A stretch of 64,000 bases of DNA, taken from a virus. Taxonomy: Duplodnaviria > Caudoviricetes. Positions 1 to 64,000 of this stretch are shown in pieces (position 1 is the stretch's first letter; each line of letters begins with the position of its first letter). The position numbers were made by a program, and so were the translations under genes. The stretch lies in the IMG/VR virus record IMGVR_UViG_2836755666_000005, positions 21,275-85,274 of that record; one strand, 5' to 3'. The notes beneath the pieces are model-generated. The model made no database searches. It was not told where the DNA came from and saw nothing but the letters and a program-made list of their open reading frames with translations.

Positions 1-808
1 GTCGAAGAAATCTGGCGAGGGGCTGTTATCCGACTACTGCGTCACAGTTATGATTTAATTAACCCTGGCCTTCTTCCCGGTCTTGGCCATATCCGTGACA
101 AAAAACATTGGCGGCGTTACTTGAGGGCGCAGTACGGACGTTATTGGAAAGTGCACTTTGCTAAAAAAACGAAAGGGGCATGGCATAGTGTTAAGTACCT
201 CGGTCGCTACCTTAAACGCCCACCGGTATCTGCGTCAAAACTGCGGCATTACCGAGGGGGTGCCGTTGTTCATCACTACCATGACCACCGAACTGGCCAG
301 CATCGGCAGCAGACTCTGCCGCAGGAAGAGATGATTAGACGCTATATAAGCCATATTCCGGCCAGGCATTTTAAAATGGTGCGTTACTCTGGTTTTTTGT
401 CGAATCGTAAACGAGGAAAACTATTGCCGAAAGTGTATAAGGCACTTGAGATGACGGCACGTAAAAAACCGGAGAACCCAGGTTTTTCTGTGCTGATGAA
501 AGGATTTCTGCGTACCGATCCGTACAAATGTATTCTGTGTGGCGACAGGCTGCTTTTCACCGGGGCGCAAATGGGTAAAAAAGCAACGGAATTGTTGTCA
601 GAAAGACTGCATAACCTGGAGAAAAAGCGATGGTTACGCAGCTAAACGCAGGATCAATGTGTCTAAAATAAGGAAATCAGGTTAGAAATTACACTCTCTG
701 AGGAAATGTTAACTGGCACTAAACACAATAAATCGATCCCCATCTCCTTTTTGCAATAAGGGATGGCTTTTGCTACTCACTTTAAAAGCGATTCAATTTC
801 CTAACCAT
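1..808 (+). mobile_element. IS91-family element, copy 1 (3' part, cut by window edge)
   Basis: Transposase C-terminus 121..645 matches copy 2; ends ...caatttcctaaccat followed by GAAC. Confidence 0.9.
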
Positions 809-921
809 GAACGTAGCACGCTACGCGTGAGCGGCGCAGCGGTGCTGCTTCGGGGATGTTAATGAGTTGAGTACTGTTTTATACTCTGCAGTAGGTTAAT
901 TTTTTTCAGGGATTCATCTCG

Positions 922-1380
922 ATGGCTCGCAATAAATCTCCCAGAAAGCGTAAACCGGTTAAATCAGGCAGGCTGCCCGTCACTTCACGTGCCACAACGC
1001 CTGTTTATCTGAAACGTTTTATGATCTCTCTCCCACCCGAAAATGATGATGACAGACCGCCTGAATTTTTTTATGACACCCTAAAAGAAGCCATACGCCA
1101 CTGCGTCCGACTCGGCCCCCAATTTTTTCTCGACACGCAGTATTACCCGCCGCTAGTCACGATTATCAGGAGTTTTGAACAACGCCAAGACCAAGCCGAT
1201 GACGCTGGATACGACTACACTGAGGGGGGAATAACTGAAAGTCTGCCTGCCGATGAATTCATCACCTATACGGAGCTGGGAATAATCCCTGTTTCCTTTG
1301 AACCCTGGGATAAACACACCGATAACTGGGCTGACGAATCTGACAATTTCTGTTTCTTTGGCAAGATGCCCATAAGGTAA
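922..1380 (+). CDS. IS91 accessory ORF (152 aa) upstream of the transposase, positional analogue of IS91 orf121
   Basis: Conserved in the full copies; stop codon abuts the TTG start of the transposase. Confidence 0.7.
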   Translation: MARNKSPRKRKPVKSGRLPVTSRATTPVYLKRFMISLPPENDDDRPPEFFYDTLKEAIRHCVRLGPQFFLDTQYYPPLVTIIRSFEQRQDQADDAGYDYTEGGITESLPADEFITYTELGIIPVSFEPWDKHTDNWADESDNFCFFGKMPIR

Positions 1381-2592
1381 TTGAGTCAGATGTATATCCC
1401 TCGTCCTGCTAAACTACTTTTCACCATTGATGACGGTTGGAATAAATTCCTCGAAAAATACGGCGATAGCGTTAGTTCGTGGACGAGTTTATCTGTGGAG
1501 CGCATGCTTGCCTGCGGCACTTGTGCCATGGGTGTCCGGCGCTATTGTTGCGCTTCGTCTGATTGTTCTCACAGCCGTTTTTTCTGCCAAAGCTGTAAGT
1601 CAAAAGCCTGCAGTTCATGTGGCTTTAAAGCCACCGAGCAGTGGTTAGCACAGCAGGTTCATATTTTACCCGACTGCGACTGGCAACACATTACTTTCAC
1701 CATGCCACATCTCCTTTGGCCTTTTTTTAACAATAACTGGCCGCTACTTAATGCTCTGTTTCGGGCAGCCACTCGAGCTATGCTGCAGTTGGCTCGCAAA
1801 CAGGGTATCGAAATTGGTATTTTCTGTGCCTTGCATACTTATGGCCGGCAACTCAATCAACATCCGCATGTTCATGTTTCCGTCACTCGAGGGGGTTTGG
1901 ATAGTAAACATAGTGTATGGCGAAAGCTGTTTTTCAAAAAAAAGGATGTCGAAGAAATCTGGCGAGGGGCTGTTATCCGACTACTGCGTCACAGTTATGA
2001 TTTAATTAACCCTGGCCTTCTTCCCGGTCTTGGCCATATCCGTGACAAAAAACATTGGCGGCGTTACTTGAGGGCGCAGTACGGACGTTATTGGAAAGTG
2101 CACTTTGCTAAAAAAACGAAAGGGGCATGGCATAGTGTTAAGTACCTCGGTCGCTACCTTAAACGCCCACCGGTATCTGCGTCAAAACTGCGGCATTACC
2201 GAGGGGGTGCCGTTGTTCATCACTACCATGACCACCGAACTGGCCAGCATCGGCAGCAGACTCTGCCGCAGGAAGAGATGATTAGACGCTATATAAGCCA
2301 TATTCCGGCCAGGCATTTTAAAATGGTGCGTTACTCTGGTTTTTTGTCGAATCGTAAACGAGGAAAACTATTGCCGAAAGTGTATAAGGCACTTGAGATG
2401 ACGGCACGTAAAAAACCGGAGAACCCAGGTTTTTCTGTGCTGATGAAAGGATTTCTGCGTACCGATCCGTACAAATGTATTCTGTGTGGCGACAGGCTGC
2501 TTTTCACCGGGGCGCAAATGGGTAAAAAAGCAACGGAATTGTTGTCAGAAAGACTGCATAACCTGGAGAAAAAGCGATGGTTACGCAGCTAA
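1381..2592 (+). CDS. IS91-family HUH/Y2 rolling-circle transposase
   Basis: Cys-rich Zn domain (SCKSKACSSCG), HTYG..HPHVH HUH motif, YLGRYLKRPP, RYSGFL. Confidence 0.95.
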   Translation: MSQMYIPRPAKLLFTIDDGWNKFLEKYGDSVSSWTSLSVERMLACGTCAMGVRRYCCASSDCSHSRFFCQSCKSKACSSCGFKATEQWLAQQVHILPDCDWQHITFTMPHLLWPFFNNNWPLLNALFRAATRAMLQLARKQGIEIGIFCALHTYGRQLNQHPHVHVSVTRGGLDSKHSVWRKLFFKKKDVEEIWRGAVIRLLRHSYDLINPGLLPGLGHIRDKKHWRRYLRAQYGRYWKVHFAKKTKGAWHSVKYLGRYLKRPPVSASKLRHYRGGAVVHHYHDHRTGQHRQQTLPQEEMIRRYISHIPARHFKMVRYSGFLSNRKRGKLLPKVYKALEMTARKKPENPGFSVLMKGFLRTDPYKCILCGDRLLFTGAQMGKKATELLSERLHNLEKKRWLRS

Positions 2593-2951
2593 ACGCAGGA
2601 TCAATGTGTCTAAAATAAGGAAATCAGGTTAGAAATTACACTCTCTGAGGAAATGTTAACTGGCACTAAACACAATAAATCGATCCCCATCTCCTTTTTG
2701 CAATAAGGGATGGCTTTTGCTACTCACTTTAAAAGCGATTCAATTTCCTAACCATGAACGTAGCACGCTACGCGTGAGCGGCGCAGCGGTGCTGCTTCGG
2801 GGATGTTAATGAGTTGAGTACTGTTTTATACTCTGCAGTAGGTTAATTTTTTTCAGGGATTCATCTCGATGGCTCGCAATAAATCTCCCAGAAAGCGTAA
2901 ACCGGTTAAATCAGGCAGGCTGTGTAATGGTCAACAAATTCTGTAGAAGAT

Positions 2952-3800
2952 CTAAGCGGCATTTTTTAGTTCATGATATTTTTGATGTGGCGTTAAATAA
3001 CCAATCGTTGAATGGCGTCGATAATAATTGTAAAACTGAATATAATTTTCAACTTCACAGACAACAGATTGATGATTCATAAACGATAAACGGTTAAGTC
3101 TTTCTGTCTTTAAACTCCTAAAAAATCTTTCCATCACGGCATTATCGAGGCAATTACCTCGCCGACTCATGCTTTGAGTTATTTTCCGTTCAAAGAGGTG
3201 CGCCCTAAACTCCTCCGATGAATATTGGCAACCTTGATCTGAATGGAACATCAAACTTGTCGTATCCGGTAATTGCCGTTCAATTGCGTTATCTAAGGCT
3301 TCTTTCACTAATTTCGAATCCGGTTTTGTTGATAAGGCATAACCAATAATTTCTTTGGTGGCTAAATCCAACACACAGGCTAAATAGCTCCACCCATAGT
3401 GATGTCTAATATACGTGATATCCCCGACATAATAGTGATTATGCTGTTCAGGGGAAAATTGTCGTTTAAGCAAATTAGGGGCATATCGATGTTCGTTACC
3501 CAATGAGTGATAGTAGTGCTTTTTCGTTGGTCTAATTGCAACTAATTGATTTAATTTCATGATGTTCGATATTTTATAAGTGCCAATTTGGTGCCCTAAA
3601 CCCTTTAACTCGGCTTGAATACGTCTTTTGCCATAAATTTGACCCGATGTATAAAAAATACGTTTGATTTCGCCACACAGTCTTTCATTTTCAACTGTCG
3701 GTATTTTCGTTTCATAATAAAAACTACTGCTGCTTACTTCAAAAAGATGGCATAACTCAGTGACCGTAAAATTGGAGTACATGATTTTCAGTTGCTTCAC
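2952..3800 (-). CDS. IS3 OrfB DDE transposase
   Basis: GDITYI, FHSDQGCQY, SRRGNCLDNAVMERFFRSLKTE. Confidence 0.93.
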   Translation of the reverse strand: MKQLKIMYSNFTVTELCHLFEVSSSSFYYETKIPTVENERLCGEIKRIFYTSGQIYGKRRIQAELKGLGHQIGTYKISNIMKLNQLVAIRPTKKHYYHSLGNEHRYAPNLLKRQFSPEQHNHYYVGDITYIRHHYGWSYLACVLDLATKEIIGYALSTKPDSKLVKEALDNAIERQLPDTTSLMFHSDQGCQYSSEEFRAHLFERKITQSMSRRGNCLDNAVMERFFRSLKTERLNRLSFMNHQSVVCEVENYIQFYNYYRRHSTIGYLTPHQKYHELKNAA

Positions 3801-4111
3801 GATTTTGAGTTTTGATTGTCGAGGATGAAGTAAGCCGCGGCTTTTTTTAATATGTCATTATCCCTCTGAGCACGCTTAAGTTGAACTTCTAATTCTTGTA
3901 TGCGCTGTTGCTCGGGTGTTAACGCTTTTGATTTTACAGGCGTATTCCCATTTAACTCGGCAAGATATTGTTGCTTCCATCGTGATACGGCAGATTTACC
4001 CGCACCGGATATTTTTTCAACTTGGATATTGCTATATCCACCTTCAACCATGAGTTTTGCATATTCCAGTTTTTGCTTTCCGCTAAAGGTTACTTTTACT
4101 TTTCGGGTCAT
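3797..4111 (-). CDS. IS3 OrfA HTH protein; A7G slippery site near 3841-3848
   Basis: HTH plus coiled coil ending DILKKAAAYF; overlaps orfB. Confidence 0.88.
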   Translation of the reverse strand: MTRKVKVTFSGKQKLEYAKLMVEGGYSNIQVEKISGAGKSAVSRWKQQYLAELNGNTPVKSKALTPEQQRIQELEVQLKRAQRDNDILKKAAAYFILDNQNSKS

Positions 4112-5816
4112 ATTTATACCTATAAGATTTTGCTTAATTATAAGCTATAAATCTCTACAGTTTTATTAGACCACTACACCCGCCGCTAGTCACGATTATC
4201 AGGGGTTTTGAACAACGCCAAGACCAAGCCGATGACGCTGGATACGACTACACTGAGGGGGGAATAACTGAAAGTCTGCCTGCCGATGAATTCATCACCT
4301 ATACGGAGCTAGGAATAATCCCTGTTTCCTTTGAACCCTGGGATAAACACACCGATAACTGGGCTGACGAATCTGACAATTTCTGTTTCTTTGGCAAGAT
4401 GCCCATAAGGTAATTGAGTCAGATGTATATCCCTCGTCCTGCTAAACTACTTTTCACCATTGATGACGGTTGGAATAAATTCCTCGAAAAATACGGCGAT
4501 AGCGTTAGTTCGTGGACGAGTTTATCTGTGGAGCGCATGCTTGCCTGCGGCACTTGTGCCATGGGTGTCCGGCGCTATTGTTGCGCTTCGTCTGATTGTT
4601 CTCACAGCCGTTTTTTCTGCCAAAGCTGTAAGTCAAAAGCCTGCAGTTCATGTGGCTTTAAAGCCACCGAGCAGTGGTTAGCACAGCAGGTTCATATTTT
4701 ACCCGACTGCGACTGGCAACACATTACTTTCACCATGCCACATCTCCTTTGGCCTTTTTTTAACAATAACTGGCCGCTACTTAATGCTCTGTTTCGGGCA
4801 GCCACTCGAGCTATGCTGCAGTTGGCTCGCAAACAGGGTATCGAAATTGGTATTTTCTGTGCCTTGCATACTTATGGCCGGCAACTCAATCAACATCCGC
4901 ATGTTCATGTTTCCGTCACTCGAGGGGGTTTGGATAGTAAACATAGTGTATGGCGAAAGCTGTTTTTCAAAAAAAAGGATGTCGAAGAAATCTGGCGAGG
5001 GGGCTGTTATCCGACTACTGCGTCACAGTTATGATTTAATTAACCCTGGCCTTCTTCCCGGTCTTGGCCATATCCGTGACAAAAAACATTGGCGGCGTTA
5101 CTTGAGGGCGCAGTACGGACGTTATTGGAAAGTGCACTTTGCTAAAAAAACGAAAGGGGCATGGCATAGTGTTAAGTACCTCGGTCGCTACCTTAAACGC
5201 CCACCGGTATCTGCGTCAAAACTGCGGCATTACCGAGGGGGTACCGTTGTTCATCACTACCATGACCACCGAACTGGCCAGCATCGGCAGCAGACTCTGC
5301 CGCAGGAAGAGATGATTAGACGCTATATAAGCCATATTCCGGCCAGGCATTTTAAAATGGTGCGTTACTCTGGTTTTTTGTCGAATCGTAAACGGGGAAA
5401 ACTATTGCCGAAAGTGTATAAGGCACTTGAGATGACGGCACGTAAAAAACCGGAGAACCCAGGTTTTTCTGTGCTGATGAAAGGATTTCTGCGTACCGAT
5501 CCGTACAAATGTATTCTGTGTGGCGACAGGCTGCTTTTCACCGGGGCGCAAATGGGTAAAAAAGCAACGGAATTGTTGTCAGAAAGACTGCATAACCTGG
5601 AGAAAAAGCGATGGTTACGCAGCTAAACGCAGGATCAATGTGTCTAAAATAAGGAAATCAGGTTAGAAATTACACTCTCTGAGGAAATGTTAACTGGCAC
5701 TAAACACAATAAATCGATCCCCATCTCCTTTTTGCAATAAGGGATGGCTTTTGCTACTCACTTTAAAAGCGATTCAATTTCCTAACCATCAAGATAACAT
5801 AATTACTTATTATTTT

Positions 5817-6761
5817 TCATTTTCCACCTCGCTTAGCTGCCAGTGAATTTTTTAACTTATAAATCTCACGCTTACCTTTTTCCCTTTGTTGCTCTTTCTT
5901 TTCCTGTTCCGCCGTCAGATTACGGTTATTAAAAATCACCATATCCACTTTTGAATCGTAACGAACACTGTAATCAGGTAAGTCATTCGCTTTAGCCAGT
6001 TGCTTAATGTTATGTCTGAACATTTTCAACAATGCAGTGCTTCCTGTTTTTAAATGCAATTTTTCAAGGGATATCGTAAACTCCCCCTGATTACCACAAT
6101 GCTTACGAGCAATTTCATAAAGTCGCCTGTCTATTGCTTTTCTGATACGGAAGTAATCGTGACTGATTTTTAGCATTTTCTTTTTATGTAAAGCCTGGTA
6201 GAGCCAGTCAGGTAGCGTTACCTCTACCATCCCGATATCCAACTTGCCTTTTTTTTCTTCTAAAAAAAACCATTTATCAATCAGTCCAAAGTTTTCTGTT
6301 TTCCTAGAATCATCAGAGTATATGATATTTGTTTCGATTCTAGTACCTGCAAGACGAGCTAATGCCTTTCTTAAATCATCGTATGCTCTACCACTTTTAT
6401 CTCTGTTGGTCGTGACAAAAAAATCATATGGTGTAAAACAAACTGTTCTGCTTATTTCTTCATGATTATTCATCGCTTCCTGTAACTTTGATATACTATA
6501 AATCCATATATCTTTATCAAAAATTGTTGCTAGTCCAATTACAGATGGAGGACTAACCATCAAAGTTACATTGCCATTTTTATATTCTCTAACCTTGGTA
6601 TCTCCTCCTTTCATGGCAAAAAATGGATGTTCCATGCTAGCAATTTCATCTCTAAAACTTGAAATTTCCACTTCATCAGCAATAAAAAATTCCAGTTCAT
6701 GTTTACGGGGTCGTAATGTTTTCAAGTTACTTACTCTCTGATTACTTGTATGATCTGCCAT
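5817..6761 (-). CDS. Plasmid replication initiator protein A (RPA family)
   Basis: SMEHPFF, GLATIFDKDIWIY, VTLPDWLY, RRLYEIARKHCG; iterons and DnaA boxes upstream. Confidence 0.85.
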   Translation of the reverse strand: MADHTSNQRVSNLKTLRPRKHELEFFIADEVEISSFRDEIASMEHPFFAMKGGDTKVREYKNGNVTLMVSPPSVIGLATIFDKDIWIYSISKLQEAMNNHEEISRTVCFTPYDFFVTTNRDKSGRAYDDLRKALARLAGTRIETNIIYSDDSRKTENFGLIDKWFFLEEKKGKLDIGMVEVTLPDWLYQALHKKKMLKISHDYFRIRKAIDRRLYEIARKHCGNQGEFTISLEKLHLKTGSTALLKMFRHNIKQLAKANDLPDYSVRYDSKVDMVIFNNRNLTAEQEKKEQQREKGKREIYKLKNSLAAKRGGK

Positions 6762-6832
6762 AGCTTCAATCCTATCTATCCTAGGGTTGTTAGTCAGAGA
6801 CGGTTAGATGCTAGTAACATCTAGCCGTTTCG
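6762..6832 (+). ncRNA. Putative antisense RNA over the repA RBS, ending in hairpin 6797-6831
   Basis: Stem gagacggttagatg/catctagccgtttc pairs fully with G.U on the + strand; TATGAT -10-like hexamer lies in the first repA codons. Confidence 0.45.
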
Positions 6833-6834
6833 CT

Positions 6835-7056
6835 ATTCGGCTTTTAAAAACCAAAACAAGAAAAAACACCGCTCCAAGATGTGGATAACGTAAAAATCAT
6901 TCGGCTTTTAAAAACTTTTGAATCGGCTTTTAAAAACCAACAAGTAGTAAAATTTATTGTATTTCATATACTTACACAAAAAAATCCTTTAACTTGTTTA
7001 ACTTATACATAACTAATCTTTTAATCAGGTTTTACCCTCTTGAGTCTGTGGATAAC
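6835..7056. promoter_or_regulatory. Plasmid origin: three tcggcttttaaaaac iterons, AT-rich tract, DnaA boxes at 6880 and 7047
   Basis: Direct repeats and TGTGGATAA boxes seen directly. Confidence 0.8.
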
Positions 7057-7100
7057 TTTTTTTTCTAACAAAACCCTAAACCCAAAAATAGGTGACTACT

Positions 7101-7200
7101 GAGTGACCGTATTTCTCTTTTGCAATTGTGATATTCCGCTTCCTCGTCTGTTCACTCGCTACGCTCGGTCACAGACTGGCGGCGAGCGGCGGGATTTTAA
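7101..7200. other. ColE1-like primosome assembly/ssi-type element
   Basis: ttccgcttcctcg..actcgctacgctcggtc..gcggcgagcgg resembles the ColE1/pBR322 pas region; recurs 6 times in the window. Confidence 0.55.
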
Positions 7201-7302
7201 TAAAAAAGATTTTTTTGAGTTAATTAACACTGAAACATTGCACTACCCAGTTACTACCGCTAGCATCTCTAGAATTGACTTATCCATTAATTCAGGCACA
7301 AC

Positions 7303-7575
7303 ATGAACAAAACAGAAGTCATTAATCAAATCGCTGAAAAAACCAACTTAACAAAAAAAGATTCAGAGAAAGCACTGAACACTTTCATTGAAACCGTGAC
7401 AGAAACGCTAAAGGCAGGAGATGAAGTACAACTCGTTGGCTTTGGCAACTTTCAAGTTAAGCAACGCGCAGCCAGAGATGGACGTAATCCTAAAACGGGC
7501 GAGACACTTAAAATTGCTGCTGCAAACGTACCGAGTTTTAAAGCGGGTAAGACTTTGAAAGAAGCCGTCAAATAA
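7303..7575 (+). CDS. HU-family histone-like DNA-binding protein
   Basis: [29 protein letters not shown]. Confidence 0.95.
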
Positions 7576-7691
7576 CTGACCGAAATTGATGTACGAATTA
7601 AAACACCTGTACGGAACATAATTTACCTATTTTTGTACAGGTGTTTTGGATGATGTCCGAAACCGAACGTTTTTGTACTTCCAGTAATACA

Positions 7692-8918
7692 CTATAGCGT
7701 ATCCAGAAAAGAGACTGAGCCTTTGATATACCCGTCCAAAGAATAACGCACTGCGTCCCAACAGTGATTGTGAGCATCAACAATGACAGGCAGAACATCA
7801 CCCGTATTACGGTCAATTTTGTACGAATATAGCCGCGCTTCTTCAATTGTGTGTTTGCAACGCGGGTGAATAATGATTTTTTTGAAGCCTCGTAGGTGCG
7901 CGATGCCGTCTTCTACGCTACCATTCCATTTAGATGCCGGAGCAATATTAAAGCCCTGTCGTTTTAAGTAGCTGATAGTCTCTGGTCTGCTGTTGTCTGC
8001 TTTAATTGGCCAACGTCTTGTTTCCGGTATCGCTTGATAGAATTGAGGTAGTGCGTCCAATTCCACGCCAACCTTGTAGGCTTCGTATTCAACGTACAGA
8101 CAGTCACCAAGGATGAAACTACGTATCAGGGTGCTAGGGTCATTCGAAAATCCAAAATCGGCTCCAAACAACAATCGGTCTGCTTTTTTCCAGAGATCAT
8201 CATCAAACTCAACAACATCATATTTGCCGTTCAATACTTGCTTATTGGAATTTTCCAAATAAGCCCCTTCCCAAATCCACGCATAGGTATTGGCATCAAG
8301 CCGGATCCGGTCGTTTTTCCGGTCTTCCTCCAAAACATTAGGAAACCACGGATTGTCATTGTAGTTAAGATCAACCGAAATACAGTTACTTGGTTTTTTC
8401 TGTCTGAAGCGAACATCGGTTGCGCTCCCTTTTCGCTCAGGATTCCACGTCACCCAAATTTCAGAGCCTTCTTCTCGCACCGTAGGGATTAATTTTTGCC
8501 ATGCGTACTCTGGTACGTTTTCAGCCTCATCTATCCAGCAGAACAAAATTGATGATTTTGATTTTAGGCTATCCAAGTTATGCCTTAATCCACAAAATAC
8601 AAAAGAAACCCGCTTGTCTTTGGTACGAATATATCTTTCACCAATATCAAAAAAAGGATTAAGCCAACTGACGCTTTGTATTGCCTGTTTCACTTCCTGC
8701 ATACTCGAGTCTTCAAGTGAGTTCATGAATTCACGGGCACAAAGTATCACGCCTTTTTTGCCCACCCTTGCTGCATTAAAAGCATTAACCGCCAACATCA
8801 ACGCAAAGGTACGGGTTTTTCCACTTCCTCGCCCACCGTAAGCGCAACGATAACGAGCACAACGGTTAAAAACCTTAACGAGTTTTGGAGGAATTTTAAC
8901 GGTTGCTATTTTCATCAT
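7692..8918 (-). CDS. Phage terminase large subunit (PBSX-like)
   Basis: YGGRGSGKT Walker A, WIDEAE Walker B, GADFGFSNDP, HNHCWDAVRY nuclease motifs. Confidence 0.93.
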   Translation of the reverse strand: MMKIATVKIPPKLVKVFNRCARYRCAYGGRGSGKTRTFALMLAVNAFNAARVGKKGVILCAREFMNSLEDSSMQEVKQAIQSVSWLNPFFDIGERYIRTKDKRVSFVFCGLRHNLDSLKSKSSILFCWIDEAENVPEYAWQKLIPTVREEGSEIWVTWNPERKGSATDVRFRQKKPSNCISVDLNYNDNPWFPNVLEEDRKNDRIRLDANTYAWIWEGAYLENSNKQVLNGKYDVVEFDDDLWKKADRLLFGADFGFSNDPSTLIRSFILGDCLYVEYEAYKVGVELDALPQFYQAIPETRRWPIKADNSRPETISYLKRQGFNIAPASKWNGSVEDGIAHLRGFKKIIIHPRCKHTIEEARLYSYKIDRNTGDVLPVIVDAHNHCWDAVRYSLDGYIKGSVSFLDTL

Positions 8919-9480
8919 GTTTAAATTTTCCACCGATAACTTGAATGACAGAAGGGAAAATATCTTGTGATTCATCAAGTCCCGATGCTTGTTTGATTTC
9001 TAGCAATAGCGTGTTAGGGACGGGTATACCTTCTATCTCAATAAGTTGACCAGCTTGAAGCGGAGTAATTTCCCCTGAATTCTTTCGTTCTAGAATTGTT
9101 TGCAAATAACATATTTTTTCTTCTTCCTGAGACATAATCACACTACTTAATCCAATCTTCTCAAAAACGGCAATATCATTGTGGGTAGGGTGTATTTCCT
9201 TGATACTTTCGCTTTCACCGTCAGGGGTCTTATTGATAGTTTTCATTTTTCTGACATCAAGGTTTTTTACCGCCGTTTTTATTATCTTTTCTCTAATCAT
9301 CGATAGAGCTTCACCAAAAGCCCTATCAAAATCATAATACTCACGCCTCCAATTTCTGATAGTTTTCTCATCGATAGCAAGACGTTTTGCGATCATTCGA
9401 TTAGAAACTTTGCCATTCGCTAGCGCTACATCACGGACAAAATCAATGTAGTTTTTCTTAAAAACTATTCTCGCTGGCAT
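8896..9480 (-). CDS. Probable terminase small subunit
   Basis: N-terminal HTH (IAKRLAIDEKTIRNW); overlaps the terL start. Confidence 0.7.
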   Translation of the reverse strand: MPARIVFKKNYIDFVRDVALANGKVSNRMIAKRLAIDEKTIRNWRREYYDFDRAFGEALSMIREKIIKTAVKNLDVRKMKTINKTPDGESESIKEIHPTHNDIAVFEKIGLSSVIMSQEEEKICYLQTILERKNSGEITPLQAGQLIEIEGIPVPNTLLLEIKQASGLDESQDIFPSVIQVIGGKFKHDENSNR

Positions 9481-9746
9481 GACTTACCTTCAATTAATTT
9501 AACATTTGTGCAACAAACCAGAGAATCCGCATTTTGGGTGCGGACAGATTTTGCGGAAACCGTAGAGAAAAATTTTAATCGGGTGTTTAAGTTAAGTGAG
9601 TTATCCACTGCGGAAATAGGATTAAAAAAAATGCGGAAATAGACGTTTTTGGCTATTCTGTGATTTATCCTGCTGAATCCCTTTGATAGCAAAAAAGTAA
9701 GGATTTAACCCCATTTACCTTAATGGTTAAAAAATAAACGCAAATG

Positions 9747-10740
9747 TTAAAAATTTAACTCGAAAATTGACCCTGAAAATCGCCCATAAATATTTGACGT
9801 CGTCTCAATGTTTTTGTGACCCAACATTTTAGAAATAACGTGAATATCATTGTGTTTTTTGATAAGACGTACCGCAGCAAAATGCCGTAAGTTGTGAAAT
9901 TTCCCAATCCGGTATTTTTCCAGTAATTCCTTAACGATTCCTGTCGTACTGTAATTTAATGACAACCTTTTCCCTGATTGACTGGTGATTAAAGGCTCAT
10001 TTAAACTAAGTTTGGTTTTATCCAATAAATCCAATAATGCTTTTGGTATAGGCAACAATCGTTGAACGTCCGCTTTTAAACCTTCAATAACACCGTTTCG
10101 TGTGACATGTTTTGAGATATTCAAATACTCCCCTTGAATATCGCTATAGTCCAATGCCAGTATTTCACTTATCCGAAGCCCAATCACCGACGCCAAGATG
10201 AAGGCTATCTTTTCTCTGACGGGCGCAACTTCGATCATCCTATCCACATTCTCAAAAGCAGGAATGAAAATAGGCTTTTCGACTTTCTTTTTCAGTTTTG
10301 GAATTGGACTCACGCCAATATTCCGCATTTCTTTTAACAGCAAATAGGCAGAATGCAGATATTTAAGGCTATTCTCAGGTAAGCCATTAAATTCACGCGG
10401 GCGAATATGCAACGCCAATTTTGACTGCAACGTTTCGTCAATCGAAAATAACGCATGTTTAATCGTATCGAGCGAACTTTTCCGCAAATGCCCCGTTTCA
10501 CATTGTGAGACTTTTTTGCCTATATAGAATTGAATCAGTTTGCGAAGATGCCAGTCTCGGCATCGCTCTTTTTCTTTTGCCGTCATCGACAAAAAACCGC
10601 TCGGATTCACTTAGAAAAAGAAAACGGCACGCCGCATCCAGCGTTTTAAAACTTTTGTGAAATCGCCCTGCTGTATTTTCGTAATGCACACGAAAACCCT
10701 CGCTACCGTGGCGAGTTTTGAGTAATTTGATTGAGCTCAT
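9747..10740 (-). CDS. Tyrosine recombinase/integrase (frameshift in a homopolymer run near 10595)
   Basis: GLRISEIL, FHNLRH, MLGH, IY catalytic motifs; N-terminus lies in ORF 10498..10740. Confidence 0.85.
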
Positions 10741-11032
10741 TTTAGTGATTTGATGTGGAAAAAATCTTTAATCTGAATTAAGGACAGTAAATAAATTCGT
10801 TACCTATTTTGTCTTCGAATAAGCCAGCAATTCAGTTACTTGTAAACCAAATTTTGTTATCTCCCTTATAAAAAGGAGTAATACTTTTCTCTTTAAAAGT
10901 TAAAACGGTATTCATCGTACTTTTCCTTATAGAAAATCGAACCTGCTCACACATAAAAAGCAGCATTTTAAACGGCGATTATCAGGCTCGACTTTCCTGT
11001 AAGGTTCTGTGTTTGATTAATACGAGGGATGT

Positions 11033-11880
11033 TTATTTAAATAATATATTTGAATGTAGGTAACCGCTGATATTTAAATTTTGTTCGACTTTTATTTCAT
11101 TAGGAATATTCGCTAATCTCATAACGTCTTCTATACTAACTCCAGTATAATGAATATTATTATTTTCGATTCGGTAGCCTGCAAATATGACACCACTCAA
11201 ACTAATAGAATAAACAATTCTAGCATTTACTTGATATTCATCATTTTTTAACTCAACAATCGCTTTTTCTTTTGGTTTCAGTGTGAAGTCTGCAGTAGAG
11301 CGATGTAATGTTAAGTCAGACTTGCCTATAACACTATTTACTGAATGAGATACAGTCTCACCAATCTTAAAAGTGGGAGCAAATTTAAACCCCGATATTT
11401 CCAGAGACAAGCCAATATCAAGATCGAGGTGATCTGCTTTATTTTTATCCCATGATGATTGTACTGTAATAGTATTACTCCCTGATATAGCTGCTGTAAA
11501 TCTAACATTTCTATCACTATTATCATTACTAAATTCTTGCACGCTTATTATATTCGTTGATGGTTTACTAAAGTCTTCTTGTACCACGTCATCAATTGAT
11601 ATTTTTTTACTACATGTTTACTCTTAGTTTTAGCGTATAAATCTTCATGGCCTTCAGGAGAGTAAACGATACTTTCCGGGAGCCTACCATAATTAATTTT
11701 GGGTATCTTTTCGCTGATAATCTTTGCAATACTTTCTCTCTGTGAAGCTGATATCCAATCTTTAAATATTTCACTCTCTGTTATTTTAGATTGATATTCT
11801 CCTCCTTTAGAAAGAATTACTACATTTCCTGACTGATTTTCCGTAATTAAACATTTCATTTTATTCACCTCTTGCACCAT
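11033..11880 (-). CDS. Candidate aerolysin/ETX-MTX2-like beta-pore-forming protein, split by an A7 run near 11602
   Basis: Ser/Thr-rich beta pattern FSNDNS..FTAAISGSNTITVQSSW, alternating hydrophobic hairpin, LKPKEKAIVEL; low GC; directly after Rz1. Confidence 0.5.
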
Positions 11881-11968
11881 GATTATTAAAATTCGTAAGT
11901 ATCAATTACCGATTCATTGACACTGTGTTTTGATGTACTGCTGTAAATATTCCGTCTGCTTTTCGTTT

Positions 11969-12235
11969 TCAATTATCATTTCTCTGCTCTTCAATTCTCC
12001 TTATTGCCTGTTTGTCAAAATTACACTGCTCAATCACTGTCAGTAACTGCTCATTAAGTATCAGGCTATCACGCCATGTCATATTATCTGTGATTGCTGG
12101 CGGCAAGCAGTCAGCGAGTAGATGAGAGGGTATTGGAATGTGAGGAGCCTGAACGTATTCGGTTCGTGTGCTGCTGCAACTCGACAACAGCCCCATTAGG
12201 GATAATGCGATTGGCGCAATCCCGATTGGCGACAT
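11969..12235 (-). CDS. Rz1-like o-spanin lipoprotein
   Basis: Lipobox LSSC, Pro-rich PIPSHLLADCLPP, CNFDKQAIR; overlaps Rz. Confidence 0.8.
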   Translation of the reverse strand: MSPIGIAPIALSLMGLLSSCSSTRTEYVQAPHIPIPSHLLADCLPPAITDNMTWRDSLILNEQLLTVIEQCNFDKQAIRRIEEQRNDN

Positions 12236-12490
12236 GCGTTTTAATTGCTGCTTGTGTTGCCTCAGAGTCAACTGCTTTACGCTGACGGGTCTCACTATTA
12301 ATTCGTGCAATATCATTGATTACCCTCATTGACTGAAAAGCATTAGTAGTAATGGCTATCTGGTTATTGAGTTCAACGGTGAGTTTTTATTCAATGACCT
12401 GACTTCGTTTAAGGACGTCAACAACCAAGATGCCCATAAGATTAATCCTGCAATAATCACTACGACAAATGCGTAAGGTCGCCATAACAT
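12111..12490 (-). CDS. Rz-like i-spanin (frameshifted in assembly)
   Basis: N-terminal TM MLWRPYAFVVVIIAGLILWASW, coiled coil, CANRIIP; follows the lysozyme. Confidence 0.7.
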
Positions 12491-12941
12491 ATTACGCTCT
12501 CTATTTCTCGACGGGTCATTAATCCTTTCCAGACTTCGCCTTTCACATAAACCCATCGCTTCATTTCATCACAAGCGCCCTTTCGGTCATCAGCGTTGAG
12601 CTTTTTGAGTAATGTCGATTTGGCAAAATTTCCCACGCCCACGTTGTAAGCAAATGAGTAAAGGGCTGCCTGAGTCAGTGTATTGATATTGACCTTAACC
12701 AGCGGGTCAACATAGCGTTTAACCGCCCTTAAATCGTCATCAAGCCACTTATCGCAGTCTTTTTGCGTGTACGTCCGATTACGCTCAATATCGTTACCTG
12801 TATGTCCATAGCAAACAGAAAGAATACCACCACCATCGAAATAGGGCTTAAGCCTCAATCCCTCAAAATGCGTTATCATGCTTGATGCCAGCAATAACGC
12901 ACTACCGCCCGTTGCCATCAATATTTTTTCGGTATCTTCAT
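12460..12941 (-). CDS. SAR-type phage lysozyme (GH24); start shifted by an A-run indel
   Basis: FEGLRLKPYFDGGGILSVCYGHTG, SFAYNVG, GLMTRREIE; weakly hydrophobic N-terminus. Confidence 0.9.
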
Positions 12942-13114
12942 AGTGATGTTCCTTGAGTTCAAATTCCTTTTGCGGTAATACCAATTAACAAAAATGTCCC
13001 TATCGTGCAGACAATACCCACTACAGCTACCCACTCTTCGAGCGTGAGAATGCCAATAGCGGTTGTCGCCCCAGCCCATAGATACGACAAGGGGCTGGAA
13101 TATTTTTCCATCAT
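12902..13114 (-). CDS. Class II holin (phage 21 S-like), frameshifted; end approximate
   Basis: MMEKYSSPLSYLWAG..EEWVAVVGIVCTIGTF, then NWYY in the alternate frame; upstream of the lysozyme. Confidence 0.7.
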
Positions 13115-13606
13115 GTGAGTTCTTCCGGTGAGGTTTTGAGGTAGTGAGGCGTGAATTTTGTTTGAAAACGCCTGTCTTTTCACCTCGTCAGGCTCGGTGG
13201 TATCCTTATCACTCTTCAACTTATAAGGAATTTTTTATGTCTAAAAAATATGAAAAAACTGTATTTTATCCATACGACGCTCGTGCTTTGGTGAGATTTT
13301 GAAGTTGGAGGAAACTTATAAAATCCGTCTTGAAACAATGAGTGATAATTCTTGTAACTTCCTCGATACGGTTAAGAAGGAAAAATAGAGGTCATGCCTT
13401 CGACGATCGCCTCGGCGGTCGTTTTTGCTGCTTCGATGACATCCGCTTTTCACACCGTTCTTTGACCAAATGCGTCACCACCTCAAAATAGCTGGCTCCA
13501 CTTTTTCCAAGCAGTACTTGGCAATTTCCTTGTCTATTTTCCTGTCACCGATAGTGACCAGTTTTTAGTTGAATTATCCTTGTTTTCCATCTTAACCTCT
13601 TGCTTG

Positions 13607-14335
13607 TTATTGAATTTTACGGCGGTAGCTTGACCAGTTGAAATTAACTACGGTAGGTTTGCCCATCCTTAAGCGATCGACGATTCGCTCCCCCAATACC
13701 TCGGTTAATTGTTGTTGCGGTAAATTGGTCAAAATTCCGGTTGGTTTTTTGCTTGATGTTCTACGATCGACGATTTGAAAAATGACTAGTTCTTCATTGA
13801 GATTGTTTCTCTGAACGCCAACATCATCAAATACGAGCAAATCAACACCACACAAGTCATCAATTAACTGTGATTCGGTATATTGAGATCCGCTTTCGTA
13901 GGTTTTTCTCAATCTCATCATCAGGTCAGGAAAAGTAACAATCAAAATACTCAGTCCGTTTTGAATTAACCGATTCCCAATTGCTGCTGCCAGATGATTT
14001 TTACCTGTGCCGGAATGACCGCTAAAAACAAAACCCCCAAAGTATTTTCCAAAATTGTCAGCATAGTTTTTTGCGTTGAATTTCGCTTGTCTTTGCTCCG
14101 TCGTTAAAGCCTCAAAGTTGTCAAAAGTACAATGCTGATGAAGTTCAGAAATACCGGAATTACCCATGATATTGTTCAGCCTTCTGACTCGGTTTTCTTC
14201 GAAGATTCGGTTTGAATCCAATTTAGCCTGTTCACGATGCCACGCGAACAACTCATCAACGGTATTGAATTTCGGTTTAATGTGCTTTGGCATCAGTTTA
14301 AAAAATCGGGTTAATACTGCATTTGCTGTATTCAA
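13607..14335 (-). CDS. DnaC/IstB-like helicase loader ATPase
   Basis: GHSGTGKNHLA, DLLVFDDVG, TNL..LGERIVDRL. Confidence 0.9.
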   Translation of the reverse strand: MNTANAVLTRFFKLMPKHIKPKFNTVDELFAWHREQAKLDSNRIFEENRVRRLNNIMGNSGISELHQHCTFDNFEALTTEQRQAKFNAKNYADNFGKYFGGFVFSGHSGTGKNHLAAAIGNRLIQNGLSILIVTFPDLMMRLRKTYESGSQYTESQLIDDLCGVDLLVFDDVGVQRNNLNEELVIFQIVDRRTSSKKPTGILTNLPQQQLTEVLGERIVDRLRMGKPTVVNFNWSSYRRKIQ

Positions 14336-14539
14336 AATTCCTCCTACGTGAGTAAATTATCAAAACTTGGTGTATCGCTCTGTAAGCAACGATAAAATTT
14401 TAGCTTTACGAATTACGTTTTTTTCGAGAAAACGGCTCAGAATTGATTACAGCGCGTTTTAGATGGGGTCTGAGCGATAACTTGAGATTGAATTTTCAAT
14501 TTCAGCTAAAAATCCAAATGCCAATGTTTTTTCTGCCCA

Positions 14540-15321
14540 TCAAAAATCATCAGTGATGAAAACATCCATTTTGGGGATGTCTTTAAATCGATATCGGGAT
14601 TTCTGCGTTTGGGTCTCTTTGGGTTCAAAAAGTCCTTGCCAGCCATTGGCAATACTGGTGTTGATGATGTCTTCTGGCGAATACCCCCTATCACGACACT
14701 TCGTCAGCAGTTTGATAGTCTGGTCAACCGTCATTAGGGATTTGATAGGTTTGTTAATTTCCTTGCGGTACTGTAACCAAGAATGCCAGGTTGATCTTGA
14801 TAACCAGTTTGGAAGTTCTAGCGAATTTGGGTCAAAAACCTTCGATTTTTTCGTAAGGGAGATTATAGAGGGATCTATTGTAGTAATCTTTGTAGTAATC
14901 TCTTGATCTAACGAACTCGATAATGTCGATTCCCCGAACTCGACAATGTCTACTTCGGGAGCTCCACTTTCTCCATCTCGCGAAAATCCCTTTTGAATTG
15001 GCGAAATTATCCAGAATCTCGTTTAATTTTTCTTCGTCAATCCGGTAATAAGTTTTGTGTTCAAGACGCTTTTCAGTCACGATTAACACACCGATTGAAA
15101 CTAATTTTTTTATTGCTGTTCGTTGTTCGTCATGTGTCAATCCGGTTTCTTCTTCGAGATCAGCTCGAGTTTTGTAAACCCTAATTCAGAATTCGCTTTG
15201 TCCTGCCAGTAAAATATTTGGGAAAAAGAATTGCTGAGGTTAATCCGCCAAGCGGTTTGGCTAAATTTGGATAATATGCATGAGGATTACCTATCAGTCG
15301 TAATGTAGCGGCACTTTTCAC
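14540..15321 (-). CDS. Phage replication initiator (frameshifted paralogue of 63085..63870)
   Basis: Fragments match the intact 261-aa copy; SIANGWQGLFEPK C-terminus; precedes dnaC. Confidence 0.75.
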
Positions 15322-15422
15322 TCAATCACTCCAATTATTAAAATTGTGCAAACAAGTTCATAAAAAATATGAAATAACGTGTGATTTCCCTGATGTGGTT
15401 GAAAAAATGACAAAGAAAGGCT

Positions 15423-15701
15423 TTAATTCAAAAAGAGCGCGTCAATATGCGCTTTCTGTTCGATGATTTTTTGTTTTTGCTGTTTTTTGCGGTGATCCAT
15501 AAACAGATTGGCGTAAACTACTATCTGTCGTTGAAAATCCCGTAACTGCTGACGTGGATTTTCGTGTCGCCAAAAGGCTTTTTTGAGTTTTTGGTTAAAT
15601 TCACGTTCAGCGTCTTTTTTGGCAAGAAAATCAAATTTCCTGATTTCTCGCCTAACTTTTGCATTACTCTTACTTTCTTTGAAAATAATTTCTTGGGGCA
15701 T
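15423..15701 (-). CDS. Hypothetical basic protein (paralogue near 62706-62985)
   Basis: RBS aggagg; C-terminal two thirds conserved in element B. Confidence 0.6.
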   Translation of the reverse strand: MPQEIIFKESKSNAKVRREIRKFDFLAKKDAEREFNQKLKKAFWRHENPRQQLRDFQRQIVVYANLFMDHRKKQQKQKIIEQKAHIDALFLN

Positions 15702-16204
15702 TTTTCCTCCTGAGCGCTATATTTTGATGTTTCTGAATTTCAGACGATAACAACCCTCGTAAACACGAAGATTTTAAATACGATTTCCACAGACATATTG
15801 AATGTAGATAACGGCGTTATTGAATAAAAACACCAAAACAGAACACACAAAACGGTATTCTGTTCTCCGCGACTCGCAGAGAAAACCCCAAATTGTGAAA
15901 GAGCAAAAGCCGTACAAAAACAGCTAAAATTGATTTCTAAATTGTAAACCGAAATTTCACCATGTCAATAATTCGATCTATTTCAATAACTTACGTGAAA
16001 TTTGAGCTTAAAATAAAGTGATCAAAATCAATAACTTACGTGATAAAAAATTCACTTTTTTTAAATTTCAAATTTGCAATCGGAAATCGCTATTTTGGAA
16101 TTCTGCTATACTTAAATTGAATTGCTGATATTAAACTCCTAGAATCTCTTCTAGCTCTGAACGCCGGGTATTGGATATCTGGCGTTTTTTTTGCTATCAA
16201 ATAG

Positions 16205-16400
16205 AACATCTCAATATTTTCTCTGTAATATCTCTCATTTATCTCACCTAACCGGAATAAACTCATTTTATCTCTTAAAGTTACCAATTAATAACTTATA
16301 TTGAGACTTATTTGAGAATAAGTGGCATTTTAAAACCTTAAATGATTATGTTATTCTCATATTTTAAATTTAATTATCTCTTATTTTTCTCAAAGGTGAC
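16205..16400. promoter_or_regulatory. parC-like centromere/promoter region upstream of parM
   Basis: Roughly 10-11-bp phased TCTC/GAGA motifs; mirrored at 62045-62240. Confidence 0.55.
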
Positions 16401-16402
16401 TC

Positions 16403-17352
16403 ATGAAAATATATATCGATGATGGCTCGACAAATATCAAATTAACATGGAGTGAGGAAGGAATTCAGAAGTACTTCATTAGCCCAAATAGCTTTAAGCG
16501 TGATTGGTCAGTTTCTTTTGGTGACAGCCACAGTTCAAATTATACCATCAATGGCGAGATGTACTCTTTCGATGCGATAAGTCCTATTGCCGTCACAACA
16601 ACCAATGTGGGTTATCAATATAGCGATGTGAATGTGATTGCAGTGCATCACGCCTTACTCCAGTCAAAATTATCCCCTCAAGATGTGGAAATCGTCGTCT
16701 CTTTGCCGATTGCTGAATATTTCGATACCAAAAATCAACCGAATTCAGCGAACATACAGAGGAAAAAGATAATTTTAAAAAATCGGTTGAAGTTAAAGAC
16801 GGAAGAACCTTTAACATCAAAACGTTGAAGTCATGCCGGAATCCATCCTGCTGGTTTTCCATAGCAAAAGCGCTTGATGACCTCGACTCGCTTTTGATTG
16901 TGGATTTAGGGGACAACGCTGGATATAGCGCAAGTGATGGGAAAATGAGTGGTGTGTCGAAGATATACGGAAACTCTCATCTAGGTGTCTCAATGATGAC
17001 GCAATCTGTCAAAGAAGCGCTTAGTTTGGCAAAAACCAACGGCAGCAACTACTTGGCGGATGATATTATCATCAACAGTCACGATATGAATTACTTAAAA
17101 CGCCGTATCAACGATGCAAGCCAAATAAATCAGGTTCTTGCTTCACTCAAGGAATCAAAACATCGACTGATTAATCGTGTACTGGACGCCGTTAATACAT
17201 TCAGTGGGTATACCCATGTGATGGTGATAGGTGGAGGTGCAGAAATTATTGCTGATGCAATTAAATCCCACTGTGTAACGAGGGAAGACAGATTTTTTAA
17301 AAGCGAAAACCCTCAGTTTGATTTGGTCAATGGCATGTTTTCTATAGGGTGA
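16403..17352 (+). CDS. parM: ParM/StbA actin-like partition ATPase (several indels)
   Basis: [35 protein letters not shown]. Confidence 0.88.
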
Positions 17353-17359
17353 TACAGAA

Positions 17360-17722
17360 ATGGACACACGTAGAAAAATTCAATTTTATATCAATCCTGA
17401 TAGACACGGTGCTGACAAGTACACAGCCGAAGTATTGGAGAATATGCCTCAAGGTGAAAGAGGGAAATTCATGCGCGCGGCGTTTTTATCCGGTGTAGCG
17501 CTTTTCAAACAAGAGCCTAGATTAATTTATATGCTGAGTGAACTTTTGACAGATAAAACCACACTCGAAGAAATCACGAAAGTGATGGAAACCGTGTTAA
17601 AAAACAAAATGTCTGATTTTAATGATGAGTATGTTGAATTGGACGTATTGAATTCAGTCGAAGATTTGAGAGCATTTGAAACGCGCAATAATGCCAAAAA
17701 TCTATTTGGAAAATCAGGATAA
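17360..17722 (+). CDS. ParR/StbB-family centromere-binding protein
   Basis: RRKIQFYINP..RGKFMRAAFLSGVAL; follows parM. Confidence 0.85.
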   Translation: MDTRRKIQFYINPDRHGADKYTAEVLENMPQGERGKFMRAAFLSGVALFKQEPRLIYMLSELLTDKTTLEEITKVMETVLKNKMSDFNDEYVELDVLNSVEDLRAFETRNNAKNLFGKSG

Positions 17723-17812
17723 CTGGTTGAAATTTTGTATTGAAGTCTTATGATGGGTTTGCCATGAGTCAATTTTGATGATTAAAATTAAAACTGTTTT
17801 ACTTCGACAAAT

Positions 17813-17843
17813 TAGCCAACTTTTGCGGTTGGCTTTTTTCTTT
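17813..17843 (+). terminator. Intrinsic terminator after parMR
   Basis: agccaac-loop-gttggct followed by a T-run. Confidence 0.65.
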
Positions 17844-17959
17844 CTGAAATCCAAAAACTAGAAAACTCTTAAAACGCATCATGAGCAACGATAATTTTTT
17901 GGACGTGCGAATTTACGTTTTTTTTCGAGAAAACGGCTCAGAATGGATTACAGGAGCTT

Positions 17960-18232
17960 TTAGAGGGTATTCTGACTCTTCTTTCTGTCTTCCTTTAGCA
18001 CTTCGATGAAGACTTGCTCGAATTCGTCATTTTTGGGGAGGTCCTGTTTGAGGATATACTTGTTGACGAAGAATTCTGGTTCAATACCGAGTCGTCTTGA
18101 TGCTTCAAATCCGCGTTTGACCCAATCTAGGGGCAAAATGTGTTCGTGTGCTAATTCCTCAGCCCAATGCCAGTCAAACTGTTTAATTTCGTCTTCACGT
18201 AGAATGCGAATTGACTTTGCGTCATAGGTCAT
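17960..18232 (-). CDS. Hypothetical 90-aa protein downstream of HU (identical protein at 60229..60501)
   Basis: Identical translation in both backbones. Confidence 0.75.
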   Translation of the reverse strand: MTYDAKSIRILREDEIKQFDWHWAEELAHEHILPLDWVKRGFEASRRLGIEPEFFVNKYILKQDLPKNDEFEQVFIEVLKEDRKKSQNTL

Positions 18233-18235
18233 GAA

Positions 18236-18508
18236 TTACTTAACTGCCTCTTTGAGTCTTTGACCTGCTTTAAAACTCGGTACGTTTGCAGCAGCAATTT
18301 TAAGTGTCTCGCCCGTTTTTGGATTGCGTCCATCTCTGGCTGCGCGTTGTTTAACTTGAAAACAGCCAAAGCCAACGAGTTGTACTTCATCTCCCGCCTT
18401 TAGCGCTTCTGTCACGGTTTCTATGAATGCGTTCAGTGCTTTCTCTGAGTCTTTTTTGGTTAAGTCAGCTTTTTCAGCAATTTGATTGATGAGTTCGGTT
18501 TTGTTCAT
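18236..18508 (-). CDS. HU-family DNA-binding protein
   Basis: HU signature [16 protein letters not shown]. Confidence 0.95.
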
Positions 18509-18561
18509 GGTGTGCCTGATTTTCAATTTAACGTTAGATAGTGTATTTAATATTTATAAAA

Positions 18562-19380
18562 CTAATTATGGTCATTTTCTTTCACTATCAAATAACCTCG
18601 CCAATTATTATTGTCAGAAGTATTCATTGCTCGAAAAAGATCAAGGCTATTCACCCAAACCCAATTATATTTGGTATTGGAAACATCCATAATCAGGAAT
18701 GAATCGCTATTTTTATCCCAGGCTACTAAAGGGGAGAAATGTCCTCCACCGGATTGTCCAAGAGAAGTCCGTAAATAATTTATGATAACATAACTATCAA
18801 AGTCATTTATTGAGCTAATAATTTCCTTCTTCATTTTAGTAATGTTATTTAAGGAAGTAACATGGATTTTTTTTACCTGTAAATCTAAAGTTGTTAGAAG
18901 CATTTTTTCGTCATTTAGATTTAATCCATAATCTTGTAAACCATTTTCAATCATGGGCTTACCGAAAATGTTTATTTTCGCTTTAGGACTAAAATTTACC
19001 ACACTTTCTTGGGTATAACGGTTCCAAAATGGAGTCCAATTCTTGTTTTTAGGAAAATAAATTTGCTCATCCAAGGAAATTCTTGTCGAATCAGGTTTAA
19101 TCTGATTAGCTTTTTCTTTGTTTTTAACACGTAAAGCGTTAACTACTATAGTTGCTGAAGCAATTCCACAATAGACCTTATTTTCTTGTCCTTCGAATTG
19201 TTGAATTAAACTAAAAAAATCATTTTTATATTTTGTTCTCTCAAGTCTATGAATACCTTCAGGAGTGTTCAAATCAATTGTTTTAGCAAATACAGCAGTA
19301 TTCAGAAATAAACTACTTATAAGCAAAGTAGCTACTTGTTTTGTATAAAATTTATGATGAAACTGAGAATAAATTGCCAT
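18562..19380 (-). CDS. Secreted phytochelatin synthase-family (papain-fold) protein
   Basis: QENKVYCGIAS (Cys), GGHFSPL (His), DVS (Asp), WVWV; signal peptide ending VFA. Confidence 0.85.
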   Translation of the reverse strand: MAIYSQFHHKFYTKQVATLLISSLFLNTAVFAKTIDLNTPEGIHRLERTKYKNDFFSLIQQFEGQENKVYCGIASATIVVNALRVKNKEKANQIKPDSTRISLDEQIYFPKNKNWTPFWNRYTQESVVNFSPKAKINIFGKPMIENGLQDYGLNLNDEKMLLTTLDLQVKKIHVTSLNNITKMKKEIISSINDFDSYVIINYLRTSLGQSGGGHFSPLVAWDKNSDSFLIMDVSNTKYNWVWVNSLDLFRAMNTSDNNNWRGYLIVKENDHN

Positions 19381-19413
19381 TTCAGGTTGTGCCTAATTTT
19401 TAAGATAAAGAGT

Positions 19414-20601
19414 CTAATATTCATCCCAATTATATCCAGCAGCTTCTGCGCTTCTCTTATCAAAAAACTGTCCTTTAATTTGCTTGAATCCGCCGAAGTT
19501 TGGAATTTCTTCTAGCTCTTTTTCCAAAGATGTAACTTGGGATTTTGCTAGTATTTTATTGTGAGATTGAAGAATAGCTTTTGTTGGCGTTGAATCTTCA
19601 ATTTTTCCTTCTCTTATCGCCAATTCTCGCTTCTTCTCTTCGTGCCAATTTTGTTTGCAATATTTTGAGCATTCAACGGCTCTACGCAAATCTGGCATTG
19701 TTAGACGCAATGTAGGATCGTATTTCTTCAAATTCTTCTCGTACTGATAGAGAATCTCTGCATTTTTCTTCATCCATTCGCCCTCATCGTGAGAGCCAGA
19801 TTTAACATGCGGACGCTTGGCTAGTCTTGGGCGAATTGGTTTTGTTTTGAATAGATCATCTTTTTCTAGAATATAAGTAATTTCAATGTCTGTTATTGAT
19901 CTTCCGGTTTTGATAGTACGCCAATTTAATGAAATGTCTGTAAGTGACTGGATTTGTTCGAAAGCAGGTATTAGTGTGAATTTTTTTATATTATTGAATT
20001 CTTTTGATAGGTTTGGAAAAATCTTACGTATTTGCAAAATTGATAATTTCAGCATATGAACTTCTAACTTTTTAGATTTTTTTAATTCAATATTTTTAGC
20101 TTTTTTTATTTCACTTAACATTATTAGATATAATCTAAATGCTATTGGATTTGTTAAATTTTGGATTGACTCTATAGAACATATTGTAAAATTACCCTTT
20201 AATTCAAAAAGGTATGGTTCTATACTTTTAGTAAATCTTAAAACTATTTTGCTACAATCTTCCTGTCTTTCATAAAAACTTCCTCCGTCTATCCAGTTAG
20301 AAAAATTAATTGTTCTCATATTGTTTTTATCTACCCTAAAAAACTCTATTTGTTTTTTCGATAGACTAATTAATGCTTCTCTCATAGTGACCCAAACCTT
20401 TTGTTCGTTAGTACTGAACATTTTGATAAATTCTTTTGGGTACAATGTGATATTACCTGGATTTTCTGTTTTTGAGTCTACTTTAGATAAAGCTAATACA
20501 AGTAGACGCATTTCATTACGGTTAAGTTTATAGCTAGCATTAATCAAATCGTTACTTTGTACTAAGTTGTAACTTGGATCTCTATCTAGAGTTGCACTCA
20601 T
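19414..20601 (-). CDS. Rep_3/RepB-family plasmid replication initiator
   Basis: VQSNDLINASYKL, PYLFELKGNFT, RLY, IKTGRSIT; iterons upstream. Confidence 0.88.
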   Translation of the reverse strand: MSATLDRDPSYNLVQSNDLINASYKLNRNEMRLLVLALSKVDSKTENPGNITLYPKEFIKMFSTNEQKVWVTMREALISLSKKQIEFFRVDKNNMRTINFSNWIDGGSFYERQEDCSKIVLRFTKSIEPYLFELKGNFTICSIESIQNLTNPIAFRLYLIMLSEIKKAKNIELKKSKKLEVHMLKLSILQIRKIFPNLSKEFNNIKKFTLIPAFEQIQSLTDISLNWRTIKTGRSITDIEITYILEKDDLFKTKPIRPRLAKRPHVKSGSHDEGEWMKKNAEILYQYEKNLKKYDPTLRLTMPDLRRAVECSKYCKQNWHEEKKRELAIREGKIEDSTPTKAILQSHNKILAKSQVTSLEKELEEIPNFGGFKQIKGQFFDKRSAEAAGYNWDEY

Positions 20602-20710
20602 TTCTTAATCCTTTTGATGTAAAAATAATTATTCGTGACTGTTTTTATTTATCTTTCCTTTTAACTTTGTTAGTTAATTATTCCTTTATAAACATGACAT
20701 TACATAAAAT

Positions 20711-20938
20711 AAGCCGTAGCAAAAAGTCGTTATAGCCGTAGCAAAAAGTCGTTATAGCCGTAGCAAAAAGTCGTTATAGCCGTAGCGTTTTTCTGTGGAT
20801 AAAATTGAAGTTTAGAAAATCATCAATTTAAATAAATTCTTATATATCAGTTATTTATTTTATTGCTGTTGATCTTCATCATTAAATAAACTATGCCATT
20901 TTATTATTACTTAATAATAGCCGTAGCAAAAAGTCGTT
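20711..20938. repeat. Iterons: 22-bp agccgtagcaaaaagtcgttat x3 plus a partial copy, DnaA box 20794-20802, lone iteron near 20919
   Basis: Perfect tandem repeats seen directly. Confidence 0.9.
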
Positions 20939-21231
20939 TAATTTTTTTTTAATAGTGACTCTTCTAACATATTAGTTGCTTCCATAACTGCATCAATTAA
21001 TCTATATTTTTCATATCCTTGTGATTTTTTTATCATTCTTATTTTATCTATTCTTTCTTTTACTTCTCTTGGAATTCTTATAGATACATAATCATCATAG
21101 ACGATTTTTTTGACATAACTTTCTCCTTTAATTGCAATAATAGTATCAATTAGACAAAATAACGCAACAAAAAATTGACTTTTTTTTTGTTGCGTTATTA
21201 TAAATTCAATCTTTTCAGTTTTAATATATTC

Positions 21232-21303
21232 GCTCTATGTAAGTGCTGTAACACCTACACAGAGCTAACCCTAAACCTAGTATCAATAGGAGTAAGGCTA
21301 ATG
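21232..21303 (-). ncRNA. Putative antisense RNA to the leader-peptide RBS (hairpin 21232-21265)
   Basis: A.C mismatches on + become G.U on -; TTCAAT-17-TAGACT on - strand at 21308-21336. Confidence 0.5.
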
Positions 21304-21435
21304 AAAAAGTCTACCTTCCGTGTGCGCGTAATTGAAGCGCAAAATCAAATTATCGAGTTATTCGCTCGTGAATCCCGCAATTTAACCCTTCGTCAGCGTG
21401 CCCGAATTCTGAATAGAGTCGGAGGTGCGGCATGA
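21301..21435 (+). CDS. 44-aa leader/small protein, K-type (MKKSTFRV...GGAA)
   Basis: RBS ggag; paralogues at 55890 and 57866; ATGA overlap with the next (truncated) gene. Confidence 0.6.
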   Translation: MKKSTFRVRVIEAQNQIIELFARESRNLTLRQRARILNRVGGAA

Positions 21436-21483
21436 ACTCCGAGATGATTAAATGCTTTTTGAGTAGTGGTGTTCCCTGTGGAT

Positions 21484-21700
21484 TTTCGAGTGTTCGTGCT
21501 CCTTTTAACTTCCGGTTATCTTCCGCTTCCTCGCCTGTTCGCTCGCGTTGCTCGGTCACAGACTCCGGCGAGCGGTGGGCGTTTTAATTTTAAGGATTTT
21601 TTGGATTATTTTTTTATTGGTTCAGTTTTCTCAATTTGATTGCGAACACCGAACACCGTCGACGAGGAAGCGGAGGTTAGTTTGTTGCTAATGAATTGTC
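21484..21700. other. pas/ssi-like conserved cassette arm with opposed gaggaagcgg motifs
   Basis: Homologous to 54190-54406, 55535-55795 and 57550-57770; truncates a regulator gene start at 21432-21483. Confidence 0.55.
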
Positions 21701-21923
21701 TGATGGTTCTAAAACAACAAGAAGAACTAAGAATAGAAACCGCAAAAAATCCTTAAAAATCAATGACCATATTTTCATGATTTGCGCTATCCAGGTTTAA
21801 CATCAGAGCTATAGAAGCTCAAAATTAATTATAAATTCAATCTTTACTAGATCTATTTTTTATTATATATTGAACTTAATAAATCATTCGTTGATATGGC
21901 AAAGTCCAAAATTAAAGGTAAAA

Positions 21924-22439
21924 ATGAGCCTTACTAGATATAAAGAAAACCCATTTATAGAAGGAATGGTTGTTCCTATAAAAGGGAAGAAGATTCAGTT
22001 ATCGAAATTGGGTAAAGATAATAATGTATTGGTTAATCAATACACTGGTGAAATTTATGGTACTCATATTACAACCTTTAAGAAAGTTGACACAGAACAG
22101 TTTGTTAAGCTGTTTACTGCTAATATTGCGTTAACTTTTGGATTAAATTCTGCTGGAATCAAAGCATTTAATGTTCTTATATGGGCTGTTCAATTCAAAG
22201 CTATTGCAAAAGATCAAGTTGATTTAGACAGTATAGCTTTAGAAGATTTTTTAGAAGCTCATAAAGATAATAATCCCTCAATTAAATTAAGTTTAGCAAC
22301 CTTTAAAAGAGGATTAAACGAGTTAGAAAACGCATTAATAATAGCAAAAACTTTGAGACCAGGTCGTTATTTTATAAATCCAAATTTTTGTTTCAATGGA
22401 GATCGTATCGCATTTACAACCTTGATAGAGAAAAAATAA
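21924..22439 (+). CDS. RepL-like small plasmid replication protein (wHTH)
   Basis: VNQYTGEI, VDTEQFVKLF, SLATFKRGLNEL, YFINPNFCFNGDR. Confidence 0.65.
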   Translation: MSLTRYKENPFIEGMVVPIKGKKIQLSKLGKDNNVLVNQYTGEIYGTHITTFKKVDTEQFVKLFTANIALTFGLNSAGIKAFNVLIWAVQFKAIAKDQVDLDSIALEDFLEAHKDNNPSIKLSLATFKRGLNELENALIIAKTLRPGRYFINPNFCFNGDRIAFTTLIEKK

Positions 22440-22450
22440 TTATTTAAACA

Positions 22451-22520
22451 CTCTACGCCAGTGTTTACACCACCGACGTAGAGCTAATCCAAAACCTAAT
22501 GTAACTAGGAGTGGACTATG
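22451..22520 (-). ncRNA. Putative antisense RNA (hairpin 22451-22483)
   Basis: G.U-compatible on the - strand; TTTCAT-17-TACTAT on - strand within the leader ORF start. Confidence 0.5.
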
Positions 22521-22661
22521 CGAAATAGTACGCATATTGCACGCATAATGAAAGCGTGCGGCATATCAATCGAGCAGCTTTTGAGCTTTGCTCACACATC
22601 AAAATATCTCACCAATCGGCAACGTACCCGAATTCTGAATAGAGTTGGGGGTGCTGTATGA
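22518..22661 (+). CDS. 47-aa leader/small protein, R-type (MRNSTHIAR...GGAV)
   Basis: Not in ORF track; RBS ggag; paralogues at 53313 and 54669; ATGA-coupled to the next gene. Confidence 0.6.
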   Translation: MRNSTHIARIMKACGISIEQLLSFAHTSKYLTNRQRTRILNRVGGAV

Positions 22662-23284
22662 AACCAGAGATGATTAAACTTTCATTGAGCGCTAATGTTC
22701 CCTGTGGTTTTAGCAATAGCGAGGGAAAAATTCAGACTGATGCCAAAATGACAGATTTACTTTTTAAGTTAATCCGTACTCCTGAAATGAAAACATTGAT
22801 AGAAAAAGTACAAACTGAAAGATCCCCGTTTTTCGTAATATGCCATTTGCCATCTGATTACAACAAAGCACCCAAAGTTTGGCAATTCCATTTTCTACCG
22901 CTTTTTGATGAACAAAAGGTTTACCTTGGCACTTTCTTTTACGCCCATGAGTTCCTGTTTTTGTCGCCGTTGGAGTATGTCGATGGCATGAGGCCTTATG
23001 CTGTGACTACTGAAAAACCAAATGACATATTAAGCCGTAGAGAGTGGCAAGTATTGTTTTTCACGATGCACCGCTTAAGTAGCAAGCAAATTGCTAGAAA
23101 GTTAGGGATTTTCCCCTCAACGGTTGAATTTTATTTGAAGGCTATCTACGGAAAAGTCAATGTTCATTCTGCTTGCCAGTTAAGAACATTTTGCAAATCG
23201 AAAGGTTTTGAGCGCTATATTCCGGTGAATTTGCTTCCTCGTTCATGCGTTAAGTCTGGTCAACATGTTGGGGGTGCCGCATGA
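22658..23284 (+). CDS. Transcriptional regulator with C-terminal LuxR-type HTH and PAS-like N-terminus
   Basis: [36 protein letters not shown]. Confidence 0.75.
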
Positions 23285-23517
23285 ACACCGAGATGAAATT
23301 ATTCAGAAGATTGACCAAGCGTGAGAACGAGGTGCTGCATTGGGTAAGTGCGGGTAAAACGTATTGGGAAATCTCTGTAATATTGGGAATCAAGGAAGGC
23401 ACGGTCAAATTCCACATGGGAAACGTGGTGCGGAAGCTGGATGTATGCAGCGCAAAACAAGCGATAAGAGCCAGTGTTGAATTGGAATTTAGCCAAAGCG
23501 TTGGAGGTGCAGCATGA
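23281..23517 (+). CDS. Stand-alone LuxR DNA-binding domain protein
   Basis: [43 protein letters not shown]. Confidence 0.85.
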
Positions 23518-23873
23518 AATATACCTACACCCTCAACGGATTTCGGCGAACCTATCAGGGGCGCCCTGATGTGCGTTTTACCTGTTGTCACTGTGGCAAA
23601 CTTTCCTTAAATCTCGTGAGTTTTTTCTGGCGTGCAAGACTGGATAACCGCCCCTGTGTTTTTCCTGAAGAAGCGTGTATCGAGTTTGTTGAAAAAATTA
23701 ACCGTAAACAATTCAAGCTGCTTTTTTACCATCCTTCGATGATGAAAGCGTGTTCGGGTGCTTGCTGCCACTGCTCTGATAACCAGCGAGAACAAGCATT
23801 ACCCAAAGCCAGAGGCAGCATTTTGCGGAGATTGGAACAACAGGCGAGTAACCGCGTAGAGGGGGCGAAATAA
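23514..23873 (+). CDS. Cys-rich hypothetical phage protein (paralogue 52334..52693)
   Basis: CCHCG and CCHC motifs; translationally coupled. Confidence 0.7.
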
Positions 23874-25192
23874 TGAAATACTTCAAAGCAACCATCATCA
23901 CAACCGTTGACCACGAGAACGGCAAAACAACATCGCATATCTATCTTGCGTCTGAGACGAAAATTGCCGCCAAGAAATTGGCTTCTCAACATATCTTTGA
24001 AACAGATGGCGCAAATTGCTGTTTTTACAAGTCGCCGCGATTGGAAGAAATCAGCGTTGAGGAATACCTCGCTAATACGGAAAAGCAGACGGATATTACC
24101 GAAGAGCAGGAAATAGACCAGTTTTGCGCTTTGCTAACGATTTTTGGGATTCAGGAAGAATACGACGAGGGCGAAATGCGAGATGCGGATGATTTGTTGG
24201 CTAATCCGTCAGAGGAGCCTGAGCTTTTTGAGGAATATACCAAACTGCGTGACGAGGTAACCTCGGAAATAACAGCGAGTGACAAAGCAATCTCACTCAA
24301 TGAAATCAAAAAACTGGCGATTAGCATCGAAGAAGGTGTACAAAAAGAGAGGTTATTCACACAATCAACAGAGTTATCCACTGAATCTGTAGTTATGCCT
24401 GTGGAAAACGTGGGAGAAGTTGAAAAAAGCGTGACAGATGTCGCACTTGATGAATTGGTTAATAATTGCACAGAAGAAAAGGAGTTGATTAACTCGGTCA
24501 TCAACAATATTGACGACAACTCTATCTTCTCTGCCTTCCCACCCGTTAACGGAAAAATCATAAGCGGTGAAGGTATCGCGCTTGAGATGTTGAACGGTTG
24601 TGTTGATGCATTGAAGCCGACAGAGAGCTTGATTGTTCGCCATCTTGCAAACAGCACCTACCATGCGGCAAACGGTTATTCGAGTACGCAAATTCGATTA
24701 GTTCAGAAAAGTGGATTAGGGGCGCTGGACTGGTACAAAAAAGCACCCATTCAAGGAGAAAAAACAAGAGCGTTGTTGATTGGGGATGCGGTACACACGG
24801 CTATCCTTGAGCCGGAACTTTTTCCGTTGAGATATGTTTCTGCGCCTGAACTGGATTTGCGTACCAAAGATGGCAAAAAAATATTATCGGATTTTGAGAA
24901 AAAAAACCTAACTTTGGCAAGGCTTGTTTTGAAAAAAGAAGAATTTGAGGCAATCCAGTTAATGCGTGATTCTGCACTAGCTTACCCATTGGTTGCCGAA
25001 CTGCTTGAAAACGGTGAGCCAGAACTCTCAATTTTCTATCGCACGGAAAAGGGGACGCTGCTTAAAATCCGGCCTGACTGGTTAGGGCTGTATTCCGGCG
25101 TGCCGTTCATCCTCGATGTGAAAACCACTGATGATGTTCATGACTTTGGCAAATCCGTTGACAAGTTTGGCTATCATCTGCAAGCAGCGTTC

Positions 25193-27139
25193 ATGGTTAG
25201 GAAATTGAATCGCTTTTAAAGTGAGTAGCAAAAGCCATCCCTTATTGCAAAAAGGAGATGGGGATCGATTTATTGTGTTTAGTGCCAGTTAACATTTCCT
25301 CAGAGAGTGTAATTTCTAACCTGATTTCCTTATTTTAGACACATTGATCCTGCGTTTAGCTGCGTAACCATCGCTTTTTCTCCAGGTTATGCAGTCTTTC
25401 TGACAACAATTCCGTTGCTTTTTTACCCATTTGCGCCCCGGTGAAAAGCAGCCTGTCGCCACACAGAATACATTTGTACGGATCGGTACGCAGAAATCCT
25501 TTCATCAGCACAGAAAAACCTGGGTTCTCCGGTTTTTTACGTGCCGTCATCTCAAGTGCCTTATACACTTTCGGCAATAGTTTTCCTCGTTTACGATTCG
25601 ACAAAAAACCAGAGTAACGCACCATTTTAAAATGCCTGGCCGGAATATGGCTTATATAGCGTCTAATCATCTCTTCCTGCGGCAGAGTCTGCTGCCGATG
25701 CTGGCCAGTTCGGTGGTCATGGTAGTGATGAACAACGGCACCCCCTCGGTAATGCCGCAGTTTTGACGCAGATACCGGTGGGCGTTTAAGGTAGCGACCG
25801 AGGTACTTAACACTATGCCATGCCCCTTTCGTTTTTTTAGCAAAGTGCACTTTCCAATAACGTCCGTACTGCGCCCTCAAGTAACGCCGCCAATGTTTTT
25901 TGTCACGGATATGGCCAAGACCGGGAAGAAGGCCAGGGTTAATTAAATCATAACTGTGACGCAGTAGTCGGATAACAGCCCCTCGCCAGATTTCTTCGAC
26001 ATCCTTTTTTTTGAAAAACAGCTTTCGCCATACACTATGTTTACTATCCAAACCCCCTCGAGTGACGGAAACATGAACATGCGGATGTTGATTGAGTTGC
26101 CGGCCATAAGTATGCAAGGCACAGAAAATACCAATTTCGATACCCTGTTTGCGAGCCAACTGCAGCATAGCTCGAGTGGCTGCCCGAAACAGAGCATTAA
26201 GTAGCGGCCAGTTATTGTTAAAAAAAGGCCAAAGGAGATGTGGCATGGTGAAAGTAATGTGTTGCCAGTCGCAGTCGGGTAAAATATGAACCTGCTGTGC
26301 TAACCACTGCTCGGTGGCTTTAAAGCCACATGAACTGCAGGCTTTTGACTTACAGCTTTGGCAGAAAAAACGGCTGTGAGAACAATCAGACGAAGCGCAA
26401 CAATAGCGCCGGACACCCATGGCACAAGTGCCGCAGGCAAGCATGCGCTCCACAGATAAACTCGTCCACGAACTAACGCTATCGCCGTATTTTTCGAGGA
26501 ATTTATTCCAACCGTCATCAATGGTGAAAAGTAGTTTAGCAGGACGAGGGATATACATCTGACTCAATTACCTTATGGGCATCTTGCCAAAGAAACAGAA
26601 ATTGCCAGATTCGTCAGCCCAGTTATCGGTGTGTTTATCCCAGGGTTCAAAGGAAACAGGGATTATTCCTAGCTCCGTATAGGTGATGAATTCATCGGCA
26701 GGCAGACTTTCAGTTATTCCCCCCTCAGTGTAGTCGTATCCAGCGTCATCGGCTTGGTCTTGGCGTTGTTTAAAACCCCTGATAATCGTGACTAGCGGCG
26801 GGTAATACTGCGTGTCGAGAAAAAATTGGGGGCCGAGTCGGAGGCAGTGGCGTATGGCTTCTTTTAGGGTGTCATAAAAAAATTCAGGCGGTCTGTCATC
26901 ATCATTTTCGGGTGGGAGAGAGAGCATAAAACGTTTCGGATAAACAGGCGCTGTGGCACGTGAAGTGACGGGCAGCCTGCCTGATTTAACCGGTTTACGC
27001 TTTCTGGGAGATTTATTGCGAGCCATCGAGATGAATCCCTGAAAAAAATTAACCTACTGCAGAGTATAAAACAGTACTTAACTCATTAACATCCCCGAAG
27101 CAGCACCGCTGCGCCGCTCACGCGTAGCGTGCTACGTTC
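25193..27139 (-). mobile_element. Complete IS91 copy (transposase 25356..26567, orf152 26568..27026)
   Basis: 1947 bp, same termini, intact transposase. Confidence 0.92.
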
Positions 27140-27507
27140 AAAACTCCTGATAATCGTGACTAGCGGCGGGTAATACTGCGTGTCGAGAAAAAATTGGGGG
27201 CCGAGTCGGACGCAGTGGCGTATGGCTTCTTTTAGGGTGTCATAAAAAAATTCAGGCGGTCTGTCATCATCATTTTCGGGTGGGAGAGAGATCATAAAAC
27301 GTTTCAGATAAACAGGCGCTGTGGCACGTGAAGTGACGGGCAGCCTGCCTGATTTAACCGGTTTACGCTTTCTGGGAGATTTATTGCGAGCCATCGAGAT
27401 GAATCCCTGAAAAAAATTAACCTACTGCAGAGTATAAAACAGTACTCAACTCATTAACATCCCCGAAGCAGCACCGCTGCGCCGCTCACGCGTAGCGTGC
27501 TACGTTC
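27140..27507 (-). mobile_element. Extra 368-bp terIS-end fragment of IS91
   Basis: terIS through to the internal ttttGAAC of orf152. Confidence 0.85.
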
Positions 27508-27779
27508 TACCGGATTATCGCCCAGAAGGTATTTAATCTTGATATTGATTTTCTGTTCTGTGCAATTGGCAAAAGGCCGGAGTGTGGACGCTATCCCGTG
27601 CAACTGGGTATGTTGGACGAAGAAGATAGCGAAGAAGGCGAGATTCAGGTTAATGGCGTGATTAATGCATTGGAAAAAGGCGGAGAAACGCAAGCCTTTG
27701 CGATGATATCCCGTCCTTTCTGGGCAAAACAGGCGGATAGAAAACGCAGAGAAGCGTTGATGTTGGAAGGAGGTGTGGC

Positions 27780-28922
27780 ATGAATACCGAACTGGAAACC
27801 ATGACCAACGTTTATACCAATCTGCAATCGGTCATTATGCAGCAAGGAATAGCCGCCTTGTTACCTGCTCAGGTTACGCCTGAGCAGTTCACCCGAACCG
27901 CAGCGACTGCACTGATAGAAAATACGGAGTTGCAAAACGCGGATAAGCAATCACTAGTACTGGCTTTAACTCGCTGCGCCAAAGATGGACTGATGCCAGA
28001 CGGACGAGAAGCGGCCTTGATTGTTCGCAAACAAAAAGCCGTCTATATGCCGATGGTGGACGGCGTTATCAAACGCGCCCGTCAATCCGGTCAGGTAGCT
28101 AATATCATTGCAAAAGTGGTTTATGCGCAAGACGAGTTTGAATATGTGATTGATGAGAACGGCGAACACTTAACGCATCGTCCGTCGTTTGTTGACGGTG
28201 ATGAGATAGTGAAAGTCTATGCCTTCGCAAAACTTAATAGTGGTGAACTCGTTGTCGAAGTGATGAGTCGCGCTGACGTGGAAAAAATACGGAATACCGT
28301 GAAAAGCGCAAAAGACCTTTCAAGTCCGTGGGTGAAGTGGTTTGACAGAATGGCGCTTAAAACTGTCATTCATCGCCTCGCTAGACGGCTTCCTTGCGCC
28401 TCTGAGCTATTTTCGATGTTTGAGGTATACGAAGATGCCAATTCAACGGAAAAACCGCTCAGAATGGCTCCTGCTTCGTTTAAACGGCTATCCCTGAGGG
28501 ATGTCATCCGTGAACGTAACGAAAAATTACGCCAAAAAGCAGAAGCAGTGATAGATGTGCCCACAGAGGCACAACGAGTAACCCATCCAAAACTGGAAGC
28601 AGCATTAATCGCCCTCGATGATGCCACCGCCGAAAAAAACCTTGCTGAAATCGTTGAGCATTGTACCCTATTGTCCGCCGAGTTGTCTGAGGACGAAAAG
28701 ATACAACTCAGAGAGAAAATTAAAGCTAGCAAAAAGCGGTTAATTCCAGCCAAAAAAGATAGCGATGTTTGGATGGCAAGACTGGCCAACGGAACAGGCG
28801 ACGCTTGGCGATTTCCAGACGGTGAAATAGTCCACGGGTTTTTTGAGGCTGAGAAAAAAGCCAAAGAAACAGGTGAGGTGCTCGAAGAACGTAAAAAATA
28901 CCGATTTAGCCCGAGTCATTAA
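27780..28922 (+). CDS. recT: RecT-family ssDNA annealing protein with long C-terminal extension
   Basis: CAKDGLMPDGREA, VYAQDEFEY, PWVKWFDRMALKTVIHRL; downstream of recE. Confidence 0.88.
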   Translation: MNTELETMTNVYTNLQSVIMQQGIAALLPAQVTPEQFTRTAATALIENTELQNADKQSLVLALTRCAKDGLMPDGREAALIVRKQKAVYMPMVDGVIKRARQSGQVANIIAKVVYAQDEFEYVIDENGEHLTHRPSFVDGDEIVKVYAFAKLNSGELVVEVMSRADVEKIRNTVKSAKDLSSPWVKWFDRMALKTVIHRLARRLPCASELFSMFEVYEDANSTEKPLRMAPASFKRLSLRDVIRERNEKLRQKAEAVIDVPTEAQRVTHPKLEAALIALDDATAEKNLAEIVEHCTLLSAELSEDEKIQLREKIKASKKRLIPAKKDSDVWMARLANGTGDAWRFPDGEIVHGFFEAEKKAKETGEVLEERKKYRFSPSH

Positions 28923-28935
28923 GTGTAGTGAAAAA

Positions 28936-29319
28936 ATGATTAACAAAAACAACAAATTTATTGAATTGCTTGTTAAGTATTTTTCTATTGGAGTGATAAA
29001 CACTTTAATCCATTGGTTTGTTTTTGTTTTTCTGATTCACTTTTTGAATTTTCAGCAGGCATCCAGTAATTTATTTGCTTTCAGTGTTGCTGTCACGTTT
29101 TCTTTCTTAGCTAATGCAAGATTTACTTTCCGAAAAAAAGCGACGAGGAAAAGATATATTTCTTTTGTCATATTTATGGGAATGATAAGTTATTTTATCG
29201 GTTTTATTGCTGACAGATTTAATTGTGAACCAATTTTTACATTAGTTATTTTTTCGGCTATTAGTTTTGTTTTAGGGTTTTTATATTCAAAATTTGTTGT
29301 ATTCAAGGACATTGAATAA
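28936..29319 (+). CDS. gtrA: GtrA bactoprenol-glucose flippase
   Basis: [41 protein letters not shown]. Confidence 0.92.
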
Positions 29320-30239
29320 TGAAAATTTCATTAATTGTTCCGGTATTGAATGAAGAGGAAGCTGTACCTATTTTTTATAAAGCGGTGCGGGATTTCAACG
29401 AATTAAAACAGCATGAAGTTGAGATAGTTTTCATCAACGATGGAAGCAAGGACGCAACAGAATCAATTATCAACGCGCTTGCTGTTTCCGATCCGCTCGT
29501 CATACCATTGTCATTTACCCGTAATTTTGGAAAAGAACCTGCACTTTTTGCCGGAATTGAACACGCTACAGGTGATGCGGTAATCCCTATCGATGTGGAC
29601 TTACAAGACCCCATAGAAATTATCCCATTGTTAATAGAAAAATGGCAAAACGGCGCTGATGTAGTGCTTGCAAAAAGAATAGATCGCTCTACTGATAGCT
29701 TGTTAAAACGCAAAACTGCCGAATGGTTTTATAAATTACACAACAAAATAAGTCAGCCAAAAATTGAAGAAAATGTGGGGGATTTTCGTTTGATGTCTCG
29801 TGCTACCGTCGAAAATATAAAACTTTTACCCGAAAGTAATTTATTCATGAAAGGTTTGCTTTCTTGGGTTGGTGGCAATGTAGATATAGTAGAATATACC
29901 CGTTCTGAACGTGTTGCTGGAAAATCAAAATTTAATGGCTGGAAATTGTGGAATCTTGCACTTGAAGGTATAACCAGCTTCTCTACCTTCCCACTCCGTA
30001 TGTGGACATATATAGGTTTATCTGTCGCAACGGTATCATTTATCTACGGGAGTTGGATGATTATAGATAAACTGTTTTTTGGTAATCCTGTTGCGGGTTA
30101 TCCTTCCCTTCTCGTTTCTATTCTGTTTATTGGCGGTATTCAGCTAATTGGTATCGGTGTTCTTGGCGAGTATATCGGAAGAATTTACATTGAAACTAAA
30201 AAAAGACCACGTTATTTGATAGACAAAAATAAAGGATAA
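29319..30239 (+). CDS. gtrB: GtrB bactoprenol glucosyltransferase (GT2)
   Basis: [48 protein letters not shown]. Confidence 0.95.
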
Positions 30240-30246
30240 CTAATTG

Positions 30247-31729
30247 ATGACATTTGATAGAAATGCTTTACCAAAAATTGATTTTTTTAAGAAAGATTTG
30301 TATTTATATTTTATATATCTTTTATTTTTTTATTAGTATTATCGCCAACTTATATATTTTCTTATGCTCTTTCTGATGATTGGATTTTGATACAAGCTAT
30401 ATATAATAATTTGACTACTTCTATTATTGATTGGGATGTTAAGTCAGGTAGACCATTGTATGGTTTATTTAAAGTAATAATCACAACATCTTTGAATAAC
30501 TTAGGCGATCTTAGATATACAAGATTTGTATCAGTGCTGGCAATATGGATTTTATGCTGTCTTTTTTACAAAATGATAAGTAATAGGAAAATTTTAGAAA
30601 ATAAATACCAAAAAATATTATTTCCTTTTATACTTTGCTTGCTTCCTTCATTTCAAGTGTACGCATCTTGGGCTATCTGCTCACCGTATGTGCTTTCTAT
30701 CTTATTGTCTTTGTTAAGTTATTGCTGCTTAATTGATTCAAATGGGAATACAAATATTTGTAAATTTTTTATTTCACTTATATTGTTATGTATATCATTT
30801 TCAATATATCAACCAGCTGCAATGTGTTTTTTGTTTTTTGTTTTTTTGATAACTGTGTAAGGGAAAAAGATTTTAATTTAAAAAATCTAATTACTTGTGC
30901 GATTGTTATATCAATAAGTATGTTATTCTCTTTTTTTATATCTAAATTAGTTCCTCAATTTTTATATGATGATTTAATAAATAGAGCAAACTTAACAAGT
31001 GAATTTTTAAAAAAAACACTTTGGTTTTTTCATCAGCCGTTAATGAATTCTATTGCCAACTATAATATAAATCCTAGTTTTTTTTATAAAATTATATCAA
31101 TAATAATTGTTATTATTGGATTGTATTCTATTTATAATAAAAAACATGGAGGTAAAAAACTACTTTTAACATTATTGTTAGCCGTTTCTTCTTATGTGCC
31201 AAATTTAGTTGTTGAAGAAAGTTGGGCTGCTTATCGCTCATTAGTATCTCTAGAATTGATTATGACATCGGTTTTTATTATAGGAATATTTTATATTTCA
31301 GATAAATTTAAAATAAATCATGTTACATATCCAACAATTATTATTTTAGTCATGTTTTTTTCTTTCAAAAATATATTAAAAGGATTTGTTATTCCACAAA
31401 TTTTGGAGTTTAGATTGCTTTATAATGAAATCGCTAAAAATGTCCCACAAGATTTTTCTGGAAATTTACTTTTTAATGTTAAAAACAGTGAAAATAAAAC
31501 TTTTTCAGACATAAGTGACAATACGTTAATTGGTTATGATGAGTTTGGGCAAACATCTATGATAATTCCATTTGCTACTCCAGGAATGGCAGAAGAAATT
31601 AAATCAGAAAGAAAAATGTCTTATAAATATGCAGGAAGTATTACTAATACTGAAAATATTAAATGTGATGAAAACTGCATTATTATAGACGTAACAAAAA
31701 TAATTGAACAAAATAAGAGTCTTAAATAA
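30247..31729 (+). CDS. GtrC/GtrII-like serotype-specific glucosyltransferase (T-run frameshifts)
   Basis: Very AT-rich multi-TM protein; SDDW, GRPLYG, YQP motifs; third gene of the gtr operon. Confidence 0.75.
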
Positions 31730-31745
31730 AAATCCATATTTTGAA

Positions 31746-31783
31746 ATATGTAGGGATCCTTTTCCAAAATGGATCCCATATAC
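31746..31783. terminator. Hairpin between convergent gtrC and tail fibre genes
   Basis: gggatcc..ggatccc inverted repeat. Confidence 0.45.
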
Positions 31784-31789
31784 AAAAAA

Positions 31790-32890
31790 TTAATATTTAA
31801 TCCATCCAATTAACGCTATATTACGTGGGCGATTTTCGTCCGCAGTTGGCACTTCTAAAGATGAGTCGAGCTCATAAGCATCCCATCCTTCGGTTGGGCC
31901 ATTTCCGCGATTGAAATCGGTATCTTCGGTAGTTAATTCTCCATCAATCCCCCATATTCTATCTTTTATGAATCTGACACTGCCGTCAGTGTGTTTTTTA
32001 TTTTTGACTCCACCATTCCATTTTCCAGTTATTTTTCTTATCGCATCACCTTGCTTACTACCAATTTCCCGATTGTCTCCGGCAAAACGAGGGAATTCAT
32101 CACGTAAATCAGGAAGATTGAATGTTGTACTACCATCACCAGCACCGTAATTAGTGCCAATAACCTCGAAAAGTTCATAATATTTTTGTCTGGATACAGC
32201 AACGCCGTTAGCTTTAAGATAACGTCCTTTGGGTTCGCTTTTATGTGCAAGCATGATTATCGTACCAACAGGTACGCCGTTATCACTTATCGCATCCGTC
32301 ACAGCCTTCTGACTCATCACTTCGGTTGTCGAATTACCGATTGTTTGTTTGACATTGGAACTGTTGAGCTTGGTATTAAGTCCTTGGGTTAATTCTGTTT
32401 TGGTGGCGTAATCACCTTTTGCCTGTTTCGTATTTAATGCATCGGTTACCGATTTTTGGCTCATCACTTTATCGGTGGCATTGCCCAATTGCTGCACGAT
32501 ATTGGCAGCCAGAATAGCATCTTTCAGTGATTGCCATTGGGTGGTATCGGTGACTGGATTTCCGGCGTTATTTTCTGTCTTTGAAATGTAAATGTTGCCA
32601 TCAGACAGACACACCGCCCCTTTGTTGTAAATCTGCTTTTCAGCATATTCAGCAATGCCGTTCTGGTAGAGGTGGGTCACAAGGGAGCTAATCGTAAATC
32701 CCACGGCATTAAAATCCTGCATCGTTGGTAATTCTGACACGGGCACAATGCCCCAGCCCCGCGCAAAATCGGCATTGAGATTTTTCTCAAGATTATCGGT
32801 GATTTCTTTTGAACCAAACGCGGTTCGCTCTTCCGTTTTGCTGCTGCCCGCAAACGGTTGAATATCAATGTTGGGTCTGTCAATTTTCAA
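31790..32890 (-). CDS. Tail fibre with collar domain
   Basis: TTG start after aaggag; two VMSQK.VTDA repeats; GAGDGSTTFNLPDLR; ENRPRNIA..IKY. Confidence 0.88.
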   Translation of the reverse strand: MKIDRPNIDIQPFAGSSKTEERTAFGSKEITDNLEKNLNADFARGWGIVPVSELPTMQDFNAVGFTISSLVTHLYQNGIAEYAEKQIYNKGAVCLSDGNIYISKTENNAGNPVTDTTQWQSLKDAILAANIVQQLGNATDKVMSQKSVTDALNTKQAKGDYATKTELTQGLNTKLNSSNVKQTIGNSTTEVMSQKAVTDAISDNGVPVGTIIMLAHKSEPKGRYLKANGVAVSRQKYYELFEVIGTNYGAGDGSTTFNLPDLRDEFPRFAGDNREIGSKQGDAIRKITGKWNGGVKNKKHTDGSVRFIKDRIWGIDGELTTEDTDFNRGNGPTEGWDAYELDSSLEVPTADENRPRNIALIGWIKY

Positions 32891-33630
32891 GGTTATCTCC
32901 TTTTTTGAAGAAAAGTTTTTGGGCGAAGGAGCCAATTCTTGCTTCGGGGTTGGTGTCAAAACGGCTGTACCACGAAATGGCATTTTGGTGTTCGCTAAAT
33001 CCAAACGTGCCTTTGGGTTCTTGCGTGACGTAGTTAATTTGCACGCCTTGCGGACGGGGTAATAAATCAAGCCGTAAGATGAATTCCAGCCACTCTCGGT
33101 CAGCTCTTGGCGTAATAACGATGGTGAGGCTCATATTCTGGTGGTCAATCAAATAGCCTTCGCCTTCCATCGCAAAATTGACGGCCTGTTGCAGTGACGA
33201 CAGGCTCACGTCACCCGTTTGGGTGGCGGTAGCAAGGGCAGTGTTTTTGATGATTTTGAGTTTAATCAGACTACGATATTGCTTGTCAGGTAATTTCAGT
33301 GGCAAAAAAATCCTGTGCAAATCGGGAGCGAAAGCCCCCTTGTTTTTTTCCACTCTTTTGACCAAACGGCAACGCTTTGGCGTGATTTTCAAAGCCAAAA
33401 AAGCCTTTGCGCTCACCGCTTGGCTGGAAGCGACTGACACCTACCCAACTGCCGATGATGTCCAACGGGTCACCTTGCGCCTTTTCGAGATTGAAGGCTT
33501 CCCGAAAGGCATCAACGGTATCAAAGCAATCCGCGAACAGATTAAAAAGGGCGGAAATCTCCGCCCTTGCCTTGGGTTTGGTGTAATACTGCTTGATCAG
33601 CAGTTTTTGATATTCTTCTTCGAGACTCAC
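32880..33630 (-). CDS. Baseplate wedge protein (DUF2612-like), frameshifted
   Basis: LLIKQYYTKPKA, GDPLDIIGSWVGVSR, LLPRPQGV. Confidence 0.7.
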
Positions 33631-34538
33631 GTGATCACCTCATTCACCGCGATGTTGTCACTGACGATGGTGAATTTCTCATCAACATCGGCGTTTAAAA
33701 TGGCACTCGTCCACGTGTTGCCATCTTTTGCGATTTGTAGGTCAGAGACATAATAAGAACGCGCAATGCGGTTCAAAATGCAGTAAAGCGCAGTCACCTT
33801 GATATTTTCGCCAATGCGATAAAGGGATTTGACTAGTTCGTCTTTGATCTCCTGTATCGGCACAGGCTCGTTGGCTTTTTCACGCGTGGCAGTCAGTTTA
33901 ATCTTGATTTCGGTGATTTTAGGGCGGTCAAATCGGTATTCATGCACCACCTCAAAAAACGTGCCGTCGGATCTCACTATCTTGTCAATGTATTTGCCTT
34001 TGATTGTTCCTTTAAGGCCAGTCCCCCCTGTTTTGTTGCAAGCGAGGCAATCCACAATGGCCTGATTTTCACCTCCCTCAGCAATCACCCAAATCGAATG
34101 AGGCGGAATATTCAGTGTGTCACTCTCGTTCGTGGTGTTTTCGTACACCACGGCATCGGTCACACCTTTGACCAGATTCAACCGGGCAGCGATGCCGCCT
34201 ATCGTGCTTTGACTGGCATTTTCAAAGGTTTTTAACCGTCTGCGTCGCAAATCGCTGTCGCTTTCGTTTTCCTTGCGTAACAGCCCGTTGATTCTGGCTA
34301 AATAATCAAGGTGGAGCCCTTCGGCCTGTTCGGGCTTCAAGTTCTGATAGAGCTTTTTCACCAACACCAAACATTCGTGGGTAATCCGGCTATAAATCGC
34401 AACGCGCTGCCCGTCCGGCGTATCTTGTGAAAGATTGATATCACTGCCGTAAATTGTTTTAAATTCAGCAATCAAGGTTTCAATCAGTTCGGGCAGCGTT
34501 GCGATGGTGATACCGTTTTCATCTAACTTGATATTCAC
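33627..34538 (-). CDS. Baseplate J-like protein
   Basis: TPDGQ, AEGLHLD, ESDSDLRRR, VYENTT..IPPHSI. Confidence 0.82.
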   Translation of the reverse strand: MNIKLDENGITIATLPELIETLIAEFKTIYGSDINLSQDTPDGQRVAIYSRITHECLVLVKKLYQNLKPEQAEGLHLDYLARINGLLRKENESDSDLRRRRLKTFENASQSTIGGIAARLNLVKGVTDAVVYENTTNESDTLNIPPHSIWVIAEGGENQAIVDCLACNKTGGTGLKGTIKGKYIDKIVRSDGTFFEVVHEYRFDRPKITEIKIKLTATREKANEPVPIQEIKDELVKSLYRIGENIKVTALYCILNRIARSYYVSDLQIAKDGNTWTSAILNADVDEKFTIVSDNIAVNEVIT

Positions 34539-34930
34539 TGGCTGACCTCCTGATTAAGGTTGCGTGTTCGGTTAAAAACATCGGTGTAATCCATCGCAAT
34601 GTGTGCGGTGAAGTCGGCAACCTTAATATTGAGCTTATCGACGCGAACAACACCCTCCGTCCCTAATGCCACCTTGTAGATTTCACGGCGCAAGGTTTCA
34701 CCCGTACCACGACTGCCGAGTAGTTGTAGCCAGTCCAAGCCAAATTCAACATCTAGCCACCAATCGGATTTGAAACACTGCAAACGGGATTTGATATTCT
34801 GGTGAATTGCCTCGCTGTCAATCAGGTAATCATCAAGCGAATGACCAAATCGCCAATCGTTGTGTTCGGTTAACTTTGCTGTTTTCACGAAAATCACCTT
34901 CGGGTTATTTTGGTTTTCCGGTGCTGTCAT
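34535..34930 (-). CDS. Baseplate wedge/gp25-like protein
   Basis: WWLDVEFGLDW, GTEGV; position before baseplate J. Confidence 0.7.
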   Translation of the reverse strand: MTAPENQNNPKVIFVKTAKLTEHNDWRFGHSLDDYLIDSEAIHQNIKSRLQCFKSDWWLDVEFGLDWLQLLGSRGTGETLRREIYKVALGTEGVVRVDKLNIKVADFTAHIAMDYTDVFNRTRNLNQEVSQ

Positions 34931-35507
34931 TACCTGTTTCTACGCCTCCGTGCGTATGGTTGCCAACATCGATATTGCCCACTGTTAACGATTGCTGGGC
35001 TGCGATTTGTTGGGCGGTGATAGTGCCTTTCACATCAAGGTTACCGTCAATGGTGACATTGAGCTTCACGTGGATATTGTGGGTAAAAAGATGGTCACCT
35101 GCGGTTGTCGCCACCTTCGGTATGGCAAATGCCCCGTTACGATTGCAAAGTCCCAAAAGCGCGACACAATCGCTATAATCATGCAAGCGATTTTCTGCCC
35201 CGCGCACGTTGTCGTTGCCTATCCACCAATTATCAATGCAACTATCAAAGGTGAGTAAAATGCAGTAATCGCCCACAGCGACCGGATAGGCGGTGTAGCT
35301 GCCACCCCCTTGTGACCAAGAAACAGGCACATCGGGAAAAACCGGAAATTCGATCGCGTGAATTTCATCGTTAATCACCACGTTTTTTTTAGTGACTGGC
35401 TGGCAATCCACTGTGGTTTCATTCACCTTAACCACTTTGGCAATCAAGGCACAGCCCATCTCAGATTTGATGTGATTGGCAATGGTTTTCATCAGTTCGA
35501 TATTCAC
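34905..35507 (-). CDS. Baseplate central spike (gpV/Gp138-like)
   Basis: VDCQP, PVAVGD, HDYSD, C-terminal HTHGGV metal-binding motif. Confidence 0.85.
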   Translation of the reverse strand: MNIELMKTIANHIKSEMGCALIAKVVKVNETTVDCQPVTKKNVVINDEIHAIEFPVFPDVPVSWSQGGGSYTAYPVAVGDYCILLTFDSCIDNWWIGNDNVRGAENRLHDYSDCVALLGLCNRNGAFAIPKVATTAGDHLFTHNIHVKLNVTIDGNLDVKGTITAQQIAAQQSLTVGNIDVGNHTHGGVETGNDSTGKPK

Positions 35508-36361
35508 ACCTTACTCTCCTTAACCACCACGTAGTTTTTTTCCTGCTGGCATTGGCACGTCATCGCCCACTCACCTGTGTCACTTTCCCCTGCGTAGTCA
35601 ATCGCGCAAATGCGATAAACGCCGTTAAGATGTGGTGAAATTTTGCTATCTATCGCCACCTGATAGCCAATGGATACATTCGGATTCAGGACGCTTTTAA
35701 AGGTCAATACGTTTTTATCGTCAAGCGTCGGCGTTTCCATCAATCCAGTACTCACACTGATTAATTCCGCTTTCCCGTTTTGCACCTCGTTTCGTCTCAG
35801 AATATGCAGCTGTCCGTTGTCGATGTAGAGCTGCTCTTTCTCATCTTTGAGCTTGCGTAATTCATCAAACGAAAACCCCGTCATGATTTTGGGGCGACTT
35901 AATGGCGATTGCGCGGTCACTTTGCCTTTTTTCACGCCTGTCATGGTACTCAAAGCAGCATCGACCGCCTCAGACTTTGCGGTCACGGCTTTACTGATGG
36001 TTGCCGTACGAAAAGCAAACCCACCATCGGCAATTTCCAGCGTGGTGACTATCTCAGTGCCTTGCTTTGATAGCGTGACTTTGGTGACAGAGCCAGAAAA
36101 CAGGAGCTTCAATCCCGTGGTCAGATAACCTACTGAAAGTTGAGCGGCAATATGCTGCTTGCGGTATTGGAAATCCGCCAGCGAATGCCGACGCGACGGC
36201 GACAGGTTAAACAGCGAAATTTGCCCGATATTGGGGCGGTCACGGGTTAAATCCTTCGAAAACGAAAAGGCGATTTTAAACGGAGGGATAATCTTTATTG
36301 CTTTTTTATCCTCACCAATCAACAACTCAAAATCACGAAAAAACGGCGTTTGACGATTCAA
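35504..36361 (-). CDS. Baseplate hub protein
   Basis: ISLFNL, STGL, LNP, G.Y pattern; position in operon. Confidence 0.7.
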   Translation of the reverse strand: MNRQTPFFRDFELLIGEDKKAIKIIPPFKIAFSFSKDLTRDRPNIGQISLFNLSPSRRHSLADFQYRKQHIAAQLSVGYLTTGLKLLFSGSVTKVTLSKQGTEIVTTLEIADGGFAFRTATISKAVTAKSEAVDAALSTMTGVKKGKVTAQSPLSRPKIMTGFSFDELRKLKDEKEQLYIDNGQLHILRRNEVQNGKAELISVSTGLMETPTLDDKNVLTFKSVLNPNVSIGYQVAIDSKISPHLNGVYRICAIDYAGESDTGEWAMTCQCQQEKNYVVVKESKV

Positions 36362-36681
36362 TAGACGGCCTCCTTCTCTTCTTCACCAACCAGCAGATAG
36401 AGCGTCACCCTGCCACTGGCAAAATCATCCAGCAAGGAAGGCTCAATATCCGGATTGTCACGGGCGACAGCCACAATCGTAAACGGCAACCGGCTATCGT
36501 GTAGCAGCGGTACGTTAAGCGAAACCGCCACCCCGTTAATGGTGATATTCCGATAGGTAATATCCATATTCCACGCTGAAATACTCGGATGAAACGTTAA
36601 TGTCAGTTCAATATCGTCAATATCGGTTAACAGCGTGTGCGTCTGAATCGGATCGCTTGATAGGTTTTCGATTTTGTACAT
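36358..36681 (-). CDS. Phage baseplate/tail protein
   Basis: Coupled in the tail operon. Confidence 0.6.
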   Translation of the reverse strand: MYKIENLSSDPIQTHTLLTDIDDIELTLTFHPSISAWNMDITYRNITINGVAVSLNVPLLHDSRLPFTIVAVARDNPDIEPSLLDDFASGRVTLYLLVGEEEKEAVY

Positions 36682-36682
36682 G

Positions 36683-37469
36683 TTAATTCCAACTAAAAAA
36701 ACGCTTAAAAAAGGCTTTGGCGCCTTCTTTAACATCGTAAGTTACGGAGGTTGGTGTTTGGCTCCCGTTGTTTTTCGCCCCACTCATTTGTGCTGCCCCT
36801 GTTTTGCTCATCCCTGCGGCGGATTTGTTGGCAACAGGGGTGATATTCACCTGCTCAAAGGTGACAAAGCGCACTTGCTTCAGGGTTAAGGTGAACAGCA
36901 AAAAGCTGTCCTCATTGCTTTGTGAGGTGGCGAAACTTTCCAGTGCCATGTTATCGAGCACCTGATAGCCCATATCGACGCTGATCAATTCCCGATTTTC
37001 AAAAATGCCCGTGAACGTATCGACAAACTGTTGCGCAATGCCGTTACCCGATTTACTGCCCGTGACCGTGTGGTAAATTCCTTGCGCCGTGTTTTCGACT
37101 TGCGCTTTCAAATCCAGGATCTGCTGCGCTTTGCTGTTCATGTCATTGATTTTTTGTCTGACCGCCTGTGTCCGATTGCCTACATAGCTATCAATAAAAC
37201 CAATTTGCCGATTGAAAGACTCAAAGACGGTATTTTCACTCCGCAAACTTAAAAACGAATCGGAAATCACCCCGCCTATCGAAATTTGCACAGGGCTAAG
37301 GTTAATGTGATCGGCAATCACAACGCCCGTTTCCAGTGGAATATCGCTGACGGTAGCACTACGTTGCGTGGTTTTATCCGTCCAGACATAGGCAGTAAAT
37401 CCCGCGATGCCGATTTTTTGCGTGGGCGTATTGGAGATGTGATTGGAAATGACTTGAGAGAAAACTCAA
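36683..37469 (-). CDS. Tail tube initiator/baseplate organiser-like protein; start approximate
   Basis: PLETGVVIADH, YQVLDNM; follows the tape measure gene. Confidence 0.55.
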
Positions 37470-39456
37470 AATGCGCCTCCTCGTACCAGCTGGTCTTGGC
37501 TCAGCATAGGGATATTATTGTGAACATCCCTGCCAATCGGTTGACCGATTGCCCTGTTGCTACCTGCCACATTCACATTGATGTTGTTGGTCTGTGAGGC
37601 CGAATTGCTGATCACTTTCTGGCTGTTTGTTGATATGTGATTGATCGTTTGACTGGCTTGTTGCAGCCTGTCATTGGCGAATTCCACGTTTTGGTGGCTT
37701 TGTCGAGTTCTTTATCGGAATCGCTAAAATACTTTTGATGGCATTCCACGTACTGCTAAATATTTTCTTCACACCATCCGCCACTTTTTTAAATTTGTCG
37801 CTGATGATGTTACCGATATCCCCAAAATTGCCGGAAAAAAGCGCTTTAACGATTTCAAGCGGTGCGGTGAATATCGTTTCCAGAATCTCGCCCACCGATT
37901 GTAAACTAGCGGTCATCTCCTCAGTAGTCTCAGTAGTACCGCTAGTGAAAATCCCTTTAATCCAATCCCACGCAGCGACAAACGGCGCTTTAATATCTTC
38001 CCACATCTGGGTGAAAATTGCGTGACCGCGTCACAGGCGTCGTCAAAGGTTTTTTAAACCACGTGGTGACTTCGGTAAATTTCTCAATAAACCAGTTATC
38101 CAGTGGGGTGAATATCGCAATCAAATCATCAAAAAACTGCACAAATGCCTGTTTTAGCATGGCAATCACCGTGTCCCAATCATCACTGAAAAACGCCGTC
38201 AGGAAATTGGATAAATCGGTAAAGTCTTTGATGATTTTATCCCACATGGCAGAAAAATAACCGATGACCGTAGCAATCATTTTTCGCACATCATCGGGAA
38301 ATATTCCCCAACCTTCCAAGAATTCGCCAATCACGCTTTTTCCGCCGTTCAACCAGACGTATAGGTCTTCAAGGGCGGCGATAATGCCGATAATCAGCAC
38401 CGTAACGCCAAAGAAAACAGGATTAGCAAGAATCGCGGCGCCAATCGCCTTTATCCCTGCCGTGATAAGCGGAAATACTTTCACCAGCGCCAACGCTGCC
38501 GGAACCAGCAGCCAAAAGCCGTCAGTGGTTTTGTTGAGAAAAGTGATTAATTTGGCAAATGCCCCCACGACGCGGGCGATAAAACCAATCACAGGCTGCA
38601 ACCCTTTCAACACAAAATTGAAAATCGGCGCAAGCGTGGCAAACACTTTTTCTGAAATCTGTTGCAGTTGCAGTAAGACACTGGCGAACGTGCGCCGAAA
38701 AATTTCAGACTGCTCTAAATCGTCTTGGGTTAATGCACGACCTTCCGCGACTTTTTTCTCAAGTGCTGCCCACTCTTGACGGGTTTTGCCGATGGCATCA
38801 ACCATCTCATAGGAAAGCCCAACCTGCTCGGCAAGCGCCGTTCTGGCGCCTTTATCCTGTATGTTATTTATGGCGGTGCCCGTTTCACGCAACAAGACGT
38901 TGGCATCCCTGATGTTGCCGTTACTGTCTTTAAAGGCAACGCCTAGCTTTTTAAACACTTGACTTGCGGTATCACCGTCACTATTAATCGCACGTTGAAA
39001 TTCTTTTACCCCATCGGATAATTCGTCAAAGCTCACGCCAACTTCCTGTGCGCCTTCTCTTAACACCTGAAAACTTTTTGCGTCAATGCCTGTTTGTCGA
39101 ACCGCTTTGTTAAAGCTATTAATTTGCTCACCCGCGCTCATAATCGCCGTCAGGGTAAACGCCCCCGTGATAATGCCTTTAAATTCGCTGAGCTTTTCGC
39201 CCAATTTGCCGAGTTTACTTTTGGTTTTCTTGGCCTTTTTGCCGAGGTCATCAACAGAATCACTGGCTTTATGCACGTCTTTTGCGGTGTTGGCACTCTC
39301 GTTTCCAAGATGGTCAACTTTTGCGGTCACCGTGGTGAATTTCCCCGTCACTCCGCCTAATTGCCGGGATAATTCGTTAAGCGCAGAGATTAACGTATCA
39401 ATCACGCCCGCATTGGCATTCACTCCAATATCCAGACTTAACTTTTCTTCACTCAT
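37466..39456 (-). CDS. Tape measure protein (split by indels)
   Basis: Long helical Ala-rich ORFs with W-spaced repeats after the tail chaperones. Confidence 0.8.
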
Positions 39457-39459
39457 CCG

Positions 39460-40055
39460 TCACCTCTTTTGCTTCGCTTCGTCGTGCTGTTTCCACTCAA
39501 TCGCCCCCGTGATAAAGGCGTGCTCGGCAGTTTTCAGATAGAAGAACATGTCATCATCGCGCAACGCCAGAAGCTCACCCACGGAGCCGTAACCCGCCTT
39601 CACCAGTGAAAAAAGCAGTTTGTCGTGTTCACTCAGTGAGGATTTTCTAACGTACTGTCGCCAGCTATTGGGATAACGCGGGGTAAAGGTCAGCTCGCCG
39701 TTAATGCCGATAAAAAAGGGGCGGCGTAGAGGTGTAACACCGTTAACGTTAAGGGAATGAAAAGCTCAGGTTTCTCATCAAAAAAGGTTGGCAATTTGCT
39801 AATACTCATGCCGTCGTGGGTGATTTGGTTGAAAAGCTGTCTCAGATTGCCATCACTATGGCTTGAAAGTGTCGCGGCAATGCGTTTTGATTGCCCCAAG
39901 TCTTCGACAATTTCCAATGCTTTCAACCGCAAATGATGATTGAAATTACCAATCTGAAATTCGTTACCTTGCACCTTAAAGGTTTTGTTTTTGGTGATAT
40001 CGACAATATCATCCTGTGATAGCCCGGTCAGGCTACCTAATCCTTGTTCTGTCAT
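39460..40055 (-). CDS. Tail assembly chaperone G (39690..40055) with -1 frameshift extension GT to 39460
   Basis: In-frame C CCT TTT TTA slippery site at 39711-39721; open -1 frame to TGA just before the tape measure gene. Confidence 0.75.
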
Positions 40056-40067
40056 GATTTTTTCCTG

Positions 40068-40499
40068 TTAAATTGAGCGGTTGAAATCCCGAAATTGCAG
40101 CTTGTAGGTCATCTCTGCGTTGTGATCAGTATTAGCAAAAGTGAATTGTGGCTGGTCTGTGATACTGCCGCCTGTAAACGTGAAGGTTTCGGTTTTGGCT
40201 TTGCCGTCGAGCTTGTACAACGTGCTGACTGAGGCATTGAGCAACGTCACTTCACCACTGCCTTGTAGCGAGGATAACCAGACATCATCGGCACTGCCCC
40301 TTAAAATATGAAACTCAAGCTCGGAAACTTTGGCATCGGTTCGTTTTGCCACACTGACCGAACCACCGGAGCCGTTAAAACGGCTAGTATCGGGATTGGG
40401 GAAAGTGATTTGCACCGTAGTACCTGCGATAAAATCACTTAAGATTCGACCGCCTAGAATGACGGTGGTTGCATCCACATCATAGGAAATTTGCGCCAT
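40068..40499 (-). CDS. Tail tube protein
   Basis: Size and position after the sheath; beta-rich. Confidence 0.7.
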   Translation of the reverse strand: MAQISYDVDATTVILGGRILSDFIAGTTVQITFPNPDTSRFNGSGGSVSVAKRTDAKVSELEFHILRGSADDVWLSSLQGSGEVTLLNASVSTLYKLDGKAKTETFTFTGGSITDQPQFTFANTDHNAEMTYKLQFRDFNRSI

Positions 40500-40508
40500 G
40501 TTTCGCCC

Positions 40509-42038
40509 CTAGTAATTGAAATTAATGATGATGTCTGCCCGATGAAATGCCCCCGCATTTTTCACCGCCTGTTGAATAGTGGGCGATTTGCGGTTTATGC
40601 GGTCAACCTGTGATTGTTCGGCTAACAGATTGGCATAGGTGAAATACCCTTTACTCTCAATTGACCGCTTAAATTGCTCTTCATCGCCGAAGGTATCCGG
40701 TGATGTCCATTTTCCGGCAGCAAATACGCTGGCTCTCACAAATCGCGCTGCCACCTGATTGATGCAATCAACCAGCAAATCCACCCCTTTTTCCGTTTGC
40801 GGTATTTTGGTAGCAGTCGCTTTCATTAAATTAAAGGTATCAACCTGTACTTGATTGACATACGCTTTCAGGTTGTAGACATTATCGACAAATTCATTGG
40901 CATTTGAGCACATCACTACCGGACGGTCTTTAATCAGCGTGTAAATATCGATACCCACGGATGACGCACTGTCTACCTCGGTTTGGCTATAGCTTTCTGG
41001 CTCACACGCAAGCTCCTTTAAGTGAATCGTCATGGCACTATTTTCAGCGCTGAAATCGACCACATGCACCCTTGCCATATAGGAAACCGCCAAGGCTTTT
41101 TGATTGCGCCTTGAAAAAAGCAGCCGAAAATATTCTTGTCCTTTCTTGCTCACTTGCCATGCCAAGCCTTTTGTCGTGAGATTGTCAGGATGTGAAACGA
41201 CTTGATAGCCCAATATCTTGTTGGCTTGACTGTAGCTTGCCAGCTTTAAAATTTGGTCATTGGTCAGCTCATCAATAAAACAATACCCACAACCCGAAGA
41301 CGCGGCTACCACATCGGTAATTGCCTCATCCGGTGATTGGGCGGTCAAAGTTTGAGGCGGTGTCGCTTTGGTTAACACGGCACTGTCACCCAGCCCTAGC
41401 AGATTCCCAATGAACGTACCTGTTCCCCCCTCGCTGGCGTTGGCTAATCCTTTTCCTGACACCACCAAACGCTTGTCAAGGTATGCAAAGGTGGATTTTC
41501 CGTTGGTAGGCACATTGCTGTCGTTGGGTTGATTTTCAGCAGACGGATAACCGGCTGGCAATGAGCCATTGAGAACATTAATCACATCAGAGAACGTGAC
41601 CGCGTCACCAAAATTCAGGTTTTCAAGTGTCAATTCGCCAATTTTCATACTGCCGTCGTCAATTTGACGCAGCGTTTTAAGTAACGCGTTGCTGTCAATC
41701 TCTGAGCCTGTCAGCGTATCAAATTCCACCGCGGGCAGCGTTAAATCAGTTTTGCGCCAATGTCCGATAATCAGACTACCACCTGAGCCTATCGGATTGG
41801 GGGATGTGCCAAAAAAGGCAGTTGCCATCTGATAGGTTTTCGAGGTAATGCCAAAATCGGCTTTCACGCCGGCGATATTTTTGTAGGTGGCATAAATCGT
41901 TTTACCGTCAAAAATCGTGCCCGTTTCAGATGTCATCATGATGACGTGGTTGATGTTGTCGTAATTGGCGCCTCGCTGCTCTTTGAGTAGCTGCACATTG
42001 ACAACATTTTCAATATCGATGCCAAGATTATTGTTCAT
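40509..42038 (-). CDS. Contractile tail sheath (DUF3383-like)
   Basis: VVNVQL, KIPQTEKG, GY..QSQVDRINRKSP..AGAFH. Confidence 0.82.
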   Translation of the reverse strand: MNNNLGIDIENVVNVQLLKEQRGANYDNINHVIMMTSETGTIFDGKTIYATYKNIAGVKADFGITSKTYQMATAFFGTSPNPIGSGGSLIIGHWRKTDLTLPAVEFDTLTGSEIDSNALLKTLRQIDDGSMKIGELTLENLNFGDAVTFSDVINVLNGSLPAGYPSAENQPNDSNVPTNGKSTFAYLDKRLVVSGKGLANASEGGTGTFIGNLLGLGDSAVLTKATPPQTLTAQSPDEAITDVVAASSGCGYCFIDELTNDQILKLASYSQANKILGYQVVSHPDNLTTKGLAWQVSKKGQEYFRLLFSRRNQKALAVSYMARVHVVDFSAENSAMTIHLKELACEPESYSQTEVDSASSVGIDIYTLIKDRPVVMCSNANEFVDNVYNLKAYVNQVQVDTFNLMKATATKIPQTEKGVDLLVDCINQVAARFVRASVFAAGKWTSPDTFGDEEQFKRSIESKGYFTYANLLAEQSQVDRINRKSPTIQQAVKNAGAFHRADIIINFNY

Positions 42039-42564
42039 ACTGTGAACCTTTTTCGTTGGAAAGTTGGAAAGTAAGATGATTGATTGAGGGTGTTGAGACG
42101 TTGATATAATCCGCGACAGAGGCGTTAATCGAAAACATCACGCGCTCTCGATACTGGCTACCTGTCGCAAAGTGCAAATCACGCACACCCGTTGGCGCAG
42201 ATAAGCTAATGGTGTGTTTCCACTGTTGCTCAAAGCCTTTTTGCGTTCTAAGTAACCGCAAGAGAATTTGCGCCCGTTGCAAGGCTTGCTTGCCCCAAAC
42301 ATTCACGTCAAAAAGGATTTTCTCGTGCTGGCTGTATTCCATCACTTCAACGTTTCGGCGGTATGTTTCGCTAAAGCCTTTGACTTCACTGTTGCCAGAT
42401 TGCTCAATACTGATAACAGGCGCATTAAAATCTTGATTCGCCAGATTTTCACGTCCGATAAATATGGTGTTTTCAGCAACCTCTAGCGTATCTCGAATCA
42501 CTATTGCCAGTCGTTGGATCGGTGTCTGGTAGTTTTTGTGGTGTAAATTGGTGTTATTTGACAT
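42028..42564 (-). CDS. Neck/tail terminator protein
   Basis: Position before the sheath; size. Confidence 0.55.
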   Translation of the reverse strand: MSNNTNLHHKNYQTPIQRLAIVIRDTLEVAENTIFIGRENLANQDFNAPVISIEQSGNSEVKGFSETYRRNVEVMEYSQHEKILFDVNVWGKQALQRAQILLRLLRTQKGFEQQWKHTISLSAPTGVRDLHFATGSQYRERVMFSINASVADYINVSTPSINHLTFQLSNEKGSQYEQ

Positions 42565-42631
42565 TCCGCCCTCTTAATGCGTTAAGATTAAGGAAATAGC
42601 GCAATTCCTAAAGCCAAATTTGGAGGTAAAG

Positions 42632-42901
42632 ATGGCAACAATAACGATGAACACCCATAAAGCGATAAAAGCCTTACAAGAATCAGGAATTGATGAAAAA
42701 CAAGCTGAGAAAATCGTAGAGGTTATTGCTGAATTTCAAAATGTAGGTACGGTTACGAAGGAAGATCTAAGTGTAGCTACAGAAAGCATTAAGTCAGATA
42801 TGGCAAGCATTAAAACAGATTTAGATTGGATTAAAAAACTTATTCTCGCTGTTGGTATTGCTGTCGTCATTGCTGCGTTGAAATATATTTTCATTGGGTG
42901 A
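42632..42901 (+). CDS. DUF1640-like coiled-coil membrane protein (moron, opposite strand)
   Basis: NTHKAIKALQESGIDEKQAE..VTKEDL..C-terminal TM; RBS ggagg. Confidence 0.7.
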   Translation: MATITMNTHKAIKALQESGIDEKQAEKIVEVIAEFQNVGTVTKEDLSVATESIKSDMASIKTDLDWIKKLILAVGIAVVIAALKYIFIG

Positions 42902-43715
42902 GCCTTCCTACCATCTCACTATCTTTCACTTCCTCAAAGACATAGCGTACATAGCCATAGTCGCTATAGTCTTTGCGGTTAATCGATTTGAATATTTTTC
43001 CTTTGTACTCCAAGTAAACACCGAGCAAATCGGCATACTTCGGTTGCACATGCACCGTGAAATACTCAATGACCAATCGAGACTATCTTTGTTAATGGCT
43101 TCATCCGGCAAACTGCTGATTACGCCTTCAATCGATTTCGTGTCACCGCAAAGTCCGGCTTAAAATCTTTCGTAGTAATCACTTCTGTGATGAAAGTTAA
43201 CGGTTGCGAAAATCGGCGGAGGGTTCTTGCCATATTGGGTAGTCTCATTTTTTCACCACCTGATAAGTTATCGATTTTTTCAATGCGCCCGTGTCTTGCA
43301 ATAGCCTTGCTTCAATGACACCTTTCTTTTTCAACTGCGCTTTGGTGCTTTCAGCATGCAAAGGCCACGCCCCAAAACCCTGCGTATCAAATGCCTCAAT
43401 TGACCACCCAACAGATAATTCACCGATATAAGCCAGAAATGTTTTGCGCTAATTTCACCTGAAATAAATAAGCGGTATTTTTCTTTTACCACCTTTTCAA
43501 TAATTGCTTTTGGTGATCACGAATCGGTACGCGCAAAAATGAGCGAGGCGGGATTTTCTCCGTGCCAAATTCGTGGATCGTTGCCACTTCCACCACGCTA
43601 ATATCGGAATCTTTGTACGGTCTGGTATTTTCCAATACGCCCACTTCCACTTTCAGTTTGTTAAGTTCCTCAAATTGTTTTTTGGCTTTTCAAGCAATTT
43701 TGATTTCAGCATCAC
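42891..43715 (-). pseudogene. Head-closure and neck genes, fragmented
   Basis: Fragments IHEFG, PPRSFLR, LQDTG.LKKSITY across frames. Confidence 0.5.
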
Positions 43716-44098
43716 CAGTTCATCCCGATTGCCAAGGCGTAATTGTTTATGCGACTTTCCAGCACCAAATATTGCTCACCAAATGCGGAGGTTTTAAACC
43801 AATCATTCTCGGTTCCTGAAAAATTGGCGCTGAAACTGACATCGCCCACACCTTCACTACCAAACAGTGCATTCGGATCGGCTGAATGAGAATCCTTGGT
43901 TGGACTATTTTCATGGAAGCCCGCCAAAAAAAGCAGATGCGCGGTAAGGTACAGCAAGCCTTGCTCATACATCGCTCCCCACACTTTCTTGTCCATCCGG
44001 TTTTCTGCATCGGTTAAATAGAGCAACAATTTGTTGTCATCGGCGGTAAAGGTTTGTTCGCCAAAACGATCACGGAATTTCTTTATCATTTCTTGCAT
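43712..44098 (-). CDS. Head-tail adaptor (DUF4054-like)
   Basis: FRDRF, LYLTAHLL, SEGVGDVSFS, SAFGEQY. Confidence 0.78.
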   Translation of the reverse strand: MQEMIKKFRDRFGEQTFTADDNKLLLYLTDAENRMDKKVWGAMYEQGLLYLTAHLLFLAGFHENSPTKDSHSADPNALFGSEGVGDVSFSANFSGTENDWFKTSAFGEQYLVLESRINNYALAIGMNW

Positions 44099-44135
44099 GA
44101 AGCCCCCCAAAAAAAAGCGGATAAAATCCGCTACA

Positions 44136-44417
44136 TTATACTTCAAACGAAGGGGTTTGTTTTGTGCCGTCCGTTAACTCAATCGTCAACGTCACGACAT
44201 TCCCTTGTTTGGCAGCGGTGATTTTTTTAATGCCAACCCCTGCATCACCTTTCGTGCCTTTTTCGCCCTTATCTCCCTTTTCACCCTTAAGTGTTCCGGC
44301 GTCCAGTGCTTCGTGAAGGGCAGATACCCCCGCTTCAATATTGTTGAGATTCTCCGCATTCAATGGGGTTTTGGTTGACGGTGAATTTTCCCAATTTGTT
44401 TTTGTGTAGCTCATCAT
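44136..44417 (-). CDS. Small collagen-like virion protein
   Basis: TPLNAENLNNIEAG plus GEKGDKGEKGTKGDAG. Confidence 0.7.
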   Translation of the reverse strand: MMSYTKTNWENSPSTKTPLNAENLNNIEAGVSALHEALDAGTLKGEKGDKGEKGTKGDAGVGIKKITAAKQGNVVTLTIELTDGTKQTPSFEV

Positions 44418-44519
44418 TGACTCCAGGATTCAAATAAAAATGAGGGGCTTGCCCTCATGATGGTGATTGCGGAAAGTAATTATCAGACGGCAAGGTTGTT
44501 CCGATTGGGAAGCCGCCGT

Positions 44520-45185
44520 CTATGACTTTGGGGCGGTTTTGTAATCGGCATAAACGGCAGATAGTGGCTGTTTCCACATTGCCCCACCAAAGGCGGAACG
44601 ATAGCCACACTCGTAAGTCAGTAAATCACGCTGGCGAACGGCTAACAACTCTGGCATATGCACTTTCATCTCCACATACTCTTCGTCGTAGGTGTAAATT
44701 GCCAAGCGGGTTTTGCCTTTGGTTATTTCTCTGGCATATCCTGCCGGAACTTTCACAAAGGTAATCGTAAAGCTGTCATTACCCGATGCCTTCCTCAACG
44801 CAGCCATGATCCTGTCCATCGCAGAAACAGGCAGTAAATCAGTCCCAACAATGGGGCTTTGGCTATCAAACTTCTGCATCGCCAGCATGAAATCTGCGGC
44901 ATCCATCGCAATATGCGTTGGTTGCACCCGATAACCTGAATTTGCCCACGCTTGGTTGTAAGCATCCAGTACCAGTTTGATAAACTCATTGGCGGTCATA
45001 TCTTTCAGCGATTTACCCGATGCTTCTTGCATCACCTGTATTTTACCGCCTGTTAACAAACCTTCTTGTCCTTTCACATGTTGATGTCCTAGGTAACCTG
45101 CATATTGCAGCGTTGACAGGGCATTGGCGTACAAATCATCCTGTTTTTTGCTTTGCAGATTAATATTGATTTTGTTGATTTTTTG
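44520..45185 (-). pseudogene. Major capsid protein (DUF2184-like), 5' half lost at the IS21 junction
   Basis: GQEGLL, AFGGAMWKQPLSAVYAD; no start, fused to the istA fragment. Confidence 0.7.
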
Positions 45186-45734
45186 AACTTTACATAACTC
45201 GCACGCGAATAGCCTAGCGTTGCAACAAACGCTTTCAGCGATTTTTTACCTCGCCGGATGCTGGTGAAGTCGATTTGCATTTGTTGACCTGGCTGTGTTT
45301 CAAAACGGACGACTACTTCGGGAACAATGCTTGGTTTAAATTGACAAACAAATCGGCGTAATTGAGCAATACCACCTTGATAGCCGTTTTCAACTACCTT
45401 ATCAAATAAGACTGTTGCAGGGATCCAATCAGGTTTAGCCAGTTCAATTCGCTGAAGCAAATAAGGTTTAAAGGGGGATAATTTAGTCGGTTGTTGACTT
45501 CTTTTAGCATAAGTTGGCATTGTCTGTTGTTGTAAATGATGTTTTACGGTGTTACGGGATATACCCAACTCACTGGCAATTTTTCGAAGGCTTTGTCCTT
45601 GTGCAAAGCGAACATGAATATCCACAAATATCTCCTTGGTTAACATAAATTATCCGTACAAAAATGTGCGAATAATACCAAGTGGATCAGTTTTAGATGA
45701 TCGTTAGTGGATCAGTTTTGCATGATCGGTGACA
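45186..45734 (-). mobile_element. IS21-family remnant (one end plus truncated istA)
   Basis: End TGTCACCGATC with two aaaactgatccact repeats; IstA HTH, RFETQPGQQMQIDF, ATLGYSR. Confidence 0.85.
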
Positions 45735-47007
45735 ATGGCAACTACTCTCTGTCGAAAAGATGCTCGCCTGCAGCACCTGCGCTATGGGCGTTCGCCGTTA
45801 TTGCTGTTCTTCACCTGAATGCTCTCATTCACGCTTCTTTTGTCAAACCTGTAAATCCAAAGCCTGCAGTGCGTGTGGCCTCAAAGGCACCGAACAGTGG
45901 ATTGCCCAGCAGCGCCATATTTTGCCGGATTGCGAATGGCAACATATTACCCTCACTATGCCTCACCTACTTTGGCCTTTTTTTAACAATAACTGGTACT
46001 TGCTCAACCAACTCTTTCGCTGTGCAACCCGCGCCATACTCAAACACGCCAAGCGCCAAGGCCTCGAAATTGGCATTTTTTGTGCGCTGCATACTTACGG
46101 TCGCCAACTCAATCAACATCCGCATATTCATTTATCCGTCACGCGTGGGGGACTCACTCAATATGACACCTGGAAACCGATTTTCTTTAAAAAGAAAGAC
46201 GTTGAAAAGGTCTGGCGCAGTGCGGTCATTCGACTCCTTAGGGATAACTATTTTCAGTTACAACCCAATAAATTGCCTGGCTTCGGGCACATTCGCAATT
46301 ATCAGACCTGGTGCCGTTACCTTAATGCCCAGTTTCAACGTTATTGGAAAGTACATTTTGCCAAAAAGACACGCGGGGCCTGGCATAATGTGAAATATCT
46401 GGGCCGTTATCTTAAACGTCCCCCTATCTCCGCTTCTCAATTGAAACACTACAGCGGCGGCACCGTGGTTCATCATTACTATGACCACCACAGCCAACAA
46501 TACAGACGACAGACCTTATCCCAAGAAGAAATGATACGGCGTTATGTCAGTCATATCCCTGCGCGACATTTTAAGATGATCCGTTATTACGGTTTTTTAG
46601 CCAATCGCAAACGCGGGTGCTTATTACCGAAGGTGTATGAGGCGTTAGACATGATATCTCCTAATGTGCCTGAAAAACCTGGGTTTGGGGCCCTTATCAA
46701 AGGTTTTTTAAATACTGACCCGTACCAATGTATTTTATGTGGAAACCGATTGCGGTTTATGAGTGCGGAAAAAGGAATACACGCCGTCACTTTACTGTCA
46801 GAAAGGCGGGATAAAATGGTCAAAAAACGATGGTTACAAACCGCAGCCTAGGAGCAGTGTGCCTATTATTAGGCTTTTAGATGATAATTTAACCGAATTA
46901 CTGTTCTCATGGTTAATCAACGAGAAAACTGTCAGAATTTAATAGAAATATTGAGTTCAAAACACCTCCATTAATGCCTTACTGTATTGATTGAGATTCC
47001 TAACCAT
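45735..47007 (+). mobile_element. Divergent IS91-family element, 5'-truncated by IS21; transposase 45760..46851
   Basis: Same motifs with divergent sequence; ends ttcctaaccat then CAAG. Confidence 0.88.
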
Positions 47008-47095
47008 CAAGTTGCTCATTTCAGAATCAGTTAAACCCGTAAATTTCATCACCGATTGCGTATCCATCCCTGTCATTAGCGTTTGTTTTGCAATC

Positions 47096-47365
47096 TCAAC
47101 GATAAATATCTTTTCTGTGACCAATATCTATTATTAGAATAATTAATTCTTTATCTTGAATATTTACCACAATTCGATAATTCCCGACCCGATAACGCCA
47201 TAAACCTTTTTTTTCTCCATTTAAAGATTTTCCATAAATTCTTGGGTTTTTGGTGTTAATTAGGTTTTTATTTATCCAAGATAAAATAAATAATTGGTCT
47301 GATTTACTGATTCCTTTTAAAGTTTTTACAATATTTTTATGATATTTAACTGTGTACATCATCAA
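47096..47365 (-). CDS. RelE/ParE-family toxin
   Basis: NPRIYGKSL..GLWRYRVGNYRIV..IGHRKDIY. Confidence 0.9.
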   Translation of the reverse strand: MMMYTVKYHKNIVKTLKGISKSDQLFILSWINKNLINTKNPRIYGKSLNGEKKGLWRYRVGNYRIVVNIQDKELIILIIDIGHRKDIYR

Positions 47366-47588
47366 GACCTAAATCAGAGATTAGCTCATCATGATTAATA
47401 ACATCATCATCAGTCATTTCTTTCATAATTTTATTTGCGCGCTGATAAAGCTTGATATCAATTTCATTTTCAATACGTTCAAGCGCTGACTGTCTTAACA
47501 GATTTGAAACAGAAATACCGTTAAAATCTGCAAAATCTTTCAGCAATTCTTTATCTTGTTTGGATATTCTAATGGTTAAATTTTCCAT
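47346..47588 (-). CDS. RelB/DUF6290-like RHH antitoxin
   Basis: LTIRIS..GISVSNLLRQSALERIENEID; overlaps the toxin gene. Confidence 0.85.
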   Translation of the reverse strand: MENLTIRISKQDKELLKDFADFNGISVSNLLRQSALERIENEIDIKLYQRANKIMKEMTDDDVINHDELISDLGLDDVHS

Positions 47589-47648
47589 TTACTCACCTAT
47601 AATGCAAGTGCATTGCAAATACATTATAGGTTAGTGATAACATTTAAG

Positions 47649-50600
47649 TCAATGACTGGGACTAAATCGGTATTGTTTTCTCTTTTCAAGTACCACGCCC
47701 ATCTCTTTAGCTTTCCTCTCGGCCTCAAAAAATCCGTGGACGATTTCACCGTCTGGAAATCGCCAAGCGTCGCCTGTGCCGTTGGCCAGCCTTGCGATCC
47801 ACACTTCGCTATCTTTTTTGGCTGGAATTAACCGCTTTTTGCTAACTTTAATTTTCTCTCTGAGTTGTATTTTTTCGTCCTCAGACAACTCGGCGGACAA
47901 TACTGTACAATACTCAACGATTTCAGCAAGGTTTTTTTCGTCGGTGGCATCGTCGAGGGCAATTAATGCGGCTTCCAGTTTTGGATGGGTTGCTGGTTGT
48001 GTTTCTGTTGGTGCTTCTATCACCGTTTCTGCTTTTTGACGCTGTTTTTCGTTTCGTTCGCGCAGAACATCCCTCAGTGATAGCCGTTTAAACGAAGCAG
48101 GAGCCATTCTAAGCGGTTTTTCTGTTGAATTTACATCCTTCGTATACCTCAAGCATCAAAAATAGCTCAGAAGCGCAAGGAAGCCGTCTAGCGAGGCGAT
48201 GAATCACTGTCTTGAGTGCCATTCTATCAAACCACTTCACCCACGGACTTGAGTCGTATTTTGCGCTTTGTACCGTATCCCGTATTTTTTCCACGTCAGC
48301 ACGACTCATCACTTCGACAACGAGTTCACCACTATTAAGTTTGGCGAAGGCATAGACTTTCACTATCTCATCACCGTCAACAAACGACGGACGATGCGTT
48401 AAATGCTCGCCATTTTCGTCAATCACATATTCAAACTCGTCTTGAGCATAAACCACTTTTGCAATGATATTAGCTACCTGACCGGATTGACGGGCACGTT
48501 TGATAACACCGTCCACCATCGGCATATAGACGGCTTTTTGTTTGCGAACGTAGCACGCTACGCGTGAGCGGCGCAGCGGTGCTGCTTCGGGGATGTTAAT
48601 GAGTTGAGTACTGTTTTATACTCTGCAGTAGGTTAATTTTTTTCAGGGATTCATCTCGATGGCTCGCAATAAATCTCCCAGAAAGCGTAAACCGGTTAAA
48701 TCAGGCAGGCTGCCCGTCACTTCACGTGCCACAACGCCTGTTTATCTGAAACGTTTTATGATCTCTCTCCCACCCGAAAATGATGATGACAGACCGCCTG
48801 AATTTTTTTATGACACCCTAAAAGAAGCCATACGCCACTGCGTCCGACTCGGCCCCCAATTTTTTCTCGACACGCAGTATTACCCGCCGCTAGTCACGAT
48901 TATCAGGAGTTTTGAACAACGCCAAGACCAAGCCGATGACGCTGGATACGACTACACTGAGGGGGGAATAACTGAAAGTCTGCCTGCCGATGAATTCATC
49001 ACCTATACGGAGCTGGGAATAATCCCTGTTTCCTTTGAACCCTGGGATAAACACACCGATAACTGGGCTGACGAATCTGACAATTTCTGTTTCTTTGGCA
49101 AGATGCCCATAAGGTAATTGAGTCAGATGTATATCCCTCGTCCTGCTAAACTACTTTTCACCATTGATGACGGTTGGAATAAATTCCTCGAAAAATACGG
49201 CGATAGCGTTAGTTCGTGGACGAGTTTATCTGTGGAGCGCATGCTTGCCTGCGGCACTTGTGCCATGGGTGTCCGGCGCTATTGTTGCGCTTCGTCTGAT
49301 TGTTCTCACAGCCGTTTTTTCTGCCAAAGCTGTAAGTCAAAAGCCTGCAGTTCATGTGGCTTTAAAGCCACCGAGCAGTGGTTAGCACAGCAGGTTCATA
49401 TTTTACCCGACTGCGACTGGCAACACATTACTTTCACCATGCCACATCTCCTTTGGCCTTTTTTTAACAATAACTGGCCGCTACTTAATGCTCTGTTTCG
49501 GGCAGCCACTCGAGCTATGCTGCAGTTGGCTCGCAAACAGGGTATCGAAATTGGTATTTTCTGTGCCTTGCATACTTATGGCCGGCAACTCAATCAACAT
49601 CCGCATGTTCATGTTTCCGTCACTCGAGGGGGTTTGGATAGTAAACATAGTGTATGGCGAAAGCTGTTTTTCAAAAAAAAGGATGTCGAAGAAATCTGGC
49701 GAGGGGCTGTTATCCGACTACTGCGTCACAGTTATGATTTAATTAACCCTGGCCTTCTTCCCGGTCTTGGCCATATCCGTGACAAAAAACATTGGCGGCG
49801 TTACTTGAGGGCGCAGTACGGACGTTATTGGAAAGTGCACTTTGCTAAAAAAACGAAAGGGGCATGGCATAGTGTTAAGTACCTCGGTCGCTACCTTAAA
49901 CGCCCACCGGTATCTGCGTCAAAACTGCGGCATTACCGAGGGGTGCCGTTGTTCATCACTACCATGACCACCGAACTGGCCAGCATCGGCAGCAGACTCT
50001 GCCGCAGGAAGAGATGATTAGACGCTATATAAGCCATATTCCGGCCAGGCATTTTAAAATGGTGCGTTACTCTGGTTTTTTGTCGAATCGTAAACGAGGA
50101 AAACTATTGCCGAAAGTGTATAAGGCACTTGAGATGACGGCACGTAAAAAACCGGAGAACCCAGGTTTTTTCTGTGCTGATGAAAGGATTTCTGCGTACC
50201 GATCCGTACAAATGTATTCTGTGTGGCGACAGGCTGCTTTTCACCGGGGCGCAAATGGGTAAAAAAGCAACGGAATTGTTGTCAGAAAGACTGCATAACC
50301 TGGAGAAAAAGCGATGGTTACGCAGCTAAACGCAGGATCAATGTGTCTAAAATAAGGAAATCAGGTTAGAAATTACACTCTCTGAGGAAATGTTAACTGG
50401 CACTAAACACAATAAATCGATCCCCATCTCCTTTTTGCAATAAGGGATGGCTTTTGCTACTCACTTTAAAAGCGATTCAATTTCCTAACCATGAACAACT
50501 AGCACTGCCTCTCTGCCGTCCGGCATCAGTCCGTCTTTGGAGCAGCGAGTTAAAGCCAGTACAAGTGATTGTTTATCGGCTTTTTGCAACTCCGCGTTCT

Positions 50601-50739
50601 CTATCAGTGCAGTCGCTGCGGTTCGGGTAAACTGCTCAGGCGTGACCTGAGCGGGTAACAGGGCGGCGATTCCCTGTTGCATGATGACAGATTGCAGATT
50701 GGTATAAACGTTGGTCATGGTTTCCAGTTCGGTATTCAT
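47649..50739 (-). pseudogene. recT: recT paralogue split by IS91 (plus an indel near 48140)
   Basis: VLVV|RKQKA rejoins across the IS; matches 27780..28922. Confidence 0.85.
48546..50492 (+). mobile_element. IS91 copy in recT (homopolymer indels in the transposase)
   Basis: GAACgtagc...cctaaccat then GAAC. Confidence 0.9.
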
Positions 50740-52334
50740 GCCACACCTCCTTCCAACATCAACGCTTCTCTGCGTTTTCTATCCGCCTGTTTTGACCAGA
50801 AAGGACGGGATATTTTAACTATCGGATAAGTTTCAATGACGCTTTCTAGCATATCAATCACACGGTTGACTTCGTATACGCCCTGTTCGCTATCTTCGTC
50901 GTCTGGCTCACAAAGTATCACCGGAAAACGCCCGCAAACTGTTTTTTTTCCAATCGCGCAGAAAGTGAAAGTCATCGCTTGACCAAAAACCCAATAGGCA
51001 ACCAGACGGTAAAATTCCGCCTGTATGTGATAGCTATACTTGTTAACGGAATTACCAAAATCAAAAACATCTTCTGTTGTTTTCACATCCAACAAGGAGG
51101 GTTTGTCGGAATATATGCCGAAAAAATCAGGGCGGATTTTCAAGAGTGTTCCCTTTTCCGTACGATAGAAAATTGAAACCTCTGGTTCGCCGTTTTCTAG
51201 TAGCTCGTCAACCATTGGGTAAGCCAGTGCAGAATCTCGCATCATTTCAACTTGCTCAAAGTCGTCTTTTTTGAGCACGATTTGATTTTTGGCCACGGAT
51301 TGCGCCTCAAAATCCGCCAAGGTTTGTTTGCCATCTTTGGTTCGCAAATCAACATCTGGCGCACAAAGGTACTGTTCACGGAAGCGCTCCGGCTCAAGAA
51401 TAGCGGCATGTACAGCCGTACCAATCAAAAACGCACCGTTTTTAGTCTCTTTGTAGGGAGCGTCCTTGTTTGAATCTACGACAGCTATTGTTTTTGCTTT
51501 CTGAATCTCTCGTATTTGCGTACTGGAATAGCCGTTTGCCGCATGATAGGTGCTATTTGCGAGGTGGCGAACAATCAGACTTTCTGTGGGTTTTAACGCA
51601 TCAACACAGCCGTTTAACATCTCAAGCTCGATACCCTCGCCGCTCATGATTTTTCCGTTAACGGGTGGGAAAGCAGAGAAAATGGAGTTGTCTTCGATAT
51701 TTTTGATGACCGAGTTAATTAACTCTTTTTCTTCTGTATAATTATTAACCAACTCATCAAGTGCGACATTCGTCACGCTTTTTTCGACTTCTCCCAAGTT
51801 TTCCACAGGTATAACTACAGATTCAGTGGATAACTCTGTTGATTGTGTGAATAACCTCTCTTTTTGTACGCCATCTACAAGATTAATCGCTATTTCTTTA
51901 ACTTCATTAAGGGAAATAATCTTGTCTGCTTCCTGTATTTTCACAGACAACAATTCACGCAGTTCGGTATATTGCTCAAAAAGCTCTGGCTCTTCCGCTG
52001 GATTGGCGAGCAATTCATCTGCATCTCGAATTTCCCCTTCGTCGTACTCTTCCTGAATCCCAAATATCGTCAGCAAAGCGCAAAACTGGTCTATTTCCTG
52101 CTCTTCGGTAATATCCGTCTGCTTTTCCGTATTAGCGAGGCATTCCTCAACGCTGATTTCTTCCAATCGCGGCGATTTGTAAAAACAGCAATTTGCGCCG
52201 TCAGTTTCAAAGATATGTTGAGAAGCCAATTTCTTGGCGGCAATTTTCGTCTCAGATGCAAGATAGATATGCGATGTTGTTTTGCCGTTCTTGTGGTCAA
52301 CGGTTGTGATAATGGTTGCTTTGAAGTATTTCAT
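50736..52334 (-). CDS. Intact RecE/exonuclease VIII-like nuclease
   Basis: GTAVHAAILEPE, KIRPD, DVKTT, YHIQAEFY. Confidence 0.85.
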   Translation of the reverse strand: MKYFKATIITTVDHKNGKTTSHIYLASETKIAAKKLASQHIFETDGANCCFYKSPRLEEISVEECLANTEKQTDITEEQEIDQFCALLTIFGIQEEYDEGEIRDADELLANPAEEPELFEQYTELRELLSVKIQEADKIISLNEVKEIAINLVDGVQKERLFTQSTELSTESVVIPVENLGEVEKSVTNVALDELVNNYTEEKELINSVIKNIEDNSIFSAFPPVNGKIMSGEGIELEMLNGCVDALKPTESLIVRHLANSTYHAANGYSSTQIREIQKAKTIAVVDSNKDAPYKETKNGAFLIGTAVHAAILEPERFREQYLCAPDVDLRTKDGKQTLADFEAQSVAKNQIVLKKDDFEQVEMMRDSALAYPMVDELLENGEPEVSIFYRTEKGTLLKIRPDFFGIYSDKPSLLDVKTTEDVFDFGNSVNKYSYHIQAEFYRLVAYWVFGQAMTFTFCAIGKKTVCGRFPVILCEPDDEDSEQGVYEVNRVIDMLESVIETYPIVKISRPFWSKQADRKRREALMLEGGVA

Positions 52335-52693
52335 TATTTCGCCCCCTCAATGCGGTTATTCGCCTGTTGTTCCAATCTCCGCAAAATGCTGCCTCTGGCT
52401 TTGGGTAATGACTGTTCTCGCTGGTTATCAGAGCAGTGGCAGCAAGCACTCGAACACGCTTTCATCATCGAAGGATGGTAAAAAAGCGCCTTGAATTGTT
52501 TACGGTTAATTTTTTCAACAAACTCGATACACGCTTCTTCAGGAAAAACACAGGGGCGGTTATCCAGTCTTGCACGCCAGAAAAAACTCACGAGATTTAA
52601 GGAAAGTTTGCCACAATGACAACAGGTGAAACGCACATCAGGGCGTCCCTGACTAGTTCGACGAAATCCGTTGAGGGTGTAGGTATATTTCAT
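52334..52693 (-). CDS. Cys-rich hypothetical phage protein
   Basis: Near-identical to 23514..23873. Confidence 0.7.
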   Translation of the reverse strand: MKYTYTLNGFRRTSQGRPDVRFTCCHCGKLSLNLVSFFWRARLDNRPCVFPEEACIEFVEKINRKQFKALFYHPSMMKACSSACCHCSDNQREQSLPKARGSILRRLEQQANNRIEGAK

Positions 52694-52761
52694 GCTACAC
52701 CTCCAACAGACTGAACGGCTTTACCACACGAACGAGGAAGCAAATTCACCGGAATATAGCG

Positions 52762-53316
52762 CTAAAAGCCTTTCGATTTGCAAAATGCCCTTAGCTGACA
52801 AGCTGAATGCACGTCAGCTTTCTCATAAATAATATTTAAATGATGCCCTACCGTTCTCGTTCCGATATCTAGCCGTCTCGCAATTTCCTTAAGACTTAAT
52901 CGCTGAAACGCTAAAAACAGAACATCCCTCTCTCTATCAGTGAACAGCTTGTTAGGTTTTTCTGTAGTGACCGCATAAGGCTGCATGCCATCGACATACT
53001 CCATCGGCGACAAAAACAGGAATTCGTGAGCGTGAAAGAAAGTGCCTAGGTAGCCATTTTCACTACAAAAAAGCGGTAAAAAATGAAAGTGCCAAACAGT
53101 GGGCGATTTCTTGAAATTAGCGGGCAAATTGCACATCAAAGAAAACGGCAATTTTTCAGCGTGAACTTTCTCTATCAACGTTTTCAATTCGGCAGAGAAA
53201 ATCATTGAGTGAAGCAAATCTGACATTGTGAGATTCATTTGAAATTCGCCTTCACTATCAACAAACCCACAGGGAACACCGCTACTCAAAAAGAATTTAA
53301 TCATTTCAGATTTCAT
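52762..53316 (-). CDS. PAS-like/LuxR-HTH regulator, premature TAG near the C-terminus
   Basis: Paralogue of 22658..23284; GAG>TAG, with the tail still encoded downstream. Confidence 0.72.
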   Translation of the reverse strand: MKSEMIKFFLSSGVPCGFVDSEGEFQMNLTMSDLLHSMIFSAELKTLIEKVHAEKLPFSLMCNLPANFKKSPTVWHFHFLPLFCSENGYLGTFFHAHEFLFLSPMEYVDGMQPYAVTTEKPNKLFTDRERDVLFLAFQRLSLKEIARRLDIGTRTVGHHLNIIYEKADVHSACQLRAFCKSKGF

Positions 53317-53453
53317 ACTGCACCTCCGATACTACGAAGATAATCACGCTGACGATTGGTAAGGTGTTTTGATGTGAGAGCAAAGCTCAAATGCTGCTCG
53401 ATTGATATGCCGCACGCTTTCATTATGCGTGCAATATGCGTACTATTTCGCAT
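53313..53453 (-). CDS. 46-aa R-type leader peptide
   Basis: MRNSTHIARIMKACG...IGGAV; ATGA-coupled. Confidence 0.6.
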   Translation of the reverse strand: MRNSTHIARIMKACGISIEQHLSFALTSKHLTNRQRDYLRSIGGAV

Positions 53454-53523
53454 AGTCTGATTCCTACTTTAGCTAGGTTTTGGATTAGCTGGCTGTTCGG
53501 GTTGCCTCCCGTTCAGTCAGCGC
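53451..53523 (+). ncRNA. Putative antisense RNA, hairpin near 53488-53521
   Basis: Same architecture as the other copies. Confidence 0.45.
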
Positions 53524-53528
53524 GAAAA

Positions 53529-53969
53529 TTATTCTTGGTTAATTTTTACTTTATCTAATATACCATTTCTGCTGTAAACTGATGTCCACTCAATCGACTG
53601 AACTCTTGTCCAATCAACTTTCACAGCATATTTTTTATTTACTCTAAATTCACCTCTGCTAATTCGTTCTATTAAACCAGCAGAAATCAAAAAATTAATA
53701 TTATTATTGAAAGTTTGTAACTTAAGATTGTTTGCTTTCAAAAAAGCAGCTTTAGTTTTTGAACCGTAAGCAACAACGTTTTCATAGTTCATATTTAATA
53801 ACATAAAGTTAAAAATTTTATACTGAGTGGCGTTTATCCCTTTAACACGACAGAGATCACGTATATAAACCTTAACAAATTCAGGTTCTGTTAAAATCTC
53901 TCCAGTTATATGATCTATATACGTTGAAGCCATTAAACTCTCCATTAAATACCGATTTATAAGTATCAT
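53529..53969 (-). CDS. RepL-like replication protein (cassette 4)
   Basis: IDHITGEI, EFVKVY, IFNFMLLNMNYENVV, wHTH, FRVN; 22-bp aaaatact..aacggtaa repeats upstream. Confidence 0.6.
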   Translation of the reverse strand: MILINRYLMESLMASTYIDHITGEILTEPEFVKVYIRDLCRVKGINATQYKIFNFMLLNMNYENVVAYGSKTKAAFLKANNLKLQTFNNNINFLISAGLIERISRGEFRVNKKYAVKVDWTRVQSIEWTSVYSRNGILDKVKINQE

Positions 53970-54189
53970 AGTAATAAAATAGCAATATATAAATACTTTT
54001 TTTTAAGTATCTAAGATACTTTTAAATCTTTAAAATACTGCCTAACGGTAACTAAAATACTTCTCAACGGTAATATAGATACTCAACACAATGATTTTAA
54101 ATACCGCCTAGCGGTATTAATATTAGCTTTAAGCCTTGAAAACACTAAACCCACCATTCTTATCTTAAATCTTTCCATAAATAGTTTCA

Positions 54190-54406
54190 GACGACTCAAT
54201 AGCAACCTACTAATCTCCGCTTCAACGTCTCTTGCGGTGAGCAGACTGAGTTACGGAAAAACACGATTTTCTTTTAAAAAAACCAAAAAATCTTTTCAAG
54301 AATTAACGCCCACCGCTCGCCACAGCCAAGTGACCGAGCAACGCGAGCGAACGGGCGAGGAAGCGGAAGATAACCGGAAGTTACAGAAATCACGGTCACT
54401 CGAAAT
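54190..54406. other. pas/ssi-like cassette arm
   Basis: Homologous to the other arms. Confidence 0.55.
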
Positions 54407-54419
54407 TGACAGAAGAAGT

Positions 54420-54672
54420 GACCAAAAAGCGGTAGAAAATGAAATTGCCAAATGGTGGGTGCTTTCTTGAAATTAGCGGGCAAATTGCACATCAAAGAAA
54501 ACGGCAATTTTTCAGCGTGAACTTTCTCTATCAACGTTTTCAATTCGGCAGAGAAAATCATTGAGTGAAGCAAATCTGACATTGTGAGATTCATTTGAAA
54601 TTCACCTTCACTATCAACAAACCCACAGGGAACACCGCTACTCAAAAAGAATTTAATCATTTCAGATTTCAT
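54420..54672 (-). pseudogene. Truncated duplicate of the PAS/LuxR regulator 5' end
   Basis: Near-identical to the first ~83 codons of 52762..53316, then joins the pas arm. Confidence 0.8.
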
Positions 54673-54809
54673 ACTGCACCTCCGATACTACGAAGATAAT
54701 CACGCTGACGATTGGTAAGGTGTTTTGATGTGAGAGCAAAGCTCAAAAGCTGCTCGATTGATATGTCACACGCTTTCATTATGCGTGCAATATGCGTACT
54801 ATTTCGCAT
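54669..54809 (-). CDS. 46-aa R-type leader peptide
   Basis: MRNSTHIARIMKACD... Confidence 0.6.
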   Translation of the reverse strand: MRNSTHIARIMKACDISIEQLLSFALTSKHLTNRQRDYLRSIGGAV

Positions 54810-54878
54810 AGTCCACTCCTAGTCTATTTAGGGTTTGGATCAGGTGCTTGTTGTGGTGACAGCCACTACAAGTACCGC
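54807..54878 (+). ncRNA. Putative antisense RNA, hairpin near 54843-54876
   Basis: ggtgcttgttgtgg/ccactacaagtacc pairs with G.U on +. Confidence 0.45.
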
Positions 54879-54883
54879 TAAAA

Positions 54884-55303
54884 TTATAATCTGTTGTACA
54901 TGAGTAATATATTTAGCCGTTTATTCTTATCTCCTTTAAAAATAACATTAGGATTTAGCATATAAACTCCATTTTGTTTCATCTTCAAAATATCCCCTTT
55001 TTGTAATATTTTTAGAGTTTCAGTAACTATGGGGAGAGAAACCTGACATTTAATAGATATATCTCTTTGTGTGGCAATTATCGTATTTTCAAAGTTCTTA
55101 TTATCCAATAACCACGTCACTACTTTTATTTTTTTACTTCCCATACAATCTAATGCTTGTAAAATATGCCCAAGCCATATTTTTTCAAAGTTGAAATCGG
55201 TATCCTCCATATGAACAACATTCATATCGACTAATTCACCGGTGGATTGGTCAAGATATGTCTTTTTACCGATAATTTTTGATTTGCGCTTGGTTGTTTT
55301 CAT
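54884..55303 (-). CDS. RepL-family replication protein (cassette 3)
   Basis: YLDQSTGEL, FEKIW, WLLDNKNFENTIIATQRDI, GVYMLNPNVIFKG. Confidence 0.75.
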   Translation of the reverse strand: MKTTKRKSKIIGKKTYLDQSTGELVDMNVVHMEDTDFNFEKIWLGHILQALDCMGSKKIKVVTWLLDNKNFENTIIATQRDISIKCQVSLPIVTETLKILQKGDILKMKQNGVYMLNPNVIFKGDKNKRLNILLMYNRL

Positions 55304-55534
55304 ATTTTACTTTCTGTTTAATTATAATTTATACAAATTAGCAAATATTAGTATTTTGGTTAATATTTAAATTTACTATTTTGTACAAAAATTTTTTATA
55401 CAAAAAATAAAGGATTTTTATACGTCTGTAAAAAAATCCTTATACACAAAAATCATAAAAAATAAAATAAAATCAAAGTCTTAAATAACATCCACTTAAA
55501 TTTCACTCTATATCTATGATATAGGAACACCCAA

Positions 55535-55795
55535 ACTACTCATTAGTAGCAAACTAACTTCCGCTTCCTCGTAGCCGCTGTTCGGTGCTCGCAAGCTGCG
55601 CTCCGCCTCAACGTCTCCTGCGGTGAGCGGACTGAGTTAAGGAAAAACCGATTTTCTTTTAAAAAAAAATCAAAAAATCTTTTCAAAATTTAACGCCCAC
55701 CGCTCGCCGCAGCCAAGTGACCGAGCAACGCGAGCGAACGGGCGAGGAAGCGGAAGATAACCGGAAGTTACAGAAAGCACGGTCACTCGAAAATT
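55535..55795. other. pas/ssi-like cassette arm
   Basis: Homologous to the other arms; abuts a truncated luxR at 55796-55893. Confidence 0.55.
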
Positions 55796-55889
55796 ACAGA
55801 GATTTCTCAATAGGTTTTGCCCACACTTACCCAATGAAGCACCTCGTTTTCACGCTTGGTTAATCTTCTGAATAATTTTAAATCGGAGT

Positions 55890-56024
55890 TCATGCCGCAC
55901 CTCCGACTCTATTCAGAATTCGGGTACGCTGACGAAAGGTTAAATTGCGGGATTCACGAGCAAATAACTCGATTATTTGATTTTGCGCTTCAATTACGCG
56001 CACACGGAAGGTACTATTTTGCAT
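55890..56024 (-). CDS. 44-aa hybrid leader peptide (MQNSTFRVRVIEAQ...)
   Basis: R-type start joined to a K-type body. Confidence 0.6.
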   Translation of the reverse strand: MQNSTFRVRVIEAQNQIIELFARESRNLTFRQRTRILNRVGGAA

Positions 56025-56096
56025 AGTCCGACTCCTAGGATAGTTAGGTTGTTGGATTAGGTGCTTGTTGGGAGTTACGATCTCAGCAAGTACCGA
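56022..56096 (+). ncRNA. Putative antisense RNA, hairpin near 56060-56094
   Basis: Three G.U pairs on +; TTCAAT-17-TACTAT at 55989-56017. Confidence 0.5.
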
Positions 56097-56102
56097 CTAT
56101 TT

Positions 56103-56513
56103 TTAAATTAAGTTATTCCAAATTCGTAATATAGTTAAACGATTTCCTACTCCTCCATAATGAATTACGCTAGGGTTTAAAAGGTAGGTTCCTGATCTTT
56201 TCTGTTTTAAGTAACCATTATCTTTTAATGCTTTAAAAACTCTAGCAACTGTAGCAACGCCAACGGACTCTTCTTTAGCTATCTCTCTTTGAGTTCCATG
56301 TATTTCATTTTGATTATTCTTATTTTTTAAAATCCATCCCAAAACTTTCTCACTTCCGTTACCTGTACAACCAATCATTAAAGCTAATTCATTAAGGAAG
56401 ACTTTGTTAAAGGAACCACCATCCTGAGTTTTAAGGATGTCTATACTCATACACTCACCTGTTGTCTTGTGCACTAAATGCCATTCTTCCAAATTCAATT
56501 CCTTAACATTCAT
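56103..56513 (-). CDS. RepL-family replication protein (cassette 2)
   Basis: HKTTGE, FNKVF, NQNEIHGTQREIA, GTYLLNPSVI; tgttatca/tgataac repeats upstream. Confidence 0.72.
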   Translation of the reverse strand: MNVKELNLEEWHLVHKTTGECMSIDILKTQDGGSFNKVFLNELALMIGCTGNGSEKVLGWILKNKNNQNEIHGTQREIAKEESVGVATVARVFKALKDNGYLKQKRSGTYLLNPSVIHYGGVGNRLTILRIWNNLI

Positions 56514-56814
56514 GTTTAATACTCATGATAACGTTTGTTCGGTTAACTCTAACATTTGTTATCACATAAATCAATTATATGTTCCAAAAAATGATATCAA
56601 AACATTATGTTATCAAATTTGATAACAAAATTCCAATATAAACATTTCTTATTATCAAAATGAATACAAAAATTTACCTAAAACTAATGCAATACATTAA
56701 TAAATATAAAAAATAATCTTATTTCAGATAACCCTTCACCGTTCTCATGGAATGTGATAATTTAACAATTTGATTCGGTGCTTCACAGACGAGCACGCGG
56801 AAGGTAGACTTTTT

Positions 56815-56888
56815 CATTAGCCTTACTCCTATCATCGGTAGGTTTAGGGTTAGCTGGTAGTAAGAGGCGAAAACTCTTGCTATCAGCG
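56815..56888 (+). ncRNA. Putative antisense RNA, hairpin near 56853-56887, over a truncated K-type leader
   Basis: gctggtagtaagag/ctcttgctatcagc. Confidence 0.45.
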
Positions 56889-56889
56889 A

Positions 56890-57315
56890 TTACTCATCAA
56901 TATTTATTGATCTGAGCATTTCTTTTGTAATTTTTTCATTTTCACTTTTTGAAAGTAAAATGGGTCCCTCAAATTTGCAATACGCTTTATTTGTTCTCCA
57001 TGCCCTCCATACCACATGAGGATTTAGAACATAGACATTACTTGTACCCATTTTTAGAATGGTTATAAATCCGTTATCTTTTAAACACTTAATAGCTAAA
57101 CTTACAGTTGTTCTTTTTTTACCCGTAACTTCTTCAAGAACACGATGTGAGCAAACTACCGCATTATTTTTATTCATAAATTCGGTTAAGAATAAAAAAA
57201 TATCACCCGAAACGGTATTTTTCTTAAATATCTCTCTAACAGCACCAATATTTTTTTCGGAAAATTGAATAAAAAGGTCTTTATTTTTCCGCATATCCAC
57301 ATTATCTATAAACAT
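56890..57315 (-). CDS. RepL-family replication protein (cassette 1)
   Basis: FLFLTEFMNKNNAVVCS, RTTVSLAIKCL, NVYVLNPHVVW; aaacat/gaacat repeats upstream. Confidence 0.75.
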   Translation of the reverse strand: MFIDNVDMRKNKDLFIQFSEKNIGAVREIFKKNTVSGDIFLFLTEFMNKNNAVVCSHRVLEEVTGKKRTTVSLAIKCLKDNGFITILKMGTSNVYVLNPHVVWRAWRTNKAYCKFEGPILLSKSENEKITKEMLRSINIDE

Positions 57316-57549
57316 ATAGGTTCACAATTTTAAACATCTGTTTATGTAAAACTATAAACACAGTTGTTATTAATGTCAAACACCTTTTATGAAAAAACGA
57401 ACATCTATTTATAAACACATGTTCGATAATACTGAACATATATGTTCAGTAGCTTGTTAAACATATAAAAAATTAAAATTATTTAAAATCAAAAACTTAA
57501 CATCTAGTTCTCCTCTCTTAATCTTGAAGTTTTGGAGAGAGCTACATAC

Positions 57550-57770
57550 AACTCATTAGCAACAAACTAACTTCAGCTTCCTCGTCGACGCTGTTCGGTG
57601 CTCGCAAGCTGCGCTCCGTCTCAACGTCTCCTGCGTTAAAAAAAACCAAAAAATCTTTTTAAAATTTAACCGCCCCCGCTCGCCACAGCCAAGTGACCGA
57701 GCAACGCGAGCGAACGGGCGAGGAAGCGGAAGATAACCGGAAGTTACAGAAAGCACGGTCACTCGAAAAT
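57550..57770. other. pas/ssi-like cassette arm
   Basis: Homologous to the other arms; abuts a truncated luxR at 57771-57869. Confidence 0.55.
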
Positions 57771-57865
57771 TACAGAGATTTCTCAATAGGTTTTGCCCAT
57801 ACTTACCCAATGAAGCACCTCATTTTCACGCTTGGTTAATCTTCTGAATAATTTTAAATCGGAGT

Positions 57866-58000
57866 TCATGCCGCACCTCCGACTCTATTCAGAATTCGGG
57901 CGCGTTGACGAAGGGTTAAATTGCGTGAGGTTCGAGCAAATAACTCGATTATTTGATTCGGTGCTTCACAGACAAGCACGCGGAAGGTAGACTTTTTCAT
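57866..58000 (-). CDS. 44-aa K-type leader peptide
   Basis: MKKSTFRVLVCEAPNQ...GGAA. Confidence 0.6.
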   Translation of the reverse strand: MKKSTFRVLVCEAPNQIIELFARTSRNLTLRQRARILNRVGGAA

Positions 58001-58068
58001 AGCCTTACTCCTATCACAGTTAGGTTTAGGGTTAGCTTTACGTCAGTGTTAGAGCACTGGCGTAAAGT
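57998..58068 (+). ncRNA. Putative antisense RNA, hairpin near 58036-58067
   Basis: ctttacgtcagtg/cactggcgtaaag. Confidence 0.45.
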
Positions 58069-58069
58069 G

Positions 58070-59033
58070 TTATACTTCTATTTTTGCTATCTTTTTGGCT
58101 TTCATCATAAAGGAATTAGTATAATTATTATCCCCTTCCTTCATTATTGAAATAAATGCTAACGCCTCTGCTTTAGAAGCCTCACCTTTATCTATCTTAG
58201 AGGCTAAATAATCAATAAATTCAACTAACTTACTATCTTGTTCTTCTTTGTTTATATTGTTAGTTTCTTTTTTATCTGATACTTTATATTTTAGCTTTAT
58301 GATTATTTTATCAGTATCGGTATACTTTCTTCCTATTCTTTGTATAGAGAAACCTGAAGGTAAGTCTGAATCGAATTCCCATATACCATCTGATTTTTTT
58401 ACAATATTAAGAATTGGACGTTGAATAACTGTCTTTTTGAAGTCATTGAATTTATTAAATTTTCTATAGTCAGACCCAACCATCTTACAAAATTCACCAA
58501 GCGTCGTTGTATAACCATTAATTTTAAATCTACTAACAAGTTCAAGGATTCTTTTTTCATACCCACCTCTTAATGAAAGTAAAAGTTTTAAGTCAACCTC
58601 TGCAAAACCTTTGCTATAATCAAGCATATACTTAATTGCTTCATCTCCAACATCAAGAGTAAGCACGCCATTCCTAAATTCTGCATAACTACAAAAGGAT
58701 ATACGCTCAAAATATTCCATTTGTGTATTTTTGATTTCAACAAACCGTGAAATAAGATGCTTAGTTGCTTCATCTAAAGTTATGTACAATGCCTGTCTAG
58801 ATAAATTAAACAAATTCAATTAATTCACCAGTCGAAAATTTAAATCTTTTTGACATAGCATTAGCGTCTTCATTACCGAATTTAATTTTATCTGCCTCAC
58901 GTTTTAAGCCAACAAAAATCAAACTTAATAAATCTTGTTCTCTAGGTGAGAGGCTCATCCTCGAAGCTATAAAGTGGTGTGACTTTTTAACTTTTGTTCC
59001 CATGATGGCAGTAACTTTAAGAATATTGTTCAT
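58070..59033 (-). CDS. Rep_3-family initiator (indel near 58815)
   Basis: VKKSHHFIASRMSLSPREQDLL, YEKRILELVSRFK, FNDFKKTVI. Confidence 0.78.
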
Positions 59034-59049
59034 ATGTGGATTTAATTAT

Positions 59050-59428
59050 AATAAAATCCGCATATAGTCAAATAAAATCCGCCAAAAAAATATCAAATAA
59101 TATATTCTTAACAAAACAGATGATTATAATTGTATAAATAACAAAGATGAGCAAATTTACATCAAATTTTGCTTGCATTTTAAACAAATACACCATGAAT
59201 AAATGTAAATTCATGCTTGTTAATAGTATTTAAAACGAATCCGCCTATAGTAAAAAACATAACCGCATAAAAAGAATATCTAATTAAAACGAATCCGCCT
59301 ATAGTAAAAAACATAACCGCATAACATCTATTATATAAAGTAAAATCAATAACTTAATCTTGGTCTTTACCTTTCTTTTACCTTATAAATAAAATACCTT
59401 TATTTACCGTAATCCACCTGTGGATAAC
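59050..59428. promoter_or_regulatory. Origin: aaatccgc repeats, two ~41-bp ttaaaacgaatccgcctatagtaaaaaacataaccgcataa repeats, DnaA box 59419-59427
   Basis: Repeats seen directly upstream of Rep_3. Confidence 0.8.
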
Positions 59429-59462
59429 TTTTCCCATCTAAACCGAGAAGTATGTTACTACT

Positions 59463-59560
59463 GAGTGACCGTATTTCTCTTTTGCAATTGTGATATTCCG
59501 CTTCCTCGTCTGCTCACTCGCTTCGCTCGGTCACAGACTGTGGCGAGCGTAGGAATTTTA
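59463..59560. other. pas/ssi-like element, near-identical to 7101-7200
   Basis: Shared gagtgaccgtatttctc...cggtcacagact. Confidence 0.55.
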
Positions 59561-59631
59561 ATCAAAAAAATTTTCAATATTCAATCTCGATTACTACTAT
59601 TATTAGTAATATTTTTTAAGGGAGTTTACAC

Positions 59632-59817
59632 ATGGTTACTAAATTAACTATTGGGGCTATTTGTTTATGTTTAACTTATTCTGTATCTGCCCAAAAAACA
59701 CACCAAATACCAGGAAATCTTGACGCCTGTTGGACAGTTGATGGGGATCGCTGTTGTAAACGACCATGGGGAGAAATTGAATGTTATCACGGGCAAGATA
59801 GACAATCGCCTTTATAG
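59632..59817 (+). CDS. Small secreted Cys-rich peptide
   Basis: RBS agggag; signal peptide ending VSA; mature part C-x7-CC-x8-C. Confidence 0.55.
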   Translation: MVTKLTIGAICLCLTYSVSAQKTHQIPGNLDACWTVDGDRCCKRPWGEIECYHGQDRQSPL

Positions 59818-59952
59818 ATTTTTATTATGCAAAATTGATCAAGTTAGTATTATCTATATATTTTTGTCAGATAATTTAATCAAGATATTGCACTATACAG
59901 GCTATACAACTAGCATCTCTTGGATTAACGTATCCACTAATTCAGGCACACC

Positions 59953-60225
59953 ATGAACAAAACAGAACTCATCAGCAAAGTTGCAGAGAAATCAGGCTTA
60001 AGCAAGAAGGACTCAGAGAAGGCGGTTAATGCTTTCATCGAAACGGTGACAGAGGCTTTGAAAGCGGGAAATGATGTACAGCTTATTGGCTTTGGCAGCT
60101 TTCAGGTGAAGCCCCGAGCAGCCAGAGATGGACGCAATCCAAAAACGGGCGAGACTCTTAAAATTGCTGCTTCAAACGTACCGAGTTTTAAAGCGGGTCA
60201 AAGACTCAAAGAGGCGGTTAAGTAA
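59953..60225 (+). CDS. HU-family DNA-binding protein
   Basis: HU signature. Confidence 0.95.
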   Translation: MNKTELISKVAEKSGLSKKDSEKAVNAFIETVTEALKAGNDVQLIGFGSFQVKPRAARDGRNPKTGETLKIAASNVPSFKAGQRLKEAVK

Positions 60226-60228
60226 TTC

Positions 60229-60501
60229 ATGACCTATGACGCAAAGTCAATTCGCATTCTACGTGAAGACGAAATTAAACAGTTTGACTGGCATTGGGCT
60301 GAGGAATTAGCCCACGAACACATTTTGCCCCTAGATTGGGTCAAACGCGGATTTGAAGCATCAAGACGACTCGGTATTGAACCAGAATTCTTCGTCAACA
60401 AGTATATCCTCAAACAGGACCTCCCCAAAAATGACGAATTCGAGCAAGTCTTCATCGAAGTGCTAAAGGAAGACAGAAAGAAGAGTCAGAATACCCTCTA
60501 A
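60229..60501 (+). CDS. Hypothetical 90-aa protein
   Basis: Identical to 17960..18232. Confidence 0.75.
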   Translation: MTYDAKSIRILREDEIKQFDWHWAEELAHEHILPLDWVKRGFEASRRLGIEPEFFVNKYILKQDLPKNDEFEQVFIEVLKEDRKKSQNTL

Positions 60502-60716
60502 AAGCTCCTGTAATCCATTATGAGCCGTTTTCTCGAAAAAAACGTAAATTCGCACAGCTTTAAATTTATCGTCACTCACAATGCGTTTGGTGAATTTTGA
60601 TTTTTGATTTCAGAGAAAAAAGCCAACCCCGACGGTTGGCAAAAGATGTAATCATGTTTGAGCTAAAAATCTAACTACTCGTTTAGTGTGGCGCTTAATC
60701 TGAAAATTTCAAATCG

Positions 60717-61076
60717 TCACAAATTACCAAAAATATTTTTGGCGTTTTTTCGGGTTTCAAATACCCTTAAATCGTCGATTGAATTCAATGACTCCAATTC
60801 AACATGCTCATCATGAAAATTAGACATTTTGTTTTTTAACACGGTTTCCATCACTTTCGTGATTTCTTCCAGTGTGGTTTTGTCTGTCAAAAGTTCACTC
60901 AGCATATAAATTAATCTAGGCTCTTGTTTGAAAAGTGCCACACCGGATAAAAACGCCGCGCGCATGAATTTCCCTCTTTCACCTTGCGGCATATTCTCCA
61001 ATACTTCGGCTGTGTACTTGTCAGCACCGTGTCTATCAGGATTGATATAAAATTGAATTTTTCTACGTGTGTCCAT
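60717..61076 (-). CDS. ParR/StbB-family protein
   Basis: Paralogue of 17360..17722. Confidence 0.85.
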   Translation of the reverse strand: MDTRRKIQFYINPDRHGADKYTAEVLENMPQGERGKFMRAAFLSGVALFKQEPRLIYMLSELLTDKTTLEEITKVMETVLKNKMSNFHDEHVELESLNSIDDLRVFETRKNAKNIFGNL

Positions 61077-61083
61077 TTCTGTA

Positions 61084-62041
61084 TCACCCTATAGAAAACA
61101 TGCCATTGACCAAATCAAACTGAGGGTTTTCGCTTTTAAAAAATCTGTCTTCCCTCGTTACACAGTGGGATTTAATTGCATCAGCAATAATTTCTGCACC
61201 TCCACCTATCACCATCACATGGGTATACCCACTGAATGTATTAACGGCGTCCAGTACACGATTAATCAGTCGATGTTTTGATTCCTTGAGTGAAGCAAGA
61301 ACCTGATTTATTTGGCTTGCATCGTTGATACGGCGTTTTAAGTAATTCATATCGTGACTGTTGATGATAATATCATCCGCCAAGTAGTTGCTGCCGTTGG
61401 TTTTTGCCAAACTAAGCGCTTCTTTGACAGATTGCGTCATCATTGAGACACCTAGATGAGAGTTTCCGTATATCTTCGACACACCACTCATTTTTCCCAT
61501 CACTTGCGCTATATCCAGCGTTGTACCCCCTAAATCCACAATCAAAAGCGAGTCGAGGTCATCAAGCGCTTTTGCTATGGAAAATCCAGCAGGGATGGAT
61601 TCCGGCATGACTTCAACATTTATGATGTTAAAAGTTTGTCCACCTTTAACTTCAACCAATTTTTTAAAATTGTCTTTTTTCCTCTGTATGTTCGCAAAAT
61701 TCGGCTGATTTTTGGTATCGAAATATTCAGCAATCGGCAAAGAGACGACGATTTCCACATCTTGAGGGGGTAATTTTGACTGGAGTAAGGCGTGATGCAC
61801 TGCAATTACATTCACATCGCTATACTGATATCCCACATTGGTTGTCGTAACAGCAATAGGACTTATCGCATCGAAAGAGTACATTTCGCCATTGATGGTA
61901 TAATTTTGAACTATTGCTGTCACCAAAAGAAACTGACCAATCACGCTTAAAGCTATTTGGGCTAATGAAGTGTTTCTGAATTCCTTCCTCACTCCATGAT
62001 AATTTGATATTTGTTGAGCCATCATCGATATATATTTTCAC
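61084..62041 (-). CDS. parM: ParM/StbA ATPase (one indel near 61905)
   Basis: [30 protein letters not shown]. Confidence 0.9.
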
Positions 62042-62705
62042 GAGTCACCATTGAGAAAAATAAGAGATAATTAAATTTAAAATATGAGAATAACATAATC
62101 ATTTTAAGGTTTTTAAAATGCCACTTATTCTCAAAATAAGTCTCAATATAAGTTATTAATTGGTAACTTTAAGAGATAAAATGAGTTTATTCCGGTTAGG
62201 TGAGATAAATGAGAGATATTACAGAGAAAATATTGAGATGTTCTATTTGATAGTAAAAAAACGCCAGATATCCAATATCCGGCGTCTAGAGGTAGAAGAG
62301 ATTTTAGGAATTTATTTCCGATTGCAAATTTGAAATTTAAAAAAGTGAAATTTTTTTGCTCACGTAAGTCGTTGATTTTGATCACTTTATTTTAATCTCA
62401 AATTTCACGTAAGTTATTGAAATAGATCGAATTATTGACATGGTGAAATTTCTGTTTACAATTTAGAAATCAATTTTTAGCTGTTTTTTGTACGGCTTTT
62501 GCTCTTTCACAATTTGGGGTTTACCTCTCTGTGGTTCGCAGAGCACATAATGTGATTTTTGGCATTCTGTGTTGTGTTTTTTATTCAATAACACCGTTAT
62601 CCACATTCAATCGATTTGTGGAAATCGTATTTAAAATCTTCGTTTTGACGAGGGTTGTTATCGTCTGAAATTCAGAAATCAAAATATAGCGTTCAGGAGA
62701 GAGGT

Positions 62706-62985
62706 ATGCCCCAAAAAATCATCTTTCTTCAAAAGAGAGATAACGTCAAAAGAAGGAAAATACTTCGTGCAATTGAGTTTTCGAGAGAAAAAAGCGGAAC
62801 AACAGGTATTTAACCAAAAACTCAAAAAAGCCTTTTGGCGACACGAAAATCCACGTCAGCAGTTACGGGATTTTCAAACGACAGATAGTAGTTTACGCCA
62901 ATCTGTTTATGAATCACCGCAAAAAACAGCAAAAACAAAAAATCATCGAACAGAAAGCGCATATTGATGCGCTCTTTGGAATTAA
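62706..62985 (+). CDS. Hypothetical basic protein (frameshifted paralogue of 15423..15701)
   Basis: FNQKLKKAFWRHENPRQQLRDFQ shared. Confidence 0.5.
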
Positions 62986-63084
62986 AGCCTTTCTTTGTCA
63001 TTTTTCAACCACATCAGGGAAATCACACGTTATTTCATATTTTTATGAACTTGTTTGCACAATTTTAATAATTGGAGTGATTGA

Positions 63085-63870
63085 GTGAAAAGTGCCGCTA
63101 CATTACGACTGATAGGTAATCCTCATGCATATTATCCAAATTTAGCCAAACCGCTTGGCGGATTAACCTCAGCAATTCTTTTTTCCCAAATATTTTACTG
63201 GCAGGACAAAGCGAATTCTGAATTAGGGGTTTACAAAACTCGAGCTGATCTCGAAGAAGAAACCGGATTGACACATGACGAACAACGAACAGCAATAAAA
63301 AAATTAGTTTCAATCGGTGTGTTAATCGTGACTGAAAAGCGTCTTGAACACAAAACTTATTACCGGATTGACGAAGAAAAATTAAACGAGATTCTGGATA
63401 ATTTCGCCAATTCAAAAAAGGGATTTTCGCGAGATGGAGAAAGTGGAGCTCCCGAAGTAGACATTGTCGAGTTCGGGGAATCGACATTATCGAGTTCGTT
63501 AGATCAAGAGATTACTACAAAGATTACTACAATAGATCCCTCTATAATCTCCCTTACGAAAAAATCGAAGGTTTTTGACCCAAATTCGCTAGAACTTCCA
63601 AACTGGTTATCAAGATCAACTTGGCATTCTTGGTTGCAGTACCGCAAGGAAATTAACAAACCAGTCAAATCCAAAATGACGGTTAACCAGACTATCAAGC
63701 TGTTGGCAAAGTGCCGTGATAGGGGTTATTCGCCAGAAGACATCATCAACACCAGTATCGCCAATGGCTGGCAAGGACTTTTTGAACCCAAAGAGACCCA
63801 AACGCAGAAATCCCGATTTGGATTTAAAGAGATCGCCAAAACGGATGTTTTCATCACCGATGATTTTTGA
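63085..63870 (+). CDS. Phage replication initiator protein
   Basis: LFSQIFYW..VYKT..EETGLT wHTH; SIANGWQGLFEPK; paralogue precedes dnaC. Confidence 0.78.
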   Translation: MKSAATLRLIGNPHAYYPNLAKPLGGLTSAILFSQIFYWQDKANSELGVYKTRADLEEETGLTHDEQRTAIKKLVSIGVLIVTEKRLEHKTYYRIDEEKLNEILDNFANSKKGFSRDGESGAPEVDIVEFGESTLSSSLDQEITTKITTIDPSIISLTKKSKVFDPNSLELPNWLSRSTWHSWLQYRKEINKPVKSKMTVNQTIKLLAKCRDRGYSPEDIINTSIANGWQGLFEPKETQTQKSRFGFKEIAKTDVFITDDF

Positions 63871-64000
63871 TTGGCAGAAAAAACATTGGCATTTGGATTT
63901 TTAGCTGAAATTGAAAATTCAATCTCAAATTATCGCTCAGACCCCCTCTAAAACGCTCTGTAATCCATTCTGAGCCATTTTTTCGGAAAAAATGTAAATT

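Follow-up and report, generated by a model that had tools for sequence, protein, structure and literature searches.

How a single plasmid comes to carry five different Rep genes in a row, and whether such a locus is a dedicated system for swapping or stacking replicons, as the original prediction held, was addressed for a 64,000-nt stretch (the window) of plasmid pArsFIN4 of Arsenophonus nasoniae, a wasp symbiont. On the minus strand at 53.3 to 59.6 kb, one Rep_3 gene and four different RepL-family genes lie in tandem with a repeated spacer between them. The explanation we favor, with reasonable but by no means full confidence, is that the tandem array is genuine and sits in what remains of a ∼37 kb phage-plasmid, now degraded and IS-ridden, and that real minireplicons have been gained, lost, and permuted via homologous recombination in shared arms, giving a multi-replicon plasmid.

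Organization of the replication region

The right-hand flank is conserved among all siblings: an HU-family gene (59953 to 60225, plus strand; Pfam Bac_DNA_binding, E value, 3.9e−36) adjoins the main Rep gene in 8/9 mapped sibling loci and in paPv6 lies farther out, past a phytochelatin synthase gene. The main replicon has a pas-like (ssi) element (59463 to 59574, plus strand) that is inverted relative to the array arms and shares 77 to 90% identity with other pas copies by BLASTN; its core, ATTCCGCTTCCTCG, begins at 59495. Iteron-like repeats (59034 to 59460, minus strand), among them 44-nt units (at 59044, 59227, and 59281) that contain AATCCGC, precede the Rep_3-family initiator gene (58070 to 59033, minus strand). 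The family assigned earlier to the gene at 58070 was borne out by Pfam (Rep3_N and Rep3_C, in 58070 to 58819), with the correction that one extra base near 58811 splits the gene in this assembly into 58806 to 59033 and 58070 to 58819. Misassembly is the most likely cause of this frameshift, since base 58811 is missing from the short-read unitigs of 3/3 covering runs and the gene is intact in strain UK (paNv_UK10; 933 nt, 310 amino acids).

Between units lies a conserved arm (∼430 to 530 nt) made up of the 5′ stem-loop of a predicted cis-antisense RNA, a leader ORF (44 to 46 codons) that this RNA overlaps, an early-gene stub, and two opposed ColE1-like primosome-assembly-site (pas) cores. Arm copies at 53065 to 53497 and 54421 to 54852 are 95% identical, and those at 55532 to 56060 and 57545 to 58035 are 84% identical. 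All features below are on the minus strand, except the predicted antisense RNAs, which are on the plus strand. After Rep_3, antisense RNA 1 (58001 to 58071) overlaps the ribosome-binding site of a 44-codon leader ORF (57866 to 58000), which with a GerE-type HTH stub (codons 1 to 35) occupies 57765 to 58000. The adjoining arm segment (57545 to 57776) has a pas core on the coding strand (57636 to 57776) and a second on the opposite strand (57545 to 57635). Cassette a consists of a private AT-rich repeat region with TAAACA and GAACAT motifs (57316 to 57544) and RepL_a (56890 to 57315). Antisense RNA 2 (∼56818 to 56888) and the first 20 codons only of a leader (56758 to 56817) follow, and then, as had been noted for the unit at 56103, there is no pas arm; cassette b begins directly with its repeat region (56514 to 56757; TGTTATCA motifs) and RepL_b (56103 to 56513). 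Beyond antisense RNA 3 (∼56025 to 56095), a leader ORF (55890 to 56024), and an HTH stub (55789 to 55893), the next arm segment (55532 to 55800) again has a coding-strand pas core (55652 to 55800) and an opposed core (55532 to 55622), followed by the repeat region of cassette c (55304 to 55531; two copies of TTTTRTACAAAAA) and RepL_c (54884 to 55303). The last arm includes antisense RNA 4 (∼54810 to 54880), a leader ORF (54669 to 54809), a LuxR stub (codons 1 to 83; 54424 to 54672), and a segment (54215 to 54413) with one pas core alone, the opposed second core being absent from this unit. Cassette d has an iteron-like region (53970 to 54214) with a 22-nt unit present three times at 54031 to 54118, and RepL_d (53529 to 53969). 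The HTH and LuxR stubs are the truncated copies of the next early gene that had been described.

Past antisense RNA 5 (53454 to 53524), a leader ORF (53313 to 53453) overlaps a full LuxR/GerE-type regulator gene (52762 to 53316) at ATGA. The rest of the early operon (50485 to 52693) encodes a 119-amino-acid protein (52334 to 52693), a RecE-like PD-(D/E)XK nuclease (50736 to 52334), and recT up to codon 84 (50485 to 50739). The last unit does therefore lead into a full regulator and RecE, but recT is not intact, being interrupted by IS91. A second, sibling-derived copy of the locus on the same molecule (21242 to 25192, plus strand) carries one RepL-like cassette; the extra RepL-like gene reported there was confirmed (21924 to 22439; Pfam RepL, 21.2 bits).

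RepL genes and their relatives on plasmids and phages

All four array proteins exceeded the gathering score (20.3 bits) of Pfam RepL (PF05732), with 40.1, 83.5, 159.8, and 25.2 bits for RepL_a to RepL_d, as did 6/8 sibling RepL-like proteins scanned, including that at 21924 to 22439 and the RepL of paPv18. The array proteins are as divergent from each other as had been claimed (22 to 33% pairwise identity). Five pairs of RepL orthologues across species gave dN/dS of 0.02 to 0.06 at dS of 0.18 to 2.5 (RepL_b, 0.02 to 0.03; RepL_d, 0.06), and RepL is under strong purifying selection. Family membership and this constraint support the prediction that the small wHTH proteins act as initiators of the RepL family. 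Each Rep also has its own upstream repeats, at ∼7- to 200-fold over window-wide density with local AT content uncorrected; for TGTTATCA, 3/8 occurrences in the window fall within 244 nt.

Relatives of the four proteins are spread over different plasmids. RepL_a is 44% identical to RepL of 3.4- to 15-kb Bacillus-group plasmids and RepL_c 37% identical to RepL of 1.3- to 2.5-kb staphylococcal plasmids. RepL_b is 98.5% identical in A. apicola and 90 to 95% identical in 21 Proteus/Providencia plasmid records. RepL_d is 97% identical in A. apicola, and its relatives at 61% are the only recognizable rep genes on the 2,372-bp A. nasoniae plasmid paPv18 and on 2.2- to 2.3-kb E. coli plasmids. In paPv18 and one 2,337-bp E. 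coli plasmid, an opposed pas core and cassette-d-like iterons precede RepL, and no Rfam RNA, RNAI included, was detected in either at E values up to 0.1. A hairpin and a CTAACC..AACCTA..GGAGG motif follow RepL in paPv18.

P1-like phage-plasmids are described as having a lytic repL plus a plasmid rep gene (PMC9837566), and the RepLs could likewise be phage-mode (early or lytic) initiators with Rep_3 serving the plasmid state, the array then being piled-up alternative lytic origins. The position of the RepL genes directly upstream of the early operon (regulator, RecE, RecT) and in the same direction fits this idea, as do two related 37-kb Vibrio phages, in which a primase/helicase module is immediately preceded, at the same position, by a RepL_d-like (57%) or RepL_a-like (29%) gene, and Pseudoalteromonas phages HS5 and HS1 with a d-like (67%) and a c-like (32%) gene, respectively. 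We nevertheless consider it unlikely. Close relatives are the sole rep genes of 2.2- to 2.4-kb plasmids without phage genes, RepL_b occurs in conjugative-type Proteus plasmids and an A. apicola plasmid, and every cassette carries ssi signals and iteron-like repeats of its own. Additionally, a 36.9-kb plasmid bearing the array lacks most virion genes, and tblastn of RepL_a, RepL_c, and RepL_d against 50,697 phage records matched 3, 5, and 10 records, respectively, none of them P1-like. The absence of RepL from some siblings, including the apparently complete paNv_UK9, counts against lytic origins but also against a replicon array. A further point against a replicon array is that in the larger plasmids examined RepL never stood alone but always beside Rep_3, RepA, or TrfA as a second initiator; it could therefore be dispensable or serve some other function.

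Cassette variation among relatives and possible routes of exchange

That the arms stay fixed while cassette number, identity, and order vary, as had been proposed, held across relatives. Loci carry 0 to 4 cassettes drawn from at least 11 RepL-like types, and sibling phage-plasmids carry 0, 1, or 2 RepL cassettes. The same two cassettes are found in opposite order in paPv6 and pArsFIN11, homologous through both flanking arms (88 to 91% over ∼1.5 kb). In Candidatus Phlomobacter fragariae, an independent array places a Rep_3-family gene and four RepL-like cassettes of other types within the same framework. Breakpoints lie at arm borders: in 3/4 comparisons between loci with the same RepL, homology stops right after the terminator hairpin, at the conserved CTAAYCC motif, while in the fourth it continues through the leader. 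The array was, however, invariant in four Nasonia-derived strains, and so no turnover is visible on that time scale.

Because related plasmids carry other module numbers and orders, whole replication origins appear to be moved among sibling elements by ordinary recombination. A RepL cassette would be a self-contained minireplicon of the type seen on 2.2- to 2.4-kb cryptic plasmids, in which RepL is the initiator, joined by a primosome-assembly (ssi) signal and by iteron-like repeats and a terminator hairpin that are private to the cassette, and each would fire as an origin. The arm is common to all sibling phage-plasmids in the cell and to relatives in other Arsenophonus-clade species; homologous recombination within it, by host RecA or the elements' RecET, could therefore exchange, add, delete, and reorder private cassettes. 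For RecET this is conjecture, and the recT beside the array is split. Stacking could arise by unequal crossing-over between arms or by plasmid fusion followed by deletion, and new cassette types probably come from small RepL plasmids that share the pas and, after RepL, the downstream motif. The outcome would probably be a multi-replicon plasmid that can persist even if one of its replicons encounters an incompatible sibling. The predicted swapping or stacking is thus supported in its stacking and cassette variation, but not as a dedicated system: no integrase or short att-like site was found at cassette borders, nor any sign of a dedicated capture enzyme, and ordinary homologous recombination between repeated arms fits at least as well.

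More doubtful than lytic origins is a dedicated cycle, in which a unit of pas, origin, RepL, antisense RNA, leader, and stub is released as a minicircle able to replicate itself and then inserts into any sibling through one crossover in the leader region; the locus would act as a landing pad for replicon circles. One crossover into a cassette-free sibling would reproduce the observed order exactly (Rep, antisense RNA, leader, stub, pas, origin, RepL, antisense RNA, leader, full early gene). The stub end is variable and the pas end fixed within a few bases, as expected if circles close between fixed origin-proximal and variable distal ends; the same species also harbors a free 2.4-kb plasmid with pas and RepL, and siblings differ in cassette order. 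Unequal crossing-over, however, accounts for gain, loss, and permutation without circles. Public unitigs contain no circle junction or variant array, although unitigs cannot show rare forms; tblastn found no homologue of the leader ORF in paPv18; and several junction types retain a few bases of the commonest one, and so look more like secondary deletions than like separate closures. At its left end the pas segment meets, to within a few bases, several different partners: HTH codon 35, LuxR codon 30, leader codon 21, RecE codon 62, and noncoding DNA. These varied partners are unexplained by plain homologous exchange and may reflect a hot spot or an origin-linked process.

Antisense RNAs, assembly, and comparison with known systems

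The different hairpin predicted for each unit is present, but these hairpins are terminator stems of an antisense RNA gene, that of antisense RNA 1 being the one after Rep_3. Likewise, the conserved leader is an ORF, but its region is also the antisense RNA gene, which had been missed. Antisense RNA 1 has a promoter-like TTCACA-17-TAGACT at 57965 to 57993 and a terminator-like stem at 58035 to 58068; it and antisense RNA 5 have covariation support and SymR-like matches below threshold (36.3 and 32.2 bits, respectively). The repeated units could be chiefly regulatory, with stacked antisense RNAs and perhaps wHTH regulators providing immunity by silencing the early operons of co-resident siblings and replication being secondary. 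The five copies do combine a conserved stem with a variable 7-nt loop, the RNA overlaps the ribosome-binding site of a leader that overlaps the regulator start codon, and in a Proteus plasmid the same trio of RepL, antisense-RNA-like, and leader-like elements heads the type IV secretion operon. This is nonetheless very improbable, as 0/4 stub-associated array loops match any full-length early-operon loop in the loci fetched, and the homology of RepL to genes that are the only rep of very small plasmids favors a role in initiation.

Two strains have the array on a plasmid of 36.9 kb, and two others have it in larger records of 76.7 and 85 kb; the latter, pArsFIN4, is pieced together from several sibling-derived segments. 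We count these observations in favor of continuing recombination among siblings. Two 85-kb records in the FIN assembly are near-duplicates and share this array, which is odd for identical replicons unless they are isomers or an assembly duplicate. Each array RepL type at ≥99% identity is confined to the array records (5/277, 5/596, 5/80, and 5/129 matching records). Unitig depth is near-equal over the five private segments (1414 to 1682 in run X1; 381 to 432 in X5), as expected if one molecule carries each once. Misassembly, allowed for in the original prediction, with a long-read assembler collapsing repeats or chaining them wrongly, might be suspected from that FIN duplication, many homopolymer errors in the window, and the lack of any single short-read unitig spanning the array, but it has next to no probability, since the same ∼8-kb stretch was recovered as one piece at 99.7 to 100% identity in 5 records from the four strains and two assembly projects, every private segment has equal depth in 2013 and 2023 runs, and comparable arrays occur in other plasmids and species.

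The arm pas core is 82 to 87% identical to sequence in at least 5,000 enterobacterial plasmids, and that at 54215 to 54413 matches the ori-rop interval of a ColE1-type plasmid at 86% identity over 71 nt; in a Col-type plasmid, pas-core-like sequence lies in the interval from the RNAI-defined origin region to rop. When folded as DNA, the pas arms were not significantly more stable than shuffled sequences (z, −0.7 to −1.9). The excised minicircle of the dedicated cycle might be compared with lambda-dv, and the two pas cores on opposite strands of the array arm are like ssiA and ssiB as described for ColE1 (PMC3167613).

Rep genes, arms and a predicted antisense RNA

The array on the minus strand at 53.3 to 59.6 kb had been predicted to hold five Rep genes, one Rep_3 and four mutually divergent RepL-like genes, and Pfam agreed. 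RepL_a (56890-57315), RepL_b (56103-56513), RepL_c (54884-55303) and RepL_d (53529-53969), all on the minus strand, scored 40.1, 83.5, 159.8 and 25.2 bits, respectively, against RepL (PF05732), placing all four above the curated cut-off of 20.3 bits, and their pairwise identities were only 22 to 33%. The Rep_3 gene (58070-58819, minus strand) matched Rep3_N plus Rep3_C (PF01051 plus PF21205). A further RepL-like gene expected at 21.5 to 22.7 kb was found at 21924-22439 (21.2 bits for RepL). The Rep_3 gene is split in this assembly, with its first 75 codons in a separate ORF (58806-59033). As it is intact in strain UK (933 nt, 310 aa), and all three runs that cover 58811 lack one base there in their short-read unitigs, an assembly error is the probable cause of the split; the same unitigs differ from the window by further single A residues in homopolymers. 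Single or double A/T insertions also distinguished unitigs from the window at eleven positions in 56585-56667 and 59052-59428 (up to three runs), which suggests long-read consensus errors in AT-rich homopolymers of these non-coding origin regions.

The original prediction gave each Rep gene its own upstream repeats, and these were enriched roughly 7- to 200-fold relative to window density, without AT correction. Within 427 nt beside Rep_3 there are four copies of AATCCGC, where the window density predicts 0.11, and iterons of 44 nt lie as direct repeats next to the gene at 59044, 59227 and 59281. Taking a multi-replicon plasmid as a circular plasmid with at least two initiator genes that each have their own origin-like DNA, five were found within the array; paNv_UK10, another plasmid carrying it, additionally holds a gene for replication initiator protein A.

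The conserved repeats described between the Rep genes are real. Feature maps of the window and of nine loci in siblings (related phage-plasmids) gave a single repeated plan, in which private segments, each with AT-rich repeats, a RepL gene and a long hairpin, alternate with a conserved arm of four parts. The first reads, on the coding strand, CTAAYCC.AAACCTA, a variable heptamer, a Shine-Dalgarno sequence and a leader ORF of 44 to 46 codons, whose stop overlaps the next start codon (ATGA). The second is a stub of the first early gene, with three main junction types: the commonest, seen in seven copies, retains codons 1 to 35 of a 78-aa GerE-type HTH gene, another retains codons 1 to 30 of a LuxR gene, and the third, present only at 54424-54672, retains codons 1 to 83 of a LuxR gene. 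The third part is a pas-like segment, the core of which shares 86% identity over 71 nt with positions 824 to 893 of a ColE1-type E. coli Col plasmid, between rop (611-802) and the RNAI-defined origin region (RNAI, 1391-1490), and 82 to 87% identity with sequences in at least 5,000 enterobacterial plasmids. A second pas core on the opposite strand, with the same 14-mer, forms the fourth part. Copies of this 14-mer, CTTCCGCTTCCTCG, map to 55756 and 57732 (minus strand) and to 55558 and 57571 (plus strand; one mismatch). In unit d the minus-strand copy is the only one, and the map agreed with the earlier observation that the RepL_b unit at 56103 lacks a pas arm. Folds of the pas-arm DNA were not significantly more stable than those of shuffled sequences (z of −0.7 to −1.9). 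Downstream of the final unit, which was thought to lead into a regulator and recE-recT, a LuxR/GerE regulator, a 119-aa protein and a RecE-like nuclease were identified, but recT is cut by IS91 after codon 84.

The left end of the pas segment is a near-constant base, joined in different copies to HTH codon 35, LuxR codon 30, leader codon 21, RecE codon 62 or, in A. apicola, non-coding DNA. Short microhomology of the CTGT type was present at two pas junctions. Several junctions retain some bases of the commonest type, from which they may derive by later deletion; an origin of the constant end in independent site-specific joins was rejected on this basis.

Together, the hairpin and the CTAAYCC motif make up a predicted small RNA on the plus strand, opposite the leader. 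The "different hairpin" originally noted in each unit is therefore present, but as the second stem of this predicted antisense RNA. A promoter-like sequence (TTCACA-17-TAGACT) ends 8 nt before 58001 and recurs before the copy at 56818, and the long stem scores as a plus-strand terminator; a simple terminator scan returned three sites against 4.1 expected, two of the three being antisense-RNA terminators. RNAalifold analysis of 22 copies from 12 replicons gave 24 base pairs, 13 of which had compensatory changes. The predicted pairs were formed in 97.1% of alignment cells, compared with 35 to 47% when the partners were slid, and none of 500 shuffles reached the covariation score. Some G-U pairs, invariant or frequent in the alignment, would not pair if the mRNA strand were folded, which assigns the structure to the antisense strand. 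Stem-loop 1 covers the leader ribosome-binding site and has a variable loop of 7 nt. A conserved RNA structure thus lies opposite this site, the arrangement of a putative cis-antisense RNA with leader-peptide coupling. Among sequencing runs containing the stretch, none of RNA was identified. No Rfam family exceeded its threshold in window 50 to 64 kb; SymR (RF01809) gave only sub-threshold matches at 58001-58071 (36.3 bits) and 53454-53524 (32.2 bits; threshold, 61).

The slot in related plasmids and genomes

Window 52300-60300 matched pArsFIN4 of Arsenophonus nasoniae strain FIN (accession number NZ_CP038616.1; circular, 85,274 bp) at 100%. Genes of pArsFIN4 include those for phage head, tail, lysis and terminase functions, for a ParM/StbB-type partition system and for toxin-antitoxin pairs; IS91, IS21 and IS3 are present in many copies, and pieces of at least three related phage-plasmid backbones are represented in it. 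Further HU, Rep and early-operon regions derived from siblings lie at window 17000-26000 and 5000-9000, so the 85-kb plasmid is a mosaic of several siblings. An inverted sibling region at 18.2 to 25.2 kb holds a Rep_3-family gene, a phytochelatin-synthase-like gene and a RecE gene cut by IS91, and another HU gene with a pas-like element lies at 7.1 to 7.6 kb. At 61084-62041 the ParM gene appears to be frameshifted in this assembly, its true N terminus forming a separate 73-codon ORF (61820-62041) that overlaps a 313-codon ORF; RefSeq annotates no ParM here, whereas in siblings the gene is intact (957 nt). In view of the homopolymer errors found in the window, this frameshift may also be an assembly error. 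Strain FIN has a second 85-kb record, pArsFIN3 (NZ_CP038615.1), which contains the array too, shares most protein accessions with pArsFIN4 and has a Rep_3 gene fragmented differently from that of pArsFIN4; the two may be isomers, an assembly duplicate or two real plasmids. A single A. nasoniae cell has been described as carrying ∼17 extrachromosomal elements, with circular prophage DNA accounting for several of these (PMC7157526). That paper and a 2023 comparative preprint on Arsenophonus (10.1101/2023.05.02.539033) make no mention of RepL or the array.

The whole 8 kb was present as one piece, with 99.7 to 100% identity, in five of 78 matching plasmid records: pArsFIN3 and pArsFIN4 (85 kb each), paNv_UK10 and paNv_CH10 (36.9 kb each) and paNv_CAN4 (76.7 kb). 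The 36.9-kb form is without most virion genes and is full of insertion sequences. With the array plasmid free in two strains and contained in larger records in two others, these records suggest that recombination among siblings may be ongoing.

The array occupies a slot between HU plus the main Rep gene and the early operon. This slot was mapped in 11 Arsenophonus plasmid loci from 11 records and in nine GTDB contig loci (72 PLSDB records matched) by tblastn with a fixed query set, such that RepL types outside the set would be missed. It held no RepL cassette in paNv_UK9 and a pArsFIN5 fragment, one in paNv_CH8, paNv_CAN10 and paPv2, two in paPv6 and pArsFIN11, and at least two in paPv7. The same two cassettes occur in opposite order in paPv6 and pArsFIN11, each homologous through both flanking arms. 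Alignment across relatives, the check proposed with the original prediction, thus showed that cassette number (zero to four), type and order vary between shared arms.

A search of species-representative genomes with the 119-aa protein yielded the nine further loci. On scaffold 4 of Candidatus Phlomobacter fragariae (locus L024, ∼1000-9400), a Rep_3-family gene is followed by four RepL-like cassettes of other types, with best matches of 57% and 98% to a 522-nt type, 61% to RepL_a and 100% to a 477-nt type of paPv7. An antisense-RNA-like sequence and a leader come after each cassette, and LuxR, the 119-aa protein and RecE lie downstream. This is a second, independent stack. Three Candidatus Arsenophonus triatominarum loci and one further Phlomobacter locus had one cassette each, one of the four with a different stub (RecE codon 62), and the tblastn query set detected no cassette in four Phlomobacter loci. 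From pas to hairpin, cassette d shares 87% DNA identity with an A. apicola plasmid of a different backbone, and cassette b is found at 88% in another A. apicola plasmid, there with a pas arm. Where two plasmids have the same RepL, homology ends right after the hairpin, at CTAAYCC, in three of four comparisons and continues in the fourth.

Putative RepL function and proposed cassette exchange

Evidence from comparative data that the array RepLs are replication initiators is indirect but consistent. The dN/dS of RepL orthologue pairs across species is 0.02 to 0.06. RepL_d shares 61% identity with the RepL of the free 2,372-bp A. nasoniae plasmid paPv18, and likewise with that of E. coli plasmids of 2.2 to 2.3 kb, in each case the only rep gene that could be recognised; paPv18 and the one E. 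coli plasmid examined share the order opposed pas core, iterons similar to those of cassette d, and RepL. In paPv18, a hairpin and a CTAACC..AACCTA..GGAGG motif lie 3′ of RepL. No Rfam RNA, including RNAI, was identified at E values up to 0.1 in paPv18 or in one 2.3-kb E. coli plasmid; the latter is nevertheless typed Col(MG828). The nearest relatives of RepL_c and RepL_a are RepL proteins of small Gram-positive plasmids. Among plasmids of 1.3 to 2.5 kb, RepL relatives are the only rep gene that can be recognised. For RepL_b, 21 plasmid records of Proteus and Providencia contain versions with 90 to 95% identity. The idea that RepL alone replicates the Proteus plasmids was dropped, as one full record contains a RepA gene as well. 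Matches of 99% or more to each array RepL type were confined to the array records (n = 5).

In a 36-kb Proteus mirabilis plasmid (locus L018, 3991-4600), a RepL with 92.6% identity to RepL_b comes first, then an antisense-RNA-like sequence and a leader-like ORF (51% over 41 aa), and next the type IV secretion operon, which the three together head. The trio of RepL, antisense RNA and leader may travel as a unit, heading different operons.

The arms are long, common to co-resident siblings and 84 to 97% alike, while the private segments cannot be aligned with one another, so homologous recombination within the arms would suffice to swap, add, remove and reorder cassettes. Judged from anatomy and comparison, this is the most likely mechanism. 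Two observations agree with it less well, the near-constant left end of the pas segment and the two 85-kb FIN records that share the array. New cassette types would enter from small RepL plasmids, an origin made plausible by the common pas core and by the motif that follows RepL in paPv18. RecET may help the recombination of cassettes; the recT gene beside the array is broken, and siblings encode intact RecET.

The RepLs could instead act as initiators of the phage mode of replication. P1-like phage-plasmids provide a precedent, having been described with a plasmid replicon and a repL lytic replicon (PMC9837566), and two related 37-kb Vibrio phages, 1.148.O (L033, 6013-6411) and 1.233.A (L034, 5989-6390), differ in RepL type at one and the same position, directly preceding the gene for a shared 510-aa protein and a primase/helicase. 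The identities are 57% to RepL_d for one type and 29% to RepL_a for the other, which indicates that RepL alleles are swapped at a fixed slot in phage replication modules as well. The small-plasmid relatives of the array RepLs and the existence of RepL-free siblings argue against a phage-mode role, as does the search for P1-like matches: tblastn of RepL_a, RepL_c and RepL_d against 50,697 phage records found 3, 5 and 10 records, respectively, none of them P1-like. Phage-mode initiation is thus less likely as the whole story. At window 63085-63870, a gene for a 261-aa protein with no Pfam match at E values up to 0.01 directly precedes that of a DnaC/IstB-like ATP-binding protein at the start of the record; these two proteins could act as initiator and loader for phage-mode replication, a possibility relevant to what RepL does.

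A dedicated minicircle cycle is an attractive alternative, fed by the constant pas end, which is possibly a hot spot tied to a priming site or to origin firing. In its fullest form, the slot would be a landing pad from which RepL minicircle units excise between arms, persist like paPv18 and re-enter siblings through leader and pas homology, with the antisense RNAs reassigning immunity; we consider this full scheme improbable. If it were true, replication origins themselves would be the exchangeable cassettes, and antisense RNAs with variable loops would travel with them and reassign the immunity of early operons between co-resident elements. Stacking of immunity by the antisense RNAs in its own right lacks a matching target, none having been found among the loci compared.

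Misassembly of the array is excluded for practical purposes. The read evidence consisted of Logan unitigs, none of which spans the array. Depth over the five private segments was near-equal (1414 to 1682 in short-read run X1 and 381 to 432 in run X5), which fits one molecule with one copy of each; in run X13, 13 of 30 bins were covered at a depth of ∼3, and the uncovered parts were not interpreted. Six unitig joints were treated as sibling sequence or repeat overlaps, not rearrangements, because their short sides measured 30 to 65 nt and at least two carried the LuxR-stub-to-pas junction known in siblings.

Many A. nasoniae elements are phage-plasmids that are siblings of one another, and how so many related replicons can coexist is a long-standing question. 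The locus shows one concrete route, origin-plus-initiator modules that differ in number, type and order within a fixed slot, so that recombination-driven switching of compatibility can be put directly to the test in a symbiont that grows in culture. Three subjects that are mostly studied separately also meet at this locus: tiny cryptic RepL plasmids, priming signals of the ColE1 kind with a possible role as portable homology, and the antisense RNA and leader module. Should the cassettes be inert, the array would be a striking scar of plasmid fusion and deletion.

Comparison with known systems

The closest free-living counterparts of the modules are the small RepL plasmids (staphylococcal, 1.3 to 2.5 kb; E. 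coli, 2.2 to 2.3 kb; and paPv18), which use the same initiator family. They share with type d the layout of opposed pas core, iterons and RepL, and paPv18 also shares the downstream hairpin and CTAACC motif. These plasmids are free circles with one replicon, whereas the array modules are integrated, stacked and flanked by phage-plasmid leader sequences.

For ColE1 origins, a pair of primosome assembly sites has been reported, ssiA and ssiB, one per strand (PMC3167613). The pas segment resembles them in the 71 nt at 86% identity to the interval between origin and rop and in having two cores on opposite strands. Unlike those of ColE1, the array cores appear to accompany protein-initiated origins (RepL and Rep_3) and to form part of a repeated recombination arm.

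In IncFII (CopA/tap/repA) and IncI/IncB (RNAI/repY/repZ) replicons, control is exerted by an antisense RNA and a leader peptide. The predicted RNA of the arm resembles these systems and SymR/symE in being short and structured, in starting just inside a small leader ORF and in covering its ribosome-binding site; as in IncFII and IncI/IncB, the leader would be translationally coupled to the next gene. The gene predicted to be controlled here is a LuxR/GerE-type regulator heading a RecET operon, unlike the rep gene of IncFII and IncI/IncB, and at 36 bits the RNA falls under the 61-bit threshold for SymR and hence is not a member of that family.

P1, too, is a phage-plasmid in which an iteron-type plasmid initiator is accompanied by a distinct RepL gene near the early genes. 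It has one repL and no stack, however, and the nearest relatives of the array RepLs are those of small plasmids. The cp32 elements of Borrelia have been reported as many closely related prophage-plasmids co-resident in one cell (PMC10016077, PMC5310021). The likeness to the Arsenophonus siblings lies in co-resident, related prophage-plasmids that differ in their maintenance regions. The variable maintenance loci of cp32 have a role in compatibility, with one such locus per element, and we know of no stacking of several cp32 replicons in one slot.

Integron arrays and the pdif modules of Acinetobacter rely on a site-specific recombinase acting at short att or dif sites, and their cargo consists of genes. 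Here, too, ordered, exchangeable modules lie between conserved borders and vary in number and order among relatives. The borders of the array, however, are long homologous arms (∼430 to 530 nt), its cargo is replication origins, and Pfam and annotation identified no recombinase gene between HU and recT in the array neighbourhood.

IncF mosaics of FIA, FIB and FII are multi-replicon plasmids generated by fusion and deletion. Multireplicon plasmids of Staphylococcus aureus have been described as formed in the same way (PMC13672794). Such plasmids resemble the array in carrying several independent initiator-plus-origin modules; recombination between plasmids that share a cell gives rise to them, and they are believed to relieve constraints of incompatibility or host range. 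Their modules are separated by insertion sequences or long backbone, those of the array by a repeated arm, and a slot with zero to four modules in sibling elements is a further difference. No description of stacked RepL cassettes was found in the open-access literature on Arsenophonus plasmids, phage-plasmids, multireplicons or cp32, and the combination of antisense RNA and leader that heads this phage-plasmid early operon likewise appears to be undescribed. Unusual features are the packing of five replicons, all in one orientation, into 6.2 kb, the union of a priming signal with an antisense RNA and leader module in a repeated arm of ∼0.5 kb, and a fixed slot filled with zero to four cassettes across siblings and species.
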